A stretch of DNA of 64,000 nucleotides from Escherichia phage Bf23. Below the pieces are notes generated by a model that worked only from the letters and a program-made list of their open reading frames with translations, was not told where the DNA came from and did no database searches. Below, piece after piece: positions 1 through 64,000 of this stretch (position 1 is its first letter; the number at the start of each line of letters is the position of its first letter). The DNA lies in sequence record OR083247.1; one strand, given 5' to 3'. The position numbers and the translations under genes were made by a program.

Positions 1-55
1 CGAACCCCCAACTTCTGGTTGGCAACCAAAAATTATACCCTTTAACTACGAACGC
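1..55 (-). tRNA. tRNA-Gly(GCC), 3' part cut by window edge
   Basis: Minus-strand fold: acceptor GCGTTCG, D-arm GTTA/AAGGGTA/TAAT, anticodon stem TTTGG/CCAGA (one G-U), loop TTGCCAA; T-loop runs off the window start. Confidence 0.5.
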
Positions 56-64
56 AAAATAAGT

Positions 65-186
65 CATTCTAGGCAGGATTCGAACCTGCTATCACTTGTG
101 CGGACTTACGAGAACCATTCTTTCACTCGAATCGAACGAGCTTCTGCCCTAGCCAAGCTGGTTTCCCCATCAACCACGCTAGAATG
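65..186 (-). ncRNA. tRNA-like element, non-canonical (about 121 nt, no encoded CCA)
   Basis: T-arm GCAGG/TTCGAAT/CCTGC at 73-89; perfect 7-bp acceptor-like pairing between 66-72 and 179-185; D-arm-like TGGT..ACCA; no canonical anticodon arm found. Confidence 0.3.
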
Positions 187-307
187 TTTGATTGTTTTCA
201 GTGCAAGAGTCCGAGTCTTGGACACGACCGCTTCGCAAGTACATAGGCAGCTTATCATGAGTCAGCACTTCCGAATTGCTAGCTCCGTGTTCTGCACTGA
301 AATTTTA

Positions 308-655
308 TTAGTTTAACCGTAAAGTATTATCTACTTCACCATTAATTGTTCGGCATTCCTCTGGGATTGTCGGAGTGGCCTTGTATTCCCACCACTCAGC
401 ACCGTCATACTCCCCACGTTCTAGCCAAGTTCCATCGGCAAACCATACATTACCATAAAGTAATTGTCCACCGTATCCAGAATCATATTCAAAGTCTAGG
501 TTATTAAGAAAATCCTCAATATCTTCTTCTGTATAGCCTAAAGGTAGTACCCAAACTTTTTTATCCCCATAATACCCGAATTCTATTTTAATACACTTAA
601 CTTCAGAATTAGTATTTTTTAAGGCAAGTAACAACTCTTCTTTGGCATTACGCAT
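308..655 (-). CDS. hypothetical protein (115 aa)
   Basis: ORF on the same strand as neighbouring early genes; no recognised motif. Confidence 0.45.
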   Translation of the reverse strand: MRNAKEELLLALKNTNSEVKCIKIEFGYYGDKKVWVLPLGYTEEDIEDFLNNLDFEYDSGYGGQLLYGNVWFADGTWLERGEYDGAEWWEYKATPTIPEECRTINGEVDNTLRLN

Positions 656-680
656 AGTATATTCTCATACTGAATTATTT

Positions 681-757
681 TGGCGCGACCGATGGGATTT
701 GAACCCACATTCTCTCCCGTGACAGGGGAGTACCATTACCAAGCCAGCCCCGGTCGC
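681..757 (-). tRNA. tRNA-Asp(GTC)
   Basis: Acceptor GCGACCG/CGGTCGC, anticodon stem CTCCC/GGGAG, loop CTGTCAC, T-arm GTGGG/TTCAAAT/CCCAT, discriminator G, CCA encoded (TGG at 681-683 on plus). Confidence 0.8.
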
Positions 758-766
758 ATAATTTAT

Positions 767-952
767 TTACTCAGCTTTGAGTTTTTCAATAGCTGCATTA
801 AGTTCTTTAAGAAACTCTTTTCGTACATTAAGACGATTGAGACTTACTAGTATATCATGTTTAAGTTCTTCGATGTATTTCTTCTCAACTTCAATATTGT
901 TGATAGTGCTATCACGATGAACCTCTAGCTGTGCAATTACGTTCTTAGACAT
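767..952 (-). CDS. hypothetical small coiled-coil protein (61 aa)
   Basis: ORF track; charged heptad-like sequence. Confidence 0.35.
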   Translation of the reverse strand: MSKNVIAQLEVHRDSTINNIEVEKKYIEELKHDILVSLNRLNVRKEFLKELNAAIEKLKAE

Positions 953-1054
953 ACTTATTTCCTCAGTTATTAATGAAAATGGTATCTGTGGCTGAATTCG
1001 ATGTCAGCAATGATAGCTGGTTGGCTACCGGTTTACTTAACTCTACACAGAATT

Positions 1055-1132
1055 TGGCGGTTCCTGCTGGATTCGAACCAGCAACCCTCAACTTAACAAG
1101 ATGCCGCTCTAACCAATTAGAGCTAAGGAACC
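1055..1132 (-). tRNA. tRNA-Asn(GTT)
   Basis: Acceptor GGTTCCT/AGGAACC, D-arm GCTC..GAGC, loop TTGTTAA, T-arm GCTGG/TTCGAAT/CCAGC, discriminator G, CCA encoded; anticodon stem has mismatches (3 of 5 pairs). Confidence 0.6.
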
Positions 1133-1627
1133 ATATAAGTCAGAACTAGAGTTAATACGTTCTAGATATTTACTAAGATCTCTAGAATTTATACTAAACC
1201 ACTCATGTTCTTTTAAATCTTTGAAATACTGGTGAATTAGTTTTTCACCTTTTCGTTTGTCAAACCAAAAAGACCAATGCTCTAACTTATAATCCCTATA
1301 AGGGGAATAAGTCTGATATTGAGCTAATCTCTCTTTTGGATTTTGACTCATGCCTATTTTATACTGATTTTTCCATGCAGGATTACTAATACAGTATACA
1401 AAACCTTCAGAAATAGGAAGTTTATTTTCCTGCTTAAACTTTATAAAGGAAAGTGCAGCAAGTTTTCTCGAATACATAGTATTTGTATTCTTTTTGGTAT
1501 TACCATTGGTTCCTGAAAGATTTATATATTCTTCCATAAATCTTTGGATTAGTTCTGCAGTTATATAGAAGGGCTCATTAGTAACAACGCCTTTCTTTAC
1601 CAAACTATCAAAAACTTTTGTATGCAC
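1109..1627 (-). CDS. GIY-YIG / T5orf172-like domain protein (172 aa)
   Basis: Motif GFVYCISNP..YKIGMSQNP..RLAQYQT matches the GIY-YIG-like T5orf172 pattern; 3' end overlaps tRNA-Asn by about 24 nt. Confidence 0.55.
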   Translation of the reverse strand: MHTKVFDSLVKKGVVTNEPFYITAELIQRFMEEYINLSGTNGNTKKNTNTMYSRKLAALSFIKFKQENKLPISEGFVYCISNPAWKNQYKIGMSQNPKERLAQYQTYSPYRDYKLEHWSFWFDKRKGEKLIHQYFKDLKEHEWFSINSRDLSKYLERINSSSDLYGSLALIG

Positions 1628-1648
1628 TACGCCTTTCCTTTAGTAATT

Positions 1649-1724
1649 TGGACGACCGCATGAGATTTGAACTCACATAAAAAGGATTTGCAATCCTTCG
1701 CCTAAGCCATTCAGCCAACGGTCG
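1649..1724 (-). tRNA. tRNA-Cys(GCA)
   Basis: Anticodon stem AAGGA/TCCTT, loop TTGCAAA, T-arm GTGAG/TTCAAAT/CTCAT, acceptor 7 bp with one G-U, discriminator U73 (Cys identity element), CCA encoded. Confidence 0.8.
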
Positions 1725-1902
1725 ATTTATCTTGTTTTTCGAGATCTTCAAATTCTAAATCATTGAAGTTCCCTAGAGTACGGGAGTAGAACCCGTCTCC
1801 TGCGTCATAGCCTGATTTGCCACAATCACACATTTTAAATTCACGAAGATGTGTAAAAACATGTTCAGAACCACAACACTTAAATCTAACTAATCGTTTC
1901 AT
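1711..1902 (-). CDS. small Cys-rich protein, possible zinc ribbon (63 aa)
   Basis: CC..H..C.C spacing in the translated ORF; stop overlaps the tRNA-Cys 5' end. Confidence 0.4.
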   Translation of the reverse strand: MKRLVRFKCCGSEHVFTHLREFKMCDCGKSGYDAGDGFYSRTLGNFNDLEFEDLEKQDKSTVG

Positions 1903-1931
1903 TAGCTTCTCCAGTTCAATTTATGTAATTA

Positions 1932-2240
1932 TTATATAGAACTTTTGGAAACTAAGCAACTACATTTTTTTAAGAATTTGATGCCTTTCTTTTTCTTCTT
2001 ATATTTCCACGTTAATGGATTTTGTCGATTATGAACGCTTGAGATCTTTGTCTCGTCAAAGTTCTTCAATATCATGTAATCACAGGATAATTGTTTTAGT
2101 GGAATGTGATCCCCGTCAAAAGCGTATACATAAGGCTGTTGACTAGCACGATAATGATAGACTTTGTTAATTCTACGTTTCAGCGACTTATCCGCACAGT
2201 AAATAAAGAAGTTTTCAGGATGCACTAGCATCTCCTTCAA
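1932..2240 (-). CDS. hypothetical protein (102 aa)
   Basis: ORF track; lysine-rich C-terminus. Confidence 0.4.
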   Translation of the reverse strand: MKEMLVHPENFFIYCADKSLKRRINKVYHYRASQQPYVYAFDGDHIPLKQLSCDYMILKNFDETKISSVHNRQNPLTWKYKKKKKGIKFLKKCSCLVSKSSI

Positions 2241-2242
2241 TT

Positions 2243-2317
2243 TGGTGCACCCTGTTCGAATTGAACGAACCTCTCAAGCTCTTCAGGCAAGCGCTAATCC
2301 ATCTCAGCTAAAGGTGC
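2243..2317 (-). tRNA. tRNA-Phe(GAA)
   Basis: Acceptor GCACCTT/AGGGTGC (one G-U), D-stem GCTG/TAGC, loop CTGAAGA, T-arm GTTCG/TTCAATT/CGAAC, discriminator A73, CCA encoded; anticodon stem carries two U-U mismatches. Confidence 0.55.
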
Positions 2318-2323
2318 AAATTT

Positions 2324-2394
2324 TGGCAGGGGTAAAGGTATTCGAAACCTTTTCATGGGTTTTGTAGGCCCATTTGCAACCTATGCGTACCCCA
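2324..2394 (-). tRNA. tRNA-like gene, anticodon unassigned (short, possibly degenerate)
   Basis: CCA encoded, T-arm AAGGT/TTCGAAT/ACCTT, 6-bp acceptor GGGGTA/TACCCC; middle region only 35 nt and no canonical 7-nt anticodon loop resolved. Confidence 0.35.
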
Positions 2395-2403
2395 ATTGTT
2401 AAT

Positions 2404-2480
2404 TGGCGTCCTGTGCGGGGATCGAACCCGCAAACCCTACCTTGAAAGGGTAGTGACTTTACCCGTTTGTCTAACAGGAC
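2404..2480 (-). tRNA. tRNA-Glu(TTC)
   Basis: Perfect acceptor GTCCTGT/ACAGGAC, anticodon stem CTACC/GGTAG, loop CTTTCAA, T-arm GCGGG/TTCGATC/CCCGC, discriminator G, CCA encoded. Confidence 0.8.
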
Positions 2481-2486
2481 TTAAAT

Positions 2487-2574
2487 TGGTAGGGGAGGAT
2501 GGAGTCGAACCACCCGAGTCGCAATGACAACTAATTTACAGTCAGCTCTGCTACCACTTACAGAATACTCCCCC
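2487..2574 (-). tRNA. tRNA-Tyr(GTA), type II with long variable arm
   Basis: Anticodon loop CTGTAAA with stem GCTGA/TTAGT (two G-U), variable arm about 15 nt, T-arm GGTGG/TTCGACT/CCATC, discriminator A73, CCA encoded; 88 nt. Confidence 0.65.
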
Positions 2575-2699
2575 ATATTTGAATGAAAAGTAAGTCGGTT
2601 AAACTCAAGGTGGAATATTTCAGGATTTCCTGACTTTACCCCTCAAAGCAGCTCGCTTAGTTACTTCTCATTCAGATATGTTTTCCAAATTAGATAACT

Positions 2700-2728
2700 A
2701 TTATACCAAGTTTTAGGGCACTGAGCAA
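2700..2728 (-). promoter_or_regulatory. sigma70-type promoter reading into the tRNA cluster (-35 TTGCTC, 17-nt spacer, -10 TATAAT)
   Basis: Hexamers read on the minus strand immediately upstream of tRNA-Tyr. Confidence 0.5.
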
Positions 2729-2756
2729 GTCAGATTTTGAAGAACTTGCTCAGTGC
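2718..2756. terminator. 12-bp perfect hairpin GCACTGAGCAAG/CTTGCTCAGTGC downstream of ORF 2765-3040
   Basis: Inverted repeat with 15-nt loop; overlaps the -35 of the tRNA promoter; no strong U-tract, so could be a processing or attenuation structure. Confidence 0.4.
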
Positions 2757-2764
2757 TGTATTAG

Positions 2765-3040
2765 TTAGTCGAACTTAGGAGTGACAGCTAAGGAAAACGG
2801 AAGTTCAAAAATTTCTTCGCCCTCATTACTAACGGTAACTACACGACCTTTAAGTTCAGACATTGAAATATCAATATCAGCTTTTGCATCTGGAGCCATG
2901 CCAGCTTCAATACACTTAGCTTTAACTTCCGGTAAAAGCTCTACATTATAGAGATAGAGCCACTCAATCTCACCTTCCCAGTCTTCCCAGGATTTACAGA
3001 TTGCACTTTCAATACCAGTTGCTACAACACGATTTTGCAT
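2765..3040 (-). CDS. hypothetical protein (91 aa)
   Basis: ORF track; same-strand context. Confidence 0.5.
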   Translation of the reverse strand: MQNRVVATGIESAICKSWEDWEGEIEWLYLYNVELLPEVKAKCIEAGMAPDAKADIDISMSELKGRVVTVSNEGEEIFELPFSLAVTPKFD

Positions 3041-3130
3041 TAGTTAACTCCTTCATCAATTTATATAACTATTATATCAGAAATTTAAAGCAAAAGGCAA
3101 GTACATTTTTAAAAATTCTATTCGGAGGAG

Positions 3131-3337
3131 CTAAACTCCAGATTCTTCGGCCAAGTCTAGGCTAATAAGAGTTATAGCCATAATTGCTGCACCGTGTTCT
3201 TTTTCTCCGGTGTTTTTAGCAGAGTCTATAATATCCTTAATCTGCTCGTAATAACTTTTTACTTCTTGTTCAATGCCCGCCTCGGCTATCATGCCTTTAG
3301 TCATGAGTCGTTGCATGGTAATTTCAGGATTAGCCAT
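3131..3337 (-). CDS. hypothetical protein (68 aa)
   Basis: ORF track. Confidence 0.4.
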   Translation of the reverse strand: MANPEITMQRLMTKGMIAEAGIEQEVKSYYEQIKDIIDSAKNTGEKEHGAAIMAITLISLDLAEESGV

Positions 3338-3526
3338 GTTGTTTCTCCAGTTTCATTTTTAATAGTTTACAAATGAAGTCAATATCTTCATCTGTGCCTA
3401 AGTCTCTATCCTCAAGGGTCGCCTTGAAGTTTTTCGTCAATTCCATGAGGATGACCTCTCTAGAACGACGTGTTGGTGGCGGAGGAGATCTATACATCTT
3501 AATTCCTTAATTTGGTAGGGGTTATA

Positions 3527-4210
3527 TCATCTATTTTTCTTAATACTTTTAGGATCTTTCCCTGTTAGGGACTTATACCTTTTCCTTAATCCAGTATCAG
3601 ACAATCCTAGTTCTTTGGAGGCACGAATCCAGGAATATTTAGATACCCAGTACTCTATTTGCTCCACAGTAATATCTGGATTTATAGTTATCTCTTTAGG
3701 AGTACATGATTTACAGTGTGTTGCTCTTGAGCTAATTTCGCAGTGACAAATAGCACACGTATTTACAGTCCTTTCTGTATACCTGCCAATATTTTTGCCT
3801 GCATGAGTAGGTGTTAGTGCATGGCAATTTGGGCATAGGAGGGCTAAGTTATCCCATTCATTATTATAGTGATTTCCATCCTTATGTTCAAGTTCTAAAG
3901 GAATTGGTTTATCTAACCAACTTTCTAAGCCACAACTCTCACATTTATGTGGTTTTAGCCCCTCGTTAAGAATTTTATTCTTTAGTTTATAGGAAGAAAT
4001 AGGGCTGCCGTTATATAAATACTCTGTTGCAGACTTATATTTATTATCATACTGCCTATTCGCAGGAATAACTACTATTCCTAGTTTTCCTAAATATGCT
4101 TCCAAAGTGTTCGAGGAGCAGGATAGCATTCTTGCTATCTCTGCTTTAGATTTTCCCTGAGCTATCCACTGAGCTATTTCTTCCTTTCTATCTAGTATAT
4201 CAGTTCTCAT
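3527..4210 (-). CDS. HNH homing endonuclease (227 aa) with N-terminal HTH
   Basis: HNH core ELEHKDGNHYNNEWDNLALLCPNCHA plus additional Cys clusters; free-standing gene beside the tRNA cluster. Confidence 0.75.
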   Translation of the reverse strand: MRTDILDRKEEIAQWIAQGKSKAEIARMLSCSSNTLEAYLGKLGIVVIPANRQYDNKYKSATEYLYNGSPISSYKLKNKILNEGLKPHKCESCGLESWLDKPIPLELEHKDGNHYNNEWDNLALLCPNCHALTPTHAGKNIGRYTERTVNTCAICHCEISSRATHCKSCTPKEITINPDITVEQIEYWVSKYSWIRASKELGLSDTGLRKRYKSLTGKDPKSIKKNR

Positions 4211-4233
4211 AGTTTATGACTTTATAATTAAGT

Positions 4234-4272
4234 TGGTGGCTCCCCGAGGATTCGAACCTACATCTTCCACCA
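4234..4272 (-). ncRNA. tRNA-like minihelix (T-arm-like hairpin with encoded CCA)
   Basis: TGG, then stem TGGTGG/CCACCA enclosing a GGATTCGAACC T-loop motif; no partner acceptor strand or anticodon arm found; lies in the ORF-free 4211-4568 region. Confidence 0.3.
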
Positions 4273-4531
4273 GTTACGGCTTGATAATACCAATTATACT
4301 AGGACGGCAGTGTTACTACATAAGTGATTTCCACACCCCACTATTTATAAATTAGAGAAGAGTTTAGGGGAGAGGTTTCAGACGCCCCATTTTATACGTT
4401 CTAGCCACTAACCGGGATTGCCGCCCCCTGTGTACTAGTTTTACAACTAACCCACCGACTCTATTCAGTGCACTCCGGTTGGGATTCTGCACTCAGCGTA
4501 ATCGGCTCGCTGTTCCCTAATTTATGAATAT

Positions 4532-4560
4532 ATTATACAGAATTTATAAGCATTTAGCAA
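4532..4560 (-). promoter_or_regulatory. early promoter (-35 TTGCTA, 17-nt spacer, -10 TATAAT)
   Basis: Consensus hexamers on the minus strand inside an AT-rich block. Confidence 0.6.
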
Positions 4561-4568
4561 ATGAATTT

Positions 4569-5003
4569 TTAGAAAAATTCACTAGCGATCAAAGCAGTTG
4601 TTTTACCGTCATAACGTCCAGGAAATTCTGCCTTAATAGTTTTCATTAATAGAGCTTTGGTAATACCTGGGTTTAATTTAACCAGTTCTGCAAAATACTC
4701 ACGAATTTCAGTTTCAGTCAGTTGACTTGGCTGATACTCTTGCAGCATGGAATAAAGCAGTTGCTCATAGTCCACATCAGTAGGAACTTTCGTACCAACT
4801 TTAATGGCGCGCTGTTTTGCATTTTCTAGAGCCTTAATCTGAGCTTTCAGATAGGCTACAAACTCGATTCGAGTAACAATGTCTTTATCAATACGTTGCA
4901 GGTCGCCAATCATGGTCTGAAGATTAAGTGCCCGCTCTTTATCACCGTGAGTACGTGCTAGACTAAGCAGTCCACGAAGGGTCATTAGGATATTTTCACC
5001 CAT
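4569..5003 (-). CDS. hypothetical protein (144 aa)
   Basis: ORF track. Confidence 0.5.
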   Translation of the reverse strand: MGENILMTLRGLLSLARTHGDKERALNLQTMIGDLQRIDKDIVTRIEFVAYLKAQIKALENAKQRAIKVGTKVPTDVDYEQLLYSMLQEYQPSQLTETEIREYFAELVKLNPGITKALLMKTIKAEFPGRYDGKTTALIASEFF

Positions 5004-5169
5004 TATTTCATCCCCAATGCTTGGTTAAAAGATTGTTCTGTCATAACTGCTGAGACTTTGGCGAAATCAAACTTTTTAGGGTTCGTAGTGATCTCAGCAA
5101 CGTTGGAAGTTTTAACAGTTTTCGTAGTACGAATACCGCGAGTGTTAACACCAATGACGATCAAGTTCT

Positions 5170-5859
5170 TCATAAACTACCCCCTTTCTGTACTATTGTG
5201 GCCCCCTCTTTCAAGAGGAATTCTTCTGCCTCTTCGGGGGAAATATTAAAGTATTCAGTAGATCCAGCAAATCCACTATAACCACAATTATGACTTTTAA
5301 AATACATATGTGCCTTCTTCTCTAAAGCAAGGGTTTCTGATTTAGAAGAGCTACCATATGTATAGTGGCCATAATACTTAGCTGTGGGATCCCCGGATGC
5401 AGTAATCAAATCCCTTAACCTACGAGCAGGAGAATTAGTAATTCCTATTTTTGTACCTAATGAACTAGTTATTATATAAAGTATCCCACCATCGCTCCAT
5501 ATATTGGAGCACTCAGGGCATCTATTACCCATATTTTTTATGGCACTAAAAGTGGTAATCCATACATGCCCCTTACTACAAGTAAGTTGTAGCTTAGAGT
5601 TATTATTTATATATTTGGTAATGGTGTAATATCCTAAACTACGCAAATATTCAGATACTTGTTCTTGAGTGTACCTAACATTTCCATAGCAGTAGGGACA
5701 ACCTCTTCCGTTCCTAATATTATTTAGGGTAGCATTAAAAACATGTCCATAGGTGCAACAGAACTGCATTTTAGTCCTAGTATTAGTATACTTATCATTA
5801 GTGAATAAGCCTCTACTAACTAGGTAACTCTCTACTTCTTCTTGTGTTAATTTTTTCAT
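5170..5859 (-). CDS. T5orf172 / GIY-YIG-like domain protein with N-terminal tandem zinc-ribbon repeats (229 aa)
   Basis: Two repeats of C..GH..(N20)..CP(Y/E)C followed by GGILYIIT..KIGITNSPARRLRDL. Confidence 0.55.
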   Translation of the reverse strand: MKKLTQEEVESYLVSRGLFTNDKYTNTRTKMQFCCTYGHVFNATLNNIRNGRGCPYCYGNVRYTQEQVSEYLRSLGYYTITKYINNNSKLQLTCSKGHVWITTFSAIKNMGNRCPECSNIWSDGGILYIITSSLGTKIGITNSPARRLRDLITASGDPTAKYYGHYTYGSSSKSETLALEKKAHMYFKSHNCGYSGFAGSTEYFNISPEEAEEFLLKEGATIVQKGGSL

Positions 5860-5870
5860 TTAATAAATTT

Positions 5871-6338
5871 TTAAGTTTTAGTGACAACAGGTTTATAAAA
5901 CGTATGTCCCTTAATCTTAGTTGTTTTCTTAAACTTCTTTGTCCAGTAAGGTTTATCTTTACCACTATGGAAGTATAAAGCTCCATGTGTAGGATCTTGT
6001 GGTAAATCAACGTAGTATATCACTCTAGCTAAATTCTTGGCGGTTTGCCAAGCCTCATCGGTTTTATCAACTTTTGGCCTCTTAGATACCCAAGAGAACT
6101 GGTTAGACTGATATACTACTTTACAGTAGGAATCTGGAAATTTGCCGGAGTTTACACGGTTTTTAGTAACATGTGCAATCGCCGTCATTCCCTTTATGCC
6201 CTCACCACGACTTTCGAAATAGATATTTTTAGCAATGCAATCTATTTCTTTTGCATCGTGCGATGCCTGACTACTAAAGCTGAAGGTAAGGGCAGCTACT
6301 AAAAGCAAAGCTGCCTTCATTCGTTTTACTCCTGCCAA
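5871..6338 (-). CDS. secreted SleB/CwlJ-like cell-wall hydrolase (155 aa)
   Basis: N-terminal signal peptide (hydrophobic LLLVAALTFSFSSQA), then IYFESRGEG..G..AIAHVTKNR resembling the Hydrolase_2 core. Confidence 0.5.
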   Translation of the reverse strand: MAGVKRMKAALLLVAALTFSFSSQASHDAKEIDCIAKNIYFESRGEGIKGMTAIAHVTKNRVNSGKFPDSYCKVVYQSNQFSWVSKRPKVDKTDEAWQTAKNLARVIYYVDLPQDPTHGALYFHSGKDKPYWTKKFKKTTKIKGHTFYKPVVTKT

Positions 6339-6643
6339 TCGTATTCAATACGATTAGGGTTTTCTTTGTACCCCAAGTCAAGCAAATCATTACGCATAGT
6401 TTGCTTAGCTACGGGATTCGAGGTTACTAGTACCACTTTCTTTGGTCTCTGCCCAAATTCTAAGAGTAAACGAAGAATTTGATAACCTTCCATACCATCT
6501 ACAGCCAAATCGTTATCGAAATAAACAAAATGGCCAGTGGTATCAGTCTTATTCAGAAACTCAACAGCGGCTTCTGGGGTTCGAATGATAATGTCCATTC
6601 CGTGAAGATTACGCACATCATCAATCAAAATGTGAAAAGTCAT
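6326..6643 (-). CDS. CheY-like receiver (REC) domain-like protein (105 aa)
   Basis: HILIDDV .. FDNDL..DGMEGYQILRLL .. VVLVTSN pattern resembles receiver-domain acidic pocket, phosphoacceptor and T/S positions. Confidence 0.4.
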   Translation of the reverse strand: MTFHILIDDVRNLHGMDIIIRTPEAAVEFLNKTDTTGHFVYFDNDLAVDGMEGYQILRLLLEFGQRPKKVVLVTSNPVAKQTMRNDLLDLGYKENPNRIEYDWQE

Positions 6644-6673
6644 AATAGCCTCGTTTCATCAATTTAAAAATAT

Positions 6674-6702
6674 ATTATACAGAGAACTTAATAAATTAGC
6701 AA
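6674..6702 (-). promoter_or_regulatory. early promoter (-35 TTGCTA, 17-nt spacer, -10 TATAAT)
   Basis: Consensus hexamers upstream of the 6326-6643 gene. Confidence 0.6.
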
Positions 6703-7085
6703 ATACATTTTTAAATTGTGAAACTAGTAAACCGATAAACAGCCTAGAGGCGCCACAGGCCATATCTTACGAGCCATGTACCTTTGATCTAGGGTTTGAA
6801 TCATCAACGAATACTTTGCATCTTTTAGCTTTAGAAGTTTAGAAGTTTGAGTTCTTTAAACTTTTCAGCTTTCATACTTAAATGTTGATCTTTGAAGTTG
6901 TGTCGGTAATATCAACGACTCTTTGTTTTTACGTGTCAGATTAAATGTCTGATGTAATAAACATAATCTCCAATAGATTATACTTTATAGTATGGTTAGC
7001 GGTCTTATTTAACCTCGTATTTCAACCGCTGCTGCGAGGTAAGATGCTTGGGCTTTCGTCTACCGATTTACTAGCTTTTAAATTA

Positions 7086-7724
7086 TTACTCTACTTCAAT
7101 GAAAGTAGAGGCGTTAGACTCGGACAGAACAAAATCAACATTTGTTGCAAAGTCCTGGTATTCCTCGTCATGCTGTTTAATCAGCTTCTCCAGTTCCAGC
7201 GGATCAATCAAGAATGGAGTATTCTTGAGTTCCAACAGGTTGAGCTGCATTTTAACTTCATCTTCGGAAGTTTTCTTATCGCGGGTAGCCATGCTATCCT
7301 GCAAACGCTCATATTTAGCATCAAACTGTGCTTTCTGCGTATTAAACTTAACCGTAGCGGCATGGAACTGCTTACGCATATTAGCCAGCAACTGAGCTTT
7401 AAGCTCCATAGAACGTTTAGCTTCAATTGCTTCTGCAACAGTCATTTTACGAGAACCAATCTCAACGATTGTTTCCGCATTGCTCTTAATCAAAGCAGCT
7501 TTGATTCGGTCACGCTGGGACATCATATCCAGCAGAGACTGGAAATCTGTCTTAATACGATTAGACAGATCTTCTACTTCGATTGCAGCGCCAACTACAA
7601 CCTGGTTTTTATCCTTACCCTCACCAACAGCGATCAGAAGCTGTTGTTCAGTAGCTTTACGGATTTTAGCTTCCAGAGATTTGATGGTTGCCAGAGCACG
7701 AGTTTTAGAAATACGAGTGGTCAT
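7086..7724 (-). CDS. hypothetical coiled-coil protein (212 aa)
   Basis: Charged heptad-rich sequence; co-directional with neighbours; preferred over the overlapping plus-strand ORF 6945-7742. Confidence 0.55.
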   Translation of the reverse strand: MTTRISKTRALATIKSLEAKIRKATEQQLLIAVGEGKDKNQVVVGAAIEVEDLSNRIKTDFQSLLDMMSQRDRIKAALIKSNAETIVEIGSRKMTVAEAIEAKRSMELKAQLLANMRKQFHAATVKFNTQKAQFDAKYERLQDSMATRDKKTSEDEVKMQLNLLELKNTPFLIDPLELEKLIKQHDEEYQDFATNVDFVLSESNASTFIEVE

Positions 7725-7776
7725 TGTTTCTTCCTTATATGAAGTTTAAGATTTGAATTTATTTAAAGTTGGCCTA

Positions 7777-7959
7777 TTACAGACCCATTGCCAGTAAGGT
7801 ACGCAGAACAGTATCTTTACTGTTATCAATTTTAGGGTTAGCACGATTTAGCAGATCAAAGATTTTCTGGACACCTGATTGACGTTCAACCATACGACGG
7901 ATACCCAGATTACGAGTAGCTTTCTTACCATTTTTACGAACATTTTTAGATACTGGCAT
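7777..7959 (-). CDS. small basic protein (60 aa)
   Basis: ORF track; K/R-rich. Confidence 0.4.
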   Translation of the reverse strand: MPVSKNVRKNGKKATRNLGIRRMVERQSGVQKIFDLLNRANPKIDNSKDTVLRTLLAMGL

Positions 7960-7999
7960 ATTTGTTTTCCTTTTATTGTTTTCTCAAATTTATGAATAT

Positions 8000-8028
8000 A
8001 TTATACAGAATTTTGGAGCCGGAAGCAA
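8000..8028 (-). promoter_or_regulatory. early promoter (-35 TTGCTT, 17-nt spacer, -10 TATAAT)
   Basis: Consensus hexamers on the minus strand. Confidence 0.6.
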
Positions 8029-8029
8029 A

Positions 8030-8731
8030 TCAAATTTTCATTTTTTCGATCATAGCTGCAACACAATAGCTCTCAACTAAGGCATCAAATGCTGGGTCGT
8101 GCTTAACCGGATAGATTCCATAACGAATGGTGTCCATCTTCTCCATCTTAGCTTTTGCCCAGCTAATCCCCTCTGCTTCTAGGTCTTTGTAACTATAACC
8201 AGCCTGCATCCAGAGATTGCGGAGAGATCGAACATTACCCAAATTCCAGAATTTCCACGGAATTATTTCCTCATGGGTTCCAGCATGAAACGTATTTGCA
8301 GAATAGATAGTCATATCAAATTCTGGGCCATTACCGTAGTATAGAGCATTTTCACCTAGAGCCAACTCCATAATGTTTTTAGCCATAGAATAAGCTGCAT
8401 AGTTAGAGCCGAGCTTATTAGTACAGTGATGTTTACCGTCTTGAAAAGCAATCAGCTTTGGATTGCATTCCTTCATAGCTTCCATAATATGTAGAGCTGA
8501 TGGGCTATTTTTAGCTTGATCCATCCAGAATGCTAGGGTAGATGCCGTAACTTTAGCTCCAGAATTAAGCTGATCTTGTACATCCAAAGTAACAAACACT
8601 AGATCAGGATCTTTATCAATTCCATGCATAGCCACAAAAGCGAAAGAAGGCATTACGATATGAGTAGTACCGCAATCTCCCGGAGTTCCTAGAGATTCAA
8701 TATCTAACATACCAAATGGTTTTACTTTCAT
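8030..8731 (-). CDS. DEDDh-type 3'-5' exonuclease-like protein (233 aa)
   Basis: Exo I-like MLDIESLG, Exo II-like N..PEFD, Exo III-like HDPAFDA. Confidence 0.5.
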   Translation of the reverse strand: MKVKPFGMLDIESLGTPGDCGTTHIVMPSFAFVAMHGIDKDPDLVFVTLDVQDQLNSGAKVTASTLAFWMDQAKNSPSALHIMEAMKECNPKLIAFQDGKHHCTNKLGSNYAAYSMAKNIMELALGENALYYGNGPEFDMTIYSANTFHAGTHEEIIPWKFWNLGNVRSLRNLWMQAGYSYKDLEAEGISWAKAKMEKMDTIRYGIYPVKHDPAFDALVESYCVAAMIEKMKI

Positions 8732-8759
8732 AACTTATCCTTTATTGTGTAGAAAACTA

Positions 8760-8996
8760 TTAAAGAGCTGTCTCTTTAATAGACTCCCACTTCTTGGGGT
8801 CTTTAAAACCAGGAAGCATATCTTCACTAACATCCCAGTTTTCTTCCATAGAAAAGTCTGGCCATTCATTCCAGCTACCTTCTAGCTCTTCATAACAGGT
8901 ATCCATTACCTCATGACTAGAAAGTCGTGTATAATCTCTAGCGGACTTATGAGTGCTAGCACGGTTAAAATCATTCTTTGCTACAAAATTACGCAT
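8760..8996 (-). CDS. hypothetical acidic protein (78 aa)
   Basis: ORF track. Confidence 0.4.
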   Translation of the reverse strand: MRNFVAKNDFNRASTHKSARDYTRLSSHEVMDTCYEELEGSWNEWPDFSMEENWDVSEDMLPGFKDPKKWESIKETAL

Positions 8997-9037
8997 AGTT
9001 TCTCCGAACTAAGAGGGGCTTTCGCCCCTCTTATCTA

Positions 9038-9553
9038 TTACTTCGCTTTACGTTTACGAGCTGGTTTAGCAGATTTACGAGCAGAATCACCCGTGAACTT
9101 AATGCCTACACCGTAACACAGAGCACGAACATTATCTTTACTATACTCTACGCCAAAGATATTTGGCTTAACAGAACCAAACTGTCCACGAGTATCACGC
9201 AATACATCTGCCGTTGGTTTGCGTTTCTGGTTAACTGCTTTCTCGTAATCTTTCATGGCCATGCCATTACGAGGGAACAATTCTGCTCCAGCATTGAAAC
9301 TCAGTGTTACTGGAACAGATTTGTGACCATAACCCTGTACATAGGTCACAAGGCGGGCTACAGAACGAGTAGCATTCTTAGCCTTCGGCTTTTGACGAAT
9401 CGGAGCCGGATGATTCAGTGCCTGTGCAGCTTGAGCATCAGTAGGGTGCTTGCGCAGGTGGCGTTCCAGACGAGCTTTGCGGTTAGCCTCAGTCTGCGGG
9501 AAAGTTTTAACTGTAGTAGCTGCTTGAGTTTTTGCGTTTTTCTGCTTAGCCAT
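9038..9553 (-). CDS. hypothetical basic protein (171 aa)
   Basis: ORF track; Lys/Arg-rich termini. Confidence 0.5.
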   Translation of the reverse strand: MAKQKNAKTQAATTVKTFPQTEANRKARLERHLRKHPTDAQAAQALNHPAPIRQKPKAKNATRSVARLVTYVQGYGHKSVPVTLSFNAGAELFPRNGMAMKDYEKAVNQKRKPTADVLRDTRGQFGSVKPNIFGVEYSKDNVRALCYGVGIKFTGDSARKSAKPARKRKAK

Positions 9554-9591
9554 TATTTGTTTTCCTTTTTGTTTATCAATTTATGAAGTAT

Positions 9592-9620
9592 ATTATACGA
9601 GAATTTGAAGCGTTTAGCAA
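9592..9620 (-). promoter_or_regulatory. early promoter (-35 TTGCTA, 17-nt spacer, -10 TATAAT)
   Basis: Consensus hexamers upstream of the 9038-9553 gene. Confidence 0.6.
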
Positions 9621-9636
9621 ATGAATTTTTTAAAAA

Positions 9637-9915
9637 TTATCTGCCGACCAGCTTAGCTTGTTCTTCATCAGAAACGTATTGATATGCACCCTTGTTATAC
9701 GCCGGAGCAGTACACATTTTCTTACGCTCAATCTCTTCTTGAGCTTTTCTTTCGCGTTCAGCTAATTCTTCATCCAGATAAACTAAACGTTGTTCTGGAG
9801 GAGGTGGAAGACGTGTTTCTGGCTCACCAATATTAGCCTTTCTTATTTGACGAGGTGATTGTGCACGTTTTCTCAACGGTTTAAATCCTAATGAATTTGA
9901 GTTATAAATTCGCAT
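9637..9915 (-). CDS. hypothetical protein (92 aa)
   Basis: ORF track. Confidence 0.4.
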   Translation of the reverse strand: MRIYNSNSLGFKPLRKRAQSPRQIRKANIGEPETRLPPPPEQRLVYLDEELAERERKAQEEIERKKMCTAPAYNKGAYQYVSDEEQAKLVGR

Positions 9916-9991
9916 AAAGCCCTCCTCACTTTCAATATGAATATTATACTAAATTAGAGGGCTTTAAGCAAGAAGATTTTTAATTTATTTA

Positions 9992-10468
9992 TCACATCTC
10001 AGCAAGTTCTTGCTCAGTAATAACTGTATTACATAGTGCATCTACAGCTTCATTACCACTAATTCCTGAGTGCCCTTTTACCTTAATAAAAGTAGGATTA
10101 GTATTGTGGAAGTTAATGTATTGCTGAGTTAATTTAAATGCTTCTTGCCAAAGCTCTAGATTAAGAGGGATTTCACCATCTGCTTTCTTCCAGCCTTTCC
10201 TCTGCCAAGAAAACATCCAACTTTCCATACCATTTTTGCAATAAGCAGAATCAGTATAGATAACAATTGGTCTATTATCTTTTTTAACTGACCAACGTAG
10301 AGCCTCTACAATAGCCGTGAGTTCCATCTCATTATTTGTAGTTTTAGGACTATATCCAGATTTAGAACCTAGACGATCGTCGTTATCATCATAGACAATA
10401 AAACCCCAAGCACCTAAACCCGGATTGCCTTTACATGCACCATCTGTATATATATGAAATGTACTCAT
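9992..10468 (-). CDS. rnh: ribonuclease H
   Basis: IYTDGACKGNPG..TNNEMEL..YTDS..G..W..W..KGH clearly aligns with RNase HI. Confidence 0.85.
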   Translation of the reverse strand: MSTFHIYTDGACKGNPGLGAWGFIVYDDNDDRLGSKSGYSPKTTNNEMELTAIVEALRWSVKKDNRPIVIYTDSAYCKNGMESWMFSWQRKGWKKADGEIPLNLELWQEAFKLTQQYINFHNTNPTFIKVKGHSGISGNEAVDALCNTVITEQELAEM

Positions 10469-11010
10469 CTATTAAGTTCCTCTAATGTAGGATAATAGTT
10501 ATTATAAAATGTTTCTTCTACAGCATCTTTACCATGTAACTCATGTCGCAAGGTATTTGCTTTTAATACGGCGTTCTCTAAATCTAGATATTCGAATATT
10601 CCACCATAAATATTCTTACCCTCACAATTTATTATCTGTACTTGCCACTTTTGTAGCTGTTTATTCCAATGTACTCCTAAGTACCCTGATTTGCTAGAGG
10701 CAGTGCAGTTTCTATTATTAATTTGACTAGTAGATTCTCTTAAATTTTTCCATCTATTATCTGACCGTATACGATTTATATGATCTACTAAGTCAGGAAT
10801 ACTTCCTGTCATATACAGAAATGCCAGTCTATGGGCTAGATAATCTACCTTATCTATTTTTATAGTTATATAACCATCTTTTCTTAAATAGCCAGCAACT
10901 GCTCCGGCTTTACCTCCCCTACCTCTACTTATTTTATTAGTAAATATTCCAGTATCGGGATCATAATTTAGAAGTTCTTTTAATCTCTCTAGTGTCGGTT
11001 GTTTACTCAT
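10465..11010 (-). CDS. HNH endonuclease with AP2-like DNA-binding domain (181 aa)
   Basis: HNH-like DHINRIRSDNRWKNL and AP2-like GYLGVHWNKQLQKWQVQI; sits between rnh and the thyA side. Confidence 0.65.
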   Translation of the reverse strand: MSKQPTLERLKELLNYDPDTGIFTNKISRGRGGKAGAVAGYLRKDGYITIKIDKVDYLAHRLAFLYMTGSIPDLVDHINRIRSDNRWKNLRESTSQINNRNCTASSKSGYLGVHWNKQLQKWQVQIINCEGKNIYGGIFEYLDLENAVLKANTLRHELHGKDAVEETFYNNYYPTLEELNR

Positions 11011-11386
11011 CCAACCATCCTATGTCTATACTAAGTAATGCTTTTATTCCTGTAATACCTGTACCATAAGTATTATATCGAATAGCACTTCTGCTCTTTA
11101 CTTCAAGTATATTTTCATGCTCTGTATTTTCTAGAATTTCTGTAGATATACCTAAATATCCTGATTGATCTTCCTCGTCCCAACCCATATCTTCTAGAAG
11201 ATTTAGACGTAATTCTACCTTCTCATCTCCATTGCCTACAGAGTAGTAGTCTTCTAAAGTCCTGAATTTAGAAGTGATAGAGTCTAGTATTAATAATATC
11301 TGTTCCTTAGTAATAGTTTCTTTATCGCCATGCAAGTAATTGGAGTAATTCAGAAGGGCTTGTTCTAATTCAATTTCTTTACTCAT
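11003..11386 (-). CDS. hypothetical acidic protein (127 aa)
   Basis: ORF track; strongly D/E-rich. Confidence 0.5.
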   Translation of the reverse strand: MSKEIELEQALLNYSNYLHGDKETITKEQILLILDSITSKFRTLEDYYSVGNGDEKVELRLNLLEDMGWDEEDQSGYLGISTEILENTEHENILEVKSRSAIRYNTYGTGITGIKALLSIDIGWLDE

Positions 11387-11485
11387 TTTATTATCCTTTT
11401 GTACTTATTGAGTATATTATACTTAAAATTTCACTAAATAAGCAAATGAAATTTTAAATATAATAGCCCCGAAGGGCTATTTAAT

Positions 11486-12325
11486 TTAAGAGGACATTTT
11501 AGCTTTAAGAGCTGGATGAGGATCATACCCCTCTAAATGGAATGACCAAGCTGCTGTATTATTTTCTAATAAATCGTAAAGATCTACAAACTCTGGCATT
11601 ACTAGAGTTGGCAGAGGGCGTGGCTTGCGTTTTACCTGTTCTTCTACCTGTTCCATGTGGTCATTATAGATATGAGTATCACCGCCACTAAAGATAAGAT
11701 AACGAGGTTTTAATCCTGTCAGTTTTGCTAATATATGCGTTAATAAAGCATAACTAGCAATATTGAAAGGTAAACCGAGGAAACAATCCACAGAACGTTG
11801 TGTCCATTTAAGATCTAGGTATCCATCGTTACTTACATAGCACTGGAAGCCGTAGTGACAGGGTGGTAATGCCATTTTATCAAGTTCAGCTACGTTCCAT
11901 GCAGAAACTAGATGTCTGCGGCCATGAGGATTATTCTTGAGTCCTTCAATAAGTTCTAGAATCTGATCTCGCCCACCAAAGTTGCGCCACTGTTTACCAT
12001 ATACTGGTCCTAGATTACCCTTATCATACCCCATACTTATAGCTTGGTCTTCATAATTTGGAGTCCAGATGGTCCACTGTCCTTCGTCACGACCAAATGT
12101 GAATACACGTAGATCATGGAGATTTGTGGAACCAGACAAGAACCATAAGAGTTCTCCTACTACTGATTTCCAGGCCAGGCGTTTAGTAGTTACAGCCGGG
12201 AATCCCTCACGTAGGTCGAACTTAGCATAGGAATCAAAAATCGAAACTGTGCCCGTTCCTGTACGATCGTTACGTGGTTCACCTAGTAAAATTACATCTG
12301 TCAAAATTTTTAAGTATTGTTGCAT
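11486..12325 (-). CDS. thyA: thymidylate synthase
   Basis: Conserved PPCH..FQ and LPFNIASYALLTH..GGDTHIYNDH motifs. Confidence 0.9.
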   Translation of the reverse strand: MQQYLKILTDVILLGEPRNDRTGTGTVSIFDSYAKFDLREGFPAVTTKRLAWKSVVGELLWFLSGSTNLHDLRVFTFGRDEGQWTIWTPNYEDQAISMGYDKGNLGPVYGKQWRNFGGRDQILELIEGLKNNPHGRRHLVSAWNVAELDKMALPPCHYGFQCYVSNDGYLDLKWTQRSVDCFLGLPFNIASYALLTHILAKLTGLKPRYLIFSGGDTHIYNDHMEQVEEQVKRKPRPLPTLVMPEFVDLYDLLENNTAAWSFHLEGYDPHPALKAKMSS

Positions 12326-12858
12326 TAATAAGTAACCAATTCCTGTACAAATCGCAGGCTGTTATCACTGTTTGCGCCAGTTGCGTAAACTAAACGAGTA
12401 GATTCATAGTTGTAATCTAGAATCGTATTATCCAGATGTACATCTGCCTCTAGTTTTTGATCACTAAAGATTGTGGATACAAAAGCACTTTCAATATGTC
12501 CATGAATATACATTTCTAGAAGAAGGTTAGCCCCACCTAGAACTACTGTCTGCTGATCTTTCAGAAATGTAGGTAAAGCATCCCCAATCTTAGAAATTGG
12601 AGTGTAAATATCATGTGTAATATCGTCTGGCAGTGGACGATCAGCACGAATAAATAGGTCAGAAGCTCCAATCATACGTTCTCTAACGGCGTATGGAAGA
12701 GCTAAATAAGTACCCGCACCAATGATGATGTTATCTGGATTCAACACGTCCAGTTGAGAATAGAAAGCATCTAGTTCTTCTTTGAAGGAACCCCATGGAA
12801 GTTTACCGCGGAGGCCGAACTCCCCATTCGGCCCAACTGCATACATTGCTGTAATCAT
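12325..12858 (-). CDS. frd: dihydrofolate reductase
   Basis: DHFR-like N-terminus MITAMYAVGPNGEFGLRGKLPW, about 177 aa; coupled to thyA and nrdB by overlaps. Confidence 0.8.
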   Translation of the reverse strand: MITAMYAVGPNGEFGLRGKLPWGSFKEELDAFYSQLDVLNPDNIIIGAGTYLALPYAVRERMIGASDLFIRADRPLPDDITHDIYTPISKIGDALPTFLKDQQTVVLGGANLLLEMYIHGHIESAFVSTIFSDQKLEADVHLDNTILDYNYESTRLVYATGANSDNSLRFVQELVTY

Positions 12859-14000
12859 AAGAAATCTCCAAATTCATTACCTAGATCTTTCAGAGTATCA
12901 GCAGAGGTCTCAGTTACCTGACCTACACGGTAAGCTGCACCAATCTGGATTTCTTGCGGAGCAGGCTGTAGAGAAGTAGTATCCAACCAGTTCATGATCC
13001 ATGGAATAGGGTTTTTGGTGATTACTGGTAAGTGACTAGGCCATTCTACACCGATGTGCATAAATGCATTACGCCCCACAAAGTACAGATATTCTTCTAG
13101 AAGTTCTGCATTCAAGCCAATCAGACTACGACCTTTGAAAATGAAATGACCCCATTCAATTTCAGTTTTCAGAGTTTTCAGGAGCTGTGCTGGTGCTTTA
13201 GCCACTGCTTCATCTACCAGATCTTTGTCAAACTGCTGGAACATAATCTGGATGATTGCTTTAGACATCTGAGTGTGCAGAGCTTCATCTTTAGCGATTA
13301 ATTGCAGATTTTTAGCAATACCTTGCAGAATATCGTTCTCTGCTAATGCAAAGGTACATGCAAAGGATGCGTAAAACTGCATTGCTTCCAGACCATAGAT
13401 CGCAAAGTAAGCGTCTAATAGCTTAGCCTGAGTTTCACGTTTAACCTCAGGGAACTCAGTTTCTGGATATGTATTGTCGCCACGATGATCGCGTACTGCG
13501 ATGAAATACTGACCTAACTGGTACAGTTCATCGAATAGTTCAACAGAATCAGCGATGCGTGCGAATGCTTCTTGGTTTTTGGTTACAGAATCAATAAATT
13601 CTGCTGGATCAGTCAGAACATTACGAATAATATTGCTATAAGCACGACTATGCAGGTCTTCAAAATAGCTCCACTGTTTGAGCATACCTTCCAGTTCTGG
13701 ACGACTTACAAGCGGCATAATAGCTGCTTCAGGGGCACGACTGATAAAGGAATCAGTTTGAGTCTGCCATGCTAAGTTCAGGAGTGTGATTTCCTGGATT
13801 TCACGTGGGAGATTGGGCCATTGTTTCTTATCTGCTTCCAGACTGATTTCAGTTTCAGTCCAAAATTGAGAGCGTTGCAGAAGTGCCAGACGTTCTAGTT
13901 CTGGATGTGCTACACGTACATAATCTGCGATACCTAGAGAATCGCCCAGGAAAAGATCAGCGTTAGTATGATCCCAATTCAGGTTTAGTAAAGTAGTCAT
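12855..14000 (-). CDS. nrdB: ribonucleotide reductase small subunit (class Ia)
   Basis: 381 aa, ferritin-like, adjacent to nrdA. Confidence 0.85.
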   Translation of the reverse strand: MTTLLNLNWDHTNADLFLGDSLGIADYVRVAHPELERLALLQRSQFWTETEISLEADKKQWPNLPREIQEITLLNLAWQTQTDSFISRAPEAAIMPLVSRPELEGMLKQWSYFEDLHSRAYSNIIRNVLTDPAEFIDSVTKNQEAFARIADSVELFDELYQLGQYFIAVRDHRGDNTYPETEFPEVKRETQAKLLDAYFAIYGLEAMQFYASFACTFALAENDILQGIAKNLQLIAKDEALHTQMSKAIIQIMFQQFDKDLVDEAVAKAPAQLLKTLKTEIEWGHFIFKGRSLIGLNAELLEEYLYFVGRNAFMHIGVEWPSHLPVITKNPIPWIMNWLDTTSLQPAPQEIQIGAAYRVGQVTETSADTLKDLGNEFGDFL

Positions 14001-14031
14001 TGATTTTCCTCTTTCTCACTATTTCAGGAAT

Positions 14032-14060
14032 ATTATAGCAAATCAGGTAGCGATTAGCAA
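14032..14060 (-). promoter_or_regulatory. early promoter (-35 TTGCTA, 17-nt spacer, -10 TATAAT) upstream of nrdB
   Basis: Consensus hexamers on the minus strand. Confidence 0.6.
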
Positions 14061-14061
14061 G

Positions 14062-14100
14062 TAAAATTTCAAAGAAAAAGGAGACCCGAAGATCTCCTTG
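14062..14100 (-). terminator. rho-independent terminator after nrdA
   Basis: Hairpin AGGAGA..TCTCCT flanked by T-runs on both strands. Confidence 0.55.
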
Positions 14101-14107
14101 TTTTTTA

Positions 14108-16438
14108 TTATAACTGGCAACCACCCGAAGCACAACCCGCTGCTTCTTCACCAGCCCCACCACCATTTGCAGTGTTGAAGTTTGCGTAGTACCAAGTCTT
14201 CCAACCATATTTAACAGCAGTCATGAAATCACGAACTACTACCGGGCCAGGAATGATTTCATTCTCAAACTTGGTGTAGTCATAGTACATATTAGTACTG
14301 ATAGACTGGCTGAAGAATTTCTGCATAGTTGCTACCCATTTGATCCATTCAATACGATCTACATCATAAGCCAGTTTATAGCTCATTAACGTTTCCCAGT
14401 CGGTTGCACCTGGAGCAATTGCAATTACTTTATTCACTGCACTACCCTTGATAGATACAATCTTACGAGGTGGTTCAATAGAGTTAGTAACCCCTAACAG
14501 AACGGAAGAACTTTCTCCCGGCATCTGCGCAGTCAGAACAGAATTACGCATACCGTACTTCAGAATGTCTGCACGCAGAGATTCCCAATCCATTTCTAGA
14601 CCTACGGATACCAACTCATCAACAGTTTTCTTATACGTGTCGATTACCAGGATTCCTTTGGATGGTTTAGTACGATTAAACCATTCACATGCACCTTGCT
14701 CTTTGGCTAGACGTACAGAGGCTTTATGCAGGAAGTAGGACAATTTTTCAGCTTCACGATGAATCCAGTTACGAGCCTCAATACCTTCATAAGCCAGACC
14801 TTCTGCTGCCATTGCACCTGCTGCGTTCATAAGGCCAATACCAACGTTACGACGTTTCTTAGCTGTATATTCCATGGTCGGGAACGGATAGTCCTGAATT
14901 TCAATAATTGTATCAACGAATTTCAGGAGGATGTAGCAGGTTTTTTCCCACTCAGCCAGAGATTCCATGCGTCCAAGTACAACACCACCTAAGTTACACA
15001 GAGATACTTCACCAATATCCTCCGGCTTCATTTGATCAAGTTGTTCTTTTGTTTTATACAGTTCCGTGATATGATGGAACGGGCGTGTAGGTTGAGTAAT
15101 TTCAACACAAAGGTTTGTCATACGGATCGGATCAAGGAAGTTACCGTGACGATTAGATTCCCCGATGTGGTGAGCATACATACGTCCTGTTTCCATTCGG
15201 ATACGTAGCCAAGTATCTAGGATTTCTTTTGCAGAGACTTTAGGAGCTGCTGGAACTGTTTTTCCTTCGTGGTCGATCTTTGTAAGAGATGCCACACGTT
15301 TCTCCGCTGCCACATAGATTTCTTCAAATTTAGCCTCGTCATCACTATAAAACGCTTCATGAACTTCTGGAGCATAGAAGTATGACATTAGCGTAATATC
15401 TTCATTTTTCAGATAACGTTTTAACAAAAGATTGTTGAAGCTCAGAGAATAATCCATCTTATCGATTTTATTCTCATCTGTAGCACGTTGTTGCTTAACC
15501 TGCATCAATTGAATGATTTCAGGGTCAAAGTATGGATAAGACACTGTAGCAGAACCACCACGAGTTTGCTGAGTATTGGCCTTTACTGAGCGGTCAATGT
15601 GTCGATAATATGGCAGTTTTCCGGAATGCGGGAATGCCCCATTTCGCACCGGATCAGCAATTGATCGGCTTTCAAGATGATACCCGATTCCCGCTCTGGC
15701 TGCGACCATTTTGAAGACGATGTGCTCGGCGGTGTCGATTGAATCCAACGTGTCAGTGGAATCCACGAGGCAGCAACTAGCAAATCCACGGTCACTAGAG
15801 CGCAGACCAACCAGTGGCGGCGTAGGAACGTTGATTTTGTGGAGCGACATTGCGTTGTAGAGGTCGATTGCATCTAGAATTGTCCAGTTAGGTTGAGATA
15901 ACATCGCCATTGCCATACCCATGTAGGCAAACTGCGGAGTTTCATAAATTTCACCAGTGGCTATGTTGCGGCGGGAATACTTATCAAAGAACTGCTTCAG
16001 TCCACCACTAGTAAAAAGACGGTCACGATCATGGTCGATAACCTGATTCAGAGCTTCAAATTGCTCATCGGTAATCCATGCACTCATGTCTTCCCATGCA
16101 CCTACGCTAACCATGTGGTCATGGAAGAAGCGCAGAGAAGGTGGTTCGAAAGAATCATAAAGGCGTTTACGCATTTGCGCAAGACGTAATTCCTTTGCTG
16201 GCACATCGTATGCTGGGTTATCTTTGATAAGACTTTCAGCAGCCTTAATTAATGCGTCCATCAGAGTGTCGGAATCTACAACCCCTTTAGGCAGAGTTTT
16301 TTGAGCAGCCATAGTAATGGCTGACCAACTTACATCAACTGTTTTGCAACCATACTCTGCCCAACCATTGAGTTTTTCAGGAGCAAAGTCTTCTACAGTA
16401 CCGTCACGTTTAATTACTTTTTCAATGCGATGGCTCAT
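14108..16438 (-). CDS. nrdA: ribonucleotide reductase large subunit (class Ia)
   Basis: About 776 aa; start moved to MSHRIEKV (ATG at 16436-16438) because of an AAAGGAAAG RBS; the ORF-track start lies 35 codons upstream. Confidence 0.9.
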   Translation of the reverse strand: MSHRIEKVIKRDGTVEDFAPEKLNGWAEYGCKTVDVSWSAITMAAQKTLPKGVVDSDTLMDALIKAAESLIKDNPAYDVPAKELRLAQMRKRLYDSFEPPSLRFFHDHMVSVGAWEDMSAWITDEQFEALNQVIDHDRDRLFTSGGLKQFFDKYSRRNIATGEIYETPQFAYMGMAMAMLSQPNWTILDAIDLYNAMSLHKINVPTPPLVGLRSSDRGFASCCLVDSTDTLDSIDTAEHIVFKMVAARAGIGYHLESRSIADPVRNGAFPHSGKLPYYRHIDRSVKANTQQTRGGSATVSYPYFDPEIIQLMQVKQQRATDENKIDKMDYSLSFNNLLLKRYLKNEDITLMSYFYAPEVHEAFYSDDEAKFEEIYVAAEKRVASLTKIDHEGKTVPAAPKVSAKEILDTWLRIRMETGRMYAHHIGESNRHGNFLDPIRMTNLCVEITQPTRPFHHITELYKTKEQLDQMKPEDIGEVSLCNLGGVVLGRMESLAEWEKTCYILLKFVDTIIEIQDYPFPTMEYTAKKRRNVGIGLMNAAGAMAAEGLAYEGIEARNWIHREAEKLSYFLHKASVRLAKEQGACEWFNRTKPSKGILVIDTYKKTVDELVSVGLEMDWESLRADILKYGMRNSVLTAQMPGESSSVLLGVTNSIEPPRKIVSIKGSAVNKVIAIAPGATDWETLMSYKLAYDVDRIEWIKWVATMQKFFSQSISTNMYYDYTKFENEIIPGPVVVRDFMTAVKYGWKTWYYANFNTANGGGAGEEAAGCASGGCQL

Positions 16439-16559
16439 TTGGCTTTCCTTTTTATAGTTATCAGGATTTAAGGAATATTCTACTTTATTATCGGTCATTA
16501 GGCAAATAAAATTTTCTGATAGAAAAGGCCCGAGTATTTTCATACCCAGGCCCTGTATA

Positions 16560-16802
16560 TTACCAGTCTAGCTTTTTAGCTTGTTCAATTACTTTAGCTC
16601 TAGCTACTTCTTTTAATAGAATATCTATAGAGGTGCTCAGCTCGTTATAATTGAATGGTTTATTTGGATTTGAGGTTACAATTTTCCACGCTAGGGTTGT
16701 CTTAGGACTTTCTTCCCCTTCCTTACGTGTAATCATATTAGCAGCACTCAGTGAAGTACGATGTATTTTAGTTTTACGGCTCAGATGAACGACGTTTCCC
16801 AT
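16560..16802 (-). CDS. hypothetical protein (about 81 aa)
   Basis: Start taken at internal MGNVVHL, which overlaps the phoH stop. Confidence 0.4.
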   Translation of the reverse strand: MGNVVHLSRKTKIHRTSLSAANMITRKEGEESPKTTLAWKIVTSNPNKPFNYNELSTSIDILLKEVARAKVIEQAKKLDW

Positions 16803-16803
16803 A

Positions 16804-17556
16804 TTACACCTTCCCCATGTCTTTAAAAATATCATAGAATGCTTTAGACTCAACAGAACGAACGTTATCAATCAATTCGATCATTGAGAAGGGGGCATTT
16901 TCGTATTTCTCATAGACTTCCATAAGTAGTGCTAGACCTGAGTCACCTTTAATGTCTTTCTGAGCTATATCTCCGCAGATAATTAAACGGCAGTCTTGCC
17001 CTACACGAGTTAGGAGACAAATCATTGCCTCAACGGAAATATTCTGAGCTTCATCGACAATTACATAGGAGTTGTTGAAAGTTCTGCCACGAGCATGTTC
17101 GACAGCCAAAAATTTAATTTTCTGACGTTCGACATATCCTTTATATGCATGATCGCCGATGGCCCATTTCATACCATCAGCTATTGGCTCTAACCAAGGC
17201 TCTAGCTTTTCCGCTAGATCACCAGGAAGCATACCAAGAGACTTACCTAGAGGTTCATTAGGACGTACGAGGATCACTTGCTCAATATCTGAGTGAATGT
17301 CTACGAGTTCCTGAGCTGCAAGAACAGACGGGATAAAGGTTTTACCAGTACCTGGCTCACCAATACCCACAGTCACTGTGTTGTTCTTGATCATATTGAT
17401 ATATGATTTTTGCTCGCGGTTTTTACCTACTAGGGATTTAGCAACTGGGTTAGCGTAATCATTAGAAAAATCAGCCTGAATTACGTTATTCTCATATTTG
17501 TTGCCACGCTTTCTTGAACCATTGCGGTTCTCTCTTTTTTGACGTGCTTTTCCCAT
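16804..17556 (-). CDS. phoH: PhoH-like ATPase
   Basis: Walker A GEPGTGKT and PhoH-like core; start at MGKARQ with an AGGAG RBS 8 nt upstream. Confidence 0.85.
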   Translation of the reverse strand: MGKARQKRENRNGSRKRGNKYENNVIQADFSNDYANPVAKSLVGKNREQKSYINMIKNNTVTVGIGEPGTGKTFIPSVLAAQELVDIHSDIEQVILVRPNEPLGKSLGMLPGDLAEKLEPWLEPIADGMKWAIGDHAYKGYVERQKIKFLAVEHARGRTFNNSYVIVDEAQNISVEAMICLLTRVGQDCRLIICGDIAQKDIKGDSGLALLMEVYEKYENAPFSMIELIDNVRSVESKAFYDIFKDMGKV

Positions 17557-17629
17557 AAATAACACTCCTATAGTGTACTTCGCTAACAGAGGATCAACAA
17601 AAAGATCTTGTTTATCAACTTACAAATAT

Positions 17630-17658
17630 ATTATACCAATATATACAGTAAAAAGCAA
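17630..17658 (-). promoter_or_regulatory. early promoter (-35 TTGCTT, 17-nt spacer, -10 TATAAT) upstream of phoH
   Basis: Consensus hexamers in the divergent phoH/nrdD intergenic region. Confidence 0.6.
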
Positions 17659-17809
17659 CTACAATTTTAAATAAGCCTATGATATTGCATTTAAATAAAA
17701 AATTTGCTTGCTTTTAACGTGAGATGTGTGATACTAGATAATCATTTTATATCGCGTGCACGAGTGCGTGATTATACAATTTTTAATAGAGATTGGCAAA
17801 TAAAATTTT

Positions 17810-17823
17810 TTGACTCAGATCAT
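17810..17823 (+). promoter_or_regulatory. FNR-box-like palindrome TTGAC-N4-ATCAT upstream of nrdD
   Basis: Matches TTGAT-N4-ATCAA at 8 of 10 positions. Confidence 0.3.
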
Positions 17824-17850
17824 GTTACAGAACTTTATAGTAAAATATTG

Positions 17851-17879
17851 TTGACATCCGCCCTCGAATGAGTTATAAT
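17851..17879 (+). promoter_or_regulatory. nrdD promoter (-35 TTGACA, 17-nt spacer, -10 TATAAT)
   Basis: Perfect consensus hexamers followed by RBS GAAGGAGAG and the ATG at 17909. Confidence 0.65.
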
Positions 17880-17908
17880 AGTAGTCTTAGTTAGAGAAGG
17901 AGAGTATA

Positions 17909-19783
17909 ATGAATCGTAATGAAGAACTAAAGTATAAAGAAATGCAGGCGTTAATTAGAAACTGCAAAGAGATTATCGAAGGATCAGCAGATGAAGAGCT
18001 GCTGTTTAATAATGCCAATAAACCCTCAGAACGTTTCCCTACACAAAGGGATATGCTTGCAGGGGAATTGAGTAAATATCTGATTCTAGAAGAAATGCCA
18101 ATTCAGATTCGAAATGCTCATATGATTGGAGATATTCATTTCCATGATGCTGATTACGCTGCTTTAGGTATGACTAACTGTTGTCTAGTAGCTCTGGAAG
18201 ATATGCTAAAAAATGGTATGAAAGTTGGTAATGCTGAAATTAGTACACCAAATTCTATTACTACTGCGGCTGCTATTACAGCTCAGATTATCACACAGGT
18301 TAGCTCCCATCAGTATGGCGGTACTTCTGTAGACCGATTAGATGAAGTATTGGCTCCTTATGTTCGTAAGTCTTATGATAAGAATCATGCGTTTGCAAAA
18401 CGTTGGACTAAGGATGAAGCCAAAGCATCAGTAATGGCTACTGAGATGACTGAAAAAGAAGTCTATGATGCTTGTCAGGGTCTAGAGTATGAAATCAATA
18501 CGATGTTCAATTCTAATGGTCAGAGTCCATTTATTACCTTTGGTTTTGGTCTAGGAACTTCTTGGGAAGCACGTCTAGTACAGAAAGCAATACTGAAAGT
18601 ACGTATGGATGGCCTAGGCATCAATAAACGTACAGCTATCTTTCCGAAACTGGTGTTTGTTCTGCGTGATGGCGTAAATATGAAGCCAGGAGATGTTAAT
18701 TATGACATCAAGAAGTTAGCTATGAAATGTACTGCTGAACGTATGTATCCCGACTATATCAGCTACGATAAGGTTGTGGAAGTTACTGGTGACTATAAAG
18801 TTTCTATGGGCTGCCGTTCATTCCTGGCTGCTACAGAGGATGGTGAAACTGCCGGTCGTAATAACTTAGGTGTTGTTTCTGTAAACTTGCCTAGAATTGC
18901 TATCGAAGCTGAAGGGAATATTGATCTATTCTTTGATTTGCTTGAGCTACGTGTGGATACAGCGTTAAAAGCATTGGAGTGGAGAGTTGATCGCTTAAAA
19001 TACATTCAAGCTAAAGCTGCGCCTATCCTCTATATGTCAGGAGCCTTTGGATTACGCTTAGGGCCTGATGAATATGTATTCGATCATTTCTATAACCGTG
19101 CTTCTGTATCTCTGGGGTATATTGGTTGCCATGAAATGCTACAGTTCATGTTTGGCAAAGATGTAGATACAATGTCTGAGACCTGCATCAAGTTTGTTCA
19201 GCGTGTGCTGCAGTACATGCGGGATAGGGTCGATCAGAAGAAGGAAGAGACTAAGTTAGGTTATAGCCTGTATGCTACACCATCAGAGTCCCTATGTGAT
19301 CGCTTTTGTCGTCTAGACCGTGAATATTTCCCGGAGCATGAAGATATTCTGTCCAAAGGATACTACACTAACTCTCACCACCTTGATGTGGAACGTAAAG
19401 TTGCTCCTAACGTGAAATTTGATTATGAATCTAACTTTACTCCGATTGCTTCTGGTGGATGTATCTCTTATGTAGAACTACCAGATATGAAACGATTCCC
19501 GGATGCACTGGAATGGGTTATTAATTATGCTGCTAGTAAGGTTCATTACTTCGGTATTAATACTCCAGTGGATTCCTGTGGTAAATGTGGATTCTTAGGT
19601 GAAACAGTAGCATCCGAAGATGGATTCAAGTGCCCTATCTGTGGTAATCATGACCCTGAAACTCTTGAAGTAACTCGTCGAGTTTGTGGGTATCTTGGAA
19701 ATCCAGGTGCTCGTCCGTTTAACCCAGGAAAACAACATGAGGTTATGGGCAGGGTGAAACATCAGGATATTCGAGCTAAATAA
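17909..19783 (+). CDS. nrdD: anaerobic ribonucleoside-triphosphate reductase (class III)
   Basis: C-terminal glycyl-radical motif RVCGYLG and zinc ribbon CGKCGF..CPICG. Confidence 0.9.
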   Translation: MNRNEELKYKEMQALIRNCKEIIEGSADEELLFNNANKPSERFPTQRDMLAGELSKYLILEEMPIQIRNAHMIGDIHFHDADYAALGMTNCCLVALEDMLKNGMKVGNAEISTPNSITTAAAITAQIITQVSSHQYGGTSVDRLDEVLAPYVRKSYDKNHAFAKRWTKDEAKASVMATEMTEKEVYDACQGLEYEINTMFNSNGQSPFITFGFGLGTSWEARLVQKAILKVRMDGLGINKRTAIFPKLVFVLRDGVNMKPGDVNYDIKKLAMKCTAERMYPDYISYDKVVEVTGDYKVSMGCRSFLAATEDGETAGRNNLGVVSVNLPRIAIEAEGNIDLFFDLLELRVDTALKALEWRVDRLKYIQAKAAPILYMSGAFGLRLGPDEYVFDHFYNRASVSLGYIGCHEMLQFMFGKDVDTMSETCIKFVQRVLQYMRDRVDQKKEETKLGYSLYATPSESLCDRFCRLDREYFPEHEDILSKGYYTNSHHLDVERKVAPNVKFDYESNFTPIASGGCISYVELPDMKRFPDALEWVINYAASKVHYFGINTPVDSCGKCGFLGETVASEDGFKCPICGNHDPETLEVTRRVCGYLGNPGARPFNPGKQHEVMGRVKHQDIRAK

Positions 19784-19792
19784 GCTAAACAG

Positions 19793-19825
19793 CCAGGTTG
19801 CTAGTCGACCTGGCTTTTATTTTAT
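19793..19825 (+). terminator. rho-independent terminator after nrdD
   Basis: Hairpin CCAGGT..ACCTGG followed by a T-rich tract. Confidence 0.7.
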
Positions 19826-19854
19826 TTGCTTTCAGCTAAAAATATATGTATAAT
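19826..19854 (+). promoter_or_regulatory. T5-type early promoter (-35 TTGCTT, 17-nt spacer, -10 TATAAT, downstream ATAAATTTGAGAGG box)
   Basis: Near-identical architecture to the PN25-like promoter at 26525. Confidence 0.7.
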
Positions 19855-19882
19855 AGATTTATAAATTTGAGAGGAGAAAGAT

Positions 19883-20164
19883 ATGAGCGAATTGCTTCCG
19901 AAAGTAGATATTTCTCATCTTGGAGAGCCTAGTGAAGAACGTAAGGCTCTTGATTGGCTAGGTTACTTTGATTATCGTCGTGTTGTTGCAACATGGAATG
20001 ATAAGAAAGTTAAGAAGTTTCGGGTACATTATGTAGGTAAAGACAAGTGGCTCTGGATTGATTATGAAGAATCGAAGGGGTCTACTAAGGCTGTGAAAAT
20101 TTATTGTATGTATGGGTATTATTATGCTCACTGTGATAAGAATGAATTTACAGTACAGAACTAA
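19883..20164 (+). CDS. hypothetical protein (93 aa)
   Basis: ORF with RBS GAGGAGAAAG directly after the promoter. Confidence 0.5.
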   Translation: MSELLPKVDISHLGEPSEERKALDWLGYFDYRRVVATWNDKKVKKFRVHYVGKDKWLWIDYEESKGSTKAVKIYCMYGYYYAHCDKNEFTVQN

Positions 20165-20173
20165 GGAACAAGA

Positions 20174-20377
20174 ATGAAAAACGTAAAACATCTTAAATAT
20201 CGCTTAATCTATAATGGACGTATGGAAACTGAAGAGCTAGCTCAATTAGCTATTAACTCTAATGAGGTTATGGTGCGTGCGCTAGCAATTGAAAAGTTGC
20301 GGGCTTCTTATGAAAGTCGTATTATGGAACTAGAGGAGAAACTTTATGGCATTCTCGAAGCCGATGCTACCCGATAA
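20174..20377 (+). CDS. hypothetical protein (67 aa)
   Basis: ORF track. Confidence 0.4.
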   Translation: MKNVKHLKYRLIYNGRMETEELAQLAINSNEVMVRALAIEKLRASYESRIMELEEKLYGILEADATR

Positions 20378-20567
20378 TGGCTTAAATGCTGCGCTGGAAA
20401 ATGCATTGATGCAGCAGTGGGAGGCTGGATATAAGGATGGGGTTGAATCTTGTGCGAAAATAATGGATATAATGGCTAATTCTGTAGTTGGGAAAGCCCA
20501 TCCAGAAGTATCTGATATACTCCATAACCTTAGTAAAAACTTCAGAGAGCAGGTGAAAAATGCGTAG
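20346..20567 (+). CDS. hypothetical protein (73 aa)
   Basis: ORF track; overlaps the previous ORF in another frame. Confidence 0.4.
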   Translation: MAFSKPMLPDNGLNAALENALMQQWEAGYKDGVESCAKIMDIMANSVVGKAHPEVSDILHNLSKNFREQVKNA

Positions 20568-21396
20568 ATTAATTATTATTAGTGGTGCAGGTTTGAGTGT
20601 TGAAAGTGGTGTACGAGCCTTCCGTACTGATACTGCTAGTGGTAAAGCATTGTGGGATGATTATGACTTAGAAGAGGTATGTAATATTCATGCCTTTCGT
20701 GGTAATTTTTATCATAAAACCCACACGTTTTACAACAAACGTCGTGAAGAGTTAGAAACTGTTGAACCCAATCTTGCACACCTGCGTATTGGTGAATGGT
20801 ATAAGAAATATCCGGGTCAAGTAGTAAACTTAACTACCAACGTTGATGACCTTATTGAGCGTGCTGGCGTTCCACATAGTGACATTCTGCACATTCATGG
20901 GTATTTAAAAGAGATTGTTGTAGCTGATAGCTACAATAGTAGCAATAAACGAGTTATTGATGTTGGGTATAACTCTATTGACCCAGATGATTATAAATGG
21001 GTTAAACCTAATGTAGTCTTCTTCGGAGAACATGCTCCAGCATATGCAGAAATGTACAATGTTTTTGATGGTATTACCAGTCAAGATATGATCATTGTGG
21101 TTGGTTGCTCTAACCAAGTAATTAACTTCTACTGGGAATTATTCCCTGTTCTTAATCTGACTGCTGCAAAACTTATGGTAGTTAACTACTACGATAGTGC
21201 CTTAGCGGCGGAACCAGGCTATCAAGGTATGACTCGTAGTGATATGTACCAACTGGAAGATCGTGGTATTCCTTACTGGAGTAAAGGTGCGGTAGATGCT
21301 TTCAGTGACCCTGGTTTTATTGCTCGTGTGGAAGCTCATCTAGAGGGTAGGCCTTATGTGCCGGAGAGAAGGGGAAACAGATATGTCCATAGTTAA
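20560..21396 (+). CDS. Sir2-like (sirtuin-family) NAD-binding protein (278 aa)
   Basis: N-terminal GAGLSVESGVRAFR matches the sirtuin NAD-binding signature GAGIS.ESGI..FR. Confidence 0.65.
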   Translation: MRRLIIISGAGLSVESGVRAFRTDTASGKALWDDYDLEEVCNIHAFRGNFYHKTHTFYNKRREELETVEPNLAHLRIGEWYKKYPGQVVNLTTNVDDLIERAGVPHSDILHIHGYLKEIVVADSYNSSNKRVIDVGYNSIDPDDYKWVKPNVVFFGEHAPAYAEMYNVFDGITSQDMIIVVGCSNQVINFYWELFPVLNLTAAKLMVVNYYDSALAAEPGYQGMTRSDMYQLEDRGIPYWSKGAVDAFSDPGFIARVEAHLEGRPYVPERRGNRYVHS

Positions 21397-21565
21397 ATCT
21401 GTATATACACATCCCGATGATATATTTGTATGGGCGGATGGTAGTTGGTGCTATCGATGTGAGCTATGGGAAATGGACTATAAATCCGATGACTATGGTG
21501 TCATATATGTTGATACAGTTGAGTATGATACGTTCTTAGAAAGGGACAAAAATGAAAATAAGTAA
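21356..21565 (+). CDS. hypothetical protein (69 aa)
   Basis: ORF track. Confidence 0.35.
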   Translation: MCRREGETDMSIVKSVYTHPDDIFVWADGSWCYRCELWEMDYKSDDYGVIYVDTVEYDTFLERDKNENK

Positions 21566-22058
21566 TACTCCAATTATTTTTCTAGATATTGATGGGGTGC
21601 TCAACTCGAGCATCTCCCATCACCATGCACCTGATGATGAAAAGATTTTCTTTGGAAGTGACTGGGTCTTTAAACCGCTTCTCAAGGCTTTTCAGGACTT
21701 TATTCGTCCTTCTCCAATAATGATTGTTGGGGTATCTTCATGGTTCTCTGTTAGGAATGAGGTGGAGAACGTTCAGATTATGACCGGATTAGATCTTATC
21801 GATCGTTTTCTTGGTACAACGGATTTTACTGGTGGTGGATTATCTAGAGGTAATTCTGTTCTTCGCTTCGTTGAAAAGCATAAGCTCAAACATTGGTGTG
21901 TGCTGGATGACGCTGGTGCTATGATGTACCAGTATCCAACGGTTATAGTCAACGGTAGAACTGGAATAAATCTTCAAGATTTAAGAGCTGTTAGCTATAT
22001 GCTAGAATTTAGCCCAGATCTTGAAATGTGTAAATCCTTACAACAATTTAAGGTGTAA
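21552..22058 (+). CDS. HAD-superfamily hydrolase-like protein (168 aa)
   Basis: HAD motif I IIFLDIDGVLNS and a later VLDDAG aspartate pair. Confidence 0.5.
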   Translation: MKISNTPIIFLDIDGVLNSSISHHHAPDDEKIFFGSDWVFKPLLKAFQDFIRPSPIMIVGVSSWFSVRNEVENVQIMTGLDLIDRFLGTTDFTGGGLSRGNSVLRFVEKHKLKHWCVLDDAGAMMYQYPTVIVNGRTGINLQDLRAVSYMLEFSPDLEMCKSLQQFKV

Positions 22059-22060
22059 AT

Positions 22061-22489
22061 ATGTTCAATAATGTATTCTCTAAAGAAGCTAACCCAATTT
22101 TGGTTAATTTTTGGCGTACTCTTCCAGCCAACCTGTACAATGAGGCTATTAATGCTCTGAAAATATGGTGTGAGAATAATGAAATCTCCTTTGCTTTTAA
22201 GGGTGAGATTGAAGAAGCTCCCTGTATTGGTTTAATTGTGCAGGTAGAGGATGGTTTGGAAGAGATTGTCGGCTGGAAAGAGTTGGATGAAATGGGGTTG
22301 GTTTTTGCATTAAACTATAAGCTATTTATGCCCAATAAACACCGTATTGTTGTTAACTATAAAACCAGTGAATCTCCGGGCTTTCAAGTTAATGAACATT
22401 ACGGTTGGTCTTACTCACCGGAAGAAGTAAATGATGGTATCCAAAAACTTCGTCGTTTTGGTTATCAAATTCCGGGTTTAACCGCCTAA
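22061..22489 (+). CDS. hypothetical protein, paralogue A of a tandem pair (142 aa)
   Basis: Shares PCIGL, ELDEMGLVFALNYKLFMP and C-terminal YQIPGL with the next ORF. Confidence 0.5.
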   Translation: MFNNVFSKEANPILVNFWRTLPANLYNEAINALKIWCENNEISFAFKGEIEEAPCIGLIVQVEDGLEEIVGWKELDEMGLVFALNYKLFMPNKHRIVVNYKTSESPGFQVNEHYGWSYSPEEVNDGIQKLRRFGYQIPGLTA

Positions 22490-22498
22490 GGGGGCACA

Positions 22499-22891
22499 AT
22501 GGAACAAGTATATTGGCGTCAGATTGATCCTAGTTTGGTGAAGCGTGCGGAGAAGCTGCTACAACGTTGGTTGGGGGTAAGACAAGCCTCCTTCACTTTT
22601 CCGGAGCAGCAAATAGACGATCCCTGTATTGGTGTTTTCCTATCAGGCTACGCTAGGGAATGGGAATTGGATTGGAATGAGTTGTCTGCTATGGGTTTAA
22701 TTGTTGCACTAAATTTCTCTTTGTTCCATCCACGTGGTTTGGCCCTATGTCGTGTGCCTGATGACGGTTGTTCGCCCCATCTTTTACAGGTGGAAGATGA
22801 TATTTGGGAGTACACTCCAGATATTCTCAAAGAAGCTAAAGAACAGTTAAACCATGTTGGGATCTATGTTCCAGGCTTGAATGATGAATGA
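22499..22891 (+). CDS. hypothetical protein, paralogue B of a tandem pair (130 aa)
   Basis: PCIGV, ELSAMGLIVALNFSLFHP and C-terminal IYVPGL mirror the previous ORF. Confidence 0.5.
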   Translation: MEQVYWRQIDPSLVKRAEKLLQRWLGVRQASFTFPEQQIDDPCIGVFLSGYAREWELDWNELSAMGLIVALNFSLFHPRGLALCRVPDDGCSPHLLQVEDDIWEYTPDILKEAKEQLNHVGIYVPGLNDE

Positions 22892-22982
22892 TTTTTATTA
22901 GCTGAACTCTGATTACCGAGTCATTTTGGCTCGGTTTTCTCTGTGCTTAAAGACACTGATAGCACCTTTGGGAAAAATTTAC

Positions 22983-23011
22983 TTGCATGATGCCCAAAAT
23001 CTTGATATAAT
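22983..23011 (+). promoter_or_regulatory. T5-type promoter (-35 TTGCAT, 17-nt spacer, -10 TATAAT) with no ORF directly downstream
   Basis: Hexamers plus downstream ATTTATATTGAATTGAGAG box; next CDS begins at 23509. Confidence 0.6.
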
Positions 23012-23508
23012 ATTTATATTGAATTGAGAGACATTAGTAAAAATTGATTTTGCTAATTTTTCTTGTTTACAATCCGCGATACGGAACAGTTAGGCTGCCC
23101 CATTAAGGGTTGTTTTAACTATTACTAGTGTTTATATTGCATTAGTTAATCTTCAATTAAGTGATCTGTGTACCCTGAATTCGGAAAGGTAAATCCAAAC
23201 CGTGCATATTTAGCTCGTTATATAGGCAGAGTTTTATATGGGGGTGCGAACGAAAAGAGCAGCGAATGGCGGCACGTACAGTAGTCACCTACCAATAGGA
23301 TAGTGAGGACAAATAGAATCGGCTTAGCGGCCAATGACCTAGGTTCTATTCTGTATATGAGCGAAGAGAGCACAGCACTGAGATATGATAACTTATTCAT
23401 ATTGTTTGATGATAATTGATGTTTACGTAAATAGTAGTAATAGTTGTTCTATTCTTTCTGAATAGTCCTAAAGAAAAGATTTCGATTAACCAACATAGGA
23501 GTATTGTT

Positions 23509-26298
23509 GTGTTTTCTATCCTCCAAGGTCACGCCGGGTTTTCTCGTGATTTAGCAACAGGTATTTGGCGAGAAATCAAAGCGGAAGATTATACCTTTGC
23601 CAAGCGATTCTCGAAAGAGCATCCAGAAGGTAAACCAGCTTCTATGCCCTTCAAATTTGATGTAATAGAAGAGCACGACCCACAAAGCCTTGCCGAAATG
23701 TTACCCCTTATGAGACGTTTAACGTCTGATCCTCATATCGTTGCGGTACGAGGTCGATGTCTTGCACCTAAAAATAATGTGCGGCGTAAGAAAGGTAACT
23801 TTAATGTATCTAATCCTAGTAATATTATTGCTATGGACGTGGATGGTATCCTAGATACCGGTGGGTACGACAAATTTAATCTTGTTGGTATGGCTCGCCA
23901 CATTATTAAGATGTTGAATAGTATTAGTGAGGATATGTTCCCTCTTGATGCAGGCTTTATAGCTCATGCATCGTCTTCGGCTGGGCTAAAACCAGGTATC
24001 CGAATGCACTTAATGCTAGAATCTAATGTCAAGGTAACTCAGGGTCAGCTAAAGTTCTTATTTACATCTATCAACGATAGTAGTAAGCAAAAATTTGGTT
24101 TTGATATTGCCGACCTAGCTTATTATTCATCTGTCCAGCTCCACTATTTTGCCGACCCCTTATTTAGCGATGGTATTGTTGATCCGTTTAAAGCGGAGAG
24201 TAAGCCACGTCTGGTGTATGTTAAAGGTTCGAAAGTAAATTTGCCCAATAATCTGGTTGACTATGAAACAACTAGAGGGGAGTTTAAGGAAGAGTTTTAT
24301 TCCTTACTTGATCAAATTAAAGGCAAAAAGATTGCTTCTGATAAAGTAGAAGAAACCATCAGCGAGTTAGAAGAGGCTGATGATGGGGTGTATTTGCGTA
24401 TTATCCCCAAACTATACCATAGAGCATTAGAGGATGGGGTTGATTTTGCATGGCTAGAACGTGAGATTAAACCAGCTTTATCTGAATATATTGCAACTAA
24501 AGATAACAGTCGTAATATTCAAGATTACTTTAATAACGGTCGTAAGCAGGCTCTCAAAGCGTTTGTTAATAATTCTAAACGTGAGATTCCATTAAATCTG
24601 AAAGGTGTTCCACTTAAGAAATTAGAAGTGGATTCTCCACCAGAAGTTCCATACCTGAAGATTAACATTGTGCCCCCCAAAGGCCATATAACATTTGTTA
24701 AGGCAAGTCTTGGTACTGGTAAAACTACGGCAGTAACTAAATGGCTGGACGCAGGTGTTCTTCCGGGCAACTTTTTAGCAGTTACAAATACTAGAGCACT
24801 GGTATCTTCAAATGCCAAGAAATTTAGTGCAGGACAATACGATAAGTCTGTAGATATGCTCAACTTTAAACGTGGAGCTATTGATCGTATGTCCACAACT
24901 ATTCACTCTTTGCATAAGTTCAAAAGTTTTATTGGGCAAATAGACACCATTTTTATTGATGAATGTGACGCTGTAATGAATGACCTATTATTCGCCCCTG
25001 TTGTTAAACAACGTCGCGAGTGTATTCAAGTTCTACGTGACATCCTCATGACAGCTAAGACTGTAATCTTATCCGATGGTGATATTAGCGCTGAGACGAT
25101 TGAAGCATATGGTTCTCTAATTGATTTTGATAAACCAGTAGCATTTTATAATCATCACCGTAAAATGCTGTCAAAAGCACACGCTTATGAGTTCCCTGAT
25201 GAATCCAGTATTTGGGTTGCACTTCAGACTTCTCTAGAGATGGGTGAGAAATCTATTCTAGTATCTGATTGTGGTCCTGATGAGCTGAATGAGAAGGGTA
25301 TGGCACTACGTCGTAATACTGGTGCGTTAGTTAAGGAAATCCATTCAAACTCTACGTCAGATGTGGATATTCGACGTATTCTGGATTATACAACTAATGA
25401 GCTAATTGATCAACAAATTGATTGCTTATTATGTAGCCCATCCGTAACGAGTGGTGTTGACTTTAACTACTTTGATAACGTATTTGTTATTACTAGAACC
25501 AGTAATCAAGCGCCAAACATGCGTTTCCAAGCAATCAGGCGCGACCGTGGTGCTCAGAATATCTATTATTTTATTGATAAATCCACTAGTGGGTTCTCCG
25601 CAGGTTCTGAACAATATAATATTGATGAAGGTTGGCTGGAGTTAGCACAGCAATTATACGCACGTCGCAGGGAACTGGAATCCAGGAACTATACTAGTAC
25701 TTTACGTTATTACTTGCTTGATCAAGGTGCAACTATTGATATTTTCAGCGAAAGCTGGGGAACTATTGAAGGTGCTGGTAAAGAGTACACAGAAGAGCGA
25801 ATCAAAGCTATTCTGCATTCAACTCCAGATTATTGTGCTCCACGTCATGCGGATGCGTATGAAGCTAAACTACTTCTTGTTCGCTATTATCATCTTGAGT
25901 CTATTAAAGATGTAACAGTTGAGCATGTTGAACAATATATCAAAGATAAACCGAATGATCGAGCTGCATTCTTCCATAAGATGCACGAGATGTTTTGGGA
26001 AGATATTAAGAAGTGTTCAAACGTCACTATCAAACCATTCATAGAAGCTCTGAAAGGTAAGAAGAAAGATTTCTTCCTTAAAACAGGTCAGAGTGCTAAT
26101 GCAAAATATGCTAGAATGTATCTTGGTATGATGGGCATTGGTAAAGATATGAACACGGAGAATATTGTAGACTGGTATAGAACCTATTGTAAAATCGAGT
26201 GTATGCCAATTCCTTATAAGTTCATGACTGACGAGGAAAAACATATGCATGATGAAGCAATGTCAGAGCTAGGTGCTAGAAATGACAGTGAAGAATAA
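23509..26298 (+). CDS. Walker-type ATPase/helicase, putative replication-origin-binding protein (929 aa), GTG start
   Basis: Walker A SLGTGKTT, Walker B FIDECDAV; AGGAG RBS 8 nt upstream of GTG. Confidence 0.65.
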   Translation: MFSILQGHAGFSRDLATGIWREIKAEDYTFAKRFSKEHPEGKPASMPFKFDVIEEHDPQSLAEMLPLMRRLTSDPHIVAVRGRCLAPKNNVRRKKGNFNVSNPSNIIAMDVDGILDTGGYDKFNLVGMARHIIKMLNSISEDMFPLDAGFIAHASSSAGLKPGIRMHLMLESNVKVTQGQLKFLFTSINDSSKQKFGFDIADLAYYSSVQLHYFADPLFSDGIVDPFKAESKPRLVYVKGSKVNLPNNLVDYETTRGEFKEEFYSLLDQIKGKKIASDKVEETISELEEADDGVYLRIIPKLYHRALEDGVDFAWLEREIKPALSEYIATKDNSRNIQDYFNNGRKQALKAFVNNSKREIPLNLKGVPLKKLEVDSPPEVPYLKINIVPPKGHITFVKASLGTGKTTAVTKWLDAGVLPGNFLAVTNTRALVSSNAKKFSAGQYDKSVDMLNFKRGAIDRMSTTIHSLHKFKSFIGQIDTIFIDECDAVMNDLLFAPVVKQRRECIQVLRDILMTAKTVILSDGDISAETIEAYGSLIDFDKPVAFYNHHRKMLSKAHAYEFPDESSIWVALQTSLEMGEKSILVSDCGPDELNEKGMALRRNTGALVKEIHSNSTSDVDIRRILDYTTNELIDQQIDCLLCSPSVTSGVDFNYFDNVFVITRTSNQAPNMRFQAIRRDRGAQNIYYFIDKSTSGFSAGSEQYNIDEGWLELAQQLYARRRELESRNYTSTLRYYLLDQGATIDIFSESWGTIEGAGKEYTEERIKAILHSTPDYCAPRHADAYEAKLLLVRYYHLESIKDVTVEHVEQYIKDKPNDRAAFFHKMHEMFWEDIKKCSNVTIKPFIEALKGKKKDFFLKTGQSANAKYARMYLGMMGIGKDMNTENIVDWYRTYCKIECMPIPYKFMTDEEKHMHDEAMSELGARNDSEE

Positions 26299-26515
26299 AA
26301 AATGGGAAACAAGGAAGTTTCCAGTAAAGGAACGTAAAGTTCCTGTTTATGATACTTCGGAAAAGCTATGTAGGGTGGTACCACATAGATTAGCTGGTAT
26401 CCCTAACATATCCGAGTGGTTACTTAAACAACGGAGGACTAACGTATCTCTTCGCATAGGGTTTGAGTTAGATAAAGTATATGCTGAACTTTCTTCTTTG
26501 CTCAAAGAATCATAA
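26273..26515 (+). CDS. hypothetical protein (80 aa)
   Basis: ORF track. Confidence 0.35.
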   Translation: MLEMTVKNKKWETRKFPVKERKVPVYDTSEKLCRVVPHRLAGIPNISEWLLKQRRTNVSLRIGFELDKVYAELSSLLKES

Positions 26516-26524
26516 AAAATTTAT

Positions 26525-26553
26525 TTGCTTTCAGGAAAATTTTTCTGTATAAT
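26525..26553 (+). promoter_or_regulatory. T5 PN25-type early promoter (-35 TTGCTT, 17-nt spacer, -10 TATAAT)
   Basis: The stretch TTTGCTTTCAGGAAAATTTTTCTGTATAATAGATTTATAAATTTGAGAGAGGAG is almost identical to the classical PN25 promoter as I recall it. Confidence 0.9.
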
Positions 26554-26584
26554 AGATTTATAAATTTGAGAGAGGAGTTTAAAT

Positions 26585-27289
26585 ATGGCTGGTTCTCGCA
26601 GAAAGAAACATATCCATGAAATCCCGGATGAAGTCTTTAAAAAAGTTATAGAGCATCTGGAGAACGGTGGTACTAAGAAAGCAGCATGTGAAATGCTCGG
26701 GGTATCATCCAACCCAACTATGGAAAGGATGATAGAAGAATGGCAAGATCGCCAAATTCAAGTTGCCGAGATGAAGAAAAAGAAACGTGGTACACTCATT
26801 GAAGGTATTGAGTTGGCCAACGTTATTGAACAGTATCTATCTGGCGATTCTTTTGAAGAGATTGCCGATCGTAATTACCGCTCTGTAGCAATGGTTAAAT
26901 CTGTTCTGGAACGATATGGTGCTCTACTTCGTTTGAACGATATTGTAGACCCATTGAATCCTCCAATTATCCCTGACGATGCTGTAGCAGAAGAATTTGA
27001 AGTTGGAGAACTAGTTTGGGTTCCTGGATACCAGTGTATCGGTGAAATCAAAAAAGCAATGGATAATCCTGTTGGTTGTTATCGAGTCTGGTTACTATCG
27101 GAAGGCAAACAACAGAACGTTCATTATATGAATTATGAGCTGGCTTCTGTTAAACATCTGGAAAAGTTAGGGGTTGACGTAAAATCTCTGGGGTACAAGT
27201 GGACTCGTGAAGAAGTTATTACGTTGATTAACGAAGCTGTTAAGGCTGCCCTGAAACTTGATAAAGAAAAAGGAAAACGCCGTGAGTAG
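26585..27289 (+). CDS. hypothetical protein with N-terminal HTH-like region (234 aa)
   Basis: First gene after the PN25-like promoter; KKAACEMLGVSSNPTMERMIEEW resembles a helix-turn-helix. Confidence 0.55.
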   Translation: MAGSRRKKHIHEIPDEVFKKVIEHLENGGTKKAACEMLGVSSNPTMERMIEEWQDRQIQVAEMKKKKRGTLIEGIELANVIEQYLSGDSFEEIADRNYRSVAMVKSVLERYGALLRLNDIVDPLNPPIIPDDAVAEEFEVGELVWVPGYQCIGEIKKAMDNPVGCYRVWLLSEGKQQNVHYMNYELASVKHLEKLGVDVKSLGYKWTREEVITLINEAVKAALKLDKEKGKRRE

Positions 27290-27533
27290 ACTAACCGATT
27301 TACTTAAAGATGGGGAAGTAAAAACACTATATCGTAGAAGCTGGGATAACGATAATAACGGCTTAGTGTTATTAACTTTAGATGCTGACTCAGATGTAGC
27401 TACTCAGCATACCTGGGTAGCGGGTAACTATCCCTATAGCGAGATTGTTCCATTAACAGTATGCGAAGCTATTGCGGACGATTGGGAGGTTGCCAGCATT
27501 GATGATATGCTCGCTGTTGGCCTGGTGGAGTAA
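27258..27533 (+). CDS. hypothetical protein (about 91 aa; start uncertain, possibly GTG near 27285)
   Basis: ORF overlaps the 3' end of the previous gene. Confidence 0.4.
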   Translation: MIKKKENAVSRLTDLLKDGEVKTLYRRSWDNDNNGLVLLTLDADSDVATQHTWVAGNYPYSEIVPLTVCEAIADDWEVASIDDMLAVGLVE

Positions 27534-27636
27534 CTACTTAAAAATTTCAGTTGCTTAATCCTACAATTCTTGATATAATATTCTCATAGTTTGAAAGAAC
27601 TATTCTGTTTAATTCTTAATTAAGGAAATATAAAAT

Positions 27637-28047
27637 ATGACTACTCCAACTCAGTGGACTGATGAACTGTTCGAAAAAATGTCTTCCGAATACGTTGCTC
27701 GTATGGAGCAATTCCCAGAGGATGAACGTCCGGGTGTTAGCATGGAAATTGTTAGCGAAATTGCCCAGGAAAATGGTGTAACTCCGAACGGTTTTCGTAT
27801 GAAGCTGACTAAAGCAGGTTTGTATATCAAGAAAGCTGCTGGCTCTGCTTCTAAATCTAGCGCATCTACTGGAGAAAAAGCTTCCGGTGGTTCTCGTACC
27901 TCCAAAGCTCAAGCCCATGCCGACCTTCGTTCAGCTTTCTCTGATGCTGGCTTAGCACCAGATTTTCTGGATGATGCAATTATCGACAAACTGACCGGTA
28001 AAGCGGCTGCTCATCTGGCAGAAGCAATCCGAGCTATCACTAAGTAA
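27637..28047 (+). CDS. hypothetical protein (136 aa)
   Basis: ORF with RBS AAGGAAAT; codon usage typical of the well-expressed genes here. Confidence 0.55.
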   Translation: MTTPTQWTDELFEKMSSEYVARMEQFPEDERPGVSMEIVSEIAQENGVTPNGFRMKLTKAGLYIKKAAGSASKSSASTGEKASGGSRTSKAQAHADLRSAFSDAGLAPDFLDDAIIDKLTGKAAAHLAEAIRAITK

Positions 28048-28084
28048 TATTTAGATAAATCCACCAACAAAAGGAACTATAGCT

Positions 28085-28381
28085 ATGACTAAAGCTGAAA
28101 TTATTGCACAGTGCGAAAAATTTGGTGAGTTTTATCTTCATTACGAGAAACTTCGTCAGAAAGGAACCACGTACCTTCAGGGTACAATGGAATTTGATCC
28201 GGCCCAAGATAAATATCTGGCTGAGCGTATTAAACGTGAACGTATTCGTAAAGCGAAAGATGATGAAATCCTTGTCTTCTCTCGTACTAATGATAGCTTC
28301 CGTTTTATTCCTGTCGAGAAAGTTCGTCGTGTGACTAGCCTCCAATCAGAGTTAGATCGTGCTTCTCCAGTAGGCCGATAA
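28085..28381 (+). CDS. hypothetical protein (98 aa)
   Basis: ORF track. Confidence 0.5.
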   Translation: MTKAEIIAQCEKFGEFYLHYEKLRQKGTTYLQGTMEFDPAQDKYLAERIKRERIRKAKDDEILVFSRTNDSFRFIPVEKVRRVTSLQSELDRASPVGR

Positions 28382-28391
28382 GAAAACAATT

Positions 28392-28413
28392 AGCCCCTAT
28401 ATGGGGCTTTTTG
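28392..28413 (+). terminator. rho-independent terminator
   Basis: Hairpin AGCCCC-TATAT-GGGGCT followed by TTTTT. Confidence 0.6.
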
Positions 28414-28431
28414 TGTATTTGGGATATGTAA

Positions 28432-28740
28432 ATGAGCGAACAGGTAAATCAAAACTATGAAGGACACGTTGATGACCAGTCCATCATACTTTGGGAGAAG
28501 GAGGGGGAACAAGTAAGATTAACAGTATCTGAATTTCGTGGGAATCTATACATGGGTATTCGTTACTGGCTTCTTGATATTAATGATGAATGGTTTCCAA
28601 CGAAATCTGGCTTCTCTTTTCCTTACACCCTAGAAACAACATCACAGCTTTTCTATGCGTTTACACAGATTCTTAGCGAATCTGAGGTTTTACATGAAGT
28701 ACAGAAACGAGCTGAAGAACTCAAAGCCAAGAATGCCTAG
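28432..28740 (+). CDS. hypothetical protein (102 aa)
   Basis: ORF track. Confidence 0.5.
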   Translation: MSEQVNQNYEGHVDDQSIILWEKEGEQVRLTVSEFRGNLYMGIRYWLLDINDEWFPTKSGFSFPYTLETTSQLFYAFTQILSESEVLHEVQKRAEELKAKNA

Positions 28741-28767
28741 TTCTTGGCTTTTTCTTTATAAATGTAT

Positions 28768-28796
28768 TTGCTTTCAACTCAGTTTTGTTATATAAT
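28768..28796 (+). promoter_or_regulatory. T5-type early promoter (-35 TTGCTT, 17-nt spacer, -10 TATAAT) upstream of ligase subunit A
   Basis: Consensus hexamers plus downstream ATAAATTAATGAGAG box. Confidence 0.7.
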
Positions 28797-28827
28797 ATTT
28801 ATATAAATTAATGAGAGATATAAATAA

Positions 28828-29799
28828 ATGACCAATGTAAAAGAATTTATTAAACGCTGTCAAGAAGCATATTATCAAGGTATGTCTTTAATCTCTGATG
28901 AGGAGTATGATTGCCTAGTAAAACGCTTCCCGTTAGAGGAAGAGATCGGGCCTAAGGGTGATATTCCACATCTGTATCGTATGTATTCTTTACAGAAAGT
29001 TTACTATAACCGTGGAGATAAACCACCATTCAATCCTTTAGGTCAGGTGGAAACCGATAAGTTAGATGGTTGTGCAATTTCTCTGCTATATATTAATGGC
29101 GAATTTGTTCAAGCACTAACTCGTGGTAATGGTATTCTGGGGAATGATGTCACAAGCAACATAAGATTGCTGAACATCCCTAAAAAGATTTCCCAAAAAG
29201 TACCTACTCAAATCACTGGTGAAGTTCTAATTACAAAAGAAGTAGAAAATAAACGTAACTTTGCCTCTGGTGCTATTAACCTCAAAGATAGCGATGATTT
29301 CGTACAACGTATCGGGGAAGGTGGTTTAATCTTTGTTGCTTATGGTATCCAATGTTCTGCTGAATCTGTGGGTATTACAGAAGCATATTTAAAAGATATG
29401 CTTTGGCTAGAGAATGAGAACTTCTTAACAGTTGTTAATGTGCGTTCCTTCTTTAAATGGATTCCGACGGACGGTAAAGTTGTTCGTATTAATGACAACA
29501 ACAAATTCTTCCGTGAAGGCTGGACTAATAAATTCCCTCGTGGAGCATTCGCCATTAAAGAGGATGAAGAAGGCGAGATTACAACTCTTACTAAGGTTGA
29601 ATGGCAGGTAGGGGCTTCTGGTAAAGTAACTCCAGTTGGTTATTTCGAACCGGTAATTATTGATGATGCTACAATTGTTAAAGCGACTCTTAATAACGTT
29701 GATTATATTAACTCTCTCGATCTAGAGATCGGTTGCCAGATTCGAGTGATTCGTGCTGGTGGTGTAATCCCGTGCATAGTAGAGCGAGTATACGATTAA
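28828..29799 (+). CDS. NAD-dependent DNA ligase, N-terminal adenylation part (subunit A, 323 aa)
   Basis: KxDG adenylation motif in ETDKLDGCAISL; OB-fold-like C-terminal region. Confidence 0.8.
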   Translation: MTNVKEFIKRCQEAYYQGMSLISDEEYDCLVKRFPLEEEIGPKGDIPHLYRMYSLQKVYYNRGDKPPFNPLGQVETDKLDGCAISLLYINGEFVQALTRGNGILGNDVTSNIRLLNIPKKISQKVPTQITGEVLITKEVENKRNFASGAINLKDSDDFVQRIGEGGLIFVAYGIQCSAESVGITEAYLKDMLWLENENFLTVVNVRSFFKWIPTDGKVVRINDNNKFFREGWTNKFPRGAFAIKEDEEGEITTLTKVEWQVGASGKVTPVGYFEPVIIDDATIVKATLNNVDYINSLDLEIGCQIRVIRAGGVIPCIVERVYD

Positions 29800-29942
29800 T
29801 ACATAATCCTTTGCTACCCATCTACCATATCGGAATTATAAAGTGGTTATTGACATTTTCGCCGCTTAGGTATATACTATTATCATTCAGTTGAGGGATA
29901 GAAAGTTATGGCGAGGGTAAGCAAAGTTAGTTAAAATTGTAG

Positions 29943-29971
29943 TTGCTAAATGCTTAAATACTTGCTATAAT
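29943..29971 (+). promoter_or_regulatory. T5-type early promoter (-35 TTGCTA, 17-nt spacer, -10 TATAAT) between the two ligase parts
   Basis: Consensus hexamers plus downstream ATAAATTGATAAGGAAG. Confidence 0.7.
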
Positions 29972-29998
29972 ATTTATATAAATTGATAAGGAAGAAAT

Positions 29999-30781
29999 TT
30001 GATGAAAATCGAAATTCCAACACAATGTCCCTCTTGTGGTTCTAAGCTAGATCTTGTCAACGGACAATTATTTTGTCGTAATAAGTCCAACTGTCCAGCG
30101 CAATCAAGTAAGTTAATTGAGAACTTCTGTACAAAAATGAAGTTAAAGGGTTTTGGCCCGAAAACTATTGAGAAGCTGGAGCTGACGAAGATTTCAGAAC
30201 TATTTTACCTAACCGAAGAAGATTTGGTTAGAGCCGTGGGTAGCAAGGTTGCCGCTAAGTTAATTAGCGAATTAAATACTAAAGTTCGCGGAGACATTGA
30301 CTTTGGTTCAGTTCTCGGTTCTTTAGGAATCTCTCTAATTGGAGAGGTTGCAGCAAAGAAATTATCCCAAAATTGCACTAGCTTCCACGATGTGAAGGCT
30401 GACGGCAAGGCTGGAGAAAACTATAAAGCCTGGCTAAATTCCCCACAAGGCAAGGATGTTATCGAATTACCGTGGAAATTCACAACTGGTATTAAAGGTG
30501 CTAAAGCTGACATCATCATTACTGATGGTCTAGTAGCCCAACCAAACGGAATAACGGTATGTATTACCGGATCTTTGCAAGATTTTGCAAATAGAACGGA
30601 TGCAACAAACTATTTAGAAGGTCTAGGATATACGGTTAAGAAATCCGTTACCAAAGACGTCAAATACCTAATCTGTGAGGATGAATCGAAGCGTTCTTCC
30701 TCATCTTATAAGAAAGCCGAAACGAATGGGATAGAAATCCTGTCGATTAAAGAACTATTGGAGAAAAATAATAATGTCTAA
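29999..30781 (+). CDS. NAD-dependent DNA ligase, C-terminal part (subunit B: zinc finger, HhH, BRCT-like; 260 aa)
   Basis: Zn finger CPSCGS..C..C, helix-hairpin-helix-like GFGPKTIEKL. Confidence 0.75.
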   Translation: MMKIEIPTQCPSCGSKLDLVNGQLFCRNKSNCPAQSSKLIENFCTKMKLKGFGPKTIEKLELTKISELFYLTEEDLVRAVGSKVAAKLISELNTKVRGDIDFGSVLGSLGISLIGEVAAKKLSQNCTSFHDVKADGKAGENYKAWLNSPQGKDVIELPWKFTTGIKGAKADIIITDGLVAQPNGITVCITGSLQDFANRTDATNYLEGLGYTVKKSVTKDVKYLICEDESKRSSSSYKKAETNGIEILSIKELLEKNNNV

Positions 30782-31541
30782 ACTGAACTGGAACGTAGAA
30801 GGTGTAACCGAGTCTCTGAAAGCAAAAGCCACTGCTCTGGGTGTTGATGTAATCTCTCAAGAACAAGTAGCTGCTATCGCCGCTGAACTGGCTGCTGAAA
30901 CTGGCAAAGACGTTACCGCTCGCTCTGTTGGCTCTAAGCTGCGTAAAGAAGGTTTCGAAGTACAGAAAGCTAACGAAGTACAGAAATCCCCGTGGACTCC
31001 TGAGCAGGAAGCTGAACTGGTTGATTTCCTGAACGCTCACGCTGGTCAGTATACCTATGCTGAAATCGCTGCTGCTGTAGCTGGTGGTCAGTTCGGTGCT
31101 AAACAGGTACAGGGTAAGATCCTGAGTCTGGAAATGACCGCTTCTGTTAAACCAACTGAAAAAGCTGCTGCTGTTCGTTCCTTCACTCCGGATGAAGAAA
31201 CTGATTTTGTTAATCAGGTTGTTGCTGGTGCTACTATTGAAGCTATCGCTGCTCACTTCGGTCGTAATATCAAGCAGATCCGTGGTAAAGCTCTGAGCCT
31301 GCTTCGTGAAGGTCGTATCGCTGCTATGCCGGTACAGGAAACCTCAAGTGCTAAAACTCGTGAAGATCTGTTAGAAGGTCTGGATCTGGTTAACATGACT
31401 GTTGCTGAGATCGCTGAGAAAACTGGTAAATCTGAGCGCGGTGTTAAATCTATGCTGTCTCGTCGTGGTCTGGTTGCTAAGGACTATGATGGTGCCGCTA
31501 AGCGTGCTAAACTGGATGCAAAAGCTGCGGCTGCTGAATAA
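30774..31541 (+). CDS. abundant DNA-binding protein (T5 D5-like) with four internal HTH-like repeats (255 aa)
   Basis: Four repeats of an (I/V)AxIAxxxG(K/R)..(K/R)xxGKxLSL pattern; codon usage typical of highly expressed genes. Confidence 0.55.
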   Translation: MSKLNWNVEGVTESLKAKATALGVDVISQEQVAAIAAELAAETGKDVTARSVGSKLRKEGFEVQKANEVQKSPWTPEQEAELVDFLNAHAGQYTYAEIAAAVAGGQFGAKQVQGKILSLEMTASVKPTEKAAAVRSFTPDEETDFVNQVVAGATIEAIAAHFGRNIKQIRGKALSLLREGRIAAMPVQETSSAKTREDLLEGLDLVNMTVAEIAEKTGKSERGVKSMLSRRGLVAKDYDGAAKRAKLDAKAAAAE

Positions 31542-31558
31542 TCTGGTAAATTAAACCT

Positions 31559-31591
31559 AAGGGGAGGGGGCTATGCTCCTTCCCCTTTTTG
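31559..31591 (+). terminator. rho-independent terminator
   Basis: Hairpin AAGGGGA..TCCCCTT followed by TTTTT. Confidence 0.6.
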
Positions 31592-31623
31592 CATTTAGAA
31601 GGCACGAAAGCGTGCAAAGGAGA

Positions 31624-33096
31624 ATGACCTTGTTTAACGTGCAAGCTGTAGTGTTGAAGATGCTTCTAGCTTCCGAACAGAAGCAAATAGCATTGGAAAC
31701 ATTCTCAAAACTGCATAAAGATCATTTTAATGACGCTTTCTCCTCAATTTACCAAGCCGTCCAGAATTATTATAAAAAATATAACACAATGCCGTCCATT
31801 GACGCACTTATGCTTGAAGCTAATAGGAACGCCCGCCTTTCTCAAGCTCTAGTCGTCTTAGCTAACACTCAAATTCCAGAAGTGAGCATGGAACAGGCAC
31901 TTGAAGTCCTAGAGGCTGAATATACACAGGATTTATTCCTGAAGCTTCTAGAAACAGACGTGCTTCAAGATTTAACAATGCTGGATCAGGGAGAAATTCT
32001 CAACCGAGTTGCCTCCCTTCACTTAAAATTAGAAGAGAAAGTAACGAATACTGGAAAAGTATTCAACGCAGATAACATGCGTATTTTCCAGAGAGAAGAA
32101 GATACCAAACTGAACTTAATCGCTCTTGGTATTTGTAATGAGTTCGACGCTCAAATTGGTTTAGCTCGCACAGAAACGTTACTGCTTGGTGGTTGGCGTG
32201 GTACTGGTAAATCCATTATCTGTTCAAACATACAGGTTCAGCAATATTTGAATGGGGATATTGCTCCATACTTCTCAATTGAGATGAAAGAACATGAAGT
32301 ATTTAGACGTAATCTAGCCATGTTAGCTGGTGTATCAGCACTAGCAATGCGTAATAATACTCTAGAAGGTGCGGCTCTGTTGAGATTAGCCAGAACTAGA
32401 GCTAGGATGTTTAACGGTGGTGAAGAGCTTTTCGATAACTTCGTTAAACAGTACACAATGGCTAAGATGAGTGATTTCTACGATATGGAAAGTAAGCTAA
32501 TAGAAGGGTATGAGCTACATACTCCTATGATTATTGTTTATGATCCTGAGCTGTCTATTACAACAGTTGACGTAGAATTAAATAAATTAGTTGCTAGATA
32601 TGGGGATAAAGTTACAGTAGCTTTACTTGACTATATTAACCAAACCCGACTTCCAGATTCTAAAACCATTGATATGTATGACTGGAAAGAACAGATGGTT
32701 GTTAGCTCGTCTTTCAAATCTATCTGTCAGAAACATAACGTGGCTGGTGTAGCTCCTTACCAGATCGATCAAGATGGTAGAACACGTATGTCAAAAGGGA
32801 TTCTTGATTCCGCAGACATGGCTGCTAATCTTAACGCTGCAAAAGCTGATAATGGTCAAGGTGCTATTATGTTTGACTTCGTTAAGACTCGTTCTTCTGA
32901 TAGCGTGAAGTTTATGCCTAAAATGAACTGGGAAACCCTGCGGATGGATAACACTACCAACCTAGCAATGGAAGATATATCTCAAATGGAAGCTGAGTTC
33001 GTTATCCCTATTGAGAAGGATAAGCCGGCTCAATCTAAACGTGCTAAGAAAGACAAAGCTGAAAATTCAACAGGTGAACAGGCCAGCGATATATGA
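31624..33096 (+). CDS. RecA-fold ATPase / DnaB-like replicative helicase (about 490 aa)
   Basis: Walker A-like GGWRGTGKS; start moved to the ATG at 31624 after an AAGGAG RBS. Confidence 0.6.
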   Translation: MTLFNVQAVVLKMLLASEQKQIALETFSKLHKDHFNDAFSSIYQAVQNYYKKYNTMPSIDALMLEANRNARLSQALVVLANTQIPEVSMEQALEVLEAEYTQDLFLKLLETDVLQDLTMLDQGEILNRVASLHLKLEEKVTNTGKVFNADNMRIFQREEDTKLNLIALGICNEFDAQIGLARTETLLLGGWRGTGKSIICSNIQVQQYLNGDIAPYFSIEMKEHEVFRRNLAMLAGVSALAMRNNTLEGAALLRLARTRARMFNGGEELFDNFVKQYTMAKMSDFYDMESKLIEGYELHTPMIIVYDPELSITTVDVELNKLVARYGDKVTVALLDYINQTRLPDSKTIDMYDWKEQMVVSSSFKSICQKHNVAGVAPYQIDQDGRTRMSKGILDSADMAANLNAAKADNGQGAIMFDFVKTRSSDSVKFMPKMNWETLRMDNTTNLAMEDISQMEAEFVIPIEKDKPAQSKRAKKDKAENSTGEQASDI

Positions 33097-33983
33097 GTAG
33101 AATAACAGAACTACTTGATCTGAAAGGCATTGAATATAAAGACACAGGTGGGGACATCCTCATCTGTTGTCTCAATCCAGATCATGACGATAAACACCCA
33201 AGTTTGCGTATTGACCCTGAAACAGGTATTATGCACTGCTTGAGTTGTGGCTTCGGTAAGGGTATACCGAGCATTTACCATTATTTTAATGAGACTCAGT
33301 ACCGACAGTCCCCAAGGCTATCGCAAGTACGTAAAAAGATTTCAGAGATTAGGAATGGATCAACGAATCTTGCAATCCCTGAATCTGCTTACCTTTTCGA
33401 AGGTGATTTCCGAGGTATAAGTTCTAAGACCTTGAAGAAATATTTTGCTTTCCAACACCAAGCAGACTGGGAAGGCAGAATTGTATTCCCAATCACAGAT
33501 GCTGTTGGACGCAATATCCTATTTTTGGGTCGTTCTATAAACAGTTCTGCCCCTCCTAAATACTTAGTAAAACCAAAACAAGTTTCACCACCAATTTTTC
33601 CTGTACGATATAATACTCCAGTCCTTATTCTAGTTGAAGGCATCTTTGATATGCTAAACCTAGAGGATAATGGTATAGACTATGCTTCTTGTTGCTTTGG
33701 TACACATCAGTTTACTTCGGATAACATTGCAGATAAGTTCAGTCCTTATATTATTGCCGGCGTAAAAGTTGTTGTTATCTTACTAGATAATGATGCTTCT
33801 GGTAATAAAGCTGCACAAGCATTGGCCAAGCTAATTCGTACAAAAACGCGTTTAACACCTATAGTTGCTAACTTTCTTCTGCCTGAAGGTAAAGACCCTG
33901 GTGACTTAAATAAAGAAGAGATTGATATGTTAGCAAAACGTATTGAAATTTTAGTTGCTGAATCGCTTAAAGATTTGGTATAA
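33093..33983 (+). CDS. DnaG-like DNA primase (296 aa)
   Basis: Zinc-binding CC..H..H..C..C N-terminus and Toprim-like LVEGIFD, LLDND motifs. Confidence 0.75.
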   Translation: MSRITELLDLKGIEYKDTGGDILICCLNPDHDDKHPSLRIDPETGIMHCLSCGFGKGIPSIYHYFNETQYRQSPRLSQVRKKISEIRNGSTNLAIPESAYLFEGDFRGISSKTLKKYFAFQHQADWEGRIVFPITDAVGRNILFLGRSINSSAPPKYLVKPKQVSPPIFPVRYNTPVLILVEGIFDMLNLEDNGIDYASCCFGTHQFTSDNIADKFSPYIIAGVKVVVILLDNDASGNKAAQALAKLIRTKTRLTPIVANFLLPEGKDPGDLNKEEIDMLAKRIEILVAESLKDLV

Positions 33984-34009
33984 TAGTCCTAAATAACTGA
34001 GGAGCTACT

Positions 34010-34339
34010 ATGGAATATGTATATATTTATGAGGATGTTCCAGTATACGATAGTATAACACACGAAGAGGTTAAACTAGAGCTGTTTACAGTACTAGAGT
34101 CCCTTAATAAACGGAAGGATTTTCATTTATTTGGTGATCCTAAATTACCTGCATCTTATATTTTCTTTAAAGTAAAAGATACAGGTCAAGAGGTGTATCT
34201 AACTTATGATTGGGCTGTTGTAGAAAATACTGAGCAATCTATGAAAGTGTTAGGCGCTTTTCTGCGTATAGATGAAGAATTTCAGGCACTAGAAAAGCAG
34301 CGCAATGAAATGCGTAAATTACTACATACCTATAAATAG
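34010..34339 (+). CDS. hypothetical protein (109 aa)
   Basis: ORF with RBS GAGGAG. Confidence 0.5.
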   Translation: MEYVYIYEDVPVYDSITHEEVKLELFTVLESLNKRKDFHLFGDPKLPASYIFFKVKDTGQEVYLTYDWAVVENTEQSMKVLGAFLRIDEEFQALEKQRNEMRKLLHTYK

Positions 34340-34342
34340 TAT

Positions 34343-34371
34343 TTGCTATTATCCCAATATTTTGATATAAT
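34343..34371 (+). promoter_or_regulatory. T5-type early promoter (-35 TTGCTA, 17-nt spacer, -10 TATAAT) upstream of the DNA polymerase
   Basis: Consensus hexamers. Confidence 0.7.
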
Positions 34372-34432
34372 ATATTGGTAAGTTAGAGAAGAAACACTGA
34401 AGTTATACTTACTTACCAAGAGGAGATTAAAT

Positions 34433-37000
34433 TTGAAAATCGCAGTAGTTGATAAAGCTCTAAACAACACTCGTTATGATAAACATTTCCAGCTATACGG
34501 CGAGGAAGTTGATGTATTCCATATGTGTAACGAGAAGTTATCCGGTCGTTTGCTCAAAAAGCATATTACCATCGGGACTCCGGAAAACCCATTTGACCCA
34601 AATGATTATGATTTTGTTATACTGGTAGGTGCCGAACCTTTCCTGTACTTTGCAGGTAAGAAAGGTATTGGTGATTATACCGGTAAACGTGTAGAGTATA
34701 ATGGATATGCTAACTGGATTGCGAGTATCAGCCCAGCCCAGTTACACTTTAAACCTGAAATGAAACCAGTTTTTGATGCAACAGTAGAGAATATCCACGA
34801 TATTATCAACGGTCGTGAGAAGATTGCAAAAGCTGGTGATTACCGTCCTATTACTGACCCTGATGAGGCAGAAGAATATATCAAGATGGTGTATAATATG
34901 GTTATCGGACCTGTCGCATTCGACTCCGAAACCTCAGCACTATACTGTCGAGATGGTTATCTGCTTGGTGTTTCTATGTCTCACCAAGAGTATCAGGGTG
35001 TATATATCGATTCTGATTGTCTCACAGAGGTTGCAGTATATTATCTCCAGAAAATTCTGGATAGTGAAAACCACACTATTGTTTTTCACAACTTGAAGTT
35101 TGATATGCACTTTTATAAGTACCATCTGGGGCTTACTTTTGATAAAGCACATAAAGAACGCAGGCTCCATGATACCATGTTGCAGCACTATGTTCTAGAT
35201 GAACGTCGTGGTACTCATGGCTTGAAGTCTCTAGCAATGAAGTATACCGATATGGGTGACTATGACTTTGAACTGGATAAGTTCAAAGATGATTACTGCA
35301 AAGCACATAAAATCAAGAAAGAAGATTTCACCTATGATTTAATTCCGTTTGATATTATGTGGCCTTACGCTGCGAAAGATACAGATGCCACCATACGTTT
35401 GCACAACTTCTTCTTACCAAAGATTGAGAAGAATGAAAAACTTTGCAGTCTGTATTACGATGTTTTGATGCCTGGTTGCGTATTCTTGCAACGTGTTGAA
35501 GATCGTGGTGTACCTATTTCTATCGATCGTTTAAAAGAAGCTCAGTATCAGTTAACCCATAATCTGAATAAAGCCCGTGAGAAACTGTACACTTATCCAG
35601 AAGTTAAACAGCTAGAACAAGATCAGAATGAAGCGTTTAACCCGAACTCTGTTAAGCAACTTCGTGTTCTTCTGTTCGATTATGTTGGTTTGACTCCAAC
35701 TGGTAAGTTAACAGATACTGGGGCAGATTCTACGGATGCAGAAGCTCTGAATGAACTGGCTACGCAGCATCCGATTGCTAAAACTCTTCTAGAGATTCGT
35801 AAGCTGACTAAGCTAATCTCTACTTATGTTGAGAAGATTCTTCTGAGTATTGATGCAGATGGTTGCATTCGTACTGGTTTTCATGAACATATGACTACTT
35901 CTGGTCGTCTGAGTTCTTCTGGCAAACTGAACCTGCAACAGTTACCCCGTGATGAATCTATTATCAAAGGTTGTGTAGTAGCTCCTCCTGGGTATCGTGT
36001 AATCGCGTGGGACTTAACAACTGCGGAAGTTTATTATGCTGCTGTTCTATCTGGGGATAGAAATATGCAACAGGTATTTATCAACATGAGAAATGAACCT
36101 GATAAATACCCAGACTTCCACTCTAACATCGCACACATGGTGTTTAAGCTGCAATGCGAACCCCGTGATGTTAAGAAGTTGTTCCCAGCACTACGTCAGG
36201 CAGCTAAGGCAATTACCTTTGGTATTTTGTATGGTTCTGGCCCAGCTAAAGTAGCTCATTCTGTTAATGAGGCTCTTCTGGAACAGTCTGCTAAAACAGG
36301 CGAACCGTTTGTTGAATGTACTGTTGCGGATGCGAAGGACTATATCGAAACTTACTTCGGTCAGTTCCCACAGCTTAAGCGTTGGATTGATAAGTGCCAC
36401 GATCAGATCAAGAATCATGGATTTATCTATAGTCACTTTGGTCGTAAACGTCGTCTGCATAATATCCATTCCGAAGACCGTGGCGTTCAGGGTGAAGAAA
36501 TTCGTTCTGGATTTAACGCAATCATTCAGTCTGCTTCTTCTGATAGTCTCCTTTTAGGTGCTGTAGATGCAGATAATGAGATCATTTCTCTTGGCTTAGA
36601 ACAAGAGATGAAGATTGTTATGCTGGTTCATGACTCCGTAGTTGCTATTGTTCGCGAGGATTTGATCGACCAGTACAATGAAATCCTGATTCGTAATATT
36701 CAGAAAGACCGTGGTATCAGTATTCCTGGCTGTCCTATTGGTATTGATTCAGATTCTGAAGCTGGAGGTTCTCGTGACTATTCTTGTGGTAAGATGAAGA
36801 AACAGCACCCATCAATCGCTTGTATTGATGATGATGAATATACTCGTTATGTCAAGGGTGTATTACTTGATGCAGAGTTCGAGTATAAGAAACTAGCTGC
36901 AATGGATAAAGAGCATCCAGACCACAGCAAGTACAAGGATGATAAGTTTATTGCTGTATGTAAAGATCTGGATAACGTGAAAAGGATTCTCGGTGCTTAA
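34433..37000 (+). CDS. DNA polymerase, family A (T5 DNA polymerase-like, 855 aa), TTG start
   Basis: 3'-5' exonuclease motifs; motif A-like DL..AE, motif B KAITFGILYG, motif C LVHDS; length matches the T5 polymerase as I recall it. Confidence 0.9.
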   Translation: MKIAVVDKALNNTRYDKHFQLYGEEVDVFHMCNEKLSGRLLKKHITIGTPENPFDPNDYDFVILVGAEPFLYFAGKKGIGDYTGKRVEYNGYANWIASISPAQLHFKPEMKPVFDATVENIHDIINGREKIAKAGDYRPITDPDEAEEYIKMVYNMVIGPVAFDSETSALYCRDGYLLGVSMSHQEYQGVYIDSDCLTEVAVYYLQKILDSENHTIVFHNLKFDMHFYKYHLGLTFDKAHKERRLHDTMLQHYVLDERRGTHGLKSLAMKYTDMGDYDFELDKFKDDYCKAHKIKKEDFTYDLIPFDIMWPYAAKDTDATIRLHNFFLPKIEKNEKLCSLYYDVLMPGCVFLQRVEDRGVPISIDRLKEAQYQLTHNLNKAREKLYTYPEVKQLEQDQNEAFNPNSVKQLRVLLFDYVGLTPTGKLTDTGADSTDAEALNELATQHPIAKTLLEIRKLTKLISTYVEKILLSIDADGCIRTGFHEHMTTSGRLSSSGKLNLQQLPRDESIIKGCVVAPPGYRVIAWDLTTAEVYYAAVLSGDRNMQQVFINMRNEPDKYPDFHSNIAHMVFKLQCEPRDVKKLFPALRQAAKAITFGILYGSGPAKVAHSVNEALLEQSAKTGEPFVECTVADAKDYIETYFGQFPQLKRWIDKCHDQIKNHGFIYSHFGRKRRLHNIHSEDRGVQGEEIRSGFNAIIQSASSDSLLLGAVDADNEIISLGLEQEMKIVMLVHDSVVAIVREDLIDQYNEILIRNIQKDRGISIPGCPIGIDSDSEAGGSRDYSCGKMKKQHPSIACIDDDEYTRYVKGVLLDAEFEYKKLAAMDKEHPDHSKYKDDKFIAVCKDLDNVKRILGA

Positions 37001-37490
37001 TTTCAATCTGCCCGTCTATGCGTTACGGGCGTTTGTATCAATTGAGCAAGAAGGTGATTATTCCGTAATTACAACAAGATATAATAAATATGTGCTAGAT
37101 AACAGGAAGTTGCCTGGCACGTTTTCTCAACGTAGGCTTATTCTATTTGAGAAACGGAAAGAATTACCATACAAGCTCTATCCTATTAGGGGCAGAATAT
37201 CAATGTTGTCTCAATTAGTTGGGTCAAAGCGTAACCAATTTATAGATTCTGATGGAAATCTTATTAATTGGAAGAAAACTACGTTCTATGATGTTGTCAC
37301 CTCTAAAGTTTTACATTCAGCTAGAATTTATAATGGAAAATACCAATGCTATGTGGCTAAAGTCCCTTATCCATTTGTATTATCCTATGTTCCAGCTTAT
37401 ATAAGCTATATTCTGGTAAATAATAGCCCTGTTATTTATCAAGTCCATCAAGAGGAGCCTGAAATTCCTAGACTTAGAATAAAATTATGA
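36993..37490 (+). CDS. hypothetical protein (165 aa) with atypical codon usage
   Basis: Overlaps the polymerase stop and the helicase start; enriched in AGG/AGA/ATA/CTA codons compared with neighbours. Confidence 0.45.
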   Translation: MLNFNLPVYALRAFVSIEQEGDYSVITTRYNKYVLDNRKLPGTFSQRRLILFEKRKELPYKLYPIRGRISMLSQLVGSKRNQFIDSDGNLINWKKTTFYDVVTSKVLHSARIYNGKYQCYVAKVPYPFVLSYVPAYISYILVNNSPVIYQVHQEEPEIPRLRIKL

Positions 37491-38839
37491 AGGTTGTTAT
37501 ATCTAATAAAGCCTATTTCAAGCCCGATGATGAACTTTGGGATTATTGTAGTAAGCAAACCACTTATCACATAGAGACAATGACTAGTAAATACCCTATC
37601 ATGTATAAGAATAGTGGTGTTGTTGCCAAAGAGATTAAGTGGATTCCTATTACGCGTCTGGACTTACTAGATGCTAAAGGAGTAAAATACGAATTAGTCG
37701 ATAAACGCACATTAGCTCCGGTAGATATACCAAAACCTAAGTTCAAGCTGCGTGAAGAAGATCAGCTTCCAATATACGAAGAATGCGATGATACCTGTAT
37801 TATTAATGGTAAGCCTGGATTTGGTAAAACTATCCTAGCCCTTGCACTTGCGTATAAATTTGGCCAGAAAACTTTGGTAATCTGTACGAATACATCCATT
37901 CGTGAAATGTGGGCGGCAGAAGTTCGTAAATGGTTTGGGTTTGAACCAGGCATCATAGGTTCTGGGAAATACAATATTGATCCACCAATTGTAGTCAGTA
38001 ATATTCAAACAGTGAATAAACATGCGAATAATCTTTCTAAAGTATTCGGTACTGTTATAGTTGATGAAGTTCACCATTGTGTGGCTACAACTTTCACTAA
38101 CTTCCTAGAAATATCATGTGCTCGCTATAAAATTGGACTATCTGGTACACTAAAACGAAAAGATGGTTTACAAGTTATGTTCAAAGATTTCTTTGGATAT
38201 AAGATATTTAGCCCACCGGTTAATAATACTGTTGCACCTACAATCCATAGGTACTCCGTGCCTGTTGAGCTATCAGGAAACCAAAACGTACCGTGGGCAT
38301 TACGTGCTAACGATGTGTATAACCATCCTGAATATCGAGAGACTATTATAAACCTAGCACATTTATATGTGAATATGGGACATAAAGTACTCATTGTAAG
38401 TGATAGAACAGAGTTAATCCAAACAGTACTAGAAGCACTATCTCAGCGAGGAGTCACAACCTATGAGATTATTGGCGCAACCCACTTAGATGACCGATTA
38501 AAAATTCAGGAAGATATAGCAAAAGGTGGGCCTTGTGTGCTTGCAGCAGCTCAAAGTATCTTCTCGGAAGGTATTTCCCTTAATGAGCTATCTTGTTTAA
38601 TAATGGGAAGCCTCATTAATAATGAATCTCTCATTGAACAGCTTGCAGGCCGTGTTCAACGTATTGTTGATGGTAAACTCGACCCTATTGTTGTAGATCT
38701 AATTATGAAAGGTGGCACTGGGCTAAGACAGGCTTCTGGACGTATGGCAGTATATCGTAACAATGGGTGGAAAACTATTACTATGACTCCGGAGAAAGCA
38801 GTTCAATTAGCTAAAATTGCATTTGGCAACAGCTCATAA
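37487..38839 (+). CDS. SF2 DNA helicase (T5 D10-like, 450 aa)
   Basis: Walker A GKPGFGKT, DEAH-like VDEVHH, helicase C-terminal motifs. Confidence 0.8.
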   Translation: MKVVISNKAYFKPDDELWDYCSKQTTYHIETMTSKYPIMYKNSGVVAKEIKWIPITRLDLLDAKGVKYELVDKRTLAPVDIPKPKFKLREEDQLPIYEECDDTCIINGKPGFGKTILALALAYKFGQKTLVICTNTSIREMWAAEVRKWFGFEPGIIGSGKYNIDPPIVVSNIQTVNKHANNLSKVFGTVIVDEVHHCVATTFTNFLEISCARYKIGLSGTLKRKDGLQVMFKDFFGYKIFSPPVNNTVAPTIHRYSVPVELSGNQNVPWALRANDVYNHPEYRETIINLAHLYVNMGHKVLIVSDRTELIQTVLEALSQRGVTTYEIIGATHLDDRLKIQEDIAKGGPCVLAAAQSIFSEGISLNELSCLIMGSLINNESLIEQLAGRVQRIVDGKLDPIVVDLIMKGGTGLRQASGRMAVYRNNGWKTITMTPEKAVQLAKIAFGNSS

Positions 38840-38851
38840 ATGATGTATAAT
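38823..38851 (+). promoter_or_regulatory. promoter (-35 TTGGCA, 17-nt spacer, -10 TATAAT) followed by a hairpin terminator
   Basis: Hexamers overlap the helicase 3' end; downstream box ATAAATTTGAGAGAG then hairpin TTCGGA..TCCGAA and an A/T-run. Confidence 0.6.
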
Positions 38852-38923
38852 ATATACATAAATTTGAGAGAGAAAGTTTCGGATTGATAAGAAAGTCCGA
38901 AGCAGAAAAATAAAAATTTTAGT

Positions 38924-38952
38924 TGCTAAATTCTCTCGAAATCTAGTATAAT
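38924..38952 (+). promoter_or_regulatory. promoter (-35 TTGCTA, 18-nt spacer, -10 TATAAT)
   Basis: Consensus hexamers plus downstream ATAAATTCGAGGAG. Confidence 0.55.
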
Positions 38953-39059
38953 ATATACATAAATTCGAGGAGAAAACAAAAATTAAATTCTTCGATTATG
39001 AAAAGCTATACTTACTAGCTAGAGGAAATTCCGACCTAATTATTAAGCTCTTTAAAAGA

Positions 39060-39344
39060 ATGCTTACAGAGCCTGATGCTCACCAATTATTGGTCGGTTC
39101 CTCATTCATTTTGAATGAATCAACAATAGTTGATAATACAAATAAATTGTCTAATAGACAACTGGCAGAATATCTAGGAATTTTAAGTCTACGAAATTAT
39201 GCCGAATACAAGTTTACAAACGATCCTAGCTTGGACATACAATATGTTCCAGTATGGATACCACGTTTAGTAATCGACACTAACCCACTAATCGCAATTA
39301 ACAAATCGAAATTAATCTTTAAAGAGGAAATAAAATATGGCTAA
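39060..39344 (+). CDS. hypothetical protein (94 aa), weakly supported
   Basis: ORF track; no clear RBS, AT-rich codons. Confidence 0.3.
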   Translation: MLTEPDAHQLLVGSSFILNESTIVDNTNKLSNRQLAEYLGILSLRNYAEYKFTNDPSLDIQYVPVWIPRLVIDTNPLIAINKSKLIFKEEIKYG

Positions 39345-40110
39345 GTCTTGGGGCGAAACTACTGGCGGTTCTAACGATAAAATCGAATTCCTGAAGTTCA
39401 ACAACGGTATCACTCGTGTTCGTATCGTTTCTGGTGTTCTTCCACGTTATGTCTATTGGCTGACTAATAAAGAAGGTAGCGTAGCTCCTTTCGAATGTCT
39501 CCGTTTTAACCGCGACAAAGAGAGCTTTGTTCGTGGTAAAGCTGATCCGGTTCATGAGATGGGCTTCTTTGAGAAAGAGCTAGATAAAGATGGTAATCGC
39601 GTTCCGCTGAAACCAAAGAAAAACTATATCGCTTTTGTTATCGACCGTTCTGATAACAAACTGAAAGTAATGGAAGTCAAAGCTACTATTCTGAAAGGCA
39701 TCCAGTCTATCATGAAGCAGTTGAATCTGGCAACTCCGTTTGATATTGATATTTCTATCGAGAAAAAAGGCAAAGGTTTCGATACTGAGTATGATGTACA
39801 ACAGATTGCTGCTATGCAGTTCCAGATTAAGCTGCAAGATCCTAATAGTGCAGAATCTAAGCAATATGCTGCTGATGTAGATCTGATCGGTGAAGCTATG
39901 TGTGACGAAGATGGCGACATCATTAAGTTCGAAAAAGTTCCTTCTCTGGAACAAACCTATCCGGTTCCTACCTATGAAGAGCAGAAAGAAGCAATTCAAG
40001 CCTTCATGGAAGGTCGCGAGAATAAAGATGATGATGCCAAATCTGGTAACAGCAATGCTGGTTCCCAGAAAGGTATTGATCACGAAGCTGCAAGCGATCT
40101 GGATGACTAA
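39337..40110 (+). CDS. putative ssDNA-binding protein (acidic C-terminal tail; 257 aa)
   Basis: High-expression codon usage; acidic tail EAASDLDD typical of SSB-type proteins; replication-module context. Confidence 0.45.
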   Translation: MAKSWGETTGGSNDKIEFLKFNNGITRVRIVSGVLPRYVYWLTNKEGSVAPFECLRFNRDKESFVRGKADPVHEMGFFEKELDKDGNRVPLKPKKNYIAFVIDRSDNKLKVMEVKATILKGIQSIMKQLNLATPFDIDISIEKKGKGFDTEYDVQQIAAMQFQIKLQDPNSAESKQYAADVDLIGEAMCDEDGDIIKFEKVPSLEQTYPVPTYEEQKEAIQAFMEGRENKDDDAKSGNSNAGSQKGIDHEAASDLDD

Positions 40111-40117
40111 TAGATAG

Positions 40118-40141
40118 AGGGGCTTCGGCCCCTTTCTTTTT
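40118..40141 (+). terminator. rho-independent terminator
   Basis: Hairpin AGGGGC-TTCG-GCCCCT followed by a T-run. Confidence 0.65.
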
Positions 40142-40146
40142 AACTT

Positions 40147-41124
40147 ATGAGAATATTATTTAGTGCTGATCATCATATCAAACTAGGACAAGATAAAGTT
40201 CCAAAGGAATGGCAGAAGCGTCGCTTCCTGATGCTAGGAGAACGGTTAAATGATATATTCCATAATCATAACTGTGATCTTCATATTGCTGGTGGTGATA
40301 TACTTGATGTTGCCGACCCGTCGTCAGAAGAAATAGAACTGCTTGAACAGTTCATGTCAAGACTTGACCATCCAGGCAAAATCTTTACTGGAAATCATGA
40401 AATGTTAACTAAAACCATTTCGTGTCTGTATCATTACGCGGGGGTTATTAATAAAGTAACTAGTGGGAAGTGGGAAGTAATTACCAAACCATATCGTTCC
40501 CCTGAATTTGATATTGTTCCATATGATGAGATCCATAAATCTAAGTGGAAACCTCCTGTATCAAAACTATGTTTCACGCATGTTCGTGGTGAAATCCCTC
40601 CACATGTAAAACCAGAAATTGATCTAACTAAGTACAACTGTTATGATACTGTAATTGCTGGCGATTTACATTCTTATACTAATAGCCAGACTATCGGATC
40701 TACTAGACTTCTCTACCCAGGATCTCCATTAACTACATCGTTCCATAGAGAACGCACAAAAGGTACAAATGGTTGTTTTATCGTTGATACCGACACATTA
40801 AAAGTAGAATGGATTGAACTAGGTGATTTACCACAACTGATTCGTAAAACAATCGGAGCAGGTGAAGAGATGGAACCTAGTGATTATGATCGTGTAGTCT
40901 ACGAAGTTACTGGTGACGTTGTTCAATTAAAGTCTATTAAAGACTCTGATTTATTAGATAAGAAGATTAACCATCGAGTTACTAAAGATGCTAAGTTAAA
41001 TCTTGTTGATCTTGATATGTTGGGCGAACTTGAACTTTACTTCCGTGAAGTCGAGAAGCTATCTCAAGGCGACATTGATAGAATCTTGGCTAGAGCTGCG
41101 AAATATGTCAAAGATTACAATTAA
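40147..41124 (+). CDS. SbcD/Mre11-like nuclease (T5 D12-like, 325 aa)
   Basis: Metallophosphoesterase motifs DHH, GD..D, GNHE. Confidence 0.8.
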   Translation: MRILFSADHHIKLGQDKVPKEWQKRRFLMLGERLNDIFHNHNCDLHIAGGDILDVADPSSEEIELLEQFMSRLDHPGKIFTGNHEMLTKTISCLYHYAGVINKVTSGKWEVITKPYRSPEFDIVPYDEIHKSKWKPPVSKLCFTHVRGEIPPHVKPEIDLTKYNCYDTVIAGDLHSYTNSQTIGSTRLLYPGSPLTTSFHRERTKGTNGCFIVDTDTLKVEWIELGDLPQLIRKTIGAGEEMEPSDYDRVVYEVTGDVVQLKSIKDSDLLDKKINHRVTKDAKLNLVDLDMLGELELYFREVEKLSQGDIDRILARAAKYVKDYN

Positions 41125-42943
41125 GACACTAAAATTTAGTAACGTTATGTCTTACGGTAAGGACATCGTAATTCATTTCGATAAGAATCCAGTTACTCAA
41201 TTAATTGGTGGCAATGGGCTAGGGAAGTCCACCATCGCCACGGTTATCGAGGAATTGTTTTATAACAAGAACTCTCGAGGTATCAAGAAGGATGCTCTAT
41301 TCTCCTGGGCTTCTCCGAAGAAAGAGTATGATATGCACGCTTACTTCTCAAAAGATGAAGATGAGTATGAATTGCATAAAGTAGTTAAATCAACTGCTAA
41401 GATTACACTCATTAAGAATGGGGAAGATATTAGCGGACATACGGCAACCCAAACATATAAGATGATTGAAGAAATTATGGGTGGTGACTTTCAAACATTC
41501 ACCAAACTGATTTATCAATCAGTGGGTTCCAACCTAGATTTTCTAAAAGCAACAGATGCAACACGTAAGGCTTTTCTTGTTAATTTGTTCAATCAAGAAC
41601 AGTACAAAGAAATGTCGGAAACTATTAAGGCTGACCGTAAAGAAATAGCAAATACCTTAAATAATTTGCAGGGCCAAATGGCTGTAATTACAAAAATCCT
41701 TAATGGAAAAAATAATCTAGGAACTTTGCAGGAACCTGTAGAAGTACCGGAGTTTGATGAAGAGCCATTAGCACAAGAACTTACTGAATCGAAAATTAAG
41801 GCGGCATTAGCCAAGTCTCAAGAGGCTAATATTACTAAGTTGCGTAATTTGGACAAAGCTGTACAAGTTGCCGAACAATCTTTCGAACCTTTCAAAAATT
41901 TGCCCGCGCCCACCGACCTAAATGAAGAGATCTCGAGTGTTACGCGTGACCTAACGATTGTGACCTCACGTGCGAGCGAAGTTAAGAAACGTTATCAGAA
42001 GTTCAAGCAAGAGGCTTCAAATACTGAATGTCCTACTTGTGGTACTCATCTGGATACAACTGCTGCTCAAAAAGCAATGGATATGGCTAGAGTAGAATAT
42101 GATCCTCTGTTCAAAGAGAAGCAATCTCTTGAAGCTAAGCTAGAACAGTTGAAGAAAGAACAACTTGAGTACGTTGCGTATACTAGAGCAAAGGATGCTT
42201 TGGATAAAGCAGTGGTAGCTAGAGACGAGTTCAAAAATTCAATGAGTGATGCTTCTTTTGAAGAACTCAATGTGCAAATCCTACAGGTGCAAATCCGACA
42301 ACTAGAACAGGAAATCGCTGATGGCCGCTCTAAGGTTGCAATTGCCAAAGAGCATAATGCAAATGTCGAATTAGCCAATGCAAAATATAAAGCAAAGTTA
42401 GAGCAGATTGAGAAAGCAGAAGCAGAAATGACTGAGATTACTTCCAAACTTGATGGAGTAGCCGAAGCTGTAGCTGATCTCGATATTCTAATTGCTGCAT
42501 TGAAAAATCTGGTGGGGTATAAACTAGAGCATAGTGTGAAAGTATTTGAAGAGCTAATTAATAAATACCTTTCTATTATGACTGGCGGTAAATTCGCACT
42601 TGGATTTGAACTAGATGAAACTAAATTACAAGTAGTAATCTTCAATGATGGAAATCGTACCAGTATGGAGAACTGCTCTACTGGTCAGCAAAGTCGAATC
42701 AACCTAGCAACTCTGTTAGCGATTCGTATGCTGTTAACATCTATTAGTAAAGTTAATATTAATCTTCTATTCCTTGATGAAGTAATTAGCTTTATTGATA
42801 CGAAAGGGCTTGATACTCTCGTTGAACTATTAAATGAGGAAGAAAGTCTAAATTCTATCATTGTTTCTCATGGGCATACGCATCCATTAGCTCATAAGAT
42901 TACTGTCAAAAAAGATGCAGAAGGATTTTCCTACTTAGAATAA
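41105..42943 (+). CDS. SbcC/Rad50-like ATPase (T5 D13-like, about 612 aa)
   Basis: Walker A GGNGLGKST, long coiled-coil, Walker B LLFLDEV; start placed at MSKITIK. Confidence 0.8.
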   Translation: MSKITIKTLKFSNVMSYGKDIVIHFDKNPVTQLIGGNGLGKSTIATVIEELFYNKNSRGIKKDALFSWASPKKEYDMHAYFSKDEDEYELHKVVKSTAKITLIKNGEDISGHTATQTYKMIEEIMGGDFQTFTKLIYQSVGSNLDFLKATDATRKAFLVNLFNQEQYKEMSETIKADRKEIANTLNNLQGQMAVITKILNGKNNLGTLQEPVEVPEFDEEPLAQELTESKIKAALAKSQEANITKLRNLDKAVQVAEQSFEPFKNLPAPTDLNEEISSVTRDLTIVTSRASEVKKRYQKFKQEASNTECPTCGTHLDTTAAQKAMDMARVEYDPLFKEKQSLEAKLEQLKKEQLEYVAYTRAKDALDKAVVARDEFKNSMSDASFEELNVQILQVQIRQLEQEIADGRSKVAIAKEHNANVELANAKYKAKLEQIEKAEAEMTEITSKLDGVAEAVADLDILIAALKNLVGYKLEHSVKVFEELINKYLSIMTGGKFALGFELDETKLQVVIFNDGNRTSMENCSTGQQSRINLATLLAIRMLLTSISKVNINLLFLDEVISFIDTKGLDTLVELLNEEESLNSIIVSHGHTHPLAHKITVKKDAEGFSYLE

Positions 42944-42946
42944 AAC

Positions 42947-43429
42947 ATGGCTGTAGATAGTAGAGATAAAGGTAAACGTGGTGAATATCAGGTAAGAGAT
43001 ATTCTACGTGAGCGTACAGGTCTTGAGTGGGAACGTGTTCCTGGCTCTGGTGCTTTTGGCCAGAGCCACGGACTGAAAGGTGACATCTACCTTCCACCAC
43101 AAAGTGGACACATTAGTAAATACTGCTTCGAAGTTAAGTGGTATAAAGATGATAATATATCAAGTAATTTATTTAATGTTGGTGAATCCACTCTAGAGAA
43201 GTGGTGGCAGCAGTGCTCACGTGAAGGTGAGCAGATGAACTCCAAACCTGCATTAATATTCAAAAAAGACAGAGGACAGTGGTTAATAGCTTTGGATAGC
43301 TCAGACCCGATGGTTGACAACTTAATGAGTCGTACCCATATGGTGTTAAATAAGAAAGGCATGGAAATCGTAATCGGTTTATTTGAGCCGTGGCTACATA
43401 ATGCATCTGTTGAGGACTTAATTAAATAA
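42947..43429 (+). CDS. hypothetical protein (D14-position, 160 aa), possibly nuclease-like
   Basis: ORF between the SbcC-like gene and the flap endonuclease. Confidence 0.5.
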   Translation: MAVDSRDKGKRGEYQVRDILRERTGLEWERVPGSGAFGQSHGLKGDIYLPPQSGHISKYCFEVKWYKDDNISSNLFNVGESTLEKWWQQCSREGEQMNSKPALIFKKDRGQWLIALDSSDPMVDNLMSRTHMVLNKKGMEIVIGLFEPWLHNASVEDLIK

Positions 43430-44304
43430 TGAGTAAATCCTGGGGAAAATTTATTGAAGAAGAGGAAGCTGAAATGGCTTCCCGTCGTAACCTAATGATT
43501 GTCGATGGAACTAACTTAGGCTTTCGCTTCAAACATAACAACAGTAAAAAACCATTTGCCTCAAGTTATGTTTCCACTATCCAGTCTCTAGCAAAATCTT
43601 ATTCTGCTAGAACTACAATAGTTTTAGGGGATAAAGGGAAGTCTGCATTCCGCTTAGAGCATCTTCCTGAGTATAAGGGGAATCGAGATGAGAAATACTC
43701 GCAGCGTACGGAAGAGGAGAAAGCACTAGATGAGCAGTTCTTCGAGTATTTGAGAGATGCTTTCGAATTATGTGAAACTACATTCCCAACTTTCACTATT
43801 CGTGGTGTAGAAGCAGATGATATGGCGGCTTATATTGTTAAACTCATTGGGCATCTATATGATCATGTTTGGTTAATCTCTACAGACGGTGACTGGGATA
43901 CTTTACTAACAGATAAAGTTTCTCGTTTTTCTTTCACAACACGTCGTGAATATCATCTTCGTGATATGTATGAGCATCATAATGTTGACAATGTAGAGCA
44001 GTTTATCTCTCTAAAAGCAATTATGGGGGATCTAGGAGATAATATTCGTGGTGTTGAAGGTATTGGGGCAAAACGCGGATATAATATTATTCGTGAGTTT
44101 GGCAACGTACTGGATATTATTGATCAGCTCCCACTACCTGGAAAACAGAAATATATACAGAATTTAAATGCTTCGGAAGAATTGCTTTACCGAAACCTAA
44201 TTCTGGTTGATTTACCTACCTACTGTGTGGATGCTATTGCTGCTGTAGGTCAAGACGTATTAGATAAGTTTACAAAAGATATTTTGGAGATTGCAGGACA
44301 ATGA
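43429..44304 (+). CDS. D15: flap endonuclease / 5'-3' exonuclease (291 aa)
   Basis: Sequence MSKSWGKFIEEEEAEMASRRNLMIVDGTNLGFRFKH... matches the T5 D15 5'-exonuclease as I recall it. Confidence 0.9.
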   Translation: MSKSWGKFIEEEEAEMASRRNLMIVDGTNLGFRFKHNNSKKPFASSYVSTIQSLAKSYSARTTIVLGDKGKSAFRLEHLPEYKGNRDEKYSQRTEEEKALDEQFFEYLRDAFELCETTFPTFTIRGVEADDMAAYIVKLIGHLYDHVWLISTDGDWDTLLTDKVSRFSFTTRREYHLRDMYEHHNVDNVEQFISLKAIMGDLGDNIRGVEGIGAKRGYNIIREFGNVLDIIDQLPLPGKQKYIQNLNASEELLYRNLILVDLPTYCVDAIAAVGQDVLDKFTKDILEIAGQ

Positions 44305-44747
44305 TTAAAATTAAATTAACTCATCCAGATTGTATGCCTAAGATTGGTTCCGAAGATGCCGCAGGTATGGATCTGCGGGCATTCTTTGGTACTAACCCTG
44401 CAGCGGATTTACGTGCTATTGCACCAGGCAAATCCCTAATGATTGACACCGGTGTTGCGGTAGAAATTCCGCGAGGTTGGTTCGGTTTAGTGGTTCCGCG
44501 TAGTTCTTTAGGAAAGCGCCATTTGATGATCGCAAACACCGCAGGAGTGATCGACTCAGACTATCGTGGAACTATTAAGATGAACCTGTTCAACTACGGT
44601 TCTGAAATTCAAACTCTGGAGAATTTCGAGAGACTTTGTCAACTAGTGGTACTACCACATTACTCAACCCATAATTTTAAAATCGTTGACGAACTAGAGG
44701 AGACTATTCGTGGAGAAGGTGGATTTGGAAGCTCAGGAAGCAAGTAA
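44301..44747 (+). CDS. dut: dUTPase
   Basis: Motifs AGMDLRA, G..D.DYRG, RGEGGFGSSG. Confidence 0.85.
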   Translation: MIKIKLTHPDCMPKIGSEDAAGMDLRAFFGTNPAADLRAIAPGKSLMIDTGVAVEIPRGWFGLVVPRSSLGKRHLMIANTAGVIDSDYRGTIKMNLFNYGSEIQTLENFERLCQLVVLPHYSTHNFKIVDELEETIRGEGGFGSSGSK

Positions 44748-44973
44748 TTTTGTTGATCCTAGTATGATAGGTATTGATACTAATATGTCAACTTATCGAA
44801 CTAAAACTACAGAACCAGAAACATTTGTACTAAAAACAGACAAAGAAGGTAATGTTACTTTCTGGGATCCTGAAGGTTTTGTAGAGCTTTGTAATAATAC
44901 AGATAATGAGCAGTTAAAATTACTACTAACTATTTATAATCTTGGTATTATAGAAGGTTGTAGAAGCAAATAA
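44710..44973 (+). CDS. hypothetical protein (at most 87 aa; true start possibly the internal ATG near 44764)
   Basis: ORF overlapping the dut 3' end. Confidence 0.3.
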   Translation: MEKVDLEAQEASNFVDPSMIGIDTNMSTYRTKTTEPETFVLKTDKEGNVTFWDPEGFVELCNNTDNEQLKLLLTIYNLGIIEGCRSK

Positions 44974-44978
44974 TAGAA

Positions 44979-45016
44979 AAACCCCAGTGGACAAAATCCA
45001 CTGGGGTTTCTTTTTA
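44979..45016. terminator. bidirectional rho-independent terminator between convergent early and late units
   Basis: Hairpin AAACCCCAGTGGA..TCCACTGGGGTTT flanked by A- and T-runs. Confidence 0.7.
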
Positions 45017-45019
45017 TAT

Positions 45020-48000
45020 TTAACTATTTTTCATAGTAGTCAACAAGTGCTCTACTACAGTTTTCAAATCTTCCACATCTTTCTCAAGTTTATTAATACG
45101 TTCGGTTTTCTCCTCATCCCGTTGTGCTAATACTTTTATAGCACATAGCGCGTCTAGTAAAAGAACGTTATTATCTAGAACGATCCTTTCCTTCGTATCA
45201 GTATACCCTTGAACAACCCCATCATCATCAACAATGGGTTCCCCACATGGTTCATATGTGTGCTTGACGTATGTAGGATCTATCTCCTCAATCTGTTGAG
45301 CAATGACCCCTCTGCGAGTACGTTTTTTCTCATCATCCTTAAATACAAAAGTAACAAGATCCATAGCCTTAATATTTTCTATGGAACGAATACCATCATA
45401 TTCTTCTATGTTAGTCTTGTAGTTAATGTCAGATGTTCCACTTAATGCAAGTGTACCCGCCGCTGTAGGAAAGTTAATGATCCATTGTCCAGTATTGTTA
45501 GCATTATTACGACGTGCTACATATAATGCACCATCGGGAGATACTTCAAATAAGTTACGTGTACCAACTGTCGCATCACCTTTAGCAGTAGTAGTAATAG
45601 CAATGCCACTATATCTTGTAGTAGTTACATCTACAGAACCTTTAGACGTCCATCCCTGCTCAAACCTAGTATTTAGAGTAAAGTAAGAACTTACCCCCAA
45701 TTTAAGCTCGTTCTGAGTACGACTATAGTTGAATAGTTCAGCTCCAGCAGTGCTATCTCTATTAAGTCTAAACCCACCACCATCTGCTACAAACATGTAA
45801 GTAGAGTTATCTGCGTCAGACTCCACAAATGATAGCGTTGGATTACCAGACTTAAGAGTAAGCGGATTGGCAGCACTACATAGAATATCTCCAAGAAAAG
45901 TATTACTTCCTGTGAATCTATTATCCAGCTCTAGCATCGCAGCACTTTTCCAAGGAACATCCGTTTTTGAGGTTGTAGGCTGATTAGTTGTTAGAAATCT
46001 GCTGTAGAGTCTTCCAGCACCATCAATCCAGCTCTGCATAATGCGGTTTTCAGCATAACTAGACTGAAAACCACCACCGTTGCTAGGTGCCCAGGAAGGG
46101 TCCCCCGCGTTATCACTGATGAAACCATCTCGTGCATCCGTAGGAATTTTAGGGGCTAATGTAGCAGTAATAAGTTTTAACCATTCACCTACAGTACCCC
46201 CTTCAATACTTCTAGCAAAGAATTTTGAGTTACGTCCGGCAAATTGGGTTGCGTATGTGCCGCTAAATCCAACATGAAAACCACCATAAGTTATGCTGCT
46301 TTCAGGTGTGTTAAGATTCCCGGCAATAGCTTTAAATTTGTTTACGCCGTCTGACTGCTGAGCGTTCCAGTCCTGGTCTGAATACGTTCCCAATCCGTTT
46401 GGTGGCTGTATAATTCCGTTTGCTTGTACAACCTGGTAAGAGTCACCATACTTATTGCGGTATGTATCGCTGCAATAAAATCCTGTTGCACCCGATGTAA
46501 AATCAAGTAAATTTCCGTATATACCTAGACCACCGTCAATGCCGTCACTTGCATCTGAGATACCCCATTTATAAACAGGAGCATCACTTGCAGTTGCTGG
46601 CGACCAATCTGCTGTAGGAATGGTGATAGTAGATCCTACTGTTGCAGCAAGTCTAATTGGGAAAGCGTCACCGCGAACATAGATCGCGTTATGTGGATAG
46701 TATGCCTTGTCAGTACCACGCACGCAAAGTATAGCTACCTCACCAGAATCATAGCAATGGTAGTGCCCAAAAGCTCCCTGACCCATATCAGACCAACCAG
46801 CATCACGAATCCACATATGTATCATGTTACAGTTTGGCTCCTGTGATCCACTAAGAGATCGTGTACGCATTGATACTTCTACAAATGCATCGCCATTCCA
46901 TCCTGCCGGATGACTAATAATTACTGGGTAATACTTTTTAGCTTCAGCTCCTGCGGGGGCATTATAGTCATACCAACGAGATAATCCAGTATTAGGAATT
47001 AATAGACTATCTTTTGTTTGTTGCAATTTTGCTTTGGGAACGGATAGAAGAGCAGCCTGTACATTTGGTAAATCAATCTGGTCATTTTTATAGCTATAAC
47101 CTATTACGTATTCACCATTATACCCGTCTCCATCTTTTTGTATACGCCAGTTACCACCATCAAAAATGAAGTTGTAGTAAGGGGCATTAGCTGGGCGATC
47201 AGTTTCATTGAATTGGATCGTAGGATGCTGGCTTGTCAGAGTTAGTGGGTTACTTACATTAGATCTTAATTCAGCACTAGAACCAATAAATTTTCCATTA
47301 GTGGCTACGTTGCCATCTTCGTCCATTCCAAGATACTGATTTTTATCGCCAGTTTGTAGATGCAAGGTAGCCCATCCGCGGTTATCTCCTCGAAATTCTG
47401 GGTATAAGCGAAGCCTCGTTCTTTGTGTACCGGCACCATTATTTAGAATGCACTGTAATATACCACCAGCCACCTGATTTGCATCGGAAGATCTTACAAG
47501 ATTAAGAGCGTAGAATTGTGGAGTACTTGTCCAATCATATGACTGAAAAATCTTCCACTCGGTCCACTCCCAGCCAGTTGTCGAGGATTGCTTGATATAT
47601 TGGCGCATATAGAACGAACCATTAATGGAGTTGTAAGGAAAGTATAGCTGAGTACCTCCTTGCGGGCCATTAGCGTTATTCTGCATTACAAGAAGTGCAC
47701 CAGCACTAGTTACAGGGAAGTGGTTCGCCGACGTAGCACCAGCATTGGCACCTTGATGATAAAAACCTGCCCTAGTACCATCAAGCGTGTTAAGATCAGT
47801 ACCATTAAGATCTGCTTTTTGGTCTCTCATTGCATTAAGATTGGTTAACGCAGAATTATAGTCACGTGCACCAGTACCACCCTGCTCTATTGCTAATGGC
47901 TTCCAATTTTGATCAGCTGGACTGTAATATCCCCATCTTCCACTAGCATCAAGCTGTAAATAACACCCTGTACTTTTATCGTCAGATGAAAATATAACTG

Positions 48001-48817
48001 TTCTTTCGCTGGAGCTATGACTGAATCTCGAAACCTCATCTTTACGTGCATGACGTGTCCACTGTGGGCCTAGATTGCTTGCCCAACGATAGGTGTATAA
48101 TGAGCGACTACTCCATCCCTGAAAAATACCAGTATAAGAAGGAGAGCCATCATTAATAGATATAAAACCTGTTAAGTAGGCTTCTCCCGATGCAATAGAA
48201 GGCCACCCAGGCACACCCTCACGAATACGCATAAAACCAATATACGCAGAAGGATTACCGGAAATATCCGGGCAATCACGAACTGAATTACCAAGGCCTA
48301 TAGAAGCTTTCATACCAGAAGCTACATTTTCAGCTTTAGTAGCAGATGCCGCCGCATTAGTTTCTGAGGTCTTAGCATTGGTTTCTGATGCTTTAGCAGC
48401 ATTAGCACTGTTAGCAGCAGCAGTTTTACTATTATTAGCATTAGTTTCTGAAGTTTTAGCAGCCGTCTCACTAGCTTTTGCGTTAGTCTCAGAAGTCTTA
48501 GCAGCTTTAGCACTATTAGCAGAAGCAGTAGCAGAAGAAGCAGACTGAGTTGCAGACTGCTGGGAAGATGCCGCAGAAATTTCTGCTTCATTCTCAGAAT
48601 CTTTGGCATTTAGCTCTGACTGTTTTGCATTAATTTCAGATTGTTTAGCTGCTGCTGCAGAAGTCTTAGAGGATTCTATTGCAGTAGTTAGCTCACCAGC
48701 AGTGATAGAACTAATAGAATTAGAAAGCACAACTGTATACTTAGGATATTTACTTGCAGTTATACTATTCTGGTCCATAGTGACCATTTGCTGTAGAATT
48801 ATTTTAGTTATAGCCAT
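45020..48817 (-). CDS. ltf: L-shaped tail fibre protein (pb1-like, 1265 aa) with C-terminal intramolecular chaperone domain
   Basis: N-terminal Ala/Ser/Thr-rich repeats, long beta-rich shaft, C-terminal chaperone-like segment (DINYKTNIEEYDG..GVIAQQIEEIDPTYV). Confidence 0.8.
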   Translation of the reverse strand: MAITKIILQQMVTMDQNSITASKYPKYTVVLSNSISSITAGELTTAIESSKTSAAAAKQSEINAKQSELNAKDSENEAEISAASSQQSATQSASSATASANSAKAAKTSETNAKASETAAKTSETNANNSKTAAANSANAAKASETNAKTSETNAAASATKAENVASGMKASIGLGNSVRDCPDISGNPSAYIGFMRIREGVPGWPSIASGEAYLTGFISINDGSPSYTGIFQGWSSRSLYTYRWASNLGPQWTRHARKDEVSRFSHSSSERTVIFSSDDKSTGCYLQLDASGRWGYYSPADQNWKPLAIEQGGTGARDYNSALTNLNAMRDQKADLNGTDLNTLDGTRAGFYHQGANAGATSANHFPVTSAGALLVMQNNANGPQGGTQLYFPYNSINGSFYMRQYIKQSSTTGWEWTEWKIFQSYDWTSTPQFYALNLVRSSDANQVAGGILQCILNNGAGTQRTRLRLYPEFRGDNRGWATLHLQTGDKNQYLGMDEDGNVATNGKFIGSSAELRSNVSNPLTLTSQHPTIQFNETDRPANAPYYNFIFDGGNWRIQKDGDGYNGEYVIGYSYKNDQIDLPNVQAALLSVPKAKLQQTKDSLLIPNTGLSRWYDYNAPAGAEAKKYYPVIISHPAGWNGDAFVEVSMRTRSLSGSQEPNCNMIHMWIRDAGWSDMGQGAFGHYHCYDSGEVAILCVRGTDKAYYPHNAIYVRGDAFPIRLAATVGSTITIPTADWSPATASDAPVYKWGISDASDGIDGGLGIYGNLLDFTSGATGFYCSDTYRNKYGDSYQVVQANGIIQPPNGLGTYSDQDWNAQQSDGVNKFKAIAGNLNTPESSITYGGFHVGFSGTYATQFAGRNSKFFARSIEGGTVGEWLKLITATLAPKIPTDARDGFISDNAGDPSWAPSNGGGFQSSYAENRIMQSWIDGAGRLYSRFLTTNQPTTSKTDVPWKSAAMLELDNRFTGSNTFLGDILCSAANPLTLKSGNPTLSFVESDADNSTYMFVADGGGFRLNRDSTAGAELFNYSRTQNELKLGVSSYFTLNTRFEQGWTSKGSVDVTTTRYSGIAITTTAKGDATVGTRNLFEVSPDGALYVARRNNANNTGQWIINFPTAAGTLALSGTSDINYKTNIEEYDGIRSIENIKAMDLVTFVFKDDEKKRTRRGVIAQQIEEIDPTYVKHTYEPCGEPIVDDDGVVQGYTDTKERIVLDNNVLLLDALCAIKVLAQRDEEKTERINKLEKDVEDLKTVVEHLLTTMKNS
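48300..48720 (-). repeat. in-frame coding repeats within the ltf N-terminal region
   Basis: Repeated AK(T/A)SETNA peptide units from repeated GCAGCAGAAGCAGTAGC-type DNA. Confidence 0.6.
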
Positions 48818-49239
48818 TATTGAGTTACTCCATCACTAATATAAACCTTGCCTTCCATAATACGGAAAGAACTAGCAGCACTACCAACAGCTGTTCTAGT
48901 AATAATTACATCATAGTATCCAGCCAATCTCTGTCTAGGGTTATATCTATCTCTTTCTTTGGATGCTTTGGAAGCAATAGTAGTTACAGCACTAACAGGT
49001 AGACTTATAGAGGCTACTCCTTGTGCAGCATCAACAATAGATGTAGTAAAAGATGCTAAAGTTTCAGCCCCGTCTTCTAAGCTACTTTTAATACTTCCTC
49101 TAAGAGAAAAGCCAGTAAGATCTACCGGCTTAGATGTAGCAGGATAAACACTATCATCTACATCCATAAATTGCATAAGTAAACCATAAGGTACGTTCTC
49201 ATCTACTACTAAATCAATAACTCTATTTTCTGTACTCAT
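48817..49239 (-). CDS. tail collar protein (p132-like, 140 aa)
   Basis: Size and position between ltf and pb4. Confidence 0.5.
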
Positions 49240-49243
49240 TATT

Positions 49244-51364
49244 TTACCTTATATGGATATACCCGTTTTGCAGGTCTATCTTCATTTTGTAAGATCCCTC
49301 TGGATTAGAGGATAGTGCTGCTGCACGATCATATATAATATTTACACCAATTTGTGATAAGAAAGCATTGTTAGCAACAATTTTACTGGCAGTTACCGTA
49401 CCATTAACTATCATATCTCCATGTAAAACCATTGCAGGGCTAGTCCATGCTGAACCATTCCACTGCCTAGTAAACGCTGTTCCTGGTGCCCCACTTTTAT
49501 ACTCAGTTAATACATCATATTTAACAGGACCAGTACCAAAGTTAGATGTAAAAAACGCATTAGCCTGAGAATCGTTCCATGCCGTTAAATTAGCAATAGC
49601 AAGAGAGTACATTCCAGGACCACGTTGTCCATTATCACCTGGTCGTCCATCTGCTCCTGGTTTACCATCAGCTCCTGGTTTACCATCCGCTCCGGGTCTA
49701 CCATCAACACCTTCTGTACCACTCCATTGAACTACGTCTGACCAGCTAGTTCCAGATACTAATTGATTAGTAACAGGATCTAAAGTACCTGTAGAACAGT
49801 AAATATTTTGAGTATTAGATGTTCTATTGGGTGGAGTTTTTGACCAGCCTGAAGGCGGATATGCAGGGCTTGTAGGCTTAGCAGGTAGTGAGGTTCCTAG
49901 AGTATAGATAAATACTGTTTGCTTACCTTGTATACCTGTTGCTATATCGATGTCACCGTTAGGTGTACCAATTACAACCCCACTAGAGATTCTTAATGTA
50001 TCACCGTCATAACGAATGTACTGGGTAGCATTGCCAATATCCAGTTTTGGTTTAGCAGTAGCATTATCCATACCCATCCAGATACCAGATCTTGTATCAC
50101 CCCAAGTTTTGCCTTGAGTATAAATTGCTGGGTTATCTTGACCGGTTAAATTAGTCATGACAAAGTTAGCAGCGTTAATAGTTTTAGTTATTACACTTCC
50201 ATCAACGTTAACTATCTTTTTAATAGGGTCAAAGGATATTGGAGCTTTTCCTTCCGCATCTAGAAGACCTATATTAATAGCACCAGTAGCAGCATCTATC
50301 AGGAAAGTTTGTTTCCAAGTAGAACCATCTTTGATCTTACCTTTAATATACGCGTAGTTTACCTCAATACCAGTTTCATTTACAAAACTATTATCTAGTG
50401 GAGTATCCTCCTTTAGTATAAAAGTTTGTACAGCAGAGTCGGTAATATCCTGCTTACTTGGCCCCCAGGCAATAGACGACACTTTAAATTTATGCTCTAC
50501 TTTCCACGGGAATGATATAATTGTTGCTGATTGGGCAGCACCCACGTTAATTTTTTGTGCTTTAGTCCATCCAGTTCTTGCAAACTCTGCTGAATCTATA
50601 TAGGATAGAACAAACTCACGAACATTAGCCCCTGCACCTCTATTCCAATCCCACTGAACACGCAAATCATAGCGTTCTTTACCGTCGGCTATACGTGCTG
50701 CTTTAAACTCAATATTAGTAGGTGCGGTAGGAGGAACAAAATTATAGTTAACTTCAAAGACAGTAGGATACTCATAGTATCCAGATGAATCAATAGTAAC
50801 ACCGTCTGGTAGGCTTATTTGACCAGAAATTCTTACTTTATAGAATCCGATTGGCACGCCCCCAAACATAATAGTTGGCATTAGTGCACCAACGTAATAT
50901 TTAACCCACGGATTATTAGCATTAGAATTGTTTTTTAACTCTATAGTACAATAATCAGCTTCTCCAGTAGTATCGATAAAAACTATGGGTGCTCCAACAC
51001 CAACATCTACTGGTTCTGACTCACATCGAGCGCCAGTGATTCTGGGTGCTGATTTCATTTTAAGAGTTTGTTTGTCAGATAAATTAATACCTATCTGAGC
51101 ATTAAGTAGTTCAGAGTCTATTATAGAATCATAAAATGCACCCTGAACTTCATAAGTTGTTGTAGGTTTTAGGTTATTAATAGTTACAGAGAAGGTATCA
51201 ACTCCAGTAAAATCTCTACGAGTAACGTTGCTACCTTCTTTAAGCCAAAAAGATCTGCCTATAACGTCATAATCAGAATAGATAGAATGCTGGATATACG
51301 CCAACGTATATCCAGTTAAGACGCTATTTAGGACCATTTTAGCTGGTGCATTATTTGAAATCAT
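49244..51364 (-). CDS. baseplate/central fibre protein (pb4-like, 706 aa) with collagen-like G-X-Y stretch
   Basis: [30 protein letters not shown] segment; position in the tail module. Confidence 0.6.
49618..49712 (-). repeat. collagen-like Gly-X-Y repeat coding region inside the pb4-like gene
   Basis: Ten consecutive G-X-Y triplets in translation. Confidence 0.6.
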
Positions 51365-54214
51365 TTAAATAGTAGCCCAACCAACAGATTGCTCACCATT
51401 TTCCCCTTCTGCTCTAATCCTAAATCGTAGTTTACGATTAATTCCTAAAGCACCAGAGTTTAATAGTGCAAAATCCGCCTTATTATATGTTAATAGATAG
51501 TCATAAGTACAGGCATCCTCTATCCTAATACTACGAAGCATTCTATCCTGAGAATCATGTATTTCTAGAGTATAATAAATTTCTGGAATTATTTCTTCCT
51601 CAGGTATCTTATCCCAAGCAAGTTTCACGTCTGGTCCAACAAATTCAGTCACGTCTCCAGAAGCTGTATTAGTTACTCTAAAGTTACTAACTACACTTAA
51701 GTTTCTAGCAGAATTAAGATCCACGGAAAGAGTAACAGGAGAACTACGTCTACCATTAATATCAACGGCACGTAATTCAAAAATAGCTAAACCAGCAGGC
51801 TCACCTATAATCTCCTGAATCATCCTTTCATTAGGATTATTCTCTAATTGCTGAATTATGTAAGGATCTACATGACCTGAATGAGCTATAGAGTAATATA
51901 CTACGTTATTAGTAAAACTAGGTAGCCAAGATAGTTCCCCATTTTTACCTATAGCACCTATCGTACCACCAGGAGTTGGTGTATACTTAAAGTCTCTAGG
52001 AGGAAGAACATTATTACTAATATCTGGAATATCATTACCACTATTATCTACTTGATCAGAGTTGATAAATACATCTTCACCATACTCTTGTAGTGTTAAG
52101 TTAATCCTACCATCACGAGTATTTTCTACTTCATCTACTAGGAAGAACTTGTCTTTCCACCCATAACGCTCATAAGTAAACGCAATCGGATCATTTGGCT
52201 CTATACCAATGAATTTATAAGGTACTGAGAAGCTAAGCGTACGTGAGTATCTAGATTTTTTAAGCTCCCTATCTGCATAACTACGAGCAGTGTAGTAGTT
52301 AGTAATATTTGCAAAAGATAGCTGAAGTTTTTTATCCAAGCCCTTGTCTTGTTCTTTAAACTTAGAGTTATAGAATGTAATAGAGTTTGTTTTCCAACTT
52401 AGCGCAGGGTCTACTAGGGATGCTTGTACTGAGTTAAACTTATTTCTACCAGTAGTATCAGATAAGTCTAAGTCCCCATAAGTATCTAGAAAACTTATAT
52501 TCAAAGGAGTTGTAGAGTGCTTCTCTACAGTTATTCTATACTCACCAGATAAGTTATTTATAGCTCCTCCAAAAGAATCCAGTACTCCTTGAACATTTTT
52601 AAATACTGATTCGGAGGTATCTAATATAGTGTTTAACTGAACTACTTGGCGATGTTCAGAAATAGAATCACTCCAACCAACATATCTCCAATATGGTTGC
52701 CAGCTAATCTGATAAGATTCATCAATTATATCTAGAATTTTTGCTTCTGATATAATCTTTTGTAGGGGGAACTGATCTAGAGTTATATTAGCTCCATAAC
52801 GTTCAGAGGTTAGATAGTCCATAAGCTGCCAGATACCGTTAAGGCTAGTTTTATCAGCTTTAACAGACCCATCAGAACTATATACTTTGACTTTCTTACC
52901 TTGTACTTCAGCACTAATTTCTGGAATTTCAGTTCTATTCTCATTAATAGTAAATCTAACTACAGCGTAGGCTGTGTCTAAGAGCTTATAACGAGAATCC
53001 CAGTATTCAGGTCCATTGCCGTTTTGATTCTGTAAATAGAAACCTTTTCTTTTAGCAATATCCACTAATACTTGAGCTGCTGTCTGGTCTGGTTTGCCAT
53101 GAAAGGTCCATATTCTTATGTCACCATTACCATCATTATACTTATACTCCTGACCATGAACAGAAGGTTGAGAAGTACTTGTACCCGCAGCTAGTCTATG
53201 CATTGTATCACCCACTAGTTTCTTACGACCGAAGCAGGTTCTAGTATTGGAATCCGTTTCATCGAAACAGATCATTGGGCTGTCCCCAATATAGAAATCC
53301 AGGAATCCGTCTATTTCTCCTTCCGAAAAAGCATAGACTACATACACTATATTAGGGTTATTTAGCTCAGTATCTGCAAAAATAGGGATACCAGGAATTT
53401 TCTGAACCCCATATACAACAGGTATAAATTTAGCTGCTAAGTTAAAGTCCAGGTCCACTTCTTTAGTTACAGTCTCATAATACTTTTTAAGACTGTAACT
53501 TCTTGATAGACCAAAGAGCTTCTTCTTGGACTGAAGTTTATAGCGTTCTTCTTTTACTTGATACTTAGCTAAGATAGTGGTACTTTTATTAGAGTGGAAG
53601 AATCCATAGTCTTCTTGATATTCAGGACGTTTAGCACCATTAGAAGGTTGTAATTGTCCATTAACAACTTCAAGTCCTCGGTGGGAAGCATCATCGGTAT
53701 AACGACCATTCACCCTATCAAAGTCATAGAACTGGTTGGAACAGTTCCATGTGATAACAGAAGTTCCTATTCCTGAAGTAGTAACATTATCTTTTATTCC
53801 GCCTCCGGTAATTCTACCACGGAAGAATAATAAAGGGCCGTCTGTACTAGGATCTACTGGAAGAATATTTCCTTCTTCATCAATTATCGCTTGATGTATA
53901 GTAATAGTTCTATCTAAGAAAGATACCCCATTTTGAACTAGTTTTAATACTTCATCTTCTGCTGTACCAGTTATAGTGAAAGATAAACTACCAATAGATA
54001 ATTGACGGTTCTGCTTATGGGAGCTTATACTTTTTACTTTACCTGATCTATATAAGATTCCGCTATAAGTAACATCTCTAAAATAGTCTGTCAGGTAGAT
54101 ATAAGTAGCTGCGGAACCAGATGAACTAGGAAGCTCTAAAGCTATAAGACAAGCTGTTTTTAGCTTGTCATGAGTATTAAGATATGTTTTAGCACTATCG
54201 AGTATCTGCTTCAT
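51365..54214 (-). CDS. baseplate hub protein (pb3-like, 949 aa)
   Basis: Size and position immediately upstream of pb4. Confidence 0.65.
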   Translation of the reverse strand: MKQILDSAKTYLNTHDKLKTACLIALELPSSSGSAATYIYLTDYFRDVTYSGILYRSGKVKSISSHKQNRQLSIGSLSFTITGTAEDEVLKLVQNGVSFLDRTITIHQAIIDEEGNILPVDPSTDGPLLFFRGRITGGGIKDNVTTSGIGTSVITWNCSNQFYDFDRVNGRYTDDASHRGLEVVNGQLQPSNGAKRPEYQEDYGFFHSNKSTTILAKYQVKEERYKLQSKKKLFGLSRSYSLKKYYETVTKEVDLDFNLAAKFIPVVYGVQKIPGIPIFADTELNNPNIVYVVYAFSEGEIDGFLDFYIGDSPMICFDETDSNTRTCFGRKKLVGDTMHRLAAGTSTSQPSVHGQEYKYNDGNGDIRIWTFHGKPDQTAAQVLVDIAKRKGFYLQNQNGNGPEYWDSRYKLLDTAYAVVRFTINENRTEIPEISAEVQGKKVKVYSSDGSVKADKTSLNGIWQLMDYLTSERYGANITLDQFPLQKIISEAKILDIIDESYQISWQPYWRYVGWSDSISEHRQVVQLNTILDTSESVFKNVQGVLDSFGGAINNLSGEYRITVEKHSTTPLNISFLDTYGDLDLSDTTGRNKFNSVQASLVDPALSWKTNSITFYNSKFKEQDKGLDKKLQLSFANITNYYTARSYADRELKKSRYSRTLSFSVPYKFIGIEPNDPIAFTYERYGWKDKFFLVDEVENTRDGRINLTLQEYGEDVFINSDQVDNSGNDIPDISNNVLPPRDFKYTPTPGGTIGAIGKNGELSWLPSFTNNVVYYSIAHSGHVDPYIIQQLENNPNERMIQEIIGEPAGLAIFELRAVDINGRRSSPVTLSVDLNSARNLSVVSNFRVTNTASGDVTEFVGPDVKLAWDKIPEEEIIPEIYYTLEIHDSQDRMLRSIRIEDACTYDYLLTYNKADFALLNSGALGINRKLRFRIRAEGENGEQSVGWATI

Positions 54215-54825
54215 AGACTTTCCCTCAAGGAAAGTGAAATACCAGAATAAGTACCATTGTTATTTAGGGTAGAACCGAAGGAATCTCCGTTCATTAGCTT
54301 AGTTCTAAATAAGATACCATTAAAAACTGGTTTTTCACTACCCGTAGTAGTAATAAATAGATCAGGATATAGGGAAATATTCCATACGTTTCCTGAGCTA
54401 CTAAAATTTGTTATTTTATAAACTTTAGGATGATTAGATAACTTAAATAAATCCCCAGCTTTTGGCTGCCCAGTCAAGGTTCCATTAGTATTTAGTATAA
54501 TTTGAGAACCTTTTTGACCGGCAGGTATGGTAACACTCTTAGTATCACCACGTACTCTAAATGCTTCATACTGAGGCAGGAGTACATCTAAATAATCTCC
54601 AGTTCTTTTATATTCTAAAAGCCTAGAGTCTAGAAATGCATATTCATCCGGGAAAAGTTCCGGGTATGAGATATTAATTCCCCAGTATTGAGCAGATATT
54701 TTAACCTCTTTGACTTTACCATTAGGTAATTCATCACGAATCATAGGGTCGTTATCTACTAAATTGACGCTTTCAAAACCTAACCCTGGGTACTCTGGGT
54801 TCGTGTATGGATCTGGTAGTCTCAT
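54211..54825 (-). CDS. distal tail protein (pb9-like, 204 aa)
   Basis: Size and position; strong RBS GAGGAGAAA. Confidence 0.6.
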   Translation of the reverse strand: MRLPDPYTNPEYPGLGFESVNLVDNDPMIRDELPNGKVKEVKISAQYWGINISYPELFPDEYAFLDSRLLEYKRTGDYLDVLLPQYEAFRVRGDTKSVTIPAGQKGSQIILNTNGTLTGQPKAGDLFKLSNHPKVYKITNFSSSGNVWNISLYPDLFITTTGSEKPVFNGILFRTKLMNGDSFGSTLNNNGTYSGISLSLRESL

Positions 54826-54852
54826 AGTTAATTTCTCCTCTTTAATAACAAT

Positions 54853-54881
54853 ATTATAATAGTATTGGAAAATTTTATCAA
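54853..54881 (-). promoter_or_regulatory. sigma70-like promoter (-35 TTGATA, 17-nt spacer, -10 TATAAT) upstream of the pb9-like gene
   Basis: Hexamers read on the minus strand. Confidence 0.5.
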
Positions 54882-54889
54882 GAAATTTT

Positions 54890-54930
54890 TATTTTTCCAT
54901 AAAGAAAAGGAGGACATAAAGTCCTCCTCC
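54890..54930 (-). terminator. rho-independent terminator after the tape measure gene
   Basis: Hairpin GGAGGAC-TTTAT-GTCCTCC followed by a T-rich tract on the minus strand. Confidence 0.6.
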
Positions 54931-54934
54931 AATA

Positions 54935-57900
54935 TTAAGAATTACCAAGAGATTTCAGGGTGGTTCCATTCTCATTAAGAGCCAGTTCCACGGCATCCCT
55001 GAAAGCAGTACTATTATTCGATGCAAAATCTCTGAAGCTTGCTGCATCCATAGTGCTGATATTCAGGATAATAGGTCTACCAGAAGAGGACCTTGATCCT
55101 TCGGAAAGCTGATCATTAGGCGTAGCTTTCATAGGAACCATAGGAGTAATTACCTCGGTACCATGCTCACCCATTTGATAGCTTACTCCAGGATACATCA
55201 TACCGCCTTCCGCACGTGGAACAAAGGAGTTAGCATTACCGATACCTTTATCACCACGTAGATAGGATAATTCTCCTGAGCTAGCTTGCATAGATACATC
55301 AACGTTCTTCTGTCGTTCACCTAGAGTTAAGTACTGAGTAGTATCTGCCCCAGAATCCGCAATAGAAGACATGCCAGATGCAGAAGATGCTTGAGCAAGA
55401 GCTAACGCACCTGCTAAACCTGCCGCCACCATCAAAGGAATAGAGAACGGATATGGTACAGCTGTTGCTGCTTGCATTACTGCTACTGCTGTCTGGATGA
55501 TGATCTGTTTCTTAGCTGCATCTTGCTGAATCTTCAGCTTTTCAGCTTCTAATTTTTTCAGCTTAGCTTTAGATGCCTCAGATTTGCCATCACGCTTCTG
55601 CTCTGCTGCAATAGCCTGATCAATTGCACTAACCTGCTGACTAGTACTGTATTGAATCATAGAAGCCACAGTCTGCATACCAGAAGCAATCATAGATGTA
55701 GTATCTAAAGACCCCTGGGAGAACTGAATCATAGAGTTGGTTAAATTACCCATACTCTGAGCCACCGCGGTTGCTTCAGAATTTAATTCAGATAGCTTAG
55801 AGATCGCCTGGTCATAGGAGGCCATTCTATTCTGCATATCAGCAAAATCTTTATCCTCTCCAGATAGCCCAGTTGTAGGAGTATACGTAGCTCCCACAGA
55901 AGATCCTACTTGTTGCTGCATCTGACTTTCTCTCTGCTTTCTAAGTTGCTCTAAAGCGGCAGCAGTTTTATAAATCTCATTACGATACTTAAGCTCTTCT
56001 TCTGTATTACCCTTAGATAGCTCCAGCTGTTGCTGCAGAATGGATAATCTTTCCGTAAGAATTTGGGATTGGCCAGTAACATTTCTTTGTGTTTGGCTGA
56101 CTTCTAGTGCATCCATGAGAGCTGATACATGTGAGGCAGTTGCCTGCTTTTCTGCTTCCCATAGCTCTCTACTTATCTGTGCCTGAGCACGTCTTGACTG
56201 TTCTACCTTAGCTTGACCATCCGCTTGTTTAGAGTATAACTTCGCTTTTTCCTGCTCTAACTGCAGCTCTAGTCTTAACTGCGCCAAACGATACTGAGTA
56301 CTCGTCATAGTGCGGTCATTCAGAAGAGCTATTTCTCTGTCAACACCAAGAATCTTATCAGTATAGTCTTTAACTTTCTTCTGAGCTTCCATACCCTGAT
56401 TGGTAAGTTTAAGTTTCTCTAGCTGAATTTTTTCAATTTCTTTCTCAACAGCTTTATTCCCCTGGTTTGTTTGAAGAACACGGCGTAAAGCAGCTTCTTG
56501 CTCTTCTAACTGTTGCAACTCTAAACGTCTACCAGCTTCCTGAGCTTTTTCCTTATCCTTAGTTTGATTATATACATCAGCTATCTTCTGTTGAACTGCT
56601 AACTGATTTTTAGTCTCATTACCTGTTAATTTAACATATTCAGATAGAGCTTGAGAAGCAGTTTTCATTTCAGATAGGGTATTAAACCCTAAGTTAAGAT
56701 TTTTAACATACTCATCCGCACTCTTACCAGTTCCTGCGGAGAGAGATTCTACATTTCTAATTACCTCTTCAAAAGTTGCACTAGTTTTAGCAGCGGTATC
56801 TGTACTACTAGCTATATTTTGAAAGTCATTAGCTAAATCACTAGACGTTTTCTTAGTTTGGTTATATGCTTTTTGTTGCTCTGTCAGACCTTTTAGAGCA
56901 GCAGAATTAAAGTCATATACAGCATCTGGGTCATATATATCTTTCTGTAGGTTAATCTGTTTCTGGAACTCTGGGTTAGCTTTTGTAGCAGCAGCCCCCG
57001 CGGTTTGAAATGCAGATTTCCAGGCATTGAGGTTCTCGGTAGAATCAGTAACTTCTTTATCCAAGCGTGCTACTTGTAGACCCATAGCTGCAGTTTCTGC
57101 TACAAATTGCTTATTGGCCTCCGAAGCACCTGCTGCTGCAAGACCAACAGGAATACCTTCACCAACTTGACGTATAGCTAATTTTGTATAGAAATCTGCT
57201 TGTTCCATTCGTTTATCGAACTCAGATTTTAGCTTATTACGCTTATCAAGGGATTCCCTATACATATCTAGAGCTTTATTATATCCTTCCTCAGAAGCAG
57301 CCAAACTTAAAGCAACAGCACCAACGTTGGTAGGATCTATCTGTTTATTAGTTTTTTCTTGAGCTCTAGCTGCCTCAGCAGATACAGAAGCCTGAGATAT
57401 ATAGAATACCGTATTGATGGCATCGACTACTGGCCCTAAATACTTAGCAGCAGCTTGTTGTATTGTTCTTAGTGCAGCATCTGCGTTAGCAGCAAACTGC
57501 TCCCACGGAGTAGCACGCAGAACTTCATCTAGATATCCGAATTGTTTAGTAGATTCTGCTATAGCAGCCTTAGCGTATGCCTGCTGTTTCTGGAAAGTAG
57601 TAAGACTATTAATGTTATAAGTTATACCCGTGTTAGCAGCATTTAGCTGTTTAACATAGTCAGCATAAGCATCGTTAAGACGAATAGTAATACCAAGTTC
57701 ATCCATAAGTTCGATTTCTTGTTTAGATATACCCTTAATTACACGGTTAAGTGCATCAGTCATATCAACACCAAGAACAGCAGCTGCACGACGTGCTATC
57801 AAACCAAACTGCTCCAGTTGTTCCCTGTCAAATCCATAAGCGGAGGCAGTAGATGCTTGCCTCATAGCTTCTTCAAAAGAGATTGCATAGCCAGCTGCCT

Positions 57901-58615
57901 CTTGTAGTGATCTAGCAAGGGACTGAACAGGAGTACCTGTTATGGTGCCAACAATAGTACCAAACTGTTCTAACCTGTTTAGCTGATCACCTACTTTTAG
58001 GCTCTCAAAAGCAGTCTGTAGGACGAATACGTTAGAAGCAATAGCAGCGTATAATATTGGTAAACCACCACCAACTTTAGCCATTGCAGCAAAGTCACGA
58101 GTAGCTCCGCGTGCGGAACCGGAAGTATTACCTAAAGCTCTAGAAGCCCTACCAGCAGCACCAGCAGTGTCATTAAAACCTCTAGTTGTACCGCCTAAAA
58201 CTCTATTGGTGTCATACAATCTATCTTGAACTTTCTCTGTTGCAGCTGCAACATCATTACCCATTGCTTTAACAGATCTAGAAACTCCATCAAATCCAAT
58301 TTCTAGTTTATCTGTTACTTCAATAAGTTGGATAGCCAGGTAATCTAGCTTATCACCAATACCATCAATGGATTTAGTGATGCCAGCCATACCCCTACTA
58401 GCTTGCATTTTAGTAAGACTTTTTGCTGCCCTGTCTGCTGCCCTCTCAATGGAGTATAGAGTTTTGGGCATTTTACCTAACTGTTCATTTGTCAGTTCGG
58501 AAGCAGCAGCAGCATTTTCTAATGCATCAGATACGTTTTCAATAGACTTTGCAGTACGGGTTGCCCCCTTCTGTTTAACGTCTATCAGTAATTCTCGTAT
58601 TAGCTTATCAGTCAT
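54935..58615 (-). CDS. tail tape measure protein (pb2-like, 1226 aa)
   Basis: Very long coiled-coil-rich protein with hydrophobic Ala/Gly-rich segment. Confidence 0.85.
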   Translation of the reverse strand: MTDKLIRELLIDVKQKGATRTAKSIENVSDALENAAAASELTNEQLGKMPKTLYSIERAADRAAKSLTKMQASRGMAGITKSIDGIGDKLDYLAIQLIEVTDKLEIGFDGVSRSVKAMGNDVAAATEKVQDRLYDTNRVLGGTTRGFNDTAGAAGRASRALGNTSGSARGATRDFAAMAKVGGGLPILYAAIASNVFVLQTAFESLKVGDQLNRLEQFGTIVGTITGTPVQSLARSLQEAAGYAISFEEAMRQASTASAYGFDREQLEQFGLIARRAAAVLGVDMTDALNRVIKGISKQEIELMDELGITIRLNDAYADYVKQLNAANTGITYNINSLTTFQKQQAYAKAAIAESTKQFGYLDEVLRATPWEQFAANADAALRTIQQAAAKYLGPVVDAINTVFYISQASVSAEAARAQEKTNKQIDPTNVGAVALSLAASEEGYNKALDMYRESLDKRNKLKSEFDKRMEQADFYTKLAIRQVGEGIPVGLAAAGASEANKQFVAETAAMGLQVARLDKEVTDSTENLNAWKSAFQTAGAAATKANPEFQKQINLQKDIYDPDAVYDFNSAALKGLTEQQKAYNQTKKTSSDLANDFQNIASSTDTAAKTSATFEEVIRNVESLSAGTGKSADEYVKNLNLGFNTLSEMKTASQALSEYVKLTGNETKNQLAVQQKIADVYNQTKDKEKAQEAGRRLELQQLEEQEAALRRVLQTNQGNKAVEKEIEKIQLEKLKLTNQGMEAQKKVKDYTDKILGVDREIALLNDRTMTSTQYRLAQLRLELQLEQEKAKLYSKQADGQAKVEQSRRAQAQISRELWEAEKQATASHVSALMDALEVSQTQRNVTGQSQILTERLSILQQQLELSKGNTEEELKYRNEIYKTAAALEQLRKQRESQMQQQVGSSVGATYTPTTGLSGEDKDFADMQNRMASYDQAISKLSELNSEATAVAQSMGNLTNSMIQFSQGSLDTTSMIASGMQTVASMIQYSTSQQVSAIDQAIAAEQKRDGKSEASKAKLKKLEAEKLKIQQDAAKKQIIIQTAVAVMQAATAVPYPFSIPLMVAAGLAGALALAQASSASGMSSIADSGADTTQYLTLGERQKNVDVSMQASSGELSYLRGDKGIGNANSFVPRAEGGMMYPGVSYQMGEHGTEVITPMVPMKATPNDQLSEGSRSSSGRPIILNISTMDAASFRDFASNNSTAFRDAVELALNENGTTLKSLGNS

Positions 58616-58618
58616 AAT

Positions 58619-58663
58619 TTATTTTTCCCAATAAAAAAGGCTCTGGGCAAATCACCCAGAGCC
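58619..58663 (-). repeat. conserved 22-nt element TTATTTTTCCCAATAAAAAAGG plus GC hairpin immediately upstream of the tape measure start (copy 1)
   Basis: Identical 22-mer recurs at 63624-63645. Confidence 0.6.
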
Positions 58664-58698
58664 AAGCCTCATCGTGGAACGCCCATTGGAGGAAACTT

Positions 58699-59067
58699 TT
58701 ACCGTGCGCGAGATCTAGCATGTGGCTTAACGTTAGGAATCCTTCCGTTTTGCGGTTTATGCTTCTCAGCACGTTTACGTGCAGCATCTACAGCTTTAGC
58801 ATCAAATATATTGATAATGTGTAGAACAAATTCTTTTTCTATGGGATCAGTAATCCCATAAATATCAAATAAAACACCTAAAGCAGCCTTGTCTTTACCT
58901 ATAAAAATAGGGAAGTCACCAGGTATGAAACAGTCAACTAGACTATTATAAATATTCATACTAATAGCTACAATAGGTGGAAAGTCTTCAAGTTCAACAG
59001 GCATAGCTTTAGGATCAGGCTCTATACCCATTGATTCACAAAGTATTAAATATTGTTGTTTAGTCAT
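58699..59067 (-). CDS. tail assembly chaperone, downstream part (122 aa from first ATG; frame open further upstream)
   Basis: Frame is open from 59154 and overlaps the upstream chaperone ORF by about 25 nt in the +1 frame; no SD upstream of its ATG. Confidence 0.45.
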   Translation of the reverse strand: MTKQQYLILCESMGIEPDPKAMPVELEDFPPIVAISMNIYNSLVDCFIPGDFPIFIGKDKAALGVLFDIYGITDPIEKEFVLHIINIFDAKAVDAARKRAEKHKPQNGRIPNVKPHARSRAR

Positions 59068-59128
59068 TTTAGATGCTGAGCTTTTAATACACTTATCTGC
59101 AAAATCAGCAACAGCATCTAGTAATTCT

Positions 59129-59533
59129 TTACGCTTTTGAGCTACGAAAAGTATCTAAGTGGAACACTGTCTGGTTGATCCAAGAATCAAACGCAGCAGA
59201 GTTCTGCATAAGCATTACAGCATTATCACGACTAAATGGAACTTCAGTAGCAGGATCAGCATCTGTTTCAATCAGCATGAGTTTTTCAACGTCACCTACA
59301 GTCAAACCAGTCCAACCTTTAATCGCAGCATCAACGAAAGCTTCAATGAACTTATCATCATCCTGTACCTGAATCAAAGTACCATTAACCCACTCATCAC
59401 GCTTAGCAGAGGTGATAACTCGTTTAGAAGTAGCACGAGACATATAATTAAGCTCTAGCTTAAAGTTTGGCATACCTGGGTATGCAAGAGTGACAGTACG
59501 AGTTTCTAAAGTAATATCTTTTAAGTTAATCAT
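59129..59533 (-). CDS. tail assembly chaperone (134 aa)
   Basis: Position between tail tube/p140 and the tape measure gene. Confidence 0.5.
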   Translation of the reverse strand: MINLKDITLETRTVTLAYPGMPNFKLELNYMSRATSKRVITSAKRDEWVNGTLIQVQDDDKFIEAFVDAAIKGWTGLTVGDVEKLMLIETDADPATEVPFSRDNAVMLMQNSAAFDSWINQTVFHLDTFRSSKA

Positions 59534-60429
59534 TATTTTCTTTCTCCAAAGAAGTTTATTTCTACAGGATCTGAATCAGCAGTAGGAATTACATCATACT
59601 CTACCTGATACAAATCTGAGAATTTTAGGCGTTTTGAAATACGTGCTAAAGGAAATGTTACAGAAACATATTTATTTTTAATAATTAGTGGAGTTCTTGT
59701 TTCAGGATCTAGATTCAAGAACTTATCTCCTACCAATCTCTTAACGTAATAGAAAGCTAACGTTGCAGAAGCATTCATTTCATTGACATAAGCTCGTTTA
59801 TTAGTATAAACTTTATTTATATCAAATATACTTCTATCTTCTCTCCAAGAACATTGTTGCTGGAAGGACATAGATGCTGAAACTAATGCAGGCAATGGTG
59901 CGCTATTAGTATACACAGCTGGAGGACTATATGGGAGTACTTCACCTTGTGTAATCGTATATCCATCACGGAAAGTAGATACTTCAGAGAATTTTCCAGA
60001 CTCAATACCAACATTTAGGATCGGTATACTCTTATCTAGAGAAAAGTCAACTGTTGATACATAACAGTTTTCAAAGTAAATACAGCTATTATTACGGTTA
60101 ATAATATACATATTGAACATAATAGGTTCAATATTGGGAGTATTTCTTGGCAAAAATAAAGAATTTCCCTCACGCGTGAATCCCATCCAATCAAAGAAGT
60201 TAGATTCAATAAGCGTAGTACTGAAATTTATTGCCAATGAAATAGATGAAGGATCTTGAGCATTAATAATAGAGTCTGCATAGTTTGTACGATTATGAAT
60301 AGTACGTCTAAGAGTTTTAAACTCTTGAAAAGACGTACTAGCGTCATAGTTAGAGAGGGCATCGAAATGATACCCTCTACCGTCGTACTCAATAACTATT
60401 TTAGACTCTCGCATGAGAGAATAAAACAT
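59533..60429 (-). CDS. minor tail protein (p140-like, 298 aa)
   Basis: Size and position directly downstream of the tail tube gene. Confidence 0.5.
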   Translation of the reverse strand: MFYSLMRESKIVIEYDGRGYHFDALSNYDASTSFQEFKTLRRTIHNRTNYADSIINAQDPSSISLAINFSTTLIESNFFDWMGFTREGNSLFLPRNTPNIEPIMFNMYIINRNNSCIYFENCYVSTVDFSLDKSIPILNVGIESGKFSEVSTFRDGYTITQGEVLPYSPPAVYTNSAPLPALVSASMSFQQQCSWREDRSIFDINKVYTNKRAYVNEMNASATLAFYYVKRLVGDKFLNLDPETRTPLIIKNKYVSVTFPLARISKRLKFSDLYQVEYDVIPTADSDPVEINFFGERK

Positions 60430-60433
60430 TTAA

Positions 60434-61828
60434 TTAACCACCTGCTGTTACAGTAATAACTTTAGTGCCTTTAACACCAGAGCCATCTTTAGCCGTAGCT
60501 TCAACAGTTACCGCACCTGTTTTACTAGCATCTGCTGTTAACAGTCCTGTTGCATTGATAGTAGCTGCATCACCGGCAGTGATAGCCCAAGTAACTTCCT
60601 TATTCTTTGCGGAAGAAGGAGTAACTTCAACACTCATCTGAAGAGTAGCTGATCTATTTAATGTAGCAACATTTCCAGCAGACTTAACAGTAATTGCGGT
60701 TACAGCTTCAGAAGCACCGTCACCATTAACAATTAGATTATTAATAGTTGTTCTAGTATACTTACTAGAGAAGCCTAAGTAACCTTCGTCACCAGCATCC
60801 AGATCTGACGGAATAGCCTTAAATTCTACTGAAGTACCAAGCACATCATCAGTCTCAATAGTAGGAATATTAACGTGCGCCTGTTTAGCTACCAGAATGG
60901 CAGCAGGACGTTCCTCGTCATATTCGCCACCAAGTACTAGAGCAATTTCGAAGCGGTTAACTACCTTCAGAGTTTTGATAAGATCTTTATATAGTTCCAT
61001 AGAACCAAGAGATTTATCATTCAGGTAAGCAGTTAATGAACCAGTTAACTCAAAAGCACCAGTAAATGAGCCGATCGGAATAGTAACACGAGACATTACG
61101 TTAGGTGTTAGGTAAGTAATGTTGTTGTTAATAGTAAAAGTACCACCGGTAATCGGTATATCATAAGACTTATCGGTATCCATGTCCTTGATCTTCAAGA
61201 TCGTTAGTTTGTTCTTAATGTAAGAACCCTGGATAGTCATATAAGTTTCGTCATCAATACCTATTTGATCTGGATCAAATGGTTGCTCATCCAGTGGGAT
61301 TAGCTGGTTACCATTACCAGACCAAGTTACACGACCAATATCTTCAATATCAACGTTAACTTCTGCCTGATTAATCTGACAGGAATCGATATAACTCCAT
61401 GTTTTATCAGTCAGAATGTAAATATGTAACATTGCTAACTCATGATAGGAGTTATCTTTAAAGTTAACCATGAAGTTAGTAGCATTATTATGTGCTCCAG
61501 TAGTTCCTTCAAGATTAATAGCTCTACCACTAGAAAGTGCATGCCATAACATATAGTCAGGAACAATTTGTTTGCTAGTAGTTTTATCTTTATACGGCAG
61601 GATGTAAGTAGAGAAACTCCACTCAGCTGCGTTTAAAGAGTCGTTAAAACGTTTAGAACCACGAGTTGGACGCGGACCAGCTTCATTAACAGTAATATCT
61701 GTTGAGTTACTGTCCTGACCCCAAGAAATATCATCCTGAACTAGAATCTCTTGCGTGTTGGTCTTATTGTGACCAGTCTTAACCGTAGACACGAAGATTC
61801 GAGTATTACGTAATAGTTGTAAAGACAT
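60434..61828 (-). CDS. major tail tube protein (pb6-like, 464 aa) with C-terminal Ig-like domain
   Basis: Length matches pb6 as I recall it; C-terminal region resembles bacterial Ig-like decoration domains. Confidence 0.75.
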   Translation of the reverse strand: MSLQLLRNTRIFVSTVKTGHNKTNTQEILVQDDISWGQDSNSTDITVNEAGPRPTRGSKRFNDSLNAAEWSFSTYILPYKDKTTSKQIVPDYMLWHALSSGRAINLEGTTGAHNNATNFMVNFKDNSYHELAMLHIYILTDKTWSYIDSCQINQAEVNVDIEDIGRVTWSGNGNQLIPLDEQPFDPDQIGIDDETYMTIQGSYIKNKLTILKIKDMDTDKSYDIPITGGTFTINNNITYLTPNVMSRVTIPIGSFTGAFELTGSLTAYLNDKSLGSMELYKDLIKTLKVVNRFEIALVLGGEYDEERPAAILVAKQAHVNIPTIETDDVLGTSVEFKAIPSDLDAGDEGYLGFSSKYTRTTINNLIVNGDGASEAVTAITVKSAGNVATLNRSATLQMSVEVTPSSAKNKEVTWAITAGDAATINATGLLTADASKTGAVTVEATAKDGSGVKGTKVITVTAGG

Positions 61829-61854
61829 TTAATTATTTTCTCCTAATCTGTAAC

Positions 61855-62340
61855 TTATCTGCGAAGTGACCTACGTGGAGGCTGATACCTCACTGTTACA
61901 TTTATTTCTGCTAAACCATATGGGGCCAGTAGACCCTCATCTGTACTAACTGATGTAATGATCATATCAGTTGCCTCACATGGGAAGGTCGATCCATTAG
62001 GTTTACTAACAGTATATTCTAAATTTCCACCTGTGTCAATAACGGTTTTTATATCCGCTACGAGTTTTTCAAGTTGCTCTTGAATGTCTGTTTTCTCTTT
62101 ATCGTACACCAGGATTGGAAGTTCTAAAAACATCCACTGTTGGCCTGAAGGAAGATACTGCCCAGTTTCAGTTCCGATATGAACTGCTACATAAGGAAAC
62201 TCTCGTATTTCCTCAAATTTATAAGTTTGACGAGAAACGTTTCCATATAGGTTATTAAAATATTCGTCAGGTTGAGAACCATCCATTTGTTTAGAGATTC
62301 GGTCAACCATAGCTTGTGCAATACTTGTTCTATGGTCCAT
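61855..62340 (-). CDS. tail terminator/completion protein (161 aa)
   Basis: Position immediately upstream of the tail tube gene. Confidence 0.45.
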   Translation of the reverse strand: MDHRTSIAQAMVDRISKQMDGSQPDEYFNNLYGNVSRQTYKFEEIREFPYVAVHIGTETGQYLPSGQQWMFLELPILVYDKEKTDIQEQLEKLVADIKTVIDTGGNLEYTVSKPNGSTFPCEATDMIITSVSTDEGLLAPYGLAEINVTVRYQPPRRSLRR

Positions 62341-62343
62341 TTA

Positions 62344-63111
62344 TTAGGTTCCTTGATTAACCTTAATTTTATATCTGGAGTGAATCAGGTCTCTTGCAGC
62401 TTTTGCTATAGCCTCACCAATAAGTTTTTGTGGGTTTCTAGCGCCAGGATAAGGTCGTAGAGATAATCTTCTATATGTAGATACTGCTGGGTTGAATACA
62501 GAATATGGACGAGTCATATAATTATATGTTACGTTTAATTCAGGAGAGCCTTTACTAATTTCAGAATCACGAAGCATAACATCTTTAATTTTTAAAGAGT
62601 TTGCAAAGCGACCAGTTCTAAATTTTAACGGTGCTCCAGCTTTTTTCATATCCTTTATTAAGTATTCTTTAGCAACTATCTCTAATATAATTTTCATATT
62701 GCTGTTAGACACGAAACGTCCAGAAGCACCTGTTACTGCACCAGAATATCCATCTTCAACATCACTAGGATCACCAAAGTTTACCTGCACTCTACCAGTA
62801 GAACGTTTTTTACCTACTGAGGATTTTTTACCAGCGGTTGCTTGTATTAGGCTCTCCAGAGCACCTAAATCTCCAGAAAGATCTAAACTAGAGGATATAG
62901 CCTTTAATATAGAAGCTGTTCTAATGTTAAGGAGATCTTGTGATACAGGTTTTGAAAACTTAAAAGATACTTGAGCAACAGTACCATCTCTAGTAGGATC
63001 TTTTAATCCTGTTTCAACAGAGTATACAACAGTATTCTTATTGTTCTCAGATCGGCTTGCAGTATCTAGCTGCTCTTTAATAATTTGTCTAGCTAGATCA
63101 GAAAGAGACAT
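62344..63111 (-). CDS. head-tail joining / tail completion protein (255 aa)
   Basis: Position in the neck module. Confidence 0.4.
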   Translation of the reverse strand: MSLSDLARQIIKEQLDTASRSENNKNTVVYSVETGLKDPTRDGTVAQVSFKFSKPVSQDLLNIRTASILKAISSSLDLSGDLGALESLIQATAGKKSSVGKKRSTGRVQVNFGDPSDVEDGYSGAVTGASGRFVSNSNMKIILEIVAKEYLIKDMKKAGAPLKFRTGRFANSLKIKDVMLRDSEISKGSPELNVTYNYMTRPYSVFNPAVSTYRRLSLRPYPGARNPQKLIGEAIAKAARDLIHSRYKIKVNQGT

Positions 63112-63623
63112 TATACTCTCCTATATACTTCAATAATAGTACGAATATGCTCTGGAATACCAGATTTAGTATTATTGAATGTTACTGTTTCACCACCAAT
63201 TGTTTTAGCTTGGCGATAATCTTGTTTGTGCCAATGATCTACTAGCATACATGCTGCAAGTTTGAGATCTTCAGGCATTGGATTAAATCCACCTTGTGTA
63301 TATTCTACGTCCATATAACCTTCCGGAGGGTTAAATTTAAGAAGTATAACCCCATCAGAATACAGCTTATACTGTTCGGGATCTATCTCCTTATCATTAA
63401 TAGTCATTTTGGTTACTGAAGTAGCTGAGGGAGAACTTAAAAAGTATTTTTTTCGAGCAGGTTTTGTATTGATTAACTGGTCTACCGCATCAGCATCATC
63501 CATACCTAAAAGGCTAGTAATCAGCGCATTGGCAGCAGTAATCATCACCTCTACTCCAGATTCTAGTTCCGGTCGTTTTAACCCGCCGTATAATCTATAG
63601 TCTTCAGCTGTGATTATTTGCAT
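63111..63623 (-). CDS. head completion / adaptor protein (170 aa)
   Basis: Position in the neck module; preceded by the conserved 22-nt element. Confidence 0.45.
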   Translation of the reverse strand: MQIITAEDYRLYGGLKRPELESGVEVMITAANALITSLLGMDDADAVDQLINTKPARKKYFLSSPSATSVTKMTINDKEIDPEQYKLYSDGVILLKFNPPEGYMDVEYTQGGFNPMPEDLKLAACMLVDHWHKQDYRQAKTIGGETVTFNNTKSGIPEHIRTIIEVYRRV

Positions 63624-63668
63624 TTATTTTTCCCAATAAAAAAGGAGAGCCGAAGCTCTCCTTATCGG
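63624..63668 (-). repeat. conserved 22-nt element TTATTTTTCCCAATAAAAAAGG plus GC hairpin (copy 2); terminator of the upstream structural gene
   Basis: Identical 22-mer to 58619-58640; hairpin AAGGAGAGC-CGAA-GCTCTCCTT. Confidence 0.6.
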
Positions 63669-63682
63669 CTGAAAAGCCTGTA

Positions 63683-64000
63683 TTAAGATGCAGCGTAAGT
63701 ACCAGATACAACGCCATTATTAAAGTAACGTTGCAGGTTAACACGCTGAGTAACGTAGTATGCATCACGCTGTTTACCAGCTTGGCGCTCACGTTCAACA
63801 GTAACAGCACGCTGACGCGGCATTACGAAGTTATCTTTATAAACAATAACTGCGAACTCTGCTGAGTTAGCTTTAGCTGGGAAGAATTCAGAAACTACAA
63901 CCGGCAGACCATAAATACGACCAACCTGACCTTGCAGTTTAACAGCATCGTTACCAACCTGTGCAACATCCTGCCATTCTTCATCTTCCAGCAGATCGTA
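63683..64000 (-). CDS. virion structural protein, C-terminal fragment (possibly capsid-associated), truncated by window edge
   Basis: Minus-strand frame open from 64000 to a TAA at 63683-63685; high-expression codon usage; not in the ORF track because no start lies in the window. Confidence 0.45.
   Translation of the reverse strand, partial: YDLLEDEEWQDVAQVGNDAVKLQGQVGRIYGLPVVVSEFFPAKANSAEFAVIVYKDNFVMPRQRAVTVERERQAGKQRDAYYVTQRVNLQRYFNNGVVSGTYAAS

What the first reader, a model, noticed from the sequence alone, without database searches (positions are those of the whole stretch)
20560..22891. Sir2-like NAD-binding protein in an accessory block with a HAD-like hydrolase and a tandem paralogue pair
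ORF 20560-21396 carries a sirtuin-type NAD-binding signature (GAGLSVESGVRAFR). It sits in a block of small genes (19883-22891) behind a strong early promoter, next to a HAD-like hydrolase and two paralogous ORFs, none of which looks like core replication machinery. NAD+ turnover is central to several bacterial defence systems (Thoeris, DSR, Sir2-HerA), so a phage-borne Sir2 module expressed early may manipulate host NAD/ADP-ribose metabolism or counter such defences. The function cannot be read from the sequence alone.
Basis: partly seen in the sequence, partly recalled or inferred. Interest (0 to 1): 0.65.

Follow-up and report, generated by a model that had tools for sequence, protein, structure and literature searches.

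The report
T5-type phage sirtuin–phosphatase early operon
This is the already-annotated Sir2/"cobB" gene of T5-like phages, a zinc-less sirtuin always kept next to a small HAD phosphatase; its job has never been tested, and the best-supported guess is NAD-dependent removal of phosphate groups during RNA-end repair, not NAD depletion.

Summary
The window is a T5-like phage (Demerecviridae). ORF 20560-21396 is a real sirtuin: Pfam SIR2 E 6e-25, and a confident model that superposes on E. coli CobB. It lies in one early transcription unit (19883-22891) behind a PN25-like T5 promoter and between two terminators. The unit also holds a HAD_SAK_2 phosphatase and two DUF7415 paralogues (30% identical).

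None of this is new. T5's 2005 annotation calls the gene "cobb", and hundreds of phage records carry it at 91-96% identity. Iyer et al. 2022 already described the sirtuin + "Swiss-army-knife" HAD neighbourhood and predicted a KptA/Tpt1-like role in RNA repair.

My additions:
- The clade keeps all NAD and catalytic residues and the class-III YxxR motif, but has lost the Zn-Cys4 module and the VxP substrate loop.
- It does not match defence-type Sir2 models.
- Orthologues at about 60% identity sit in RNA ligase–cREC–kinase–Sir2 operons.
- The HAD–Sir2 pair survives gene-order shuffling.
- An unlinked cREC gene lies in this window (6326-6643).
- T5-likes have no recognisable RNA ligase or polynucleotide kinase.
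- HAD_SAK_2 homologues also head NARP1-like NAD-salvage operons.

Function remains untested. Interest is modest.

The parts
19791..19815 (+). Rho-independent terminator ending the upstream nrdD gene; left boundary of the unit
   Evidence: 10-bp stem with 6 GC pairs followed by TTTTATTTT. T5 carries an annotated terminator at the equivalent site.
19826..19854 (+). T5 early promoter of the PN25 family (TTGCTT - 17 nt - TATAAT), followed by a GAGAGGAG ribosome-binding site
   Evidence: 50/58 identity to PN25. My recalled PN25 sequence matches T5 at 100% at a paralogous site. The T5 equivalent is annotated 'early promoter T5P31, repeat c copy 5'.
19883..20567 (+). Three small conserved ORFs of unknown function (19883-20164, 20174-20377, 20346-20567)
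   Evidence: PHROGs 7953, 5236 and 5827, all 'unknown function'. No Pfam family. Their presence varies among T5-likes.
20560..21396 (+). Zn-less sirtuin (T5 'cobb'/sir2 orthologue), 278 aa
   Evidence: PF02146 at E 5.7e-25. Closest solved structure is CobB. Invariant residues: GAGxS, F21-R22, Y58xxR61, N94, D96, H113-G114, KPNVVFFGE, GxS, N209. There is no Cys4 site.
21356..21565 (+). Small ORF (T5.104-like); probable start at 21383, overlapping both neighbours
   Evidence: PHROG 5116 at E 8e-29. Annotated as T5.104 homologue in OSYSP.
21552..22058 (+). HAD_SAK_2 phosphatase (T5.105-like), 168 aa
   Evidence: PF18143 at E 2e-20, 1-138/139 of the profile. DIDGV, SSW and DD motifs are conserved against the 43%-identical My1 homologue. 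It stays linked to Sir2 in three different gene orders.
22061..22489 (+). DUF7415 protein, paralogue a (T5.106-like), 142 aa
   Evidence: PF24187 at E 3e-33. 30% identical to paralogue b.
22499..22891 (+). DUF7415 protein, paralogue b (T5.107-like), 130 aa
22915..22935 (+). Rho-independent terminator; right boundary of the unit
   Evidence: 9-bp stem followed by a T-run. T5 carries an annotated terminator at the equivalent site.
6326..6643 (-). Unlinked candidate partner: stand-alone cREC (cyclic-phosphate-processing receiver) domain protein, 105 aa
   Evidence: PF20274 at E 9e-15, 55.5 bits against a cut-off of 27. The same domain sits immediately upstream of the orthologous Sir2 in Vequintavirus and Mydovirus. 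It is found in 493 phage records, against 498 for the HAD, and 50 Vibrio records carry it, as for Sir2.

Best explanation
The ORF encodes a catalytically intact, zinc-less sirtuin of a phage-restricted clade. It is made early from a PN25-type promoter together with a HAD_SAK_2 phosphatase.

The most likely mechanism is inferred, not shown. The enzyme uses NAD+ as an ADP-ribosyl donor to remove a phosphomonoester, most plausibly an RNA 2'-phosphate, as KptA/Tpt1 does.
1. The substrate phosphate, held by the invariant Tyr58-x-x-Arg61 anion pocket, attacks C1'' of NAD+ and expels nicotinamide.
2. His113 activates the 2''-OH, which releases ADP-ribose 1'',2''-cyclic phosphate and the dephosphorylated substrate.
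3. The unlinked cREC protein (6326-6643) and the adjacent HAD phosphatase then handle the cyclic and linear phosphates. These could be on RNA ends or on the Appr>p by-product.

On this reading Sir2 / cREC / HAD_SAK_2 is a non-homologous analogue of yeast Tpt1 / Cpd1 / Poa1.

What is shown: sirtuin identity and fold, conserved catalytic residues, loss of the Zn module, operon structure, conserved linkage.
What is inferred: the substrate, the chemistry and the biological purpose. The purpose could be healing of RNA, for example tRNA cut by host nucleases. T5-likes lack their own ligase, so sealing would need a host enzyme.
For: 1. Sirtuin identity and an intact NAD/catalytic set in all 38 clade members.
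2. Two elements that canonical sirtuins use to clamp a peptide are gone clade-wide. The Zn-Cys4 module is lost, and the G-x-S-x-x-V-x-P loop is replaced by invariant V-I-N/D-F. Scores against CobB equivalog models are 45-102 bits against cut-offs of 221-395.
3. The class-III Y-x-x-R motif, which binds a substrate anion in CobB/SIRT5 (my knowledge), is invariant.
4. Orthologues at 59-64% identity in Vequintavirus DrSchubert, Mydovirus Ro1 and 10 further viral contigs lie in co-directional, nearly overlapping operons. The order is RNA_lig_T4_1 - cREC_REC - (AAA_33 kinase) - Sir2, with a calcineurin-type phosphoesterase and MazG nearby.
5. The HAD-Sir2 pair is kept in three gene orders across T5-like lineages, including one lineage with neither NrdD nor DUF7415.
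6. A cREC gene is present in this genome, with a matching phyletic spread.
7. In Aeromonas phage phiAS5, HAD_SAK_2 lies three genes from RnlA.
8. The same prediction was published independently (PMC9503650, section 3.7.3; PMC7824862).
Against: - No experiment exists for any member of the clade.
- T5-likes have no recognisable RNA ligase or polynucleotide kinase. tblastn of the V5-type markers against the window and the whole OSYSP genome found none, and none is annotated. The pathway therefore cannot seal RNA on its own.
- The protein is acidic, pI 4.9-5.8 in three members. That is unusual for an RNA-binding enzyme.
- Other lineages place the sirtuin next to NadV and NrdD, not RNA-repair genes.
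- HAD_SAK_2 homologues also head Prs-like/NAPRTase operons.
- Best sequence and structure matches are protein deacylases.
- Natural deletions in DT57C and SHSML-45 show the pair is dispensable in culture.
Confidence: 0.4

Rival explanations
1. It is a CobB-like NAD+-dependent protein lysine deacylase (deacetylase or desuccinylase) that resets acylation of host or phage proteins early in infection, for example activating acetyl-CoA synthetase or nucleotide-metabolism enzymes.
For: - The nearest sequences and structures are E. coli CobB, archaeal Sir2Af and SIRT5.
- Every catalytic and NAD-binding residue is kept, as is the desuccinylase-type YxxR.
- This is the standard database annotation.
- It was argued for the Zn-less Vibrio-phage homologue in PMC5107563.
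- OSYSP also encodes an annotated acetyltransferase.
Against: - The Zn module and the VxP substrate loop are lost.
- Scores are far below every NCBIfam CobB equivalog cut-off.
- It gives no reason for the conserved pairing with a phosphatase, or for the RNA ligase-cREC-kinase operons of the orthologues.
Confidence: 0.25
2. One reading: Sir2 + HAD form an NAD+/ADP-ribose-centred counter-defence module. For example, they could process phosphorylated or cyclic ADPR derivatives made by host NAD-targeting defences. The HAD would act as a non-homologous analogue of the Macro-domain ADPR-1''P phosphatase Adpp of NARP1-AP.
For: - HAD_SAK_2 homologues (37-39% identical) are the first gene of HAD-(x)-Prs-like-NAPRTase operons in Serratia phage ChuuTotoro and a 152-kb viral contig. 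The Prs-like gene belongs to the widespread phage Prs-like group.
- NARP1 operons are known to recruit an ADPR-1''P phosphatase (preprint 10.64898/2026.01.28.702374).
- Distant clade members lie next to NadV.
- T5-likes carry other NAD+ counter-defences (NARP3, PMC13464706).
- The sir2 slot shows cassette-like allelic replacement: 52% amino-acid identity inside flanks that are 85-89% identical at the DNA level. It also shows natural deletions. Both are typical of arms-race genes.
Against: - A sirtuin spends NAD+.
- There is no similarity to the Sir2 models of the PADLOC defence library.
- No NARP1-like genes lie in this window or in the OSYSP annotation.
- The NARP3 paper does not mention the phage Sir2.
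- No experimental link exists.
- I did not test whether the Prs-like/NAPRTase pair is Adps/Namat or Prs/NadV.
Confidence: 0.2
3. The block is part of the phage's deoxynucleotide-supply cluster. The HAD would be a nucleotidase, and the DUF7415 proteins (and perhaps the sirtuin) would modulate the adjacent anaerobic ribonucleotide reductase or dNTP pools.
For: - The block directly follows nrdD and lies in the nrdAB-frd-td region.
- The sirtuin neighbours NrdD in two unrelated phage lineages.
- DUF7415 is fused to dATP/dGTP pyrophosphohydrolase and to thymidylate kinase in other proteins. It lies between nrdG and nrdD in T4-like Klebsiella phages.
- The HAD follows thymidylate synthase in phiAS5.
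Against: - One T5-like lineage keeps HAD-Sir2 without NrdD or DUF7415.
- The HAD matches only the HAD_SAK_2 family, with no nucleotidase family at E up to 1.
- No known role connects a sirtuin to RNR.
- Early metabolic genes cluster in these phages in any case.
Confidence: 0.1

Closest known systems
Bacteriophage T5 'cobb' / Sir2-like gene (AAX12033, between nrdD and the origin-binding protein gene) and its orthologues in Tequintavirus and Epseptimavirus
   Same: Same gene in the same position: 95-96% amino-acid identity to the T5 copy. It has the same promoter (T5P31) and terminators and the same neighbours, T5.104-T5.107.
   Different: Nothing material. This window has three small upstream ORFs where T5 has two, and a slightly longer C-terminal tail (278 vs 272 aa).
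Phage 'RNA-repair' sirtuin clade of Iyer, Burroughs, Anantharaman and Aravind 2022 (PMC9503650); neighbourhood type 3, typified by Escherichia phage SP15: sirtuin + Swiss-army-knife HAD
   Same: Sirtuin next to a HAD_SAK phosphatase. 59-64% identity to the sirtuins of type-2 neighbourhoods (rV5/Mydo-like) that carry RNA ligase, cREC and kinase.
   Different: T5-likes have no RNA ligase or kinase. Their cREC gene is about 14 kb away on the other strand. The function is a prediction only.
E. coli CobB / human SIRT5 (class III sirtuin protein deacylases)
   Same: Rossmann fold, GAGxS, FR, N/D nicotinamide pocket, catalytic His, YxxR. About 25% identity, TM 0.85 on CobB.
   Different: No Zn-Cys4 module. 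The VxP substrate loop is replaced by VIN/DF. Scores are 45-102 bits against equivalog cut-offs of 221-395. The protein is phage-restricted and acidic.
KptA/Tpt1 RNA 2'-phosphotransferase with Cpd1 and Poa1 (yeast tRNA-splicing by-product pathway)
   Same: Proposed chemistry: NAD+-dependent removal of a 2'-phosphate, giving Appr>p, then a cyclic phosphodiesterase and a phosphatase. Genomic context resembles Trl1-like ligase/kinase/CPDase functions in the V5-type operons.
   Different: Unrelated folds: sirtuin vs KptA/ART-like, cREC vs 2H, HAD vs Macro. The analogy rests on context and mechanism only. No activity was measured.
Defence-associated SIR2 NADases (ThsA, DSR1/2, SIR2-HerA, KomC)
   Same: Sir2 superfamily, NAD+ as substrate, no zinc module (the last point is my knowledge).
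   Different: No PADLOC model match. The Pfam family is SIR2 PF02146. There is no sensor or partner domain. It is phage-encoded and expressed early.
NARP1-AP (Adps-Adpp-Namat) of Osterman et al. 2026 preprint
   Same: A phosphatase gene attached to a Prs-like/NAPRTase operon, seen for HAD_SAK_2 homologues in L079 and L081.
   Different: Adpp is a Macro-domain protein, not a HAD. This window has no Prs-like or NAPRTase genes. The substrate of the HAD is unknown.

Membership tests
Sirtuin / SIR2 family (PF02146) | Profile match above the curated threshold | tested here: met
   88.7 bits against 24, E 5.7e-25, profile positions 1-178 of 180.
Sirtuin / SIR2 family (PF02146) | Rossmann NAD-binding core with GAGxS...FR and the sirtuin fold | tested here: met
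   G9-A-G-L-S13, F21-R22 invariant. AlphaFold2 pLDDT 88.5. Foldseek hit to CobB at E 6e-18.
Sirtuin / SIR2 family (PF02146) | Catalytic His (HG motif) and nicotinamide-pocket Asn/Asp | tested here: met
   H113-G114, N94 and D96 are invariant in 38/38 sequences and align to CobB HG and QNID.
Sirtuin / SIR2 family (PF02146) | Zn-binding Cys4 (CxxC...CxxC) small domain | tested here: not met
   No Cys in residues 113-149 of the window protein, and at most one in any of the 38 clade members. The CobB Cys positions align to non-Cys residues or gaps.
CobB-type protein deacylase (NCBIfam equivalogs NF040867, NF001755 and others) | Score at or above the curated equivalog cut-off | tested here: not met
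   45-102 bits against cut-offs of 221-395.
CobB-type protein deacylase (class III) | Y-x-x-R acyl-carboxylate-binding motif | tested here: met
   Y58 and R61 are invariant and align to the CobB sequence FYNARR.
CobB-type protein deacylase (class III) | G-x-S-x-x-V-x-P substrate-binding loop | tested here: not met
   CobB GTSGHVYP aligns to GCSNQVIN. V187, I188 and F190 are invariant. Position 189 is N in 33/38 and D in 5/38, never P.
CobB-type protein deacylase (class III) | NAD+-dependent lysine deacylase activity | not testable with these tools
   Needs an enzyme assay.
Defence-type SIR2 NADases (Thoeris ThsA, DSR, SIR2-HerA) | Match to defence-system Sir2 profiles | tested here: not met
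   PADLOC returned only a chance-level hit to a type I restriction enzyme model, E 0.04.
Defence-type SIR2 NADases (Thoeris ThsA, DSR, SIR2-HerA) | Fused or adjacent sensor or partner (SLOG, HerA, TIR, large C-terminal domain) | tested here: not met
   Single-domain 278-aa protein. Neighbours are the HAD, the DUF7415 genes and small ORFs.
Phage RNA-repair sirtuin clade (Iyer et al. 2022) | Orthology with sirtuins encoded in RNA ligase/cREC/kinase neighbourhoods | tested here: met
   59-64% identity over 94-95% of the length to the Ro1, DrSchubert and related proteins. Their operons were verified.
Phage RNA-repair sirtuin clade (Iyer et al. 2022) | Adjacent Swiss-army-knife HAD phosphatase (type-3 neighbourhood) | tested here: met
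   PF18143 gene 156 nt downstream. The linkage is kept in three gene orders.
Phage RNA-repair sirtuin clade (Iyer et al. 2022) | RNA ligase and 5'-kinase encoded by the same phage | tested here: not met
   No tblastn hit of the V5-type Rnl1, PNK or kinase markers in the window or the whole OSYSP genome. None is annotated there. Other ligase families were searched only through the record's annotation.
Phage RNA-repair sirtuin clade (Iyer et al. 2022) | NAD+-dependent RNA 2'-phosphate removal | not testable with these tools
   Needs an assay. No published test was found.
HAD superfamily, HAD_SAK_2 (PF18143) | Profile match above threshold and the four HAD motifs | tested here: met
   73.9 bits against 27.5. 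D12-I-D14-G-V, S62-S63, R99 and D129-D130 are conserved against the My1 homologue at 43% identity.
NARP1-AP associated phosphatase (Adpp) | Macro (Poa1p-like) domain next to Adps and Namat | tested here: not met
   The window protein is a HAD, not a Macro domain, and no Prs-like or NAPRTase gene is nearby. Only distant HAD homologues sit in such operons.
DUF7415 (PF24187) | Profile match above threshold | tested here: met
   114 and 109 bits against a cut-off of 27.

The most novel reading that the evidence does not exclude
The zinc-less phage sirtuin would be the first sirtuin whose substrate is a phosphomonoester rather than an acyl-lysine. With the cREC and HAD_SAK_2 proteins it would form a complete, non-homologous replacement of the eukaryotic Tpt1-Cpd1-Poa1 route.

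The same HAD_SAK_2 phosphatase would be reused as an alternative 'Adpp' in NARP1-like NAD+-rebuilding operons. The T5 module, which has no RNA ligase, would then act mainly on phosphorylated ADP-ribose species made in the NAD+ arms race. Examples are products of aRES-type phosphorolysis or Appr>p. RNA would not be its main substrate.
Probability: 0.2. Interest if true: 0.75.

Novelty: already known. Interest (0 to 1): 0.3.

Why it matters
T5 is a classic model phage, and its sir2 gene has been annotated for twenty years without a tested function. If the phosphate-removal prediction is right, it would add a new reaction class to the sirtuin family. It would also show how large lytic phages deal with RNA damage or with phosphorylated ADP-ribose products.

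- an order-independent Sir2-HAD pair;
- an unlinked cREC gene in the same genome;
- HAD_SAK_2 homologues at the head of NARP1-like operons;
- cassette-like swapping of sir2 alleles.

As a scan finding, though, it is a correct re-identification of a known, annotated gene block, not a discovery.

Tried and rejected
- PADLOC scan of all eight block proteins: no defence-system or anti-defence similarity.
- NCBIfam: only sub-threshold CobB hits; nothing for the HAD, the DUF7415 proteins, cREC or the small ORFs.
- Bacterial genome scan for the clade: only 6 loci. Two are phage-like contigs and the rest are ordinary Zn-containing sirtuins, so no cellular context is available.
- Search for RNA ligase, PNK, MazG and phosphoesterase homologues of the V5-type operon in the window and the whole OSYSP genome: none.
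- Literature searches for experimental work on a phage or T5 sirtuin, and for sirtuin together with Tpt1 or cREC: only computational predictions. Two phage gene-essentiality preprints do not mention it.
- Rfam scan of the window: only tRNAs. Repeat scan of the 570-nt spacer 22936-23508: only weak chance-level repeats.
- Phapecoctavirus context (ukendt): neighbours have no informative Pfam family.
- Rejected: that RefSeq's second 'Sir2' label on the HAD gene reflects a real second sirtuin. It comes from PHROG 18062, which matches the HAD C-terminus and a Sir2 fragment. That is the composition of the Sir2-HAD deletion-fusion ORF of DT57C.


Full report
**What the window is.** The 3.2-kb block matches 447 phage records. 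The best are 92-94% identical T5-like Salmonella and Escherichia phages (S131, OSYSP; Demerecviridae, Tequintavirus). Gene order around the block is that of T5:
- PhoH (minus strand) and the nrdAB-frd-td cluster to the left;
- nrdD at 17909-19783;
- then the block;
- then the origin-binding protein gene at 23509-26298 and the replication genes.

**Checking the observation.**
- ORF 20560-21396 begins MRRLIIISGAGLSVESGVRAFR. It matches Pfam SIR2 end to end at E 5.7e-25 and PHROG 2162 at E 4e-121.
- An AlphaFold2 model built on 38 clade members has mean pLDDT 88.5. Its best PDB matches are E. coli CobB (E 6e-18, TM 0.85 on the target), archaeal Sir2Af and SIRT5.
- ORF 21552-22058 is a full-length HAD_SAK_2 domain (E 2e-20).
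- ORFs 22061-22489 and 22499-22891 are both DUF7415 proteins, 30% identical to each other.
- Upstream of 19883 lies TTGCTT-17-TATAAT. My recalled sequence of the classic T5 PN25 promoter matched T5 at 100% at a paralogous site. The window's site is 50/58 identical to it. In the T5 record the equivalent site is 'early promoter T5P31 / repeat c copy 5'.
- Terminators at 19791-19815 and 22915-22935 (also annotated in T5) bound a tightly packed unit.

All parts of the observation are confirmed.

**Anatomy of the sirtuin.**
- In an alignment of 38 relatives at 55-96% identity, the following are invariant: GAGxS, S16-G17, F21-R22, F57-Y58-x-x-R61-R62, P70-N71, N90, T92-T-N-V-D96, H113-G114, K149-P-x-V-x-F-F-x-E157, G182-x-S184, V187-I188, F190 and N209.
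- Aligned to CobB, these are the NAD-binding loop, the class-III YxxR, the nicotinamide pocket and the catalytic His.
- The four zinc cysteines of CobB have no counterpart. The segment between the catalytic His and KPNV contains at most one Cys in any member.
- The near-universal G-x-S-x-x-V-x-P loop is V-I-N/D-F here.
- Against NCBIfam CobB models the protein scores 45-102 bits where 221-395 are required.
- It matches no Sir2 model in the PADLOC defence library.

It is therefore a genuine, probably active sirtuin. It is neither a CobB equivalog nor a defence-type NADase. Loss of zinc in phage Sir2/CobB proteins was already noted for Vibrio phages (PMC5107563).

**Distribution.** Homologues are essentially phage-only.
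- 997 phage records carry one: T5-likes, Vequintavirinae, Phapecoctavirus, Vibrio schizoT4-likes and jumbo phages.
- A scan of 185,579 species' genomes found six loci. Two are phage-like contigs and the others are ordinary Zn-containing sirtuins.

**Context elsewhere.** I compared 62 viral loci with marker proteins and read annotated records.

1. Vequintavirus DrSchubert, Mydovirus Ro1 and ten more contigs (sirtuin 49-64% identical): RNA_lig_T4_1 - cREC_REC - (AAA_33 kinase) - Sir2, co-directional and almost overlapping. A calcineurin-type phosphoesterase, MazG and DNA ligase lie nearby.
2. T5-like lineages:
   - Sir2 - x - HAD in Tequintavirus, Epseptimavirus and My1.
   - HAD - x - x - Sir2 after NrdD in a Logan contig.
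   - HAD - x - Sir2 directly between PhoH and the origin-binding gene, with no NrdD and no DUF7415.
   - The HAD-Sir2 pair is thus the conserved core, independent of order. NrdD and DUF7415 are optional neighbours.
   - Klebsiella T5-likes keep Sir2 and DUF7415 but have no detectable HAD.
3. Two unrelated phage contigs: NadV - x - Sir2 - EndoVII-like - NrdD (- NrdG).
4. HAD_SAK_2 without Sir2:
   - first gene of HAD - (x) - Prs-like - NAPRTase operons in Serratia phage ChuuTotoro and a 152-kb contig;
   - three genes from RnlA in Aeromonas phage phiAS5.

**A missing and a hidden partner.** The RNA ligase, kinase, MazG and phosphoesterase markers of the V5-type operon have no tblastn match in the window or in the complete OSYSP genome. 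None is annotated there either. The window does encode a stand-alone cREC_REC protein at 6326-6643 on the minus strand (E 9e-15). Every record annotates it as hypothetical. Its phyletic spread is 493 records, 50 of them Vibrio phages. This mirrors the HAD (498 records) and the Vibrio-phage Sir2 (50 records).

**Interpretation.** Iyer et al. 2022 described exactly these neighbourhoods, including 'sirtuin + Swiss-army-knife HAD' in the T5-like phage SP15. They proposed that the sirtuin removes RNA 2'-phosphates the way KptA does, with the linked phosphoesterases either preparing RNA ends or clearing ADPr>P (cREC defined in PMC7824862).

My checks support the premises:
- orthology with the RNA-ligase-linked sirtuins;
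- robust HAD linkage;
- presence of cREC.

They also add mechanistic plausibility:
- the substrate-anion motif YxxR and the catalytic His are invariant;
- two peptide-clamping elements are lost.

The trio Sir2 / cREC / HAD_SAK_2 maps functionally onto yeast Tpt1 / Cpd1 / Poa1. This is inference only.

Points against:
- T5-likes cannot seal RNA themselves;
- the protein is acidic, pI 4.9-5.8;
- other lineages place it with NadV and NrdD;
- nothing has been tested experimentally.

I put this model at about 0.4.

**Rivals.**
- A CobB-like protein deacylase fits the homology but not the context, about 0.25.
It gains some support from HAD_SAK_2 heading NARP1-like operons. This echoes the Macro-domain ADPR-1''P phosphatase of NARP1-AP (preprint 10.64898/2026.01.28.702374). 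It also gains support from arms-race-like variation at the locus.
- A dNTP-supply role rests mainly on DUF7415 associations and is weakened, about 0.1.

**Variation at the locus.**
- HildyBeyeler-type phages have flanks 85-89% identical in DNA to the window. The interval 20683-21553 (sir2 plus the small ORF) is only partly alignable at 67%, and the protein is 52% identical with a roughly 30-aa insert. This is a cassette-like allele swap.
- That allele is closest, at 76-78%, to a Klebsiella T5-like copy (P0095, phage vB_Kpn_3) and to an unnamed relative, P0076.
- DT57C carries a deletion fusing Sir2 residues 171-233 to HAD residues 128-168. SHSML-45 has a similarly truncated HAD whose remaining ORF is labelled 'Sir2'. 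The pair is therefore dispensable in culture.
- PHROG 18062 matches the HAD C-terminus (residues 77-168) and a Sir2 fragment (residues 169-216). That is the composition of the DT57C fusion ORF. This probably explains why RefSeq labels the HAD gene 'Sir2'.

**The DUF7415 pair.**
- The family is small: 158 clusters among 1.8 billion representatives. It has a 53-aa core.
- My1 has a single copy, so the tandem duplication is lineage-specific.
- Fusions to dATP/dGTP pyrophosphohydrolase and thymidylate kinase, and a position between nrdG and nrdD in T4-like Klebsiella phages, hint at nucleotide metabolism.

**Verdict.** The finding is real and correctly read at the level of domains, but it re-identifies a gene block that is annotated in hundreds of genomes and already has a published functional prediction. 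Novelty: already known. Interest is modest (0.3). The function is still untested in a model phage, and the leads above make it easy to test.

Noticed in passing
window 6326-6643 (minus strand): Stand-alone cREC_REC (cyclic-phosphate-processing receiver) protein, PF20274 E 9e-15. It is annotated 'hypothetical' in every T5-like record listed. The same domain sits directly upstream of the orthologous Sir2 in Vequintavirus and Mydovirus. It occurs in 493 phage records, including 50 Vibrio phages.
   Followed up: partly
window 20683-21553 versus L043, L044, L046, L047: Cassette-like allelic replacement of sir2. Flanks are 85-89% identical in DNA, but the sir2 interval is only 67% alignable and the protein is 52% identical with a roughly 30-aa insert. 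This allele is closest (76-78%) to a Klebsiella T5-like copy (P0095) and to an unnamed relative, P0076.
   Followed up: partly
L003 2980-3252 (phage DT57C); also Shigella phage SHSML-45: In DT57C a natural deletion fuses Sir2 residues 171-233 to HAD residues 128-168 in one 91-aa ORF. SHSML-45 has a HAD truncated to residues 64-168 and labelled 'Sir2', which I did not examine further. PHROG 18062 matches the same two fragments. This probably explains why RefSeq labels the intact HAD gene 'Sir2 (NAD-dependent deacetylase)' in many T5-like genomes.
   Followed up: yes
L079 7001-10217 and L081 5001-8569: HAD_SAK_2 homologues (37-39% identical) are the first gene of HAD-(x)-Prs-like-NAPRTase operons in about 150-kb phages (Serratia phage ChuuTotoro). 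The layout resembles NARP1 with an added phosphatase. I did not test whether the pair is Adps/Namat or Prs/NadV.
   Followed up: partly
L066 8057-13758 and L070 6086-11132: In two unrelated phage contigs a Zn-less sirtuin of the same broad clade (42-43% identical) lies in NadV - x - Sir2 - EndoVII-like - NrdD, followed by NrdG in L066. The Sir2-NrdD adjacency therefore recurs outside T5-likes.
   Followed up: no
window 22061-22891; proteins P0202, P0243, P0245: The 53-aa DUF7415 core is fused to dATP/dGTP pyrophosphohydrolase (PF04447) and to thymidylate kinase in other proteins. It lies between nrdG and nrdD in T4-like Klebsiella phages. Pectobacterium phage My1 has one copy instead of two. 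No solved fold matches.
   Followed up: partly
window, 16 sites, e.g. 26525-26553 (+), 17658-17630 (-), 22983-23011 (+): The T5 early-promoter pattern TTGCTT-N17-TATAAT (at most 1 mismatch) occurs 16 times. All sites left of 17.7 kb are on the minus strand and all right of 19.8 kb are on the plus strand, matching gene orientation. The site at 26525 is the exact PN25 core.
   Followed up: partly
window 9553-9992 versus OSYSP 19208-19657: OSYSP encodes a YbiA/NADAR-family protein between the DUF7022 gene and RNase H. This window lacks it and keeps only the neighbouring small ORF (9637-9915). NADAR is thus another variable NAD/ADPR-related accessory gene in T5-likes.
   Followed up: partly
window 28828-29799 and 29999-30781: The NAD-dependent DNA ligase is split into two genes: adenylation + OB domains, then HhH/BRCT domains, as in T5. 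It is another NAD+ consumer in the same early region.
   Followed up: no
window 22936-23508: About 570 nt without a convincing ORF between the operon terminator and the origin-binding protein gene. It holds a promoter-like site at 22983-23011 (T5P32 equivalent). Only weak repeats and no Rfam hit.
   Followed up: partly
window 1-2574 (minus strand): End of the phage tRNA cluster: Asp, Asn, Cys, Phe, Glu and Tyr, plus a truncated tRNA at the window edge.
   Followed up: no
window 10465-11010 and 5170-5859 (minus strand): An HNH_3 homing-endonuclease gene lies next to RNase H. A T5orf172/MUG113 + CapR-domain protein lies further left. Both are mobile-element-like inserts in the early region.
   Followed up: no

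What the first reader, a model, noticed from the sequence alone, without database searches (positions are those of the whole stretch)
22892..23508. 617-bp ORF-free region directly downstream of a consensus early promoter
A perfect TTGCAT-N17-TATAAT promoter with the conserved downstream box sits at 22983-23011, but the next plausible CDS starts only at 23509. The intervening DNA (23200-23400 is relatively GC-rich) has no ORF of 60 aa or more on the plus strand. It is a candidate for a long leader, a small RNA gene, or a replication-origin-like region upstream of the putative origin-binding ATPase.
Basis: seen in the sequence. Interest (0 to 1): 0.55.

Follow-up and report, generated by a model that had tools for sequence, protein, structure and literature searches.

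The report
Conserved structured RNA before T5 helicase gene
The "empty" 617 bp in front of the phage T5 replication helicase gene D2 encode a large, intricately folded RNA that is conserved across T5-like phages, is unannotated, matches no described RNA family, and has no known function.

Summary
The window is a T5-like phage, 98% identical to T5. An upstream terminator, the annotated T5 early promoter P32 (22983-23011) and about 500 nt without a conserved ORF precede the D2/obp helicase gene (GTG 23509).

The gap is not empty. It encodes a plus-strand structured RNA:
- a conserved 5' hairpin (23069-23113);
- a roughly 38-bp AU-rich closing stalk, P1 (23116-23156 / 23406-23446);
- two three-way-junction domains;
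- an invariant C-UUAGCG-G hairpin loop (23324-23329);
- two further hairpins.

Within two sequence types, 99.5-99.8% of about 130 pairs are kept, with 7 and 6 doubly compensated pairs. One-sided changes mostly give G.U. Helices Px, P2, P6 and P7 are rebuilt from different sequences in seven to eight lineages.

The core occurs as alternative cassettes: 33-49% identity inside 90-100% identical flanks. Small ORFs are broken in relatives. There is no Rfam match and no copy outside enterobacterial T5-like phages. Iterons and DnaA-box clusters are absent.

Function is inferred, not shown. Most likely it is a cis-acting leader and processing module for the D2 mRNA. Rivals are an excised stable RNA, a replication pre-primer, and a folded single-strand priming signal.

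The parts
22915..22943 (+). Intrinsic terminator of the upstream transcription unit (stem ACCGAGTC/GGCTCGGT followed by a T-run)
   Evidence: Found by the terminator scan. Annotated as a rho-independent terminator in T5 records.
22983..23030 (+). T5 early promoter P32: -35 TTGCAT 22983-22988, extended -10 TGaTATAAT 23003-23011, downstream box TTGAGAG 23024-23030. The inferred transcription start is near 23018.
   Evidence: Sequence read. The promoter class is enriched 17 against 0.37 expected, and the downstream box 4 against 0.06. Annotated as a promoter in T5 records. The 100-nt bin 22992-23091, which holds the 3' part of the promoter, is 100% identical to APCEc03.
23026..23064 (+). Leader hairpin (AUUAGUAAAA / UUUUGCUAAU core). 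This is a hot spot for insertions and repeat expansion in relatives.
   Evidence: Present in the MFE fold. Relatives carry a 97-nt insert (DT571/2, phiR2-01, L021) or three AATTTTGCT copies (oselot) at this point.
23069..23113 (+). H0: conserved 5' hairpin carrying the motif ACRGAACAGUNNGGCUGC
   Evidence: All 16 pairs are kept in types A and B. The motif is shared by T5, phiR2-01, Sugarland, My1 and L042, while the outer stem is rebuilt in Sugarland as CCGAGCAU/AUGCUUGG.
23116..23156 (+). P1 5' strand: long AU-rich closing stalk (19 + 16 bp with its partner)
   Evidence: Detected as inverted repeats I1 and I2. 35 pairs are 98.8-100% kept in type A; changes are almost all to G.U, with three unpaired cells. 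A-U to G-C compensation is seen between types A and B.
23160..23171 (+). P1b + Px 5' strands (Px = CUGUGU 23166-23171)
   Evidence: Px is doubly compensated within type A and within type B. Seven different cognate strand pairs across lineages are all fully paired.
23172..23260 (+). Domain I: P2 (23172-23176 / 23241-23245) enclosing hairpins P2a (23182-23202) and P2b (23205-23240), followed by hairpin P3 (23246-23260)
   Evidence: Independent folds of every type give the same three-way architecture. P2 is compensated within type B (G-C to A-U) and between types. P3 is compensated within type B.
23261..23271 (+). Junction between the domains. It reads GAGAAGUG in most types and GCGAAUGG in this window.
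   Evidence: It sits at a nearly fixed distance (61-64 nt; 53 in type A) from the hexaloop motif in all types.
23272..23362 (+). Domain II: P4 (23276-23281 / 23351-23356), P5 hairpin (23284-23310), P6 (23312-23320 / 23342-23350) and the P6a hairpin GGC-UUAGCG-GCC (23321-23332; loop 23324-23329)
   Evidence: P4, P5 and P6 carry 4 doubly compensated pairs within type A. P6 is recovered by RNAalifold in all 12 sequences of a plain MAFFT alignment. It exists in eight different sequence versions. CUUAGCGG is invariant. Covariance model R1 scores 55.8 bits here.
23370..23379 (+). Px + P1b 3' strands (Px = GCACAG 23370-23375)
   Evidence: Partner of 23160-23171.
23382..23403 (+). P7 hairpin. In types B, Sugarland, My1 and L042 its loop carries GUKRCCAYCC.
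   Evidence: Compensated within type A (A-U to G-C) and within type B (U-A to G-C). Seven versions are all paired.
23406..23446 (+). P1 3' strand
   Evidence: Partner of 23116-23156.
23449..23465 (+). 3' hairpin CUAUUC-UUUCU-GAAUAG with no U-run after it, so not a terminator. It is followed by a purine tract, AAAGAAAAG.
   Evidence: All 6 pairs are kept in types A and B. Different but self-complementary sequences occupy this place in Sugarland and L042. The terminator scan finds nothing between 22935 and 23509 on the plus strand.
23497..23511 (+). Shine-Dalgarno AGGAG and the GTG start of D2/obp (929-aa bipolar SF2 helicase, a putative replication initiator)
   Evidence: Biochemistry of D2 is described in PMC3632103.

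Best explanation
The gap is the roughly 490-nt 5' leader of the D2/obp helicase mRNA, transcribed from T5 early promoter P32.

Shown here (about 0.9 confidence). Most of the leader is a conserved, highly structured plus-strand RNA module that is not protein-coding and belongs to no described RNA family. It consists of hairpin H0, a roughly 38-bp closing stalk P1, a short helix Px, two three-way-junction domains (I: P2/P2a/P2b plus P3; II: P4/P5/P6 with an invariant UUAGCG hexaloop), hairpin P7 and a 3' hairpin. It occurs immediately upstream of D2/obp in every enterobacterial T5-like representative examined here. Sequence-divergent core cassettes share one architecture.

Inferred mechanism (about 0.4 confidence). 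The module acts in cis on expression of the replication-initiator helicase. The long P1 duplex, formed by sequences flanking the core, is the kind of substrate RNase III cuts, as in rRNA leader-trailer stems and T7 early mRNAs. Cleavage there would detach the folded core. It would leave the D2 mRNA starting just before the conserved 3' hairpin, a 5' stem-loop of the kind that stabilises mRNAs. The conserved loops (UUAGCG, the H0 motif, the GAGAAGUG junction) would bind a phage or host factor that sets the timing or amount of D2.

None of the processing or binding steps has been observed.
For: Identity and annotation.
- The window is T5-like. T5 records annotate only a terminator and a promoter in this gap.

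Structure within types.
- Type A (16 distinct sequences): 129 pairs, 99.8% of cells paired, 7 pairs changed on both sides. 27 compensated cells against 6.9 +/- 2.0 in shuffles (0 of 500 reach it). Slid controls give 34-50% paired with 0-1 compensated pairs.
- Type B (11 sequences): 134 pairs, 99.5% paired, 6 doubly compensated pairs (3 of 500 shuffles reach it).

Structure between types.
- A plain MAFFT alignment of types A and B gives 101 predicted pairs, 29 of them with compensatory changes.
- Px, P2, P6 and P7 are built from 7-8 different sequences. Cognate strands pair 96-100%, non-cognate strands 40-65%.
- Independent folds of each type give the same domain architecture.

Strand.
- 17 of 129 pairs are G.U.
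- Most one-sided changes convert to G.U or alternate G-C/G.U. These would be A.C mismatches on the minus strand.
- The plus-strand RNA MFE is -108.4 kcal/mol against -84.4 for the minus strand.

Selection.
- The type-A module is 89-96% identical between T5-like phages and Epseptimavirus oselot, while the upstream genes are 52-86% identical.
- The type-B core is 33-49% identical to type A inside flanks that are 90-100% identical.

Not coding.
- All small ORFs are broken in relatives.

Cis linkage.
- The module is always directly upstream of D2/obp and co-oriented with it, in Markadamsvirinae, Sugarlandvirus, Myunavirus and Priunavirus.
- No terminator separates it from the D2 ribosome-binding site.
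- A promoter is kept upstream even where an HNH gene has replaced the original one.
- Leader length is 467-608 nt in all genera.
- In the T5 record, neighbouring early-promoter features end within about 10-35 nt of their CDSs.
- P1 forms 19 + 16 bp of near-continuous duplex.
Against: - No expression platform was found. The Shine-Dalgarno sequence is predicted to be largely accessible in T5 types (P unpaired 0.5-0.8), and it is not paired to any common upstream element across genera.
- No attenuator terminator is present.
- A module this large, with two junction domains and invariant loops, is more elaborate than known translational operators. That leaves room for a trans or catalytic role.
- The thermodynamic signal alone is modest (z = -2.1 to -3.2).
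- Within-type compensations stem from few phylogenetic splits.
- The cross-genus helix registers were set by hand.
- RNase III cleavage, factor binding and any effect on D2 are untested.
Confidence: 0.45

Rival explanations
1. Stand-alone stable noncoding RNA. The core (about 290-330 nt, its ends paired in P1) is excised from the leader and acts in trans. It could be the RNA subunit of a ribonucleoprotein, a ribozyme, or a decoy or sponge aimed at a host factor or defence system. D2 merely shares its promoter.
For: - Size and complexity resemble large ornate RNAs rather than operators: two multi-helix junction domains, an invariant hexaloop and conserved junctions.
- Paired 5' and 3' ends are typical of excised stable RNAs.
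- No expression platform was found.
- Cassette-like alternative cores inside near-identical flanks resemble the diversification seen in conflict-related loci.
Against: - Strict adjacency and co-orientation with D2/obp in four subfamilies or genera.
- No terminator of its own.
- No second copy elsewhere in the window or outside T5-like phages.
- No similarity to E. coli genomes or plasmids that would suggest mimicry of a host RNA.
Confidence: 0.25
2. Transcript-dependent replication origin. The P32 transcript folds, forms a persistent hybrid with the template and is processed into a primer, as with ColE1 RNA II or the T4 and T7 promoter-type origins. The adjacent D2 helicase is the initiator. 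Alternative cores would be origin specificity types.
For: - A strong promoter is followed by about 490 nt of structured untranslated RNA next to the putative initiator gene.
- The position corresponds to about 48.5% of the T5 genome. This is in line with an old electron-microscopy report of internal origins, cited in PMC3632103.
- Core type and D2 N-terminal type co-segregate in the genomes held here.
- The flanks are AT-rich, at 27-33% GC.
Against: - There are no iterons, tandem repeats or DnaA-box cluster.
- No antisense promoter for a copy-control RNA was found.
- Recombitron editing shows one strand preference across the T5 genome. [quoted passage not shown]
- Co-segregation with D2 is also explained by simple physical linkage. 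One A-core genome, L020, already carries a B-type spacer.
Confidence: 0.13
3. Folded single-stranded DNA signal. The plus strand, when displaced, adopts this fold and recruits RNA polymerase or primase to prime the complementary strand, as sso and ssi elements of rolling-circle plasmids and filamentous phages do.
For: - The covariation and the G.T/G.U pattern are strand-specific but cannot by themselves distinguish RNA from ssDNA.
- The invariant terminal loop TTAGCG contains TAGCG, 5 of 6 of the CS-6 motif TAGCGT found in ssoA (PMC4598088).
- T5 nicks are annotated on this same strand.
Against: - With DNA parameters the fold is weak (-39 kcal/mol, z = -0.72, 20 of 100 shuffles as good).
- 13% of the pairs are G.T as DNA.
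- The RSB motif is absent; only GAGAA is shared.
- ssoA elements are about 160 nt and belong to Gram-positive rolling-circle plasmids (PMC5703833).
- A co-oriented promoter is conserved directly upstream.
Confidence: 0.06
4. Nothing functional: a decayed gene or mobile-element remnant, or a spacer containing a small protein gene.
For: - Homing-endonuclease and other insertions occur nearby in relatives.
- Short ORFs exist in this window.
Against: - The module is more conserved than the upstream genes.
- Pairing is preserved through 13 double substitutions and across genera.
- ORFs are disrupted in relatives.
- There are no group I intron or other Rfam hits.
Confidence: 0.03

Closest known systems
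ColE1 RNA II pre-primer (and the T4 oriF/oriG and T7 promoter-type origins)
   Same: A strong promoter is followed by roughly 500 nt of untranslated, conserved, folded RNA next to replication functions. Sequence-divergent variants keep the fold.
   Different: No antisense RNA I-type promoter, no mapped origin and no R-loop evidence. Published strand-bias data argue against a dominant central origin in T5. The T5 RNA continues into an mRNA.
RNase III leader-trailer stalks (rRNA operons; T7 early mRNA processing sites)
   Same: A long duplex is formed by sequences that flank a folded RNA, directly followed by the next functional unit.
   Different: Cleavage has not been shown. The enclosed RNA is not an rRNA or an mRNA, and its function is unknown.
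Large ornate phage-associated RNAs (GOLLD, ROOL) and other large bacterial RNAs of unknown function (OLE, raiA)
   Same: It is large, multi-domain and supported by covariation. It is phage-borne and absent from annotation.
   Different: No Rfam match to any of them. It is smaller, at about 330 nt. It lies in a fixed position as an mRNA leader rather than next to tRNAs. It is restricted to one phage family.
Autoregulatory leaders of phage and bacterial nucleic-acid enzymes (T4 gene 32 pseudoknot, T4 gene 43 operator, the E. coli rne 5' UTR)
   Same: A structured 5' UTR lies in front of a replication or RNA-metabolism gene, which makes it a plausible binding site for the product of the downstream gene.
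   Different: It is several times larger than the T4 operators. There is no evident overlap with the ribosome-binding site, and binding has not been tested.
ssoA single-strand origins of rolling-circle plasmids
   Same: It is a strand-specific fold with a conserved terminal loop containing TAGCG.
   Different: It is twice the size. The RSB motif is absent. The fold is poor with DNA parameters. The replicon type and host range are different.

Membership tests
Any Rfam 15 family (including Intron_gpI, GOLLD, ROOL, riboswitches, T-box, 6S, RNase P, tmRNA) | A covariance-model match at or near the family's gathering score | tested here: not met
   The only gathering-level hits in the window are tRNAs at 1-2574. 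A permissive scan of 22850-23560 gives only E > 1.5 snoRNA-type noise. Seven relatives' loci give nothing in the element.
Riboswitch / T-box type cis-regulatory leader | An expression platform: an intrinsic terminator or an SD-sequestering helix coupled to the aptamer | tested here: not met
   There is no plus-strand terminator between 22935 and 23509. The SD is predicted 0.5-0.8 unpaired in T5 types, with no common pairing partner across genera.
ColE1 RNA II-type pre-primer | A promoter about 0.5 kb upstream of the initiation point, giving a conserved folded transcript | tested here: met
   Promoter at 22983-23011 and a conserved fold at 23069-23465. This feature alone does not establish membership.
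ColE1 RNA II-type pre-primer | An antisense regulator RNA (RNA I) with its own promoter on the opposite strand | tested here: not met
   No minus-strand promoter-like site in 22400-24000.
ColE1 RNA II-type pre-primer | A persistent RNA-DNA hybrid, RNase H processing, and DNA synthesis starting at the 3' end | not testable with these tools
   This needs R-loop and nascent-strand mapping. Indirect literature evidence (PMC10055335) points away from a dominant central origin.
Iteron / DnaA-box type duplex DNA origin | Repeated initiator-binding sites beside an AT-rich unwinding element | tested here: not met
   Only short two-copy repeats. No tandem array apart from a 2-copy heptamer inside the upstream CDS end. 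DnaA-box-like words are at chance, 77 against 83 expected. AT-rich flanks do exist.
ssoA single-strand origin | The CS-6 hexamer TAGCGT in the terminal loop | tested here: inconclusive
   The loop is TTAGCG closed by C-G, so it reads TAGCGG, 5 of 6. The motif definition comes from PMC4598088.
ssoA single-strand origin | The RSB sequence (TTATGCCGAGAAAATTT-like) at the base of the hairpin | tested here: not met
   Only GAGAA of the junction GAGAAGUG is shared, and this window has GCGAAUGG instead.
ssoA single-strand origin | A stable fold as single-stranded DNA | tested here: not met
   DNA parameters give -39 kcal/mol and z = -0.72.
RNase III processing stalk | At least about 20 bp of near-continuous dsRNA formed by flanking sequences | tested here: met
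   P1 is 19 + 16 bp separated by a small internal loop, with 98.8-100% of cells paired.
RNase III processing stalk | Staggered cleavage in the stalk in vivo, lost in an rnc host | not testable with these tools
   This needs 5'- and 3'-end mapping.
Group I intron | A conserved P3-P8 core, flanking exons and a splice-site context | tested here: not met
   No RF00028 hit even at E = 10. The element lies in an untranslated leader with no interrupted ORF.

The most novel reading that the evidence does not exclude
The element is a new class of large ornate RNA that takes part directly in the start of T5 DNA replication. For example, it could be excised from the leader to prime DNA synthesis, or to load or guide the bipolar D2 helicase. 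In that case the alternative core cassettes would act as replication-specificity or incompatibility types among co-infecting T5-like phages.
Probability: 0.15. Interest if true: 0.85.

Novelty: new member of a known kind. Interest (0 to 1): 0.62.

Why it matters
T5 is a classical model phage, and T5-like phages are widely used in phage therapy and biocontrol. Even so, how T5 starts DNA replication, and how its putative initiator helicase D2 is controlled, are unknown.

Structured RNAs longer than about 300 nt with multi-junction architecture are rare. They have often turned out to be ribozymes or the cores of ribonucleoproteins. One that sits directly in front of the initiator gene, is more conserved than its neighbouring proteins, and exists as exchangeable structural cassettes gives a concrete and genetically tractable handle on T5 replication control.

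It is also a candidate new RNA family for Rfam and for phage genome annotation, where about 500 genomes currently show a blank here.

Tried and rejected
- **Rfam.** Gathering and permissive scans of the window and of seven relatives found nothing.
- **Protein coding.** All small ORFs are broken in Epseptimavirus relatives.
- **Duplex-origin features.** No iterons, tandem repeats or DnaA boxes.
- **SD occlusion by the 5' pyrimidine tract.** An RNAalifold suggestion was not borne out by pairing probabilities across genera.
- **Host mimicry.** No blastn similarity to 5,426 E. coli genomes or to plasmids.
- **Members outside T5-like phages.**
  - IMG/VR pattern scans returned only Demerecviridae plus chance hits in coding DNA.
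  - All 49 genome-collection pattern hits failed the covariance model.
  - Only 5 of the 80 metagenome loci tested passed the model (84 pattern hits); by their scores they resemble the T5-like type B or Sugarland sequences, but their context was not examined.
- **Vibrio and Aeromonas T5-like phages.** They also have long non-coding DNA before obp, but the domain-II model does not match them. The two CUUAGCGG words in Aeromonas phage TS3 remain unexplained.
- **Full-length covariance model.** Not attempted, because of the calibration-time limit. MAFFT Q-INS-i was unavailable, so cross-genus helix registers were set by hand.
- **First structure string.** The first string given to the pair counter was shifted by two columns. 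It was corrected.
- **HSV UL9 box I.** GTGCGAACG at 23245-23253 is the reverse complement of the box I core as I recall it. It occurs only in type A (type C has 8 of 9), so I treat it as chance.
- **Rad anti-retron factor of T5.** It lies in the tRNA-region deletion, not here.
- **Earlier catalogues.** Supplementary tables of the 2023 catalogue of candidate structured RNAs in phages are not held, so I could not check whether this element is listed there.
Full report
**What the window is**

The 1-kb stretch around the finding is 98.2% identical to Escherichia phage T5. It matches 523 phage records, all T5-like (Demerecviridae). In T5 coordinates the gap lies at about 59.0-59.6 kb of 121.75 kb.

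Three independent T5 GenBank records annotate only two things in the gap: a rho-independent terminator and a putative early promoter, called T5P32 in one record. The next gene is called 'replication origin binding protein' or D2 helicase.

D2 has been characterised biochemically as a bipolar SF2 helicase and proposed as a replication initiator (PMC3632103). Its only Pfam match is to the helicase part of herpesvirus origin-binding proteins.

**Checking the observation**

- The upstream CDS ends at 22891.
- A terminator hairpin lies at 22915-22935.
- TTGCAT-N17-TATAAT lies at 22983-23011, with an extended -10 TG and the TTGAGAG downstream box.
- The D2 start GTG is at 23509, behind AGGAG.

The -35 hexamer is not the sigma-70 consensus, so the generic scan skipped the site. 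The site nevertheless belongs to the T5 early-promoter class:

- TTGC-N19-TATAAT occurs 17 times in the window against 0.37 expected.
- The downstream box occurs 4 times against 0.06 expected.

No plus-strand ORF exceeds 38 aa, and one 60-aa ORF lies on the minus strand. GC is 44% in 23200-23400 against 27-33% on either side. In the T5 record, neighbouring early-promoter features end within about 10-35 nt of their genes, whereas this promoter is about 500 nt away from its gene.

**What is there**

Inverted repeats 23117-23159 / 23413-23445 enclose the GC-richer core. Aligning relatives showed two things.

- The promoter, the first roughly 100 nt of the transcript and the last roughly 60 nt before D2 are nearly invariant.
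- The enclosed core comes in sharply bounded alternative versions:
  - type A: T5, this window, and Epseptimavirus such as oselot and S132;
  - type B: APCEc03 and SP15;
  - further types: phiR2-01, Klebsiella phage Sugarland, Pectobacterium phage My1, an unnamed IMG/VR phage (L042) and Providencia phage PSTCR5.

Against APCEc03 the flanks are 90-100% identical while the core is 33-49% identical. Against oselot the module is 89-96% identical while the upstream protein genes are 52-86% identical.

The divergent cores still share short motifs at nearly fixed spacing. GAGAAGUG is followed 61-64 nt later by CUUAGCGG, which is followed 53-58 nt later by GUKRCCAYCC.

**Evidence for an RNA fold**

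*Between types.* RNAalifold on a plain MAFFT alignment of types A and B predicted 101 pairs, 29 of them with compensatory double changes. Folding each type on its own gives the same architecture:

- helix Px closes two domains;
- domain I is P2 enclosing hairpins P2a and P2b, followed by hairpin P3;
- a purine-rich junction follows;
- domain II is P4 enclosing hairpin P5 and the long arm P6, which ends in the hairpin C-UUAGCG-G.

Outside Px lie the P1 stalk, hairpin P7, a conserved 5' hairpin H0 and a 3' hairpin.

*Within type A.* There are 16 distinct sequences and the alignment is gapless, so it is not in doubt.

- 129 pairs are 99.8% intact.
- Seven pairs (in Px, the base of domain II, P4, P5, P6 twice, and P7) are changed on both sides.
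- Slid controls give 34-50% pairing and 0-1 such pairs.
- No shuffle of 500 reaches the observed number of compensated cells.

*Within type B.* There are 11 sequences.

- 134 pairs are 99.5% intact.
- Six pairs are doubly compensated: Px twice, P2, P3, P4 and P7.

*Across lineages.*

- Px exists in seven versions, P2 in seven, P6 in eight and P7 in seven.
- Cognate strands pair 96-100%. Strands taken from different lineages pair 40-65%.
- P6 is recovered in all twelve sequences of an unedited MAFFT alignment.

*Caveats.*

- The within-type compensations come from few evolutionary splits.
- The shuffle counts are not probabilities.
- The cross-genus registers were set by hand.

**Which strand, and RNA or DNA**

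- Seventeen of the 129 pairs are G.U.
- Most one-sided changes convert a Watson-Crick pair to G.U or back.
- On the minus strand these positions would be A.C mismatches.

Fold energies point the same way.

| Molecule folded | MFE (kcal/mol) | z-score |
|---|---|---|
| Plus strand as RNA | -108.4 | -2.1 |
| Minus strand as RNA | -84.4 | -1.4 |
| Plus strand as DNA | -39 | -0.7 |

A co-oriented strong promoter directly upstream is conserved. Where an HNH endonuclease gene has replaced the original promoter (S132, SP15), a new one sits in the same place. I therefore read the element as a plus-strand RNA. A folded single-strand DNA signal remains a low-probability rival.

**Not a gene, not a known RNA, not elsewhere**

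- All small ORFs in the core lose their start or acquire stops in Epseptimavirus relatives.
- Rfam 15 has no match in the window, in the region at E up to 10, or in seven relatives.
- There is no blastn similarity in E. coli genomes or plasmids.
- A covariance model of domain II scores 54-88 bits on this window, phiR2-01, Sugarland, My1, L042 and PSTCR5, all of which were in its seed alignment. It finds no second copy in the 64-kb window and nothing in the Vibrio or Aeromonas T5-like loci.
- Motif-pattern scans recovered only T5-like phages:
  - IMG/VR gave members plus chance hits in coding DNA.
  - The 185,579-genome collection gave 49 hits, and none passed the model.
  - The metagenomes gave 84 hits. 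Of the 80 loci tested, five passed, with scores like the type B or Sugarland sequences.

On this evidence the family is confined to Demerecviridae of Enterobacterales. There, every representative examined has it immediately upstream of D2/obp.

**How it probably works**

Nothing about function is shown directly. The following facts constrain it.

- *Cis linkage.* The module is always the leader of D2/obp, with no terminator in between. Leader length is 467-608 nt in all genera.
- *No classic expression platform.* The SD is predicted to be mostly accessible and has no common partner.
- *P1 as a processing stalk.* P1 is 19 + 16 bp of near-continuous duplex formed by the sequences flanking the core. 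From established knowledge of rRNA leader-trailer stems and T7 early mRNAs, this is the geometry that RNase III cleaves.
- *Consequence of cleavage.* It would release the core with paired ends. It would leave the D2 mRNA beginning at the conserved hairpin 23449-23465, a 5' stem-loop of the protective kind.
- *Candidate contact sites.* The invariant loops and junctions (UUAGCG, the H0 motif, GAGAAGUG) look like contact sites for a protein or for tertiary folding.

My best single account is therefore a cis-acting leader and processing module that sets the level or timing of the initiator helicase. Whether the released core has a job of its own remains open.

**Rivals**

*Excised trans-acting RNA.* The size and ornateness, the paired ends, the missing expression platform and the cassette-like diversification all fit a ribonucleoprotein subunit, a ribozyme or a decoy.

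*Transcript-dependent origin, ColE1 RNA II-like.* The layout and the neighbouring initiator gene fit, and core type co-segregates with D2 type. Against it:

- There are no iterons or DnaA boxes.
- There is no antisense promoter.
- The co-segregation is expected from linkage alone.

*Folded single-strand DNA signal, sso-like.* The loop TTAGCG resembles the CS-6 hexamer TAGCGT of ssoA origins (PMC4598088). However, the RSB motif is missing, the DNA fold is weak, and ssoA elements are about 160 nt and belong to Gram-positive rolling-circle plasmids.

**Novelty and verdict**

The element is a new family of a known kind: a large structured phage RNA or mRNA leader. It is absent from Rfam 15 and from the genome annotations I saw. 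I could not check whether it appears in a 2023 catalogue of more than ten thousand candidate phage RNAs, because its tables are not held.

It deserves follow-up for three reasons:

- It sits in front of the putative replication initiator of a model phage.
- It is under stronger constraint than the upstream proteins.
- It exists as exchangeable structural cassettes.

Noticed in passing
L005:1640-2092 (Salmonella phage S132) and L007:1016-1468 (Escherichia phage SP15); insertion point corresponds to window ~22935-22982: A free-standing HNH homing-endonuclease gene is inserted between the upstream terminator and the leader. It brings a different promoter (TTGCAAGG...TATAAT) that replaces T5P32, and the structured RNA downstream is left intact.
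   Followed up: partly
L008:~1666-1762 (DT571/2), L012:~1946-2042 (phiR2-01), L021; insertion point = window 23056/23057: A 97-nt insertion (…GTGAAGCTGACAAGGGATTTACGGCGAGAGGAATCGATGACCCGTAAATAGC…) sits in the leader between the first hairpin and H0 in some phages. It contains its own inverted repeat (ATTTACGG / CCGTAAAT) and has no Rfam match. Its nature is unknown.
   Followed up: no
L004:1656-1686 (Salmonella phage oselot); window equivalent 23047-23057: The unit AATTTTGCT of the leader hairpin is present in three tandem copies, and the record annotates a repeat_region there. Its GCUAA is complementary to the invariant hexaloop UUAGC. A single-stranded UGCUAA also precedes H0 in My1 and L042, but not in Sugarland.
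   Followed up: partly
L014:719-2308 (Aeromonas phage vB_AdhS_TS3) and L013:1705-2416 (Vibrio phage Quinn): Distant T5-like phages also have long non-coding DNA before obp: 1.6 kb in TS3, where it is divergent from nrdD. TS3 has two CUUAGCGG words (1198, 1442) and a strong hairpin plus U-run (about 2179-2226) just before obp. The domain-II covariance model does not match either phage, so homology is unresolved.
   Followed up: partly
window 23245-23253: GTGCGAACG is the reverse complement of CGTTCGCAC, the core of the HSV UL9 box I site as I recall it. It is present only in core type A (type C has 8 of 9), so it is probably chance.
   Followed up: partly
L020:8374-8824 (IMG/VR T5-like contig): This genome combines a type-A core with the type-B spacer (AAAGAAAACTTATTTCATTTCC) before D2. 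Recombination therefore also occurs between the core and the D2 start.
   Followed up: no
window 21552-22891: Three genes lie upstream of the element. One is a HAD domain protein of the 'Swiss Army Knife RNA repair' type (PF18143). The other two are paralogous DUF7415 proteins of unknown function.
   Followed up: no
window 1-2574, minus strand: This is a cluster of at least six or seven tRNA genes (Asp, Asn, Cys, Phe, Glu, Tyr, and one cut by the window start). It is the T5 tRNA region.
   Followed up: no
window 17000-45000: GC skew is positive where genes are on the plus strand (about 17-45 kb) and negative elsewhere. The turning points near 17 kb and 45 kb therefore follow gene orientation and give no origin signal at 23 kb.
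   Followed up: partly

What the first reader, a model, noticed from the sequence alone, without database searches (positions are those of the whole stretch)
28828..30781. NAD-dependent DNA ligase split into two genes, each with its own promoter
The adenylation/OB part (KxDG motif) and the Zn-finger/HhH/BRCT part are separate ORFs 200 bp apart, and a full consensus promoter sits in the gap. The split could be the scar of an excised intron or homing endonuclease, or a deliberate two-subunit arrangement.
Basis: partly seen in the sequence, partly recalled or inferred. Interest (0 to 1): 0.4.

Follow-up and report, generated by a model that had tools for sequence, protein, structure and literature searches.

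The report
Phage T5's known two-subunit DNA ligase
This is the ligA/ligB gene pair of a T5-like phage, an NAD-dependent DNA ligase made as two separate proteins with strong early promoters between the genes; it is real, but it was described in 2005 and a relative's heterodimer structure was released in 2026, so it is ordinary.

Summary
ORF 28828-29799 (323 aa) carries domain Ia, the adenylation domain (K78-L-D-G) and the OB fold. ORF 30002-30781 (259 aa) carries the 4-Cys zinc finger, the HhH region and BRCT. Together they tile E. coli LigA (residues 1-393 and 400-671) and the full-length phage LigA profile phrog_3869 (positions 9-381 and 388-654) without overlap.

The window is a T5-like phage, 98% identical to T5 here. 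[quoted passage not shown] The 202-nt gap is 99.5% identical to T5, and T5's record annotates promoters P-K28b and P-K28a there.

The split was published by Wang et al. in 2005. PDB entries 9HU3 and 9I5I (2026) show the orthologous pair from Providencia phage PR1 as a heterodimer on nicked DNA.

The split lies at the same domain boundary in every Demerecviridae genus examined. Both genes are under purifying selection. The gap has no coding or intron remnants, and no endonuclease was found in the relatives' gaps. The "excision scar" reading is therefore unsupported, and the "deliberate two-subunit enzyme" reading is supported.

The promoters are near-consensus (11/12 and 10/12), not fully consensus. 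Novelty: already known. Interest: low.

The parts
28723..28751 (+). Terminator-like hairpin at the end of the preceding PC4-like gene. It isolates ligA from upstream transcription.
   Evidence: 12-bp stem followed by a T run. (-17.3 kcal/mol, z -4.27). AY587007 annotates a putative terminator overlapping its 5' arm (window about 28726-28748).
28768..28796 (+). ligA early promoter core, TTGCTT-17-TATAAT. The T5 promoter feature maps to 28748-28822.
   Evidence: Sequence read. Annotated as a promoter in AY543070 and as T5P35 in AY587007. It shares a 25-nt -10/leader module with P-K28a.
28828..29799 (+). ligA, ligase subunit A (323 aa): domain Ia, nucleotidyltransferase (adenylation) domain and OB fold.
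   Evidence: Pfam. phrog_3359 E 7e-176. 99.4% aa identity to T5 LigA. PDB 9hu3_A E 2.6e-103. Catalytic residues K78, D80, G81, R99, E132, D215, K244 map to E. coli K115, D117, G118, R136, E173, D285, K314 and are invariant in 34 homologues. AlphaFold model with pLDDT 87.9 has 9i5i_A/9hu3_A as top fold hits.
29800..30001 (+). Non-coding gap of 202 nt holding two tandem promoters. It has no terminator and no coding or intron remnant.
   Evidence: Stops in all six frames, 30.7% GC, 99.5% identical to T5. No Rfam match. No stable hairpin (z 0.32 and 0.89).
29850..29878 (+). Promoter P-K28b core, TTGACA-17-TATACT. The T5 feature maps to 29830-29904.
   Evidence: 11/12. T5 annotation. Hexamers conserved in the T5, EPS7, Klebsiella, Providencia and Proteus phages. 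The same hexamers lie upstream of ligB in Vibrio phage pVp-1.
29943..29971 (+). Promoter P-K28a core, TTGCTA-17-TATAAT with an extended -10 TG. The T5 feature maps to 29923-29997.
   Evidence: 10/12, TG present. T5 annotation. Conserved in alignment A2. The 25-nt module at 29966-29990 is 92% identical to 28791-28815.
30002..30781 (+). ligB, ligase subunit B (259 aa): 4-Cys zinc finger, HhH region and BRCT.
   Evidence: Pfam BRCT. phrog_3498 E 3e-136. 97.7% aa identity to T5 LigB. PDB 9hu3_B E 1.3e-78 and E. coli LigA residues 402-529 and 587-666. 950 of 955 phage records with a match cover at least 80% of it.
30774..31541 (+). D5 DNA-binding protein gene. Its ATG overlaps the ligB stop (ATGTCTAA). 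It is co-transcribed with ligB from P-K28b/a.
   Evidence: ligB-D5 adjacency is conserved in all relatives examined.
31559..31587 (+). Intrinsic terminator that closes the ligB-D5 transcription unit.
   Evidence: 13-bp stem, 8 GC pairs, T run. (-22.9 kcal/mol, z -3.07).

Best explanation
These are the ligA and ligB genes of a Tequintavirus (T5-like phage). Together they encode one NAD+-dependent DNA ligase as a non-covalent heterodimer.

Subunit A (Ia + NTase + OB) reacts with NAD+ to form the Lys78-AMP intermediate and carries the nick-sealing chemistry. Subunit B (Zn finger + HhH + BRCT) supplies the DNA-binding half of the clamp, which in bacterial LigA is the C-terminal half of the same chain. 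The break falls in the short OB-to-Zn-finger linker, and only about six residues of the E. coli linker have no counterpart.

Both are early genes. ligA is transcribed from its own promoter, which follows a terminator. No terminator follows ligA, so its transcripts probably continue into ligB. The tandem promoters P-K28b and P-K28a in the gap add further transcription of ligB and D5, which ends at the terminator after D5.

Shown here: domain content, tiling, identity with T5, conservation and purifying selection, and conservation of the promoter sequences.
Shown by others: heterodimer formation on nicked DNA for the PR1 orthologues (PDB titles), and self-adenylation by a LigA-type fragment lacking the C-terminal domains (LigN-deltaC).
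Inferred: that the T5-type A subunit needs B for nick joining, the read-through from ligA, and the excess of ligB over ligA mRNA.
For: Identity with T5:
- 98.2% nt identity over 2401 nt, covering the features ligA, ligB, D5 and three promoters.
- The gap is 99.5% identical to T5.

Domains and tiling:
- Pfam.
- PHROG tiling of positions 9-381 and 388-654 out of 656.
- E. coli LigA mapping to residues 1-393 and 400-671.
- Catalytic residues are conserved and invariant in 34 homologues. Of the Ia residues, Y27 and D28 are invariant; D24 and Y16 are conserved relative to E. coli but are not invariant columns.

Heterodimer:
- PDB 9HU3 and 9I5I hold both chains (E 2.6e-103 and 1.3e-78).
- They come from Providencia phage vB_PreS_PR1 (100% tblastn match).
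- They are titled [quoted passage not shown].

Literature:
[quoted passage not shown] 2005. In the same paper LigN-deltaC (Ia + adenylation + OB) self-adenylates (PMC1684257).
- The genes are called subunits A and B in PMC3632103 and PMC4319617.

Conservation:
- The same split is present in Tequintavirus, Epseptimavirus, Sugarlandvirus, Priunavirus, Novosibvirus, Vipunavirus, Thalassavirus and an unclassified Vibrio phage.
- The top 120 homologues of A carry only the aden + OB domains. All are 310-337 aa apart from one 240-aa partial, and they lie on contigs of up to about 128 kb.
- dN/dS is 0.024-0.058 for ligA and 0.157 for ligB in the unsaturated comparison with T5.

Transcription:
- Promoter hexamers are conserved across five genera while the rest of the gap diverges.
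- pVp-1 has TTGACA-17-TATACT before ligB.
- There is no hairpin after ligA, but strong hairpins lie before the ligA promoter and after D5.
Against: - No biochemical data on the T5 proteins themselves were found in the searchable library. Heterodimer formation is transferred from orthologues only 55-56% identical.
- Motif IV Lys290 of E. coli is Arg220 here, though this Arg is invariant in the clade. Ia residue His23 is Gln17.
- The HhH region is shorter than in E. coli LigA and falls below Pfam's cut-off.
- Transcription start sites and relative transcript levels were not measured here.
Confidence: 0.93

Rival explanations
1. Historical scar. An ancestral single-chain phage LigA was cut in two when a mobile element (an intron, a homing-endonuclease gene or a small gene cassette) inserted into the OB/Zn-finger linker. 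The insert was later lost in the T5 lineage, leaving only promoters. This concerns origin and does not conflict with present heterodimer function.
For: - The gap is a variable insertion site within the family. Proteus phage PL1 has one 55-aa ORF there, Vibrio phage 70E35.6 has one, pVp-1 has two and Thalassa has three.
- T5 is reported to carry 9 homing endonucleases (PMC4319617).
- Fused phage LigAs exist: phrog_3869 and Yersinia phage GN1, 637 aa.
Against: - The gap holds no endonuclease or intron remnant: stops in all frames, and no tblastx similarity to relatives' gap genes beyond the promoter region. There is no Rfam hit.
- None of the gap ORFs in relatives matches an endonuclease family. 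They are proteins of unknown function plus a DprA-like protein, phrog_768.
- The break point and the promoters before ligB are the same in every lineage. The split therefore predates the family's radiation, and no fused close relative exists.
Confidence: 0.12
2. Broken gene. This is a decaying LigA pseudogene interrupted by a promoter insertion or a sequencing frameshift, and the phage relies on host LigA.
For: - The phage infects hosts that have their own LigA.
- One old record (EPS7, NC_010583) has ligB broken into ORFs of 108 and 129 aa.
Against: - Both ORFs are intact, with their own start codons (and, from the sequence, purine-rich ribosome-binding sites upstream). 950 of 955 matching phage records cover at least 80% of ligB, and 1054 of 1195 cover at least 80% of ligA.
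- dN/dS is 0.02-0.16.
- Catalytic residues are invariant.
- The gap is 199-202 nt with stops in all frames, so this is not a frameshift.
- The orthologous pair is deposited as a heterodimeric DNA ligase bound to nicked DNA.
Confidence: 0.01
3. Partly independent proteins. Beyond forming the ligase, LigB is made in excess with D5 from two strong promoters and has a ligase-independent role, such as a BRCT/HhH scaffold at the replisome or binding to the phage's site-specific nicks. The split would exist to allow that separate dosage or role.
For: - ligB has two extra conserved promoters and is always adjacent to D5. In this window its stop overlaps the D5 start.
- There is no terminator after ligA.
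- The PR1 structure was solved on DNA "containing phage nick sequence", so others have considered a link to the T5-type genome nicks.
Against: - There is no direct evidence for any second function.
- The promoters may simply serve D5, which is required for DNA replication and late transcription (note in the T5 record).
- The 8-nt ligB/D5 overlap is not conserved in the Klebsiella, Proteus or Vibrio relatives.
Confidence: 0.1

Closest known systems
Bacteriophage T5 ligA/ligB (T5.116/T5.117, AAS77162/AAS77163; dnlj1/dnlj2 in AY587007). The "split NAD+-dependent DNA ligase" of Wang et al. 2005, Virology 332:45.
   Same: Orthologous and nearly identical:
- 98.2% nt identity over the whole locus, 99.4% aa for LigA and 97.7% aa for LigB, and a 99.5% identical gap.
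- The same flanking genes (PC4-like gene upstream, D5 and D6 downstream) and the same three promoters.
   Different: Only point substitutions. The window as a whole is a mosaic Tequintavirus rather than T5 itself.
Providencia phage vB_PreS_PR1 heterodimeric DNA ligase, PDB 9HU3 and 9I5I (released January and February 2026)
   Same: - The same two-chain architecture, with chain A of 339 aa and chain B of 248 aa.
- E-values of 2.6e-103 and 1.3e-78 to the window's proteins.
- The same gene order, ligA-gap-ligB-D5, with a promoter in the gap.
- Top fold match for the model of subunit A.
   Different: - About 56% (A) and 55% (B) aa identity.
- The PR1 record annotates a terminator directly after ligA, whereas the window has no hairpin there.
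- No paper describing the structures was found in the library.
Bacterial single-chain LigA (E. coli LigA, PDB 2OWO)
   Same: - The same domain order: Ia-NTase-OB-Zn-HhH-BRCT.
- Motif I KxDG and the other catalytic residues.
- Four of the five essential Ia residues. That these five are essential is from my own knowledge of the LigA literature; the mapping is.
- Four zinc-finger cysteines.
   Different: - Two polypeptides instead of one.
- 582 aa in total against 671.
- Shortened Ia-NTase linker, NTase insertions and HhH region.
- K290 is replaced by R220 and H23 by Q17.
T5 early promoters P-K28a and P-K28b. From my own knowledge, these are among the T5 promoters characterised by Gentz and Bujard in 1985.
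   Same: The gap is 99.5% identical to T5's, and T5's annotated promoter features map onto 29830-29904 and 29923-29997. The hexamers and 17-nt spacers were found by the scan.
   Different: None detected. The primary promoter papers were not retrievable in the library.

Membership tests
NAD+-dependent DNA ligase (LigA) family | Nucleotidyltransferase domain with motif I KxDG and the other catalytic motifs | tested here: met
   PF01653 E 2.7e-23. K78-L-D-G, R99, E132, D215 and K244 align to E. coli K115, R136, E173, D285 and K314 and are invariant in 34 homologues. Motif IV K290 is Arg220.
NAD+-dependent DNA ligase (LigA) family | N-terminal domain Ia with NMN-binding residues, the feature that sets NAD+ ligases apart from ATP ligases | tested here: met
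   Y16, D24, Y27 and D28 align to E. coli Y22, D32, Y35 and D36; H23 is Q17. Y27 and D28 are invariant in the clade. The model shows two N-terminal helices.
NAD+-dependent DNA ligase (LigA) family | LigA-type OB-fold domain | tested here: met
   PF03120 E 3.8e-22, 78.4 bits against a cut-off of 32.9.
NAD+-dependent DNA ligase (LigA) family | Four-cysteine zinc finger, HhH DNA-binding domain and C-terminal BRCT | tested here: met
   C9, C12, C25 and C31. ORF2 residues 3-122 align to E. coli LigA 402-529, whole-sequence E 1.7e-10. BRCT PF00533 scores 35.1 bits against a cut-off of 21.3. Pfam HHH_2 alone is below its cut-off (20.7 against 27).
NAD+-dependent DNA ligase (LigA) family | All domains on one polypeptide | tested here: not met
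   There are two ORFs separated by 202 nt with stops in every frame. This is the defining difference of the T5-type variant.
NAD+-dependent DNA ligase (LigA) family | NAD+-dependent nick-sealing activity | not testable with these tools
   Inferred from the motifs and from the PR1 orthologue bound to nicked DNA.
T5-type two-subunit ligase (LigA/LigB of Demerecviridae) | A subunit matches the stand-alone A family end to end | tested here: met
   phrog_3359 E 7.2e-176, positions 1-325 of 325. 99.4% identical to T5 LigA.
T5-type two-subunit ligase (LigA/LigB of Demerecviridae) | B subunit matches the stand-alone B family end to end | tested here: met
   phrog_3498 E 3.1e-136, positions 1-255 of 256. 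97.7% identical to T5 LigB.
T5-type two-subunit ligase (LigA/LigB of Demerecviridae) | Conserved synteny: ligA, gap with promoter(s), ligB, D5, on the same strand | tested here: met
T5-type two-subunit ligase (LigA/LigB of Demerecviridae) | The two proteins form a heterodimer on nicked DNA | not testable with these tools
   Shown for the PR1 orthologues by the PDB entries 9HU3 and 9I5I. Not tested for this phage.
Gene split by an intron or homing endonuclease | An endonuclease ORF, its remnant or an intron RNA lies between the halves | tested here: not met
   No ORF, and stops in all six frames. No Rfam match at E up to 1. The gap ORFs of relatives have no endonuclease family hits.
Gene split by an intron or homing endonuclease | Patchy presence, with close relatives carrying an uninterrupted gene | tested here: not met
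   Every Demerecviridae lineage examined is split at the same place. None of the top 120 homologues is fused.
Sigma-70 early promoters P-K28a/b of T5 | -35 and -10 hexamers with 17-nt spacing at the positions annotated in T5 | tested here: met
Sigma-70 early promoters P-K28a/b of T5 | Transcription initiates there in infected cells | not testable with these tools
   Rests on the T5 annotation and on my own knowledge of the 1980s promoter studies. The papers were not retrievable.

The most novel reading that the evidence does not exclude
The split is adaptive rather than a frozen accident. Uncoupling the DNA-binding half (LigB, co-expressed with D5 from two conserved strong promoters) from the catalytic half (LigA, from one weaker promoter) would let the phage set ligase activity through subunit stoichiometry. 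It could also give LigB a second role at the replisome or at the site-specific single-strand nicks that T5-type genomes keep unsealed in the virion.
Probability: 0.1. Interest if true: 0.4.

Novelty: already known. Interest (0 to 1): 0.1.

Why it matters
It matters little as a discovery. The split T5 ligase has been in GenBank and in the literature since 2004-2005, the gap promoters are annotated T5 promoters (P-K28a and P-K28b), and a heterodimer-DNA structure of an orthologue was released in 2026.

The useful outcome is a clean negative: the gene pair is a conserved two-subunit enzyme and not a recent excision scar. One question remains open. Why has this phage family kept the split for its whole radiation, with extra promoters always in front of ligB-D5? 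That question is modest and is apparently already being pursued by the depositors of 9HU3.

Tried and rejected
- I made six literature searches for a paper on the PR1 or T5 heterodimeric ligase: "9HU3", "heterodimeric DNA ligase", "vB_PreS_PR1", "PR1 phage", "T5 ligase" and similar terms. None found a primary paper. Only genome papers and the 2006 LigN paper mention the split.
- The search for P-K28a/b returned only unrelated hits, mostly K28A point mutants.
- Rfam at E up to 1 on 28500-31000 found nothing.
- blastn and tblastx of the gap against relatives' gaps found only promoter-region similarity and no coding remnant.
- Pfam on the small ORFs in or beside the relatives' gaps found nothing significant. 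PHROGs gave unknown-function families and a DprA-like family.
- dS was saturated for the Klebsiella, Providencia and Proteus comparisons, so those dN/dS values are unusable.
- I did not model the A+B complex.
Full report
**What is there**

The window carries two same-strand ORFs at exactly the stated coordinates.
- ORF1 is 28828-29799 (323 aa).
- ORF2 is 30002-30781 (259 aa from the ATG). An in-frame TTG at 29999 gives the 260-aa reading.
- The intergenic gap is 202 nt to the ATG and 199 nt to the TTG.

Pfam places the NAD-dependent ligase adenylation domain (E 2.7e-23) and the LigA OB fold (E 3.8e-22) in ORF1. It places BRCT (above its cut-off) and a weak HhH in ORF2.

**Tiling test**

- ORF1's last residue corresponds to E. 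coli LigA residue 393, and ORF2 residue 3 aligns to residue 402. About six linker residues (394-399) have no counterpart.
- Against the full-length phage LigA profile phrog_3869 (656 positions), ORF1 covers 9-381 and ORF2 covers 388-654. Each ORF also matches its own stand-alone family end to end: phrog_3359 at E 7e-176 and phrog_3498 at E 3e-136.
- The catalytic residues are in place: K78 (KxDG), D80, G81, R99, E132, D215 and K244.
- Four of the five NMN-binding Ia residues are kept (Y16, D24, Y27, D28; H23 is Q17).
- ORF2 has the four zinc-finger cysteines C9, C12, C25 and C31.
- The catalytic residues, Arg220 and Ia residues Y27 and D28 are invariant in 34 diverse homologues.
- An AlphaFold model of ORF1 (pLDDT 87.9) has LigA structures as its best fold matches.

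**Identity of the locus**

The stretch 28600-31000 is 98.2% identical to phage T5 and 98.3% identical to T5_ev219 over its full length. The T5 records annotate the following:
- ORF2 as "ligB, subunit B";
- the next gene as D5;
- three promoters: one before ligA, and P-K28b and P-K28a in the gap.

Mapped onto the window, the promoters lie at 28748-28822, 29830-29904 and 29923-29997. The gap itself is 99.5% identical to T5.

The rest of the window is a mosaic Tequintavirus. The left 25 kb is about 95% identical to T5, and the right 25 kb is about 92% identical to Salmonella T5-like phages.

**Prior knowledge**

[quoted passage not shown] 2005. They show that a LigA-type fragment with only Ia, the adenylation domain and the OB fold still self-adenylates.
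- Later papers routinely call the genes subunits A and B.
- The PDB holds 9HU3 and 9I5I, each with a chain A (339 aa, E 2.6e-103 to ORF1) and a chain B (248 aa, E 1.3e-78 to ORF2).
- Chain A is 100% identical to Providencia phage vB_PreS_PR1, a T5-like phage.
- The entries are titled [quoted passage not shown] (one with the phage nick sequence, one with a random sequence). They were released in January and February 2026.
- I found no paper for them in the library.

**Is it a scar or a stable design?**

The gap has stop codons in all six frames and 30.7% GC. It shows no similarity to anything but promoter regions in relatives, has no Rfam match and has no stable RNA hairpin.

The same split at the same domain boundary occurs in Tequintavirus, Epseptimavirus, Sugarlandvirus (Klebsiella), Priunavirus (Providencia), Novosibvirus (Proteus), Vipunavirus and Thalassavirus (Vibrio), and an unclassified Vibrio phage.

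In the Proteus and Vibrio phages the gap holds one to three small genes. None is an endonuclease. They are unknown-function PHROGs and a DprA-like protein.

The 120 best database homologues of ORF1 (46-98% identity) carry only the two Pfam domains. All are 310-337 aa apart from one 240-aa partial sequence, and many lie on contigs of 100-128 kb. The next phage tier is fused, for example Yersinia phage GN1 at 29% identity.

Both genes are under purifying selection. For ligA, dN/dS is 0.024 against T5, 0.043 against EPS7 and 0.058 against Klebsiella. For ligB it is 0.157 against T5. 950 of 955 phage records with a ligB match cover at least 80% of it.

The split is therefore ancient and maintained, not a recent excision scar or a pseudogene. 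An insertion as the original cause cannot be excluded, but it has left no trace.

**Promoters and transcription**

The scan finds TTGACA-17-TATACT (29850-29878, 11/12) and TTGCTA-17-TATAAT with an extended -10 TG (29943-29971, 10/12). Both are near-consensus, and neither is "full consensus".

The overall count of promoter-like sites in the region is not above the shuffled expectation. The evidence is conservation instead:
- In an alignment of the T5, EPS7, Klebsiella, Providencia and Proteus phages, both pairs of hexamers are conserved while the surrounding gap diverges.
- Vibrio phage pVp-1 has TTGACA-17-TATACT just before its ligB, downstream of its inserted genes.

The ligA promoter (TTGCTT-17-TATAAT, 28768-28796) shares a 25-nt -10/leader module with P-K28a (28791-28815 and 29966-29990, 23 of 25 identical). 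Both genes therefore have the same spacing from the promoter to the start codon.

A strong terminator-like hairpin precedes the ligA promoter (28723-28751), and another follows D5 (31559-31587). None follows ligA. The ligB stop overlaps the D5 start (ATGTCTAA, 30774-30781).

My inference is that ligA transcripts read through, and that P-K28b/a add transcription of a ligB-D5 unit. The promoters in the gap may exist as much for D5 as for ligB. That remains an inference.

**Mechanism**

Subunit A performs step 1 (Lys78 adenylation by NAD+, with Ia binding the NMN moiety) and carries the NTase/OB chemistry. Subunit B provides the Zn-HhH-BRCT DNA-binding half that closes the clamp round the nick in single-chain LigA (PDB 2OWO). 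The two associate non-covalently, as deposited for PR1.

- Shown here: architecture, tiling and conservation.
- Shown by others: the heterodimer on nicked DNA (PR1), and self-adenylation without the C-terminal domains (LigN-deltaC).
- Inferred: that the T5-type A subunit depends on B for sealing.

**Verdict**

The feature is already known, so interest is low.

Noticed in passing
window 28791-28815, 29966-29990 and 3052-3076 (minus strand): A 25-nt module, TATAATATTTATATAAATTRATRAG (-10 hexamer plus initial transcribed leader), is shared by the ligA promoter and P-K28a. A third copy with 2 mismatches lies on the minus strand near the tRNA cluster. Shuffles give 0 matches. AY587007 calls it "repeat b".
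   Followed up: partly
window 30774-30781: The ligB stop codon overlaps the D5 start codon (ATGTCTAA), which suggests translational coupling of ligB and D5. The overlap is present in T5 and EPS7, but the Klebsiella, Proteus, Providencia and Vibrio relatives examined have the two genes apart.
   Followed up: partly
window about 27532-27606: By co-linearity with AY543070, T5 promoter P-N26 lies upstream of the D3 gene. The sequence TTGCTT-17-TATAAT is present at 27551-27579.
   Followed up: no
L012 (Escherichia phage EPS7, NC_010583) 3672-4453: In the EPS7 record ligB is broken into ORFs of 108 and 129 aa, and only the second is annotated. This is either a sequencing frameshift in a 2008 record or a real ligB loss in that isolate.
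   Followed up: partly
L010 (Serratia phage 2050HW, MF285618) 2106-4090: A jumbo-phage LigA is annotated in three pieces (65 aa, 59 aa and 535 aa), with the N-terminal Ia region split off. This may be a different kind of fragmentation or sequencing errors.
   Followed up: no
L002 (phage SP15) 728-1000; also IrisVonRoten, HdH2 and MET_P1_179_112: Some close relatives carry an extra 273-bp gene (90 aa, phrog_35018, unknown function) inserted immediately upstream of ligA. It is absent from the window and from T5. The Klebsiella phage has a 91-aa ORF at the same place.
   Followed up: partly
L004, L005, L006 and L007 (Proteus and Vibrio Demerecviridae), ligA-ligB gaps: The ligA-ligB gap is an insertion hotspot in distant family members. 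It holds one to three small genes of unknown function, including a DprA-like protein of 175-186 aa (phrog_768) in pVp-1 and Thalassa.
   Followed up: partly
protein P0012: A 240-aa fragment 100% identical to the window's LigA is labelled "hypothetical protein, partial [Enterococcus faecalis]" on a 723-bp contig. This is probably T5-like phage contamination of that assembly. One search also listed a few Listeria and Campylobacter phage records with short matches to the region.
   Followed up: no
window 681-2574 (minus strand): A cluster of six tRNA genes (Asp, Asn, Cys, Phe, Glu, Tyr), as expected for the T5 tRNA region.
   Followed up: no
whole window: The window is a mosaic. The ligase locus is about 98% identical to T5, the left 25 kb about 95% identical to T5 (88-92% covered), and the right 25 kb is best matched at about 92% by Salmonella T5-like phages. 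The source is therefore a Tequintavirus not identical to any record in the collection.
   Followed up: partly
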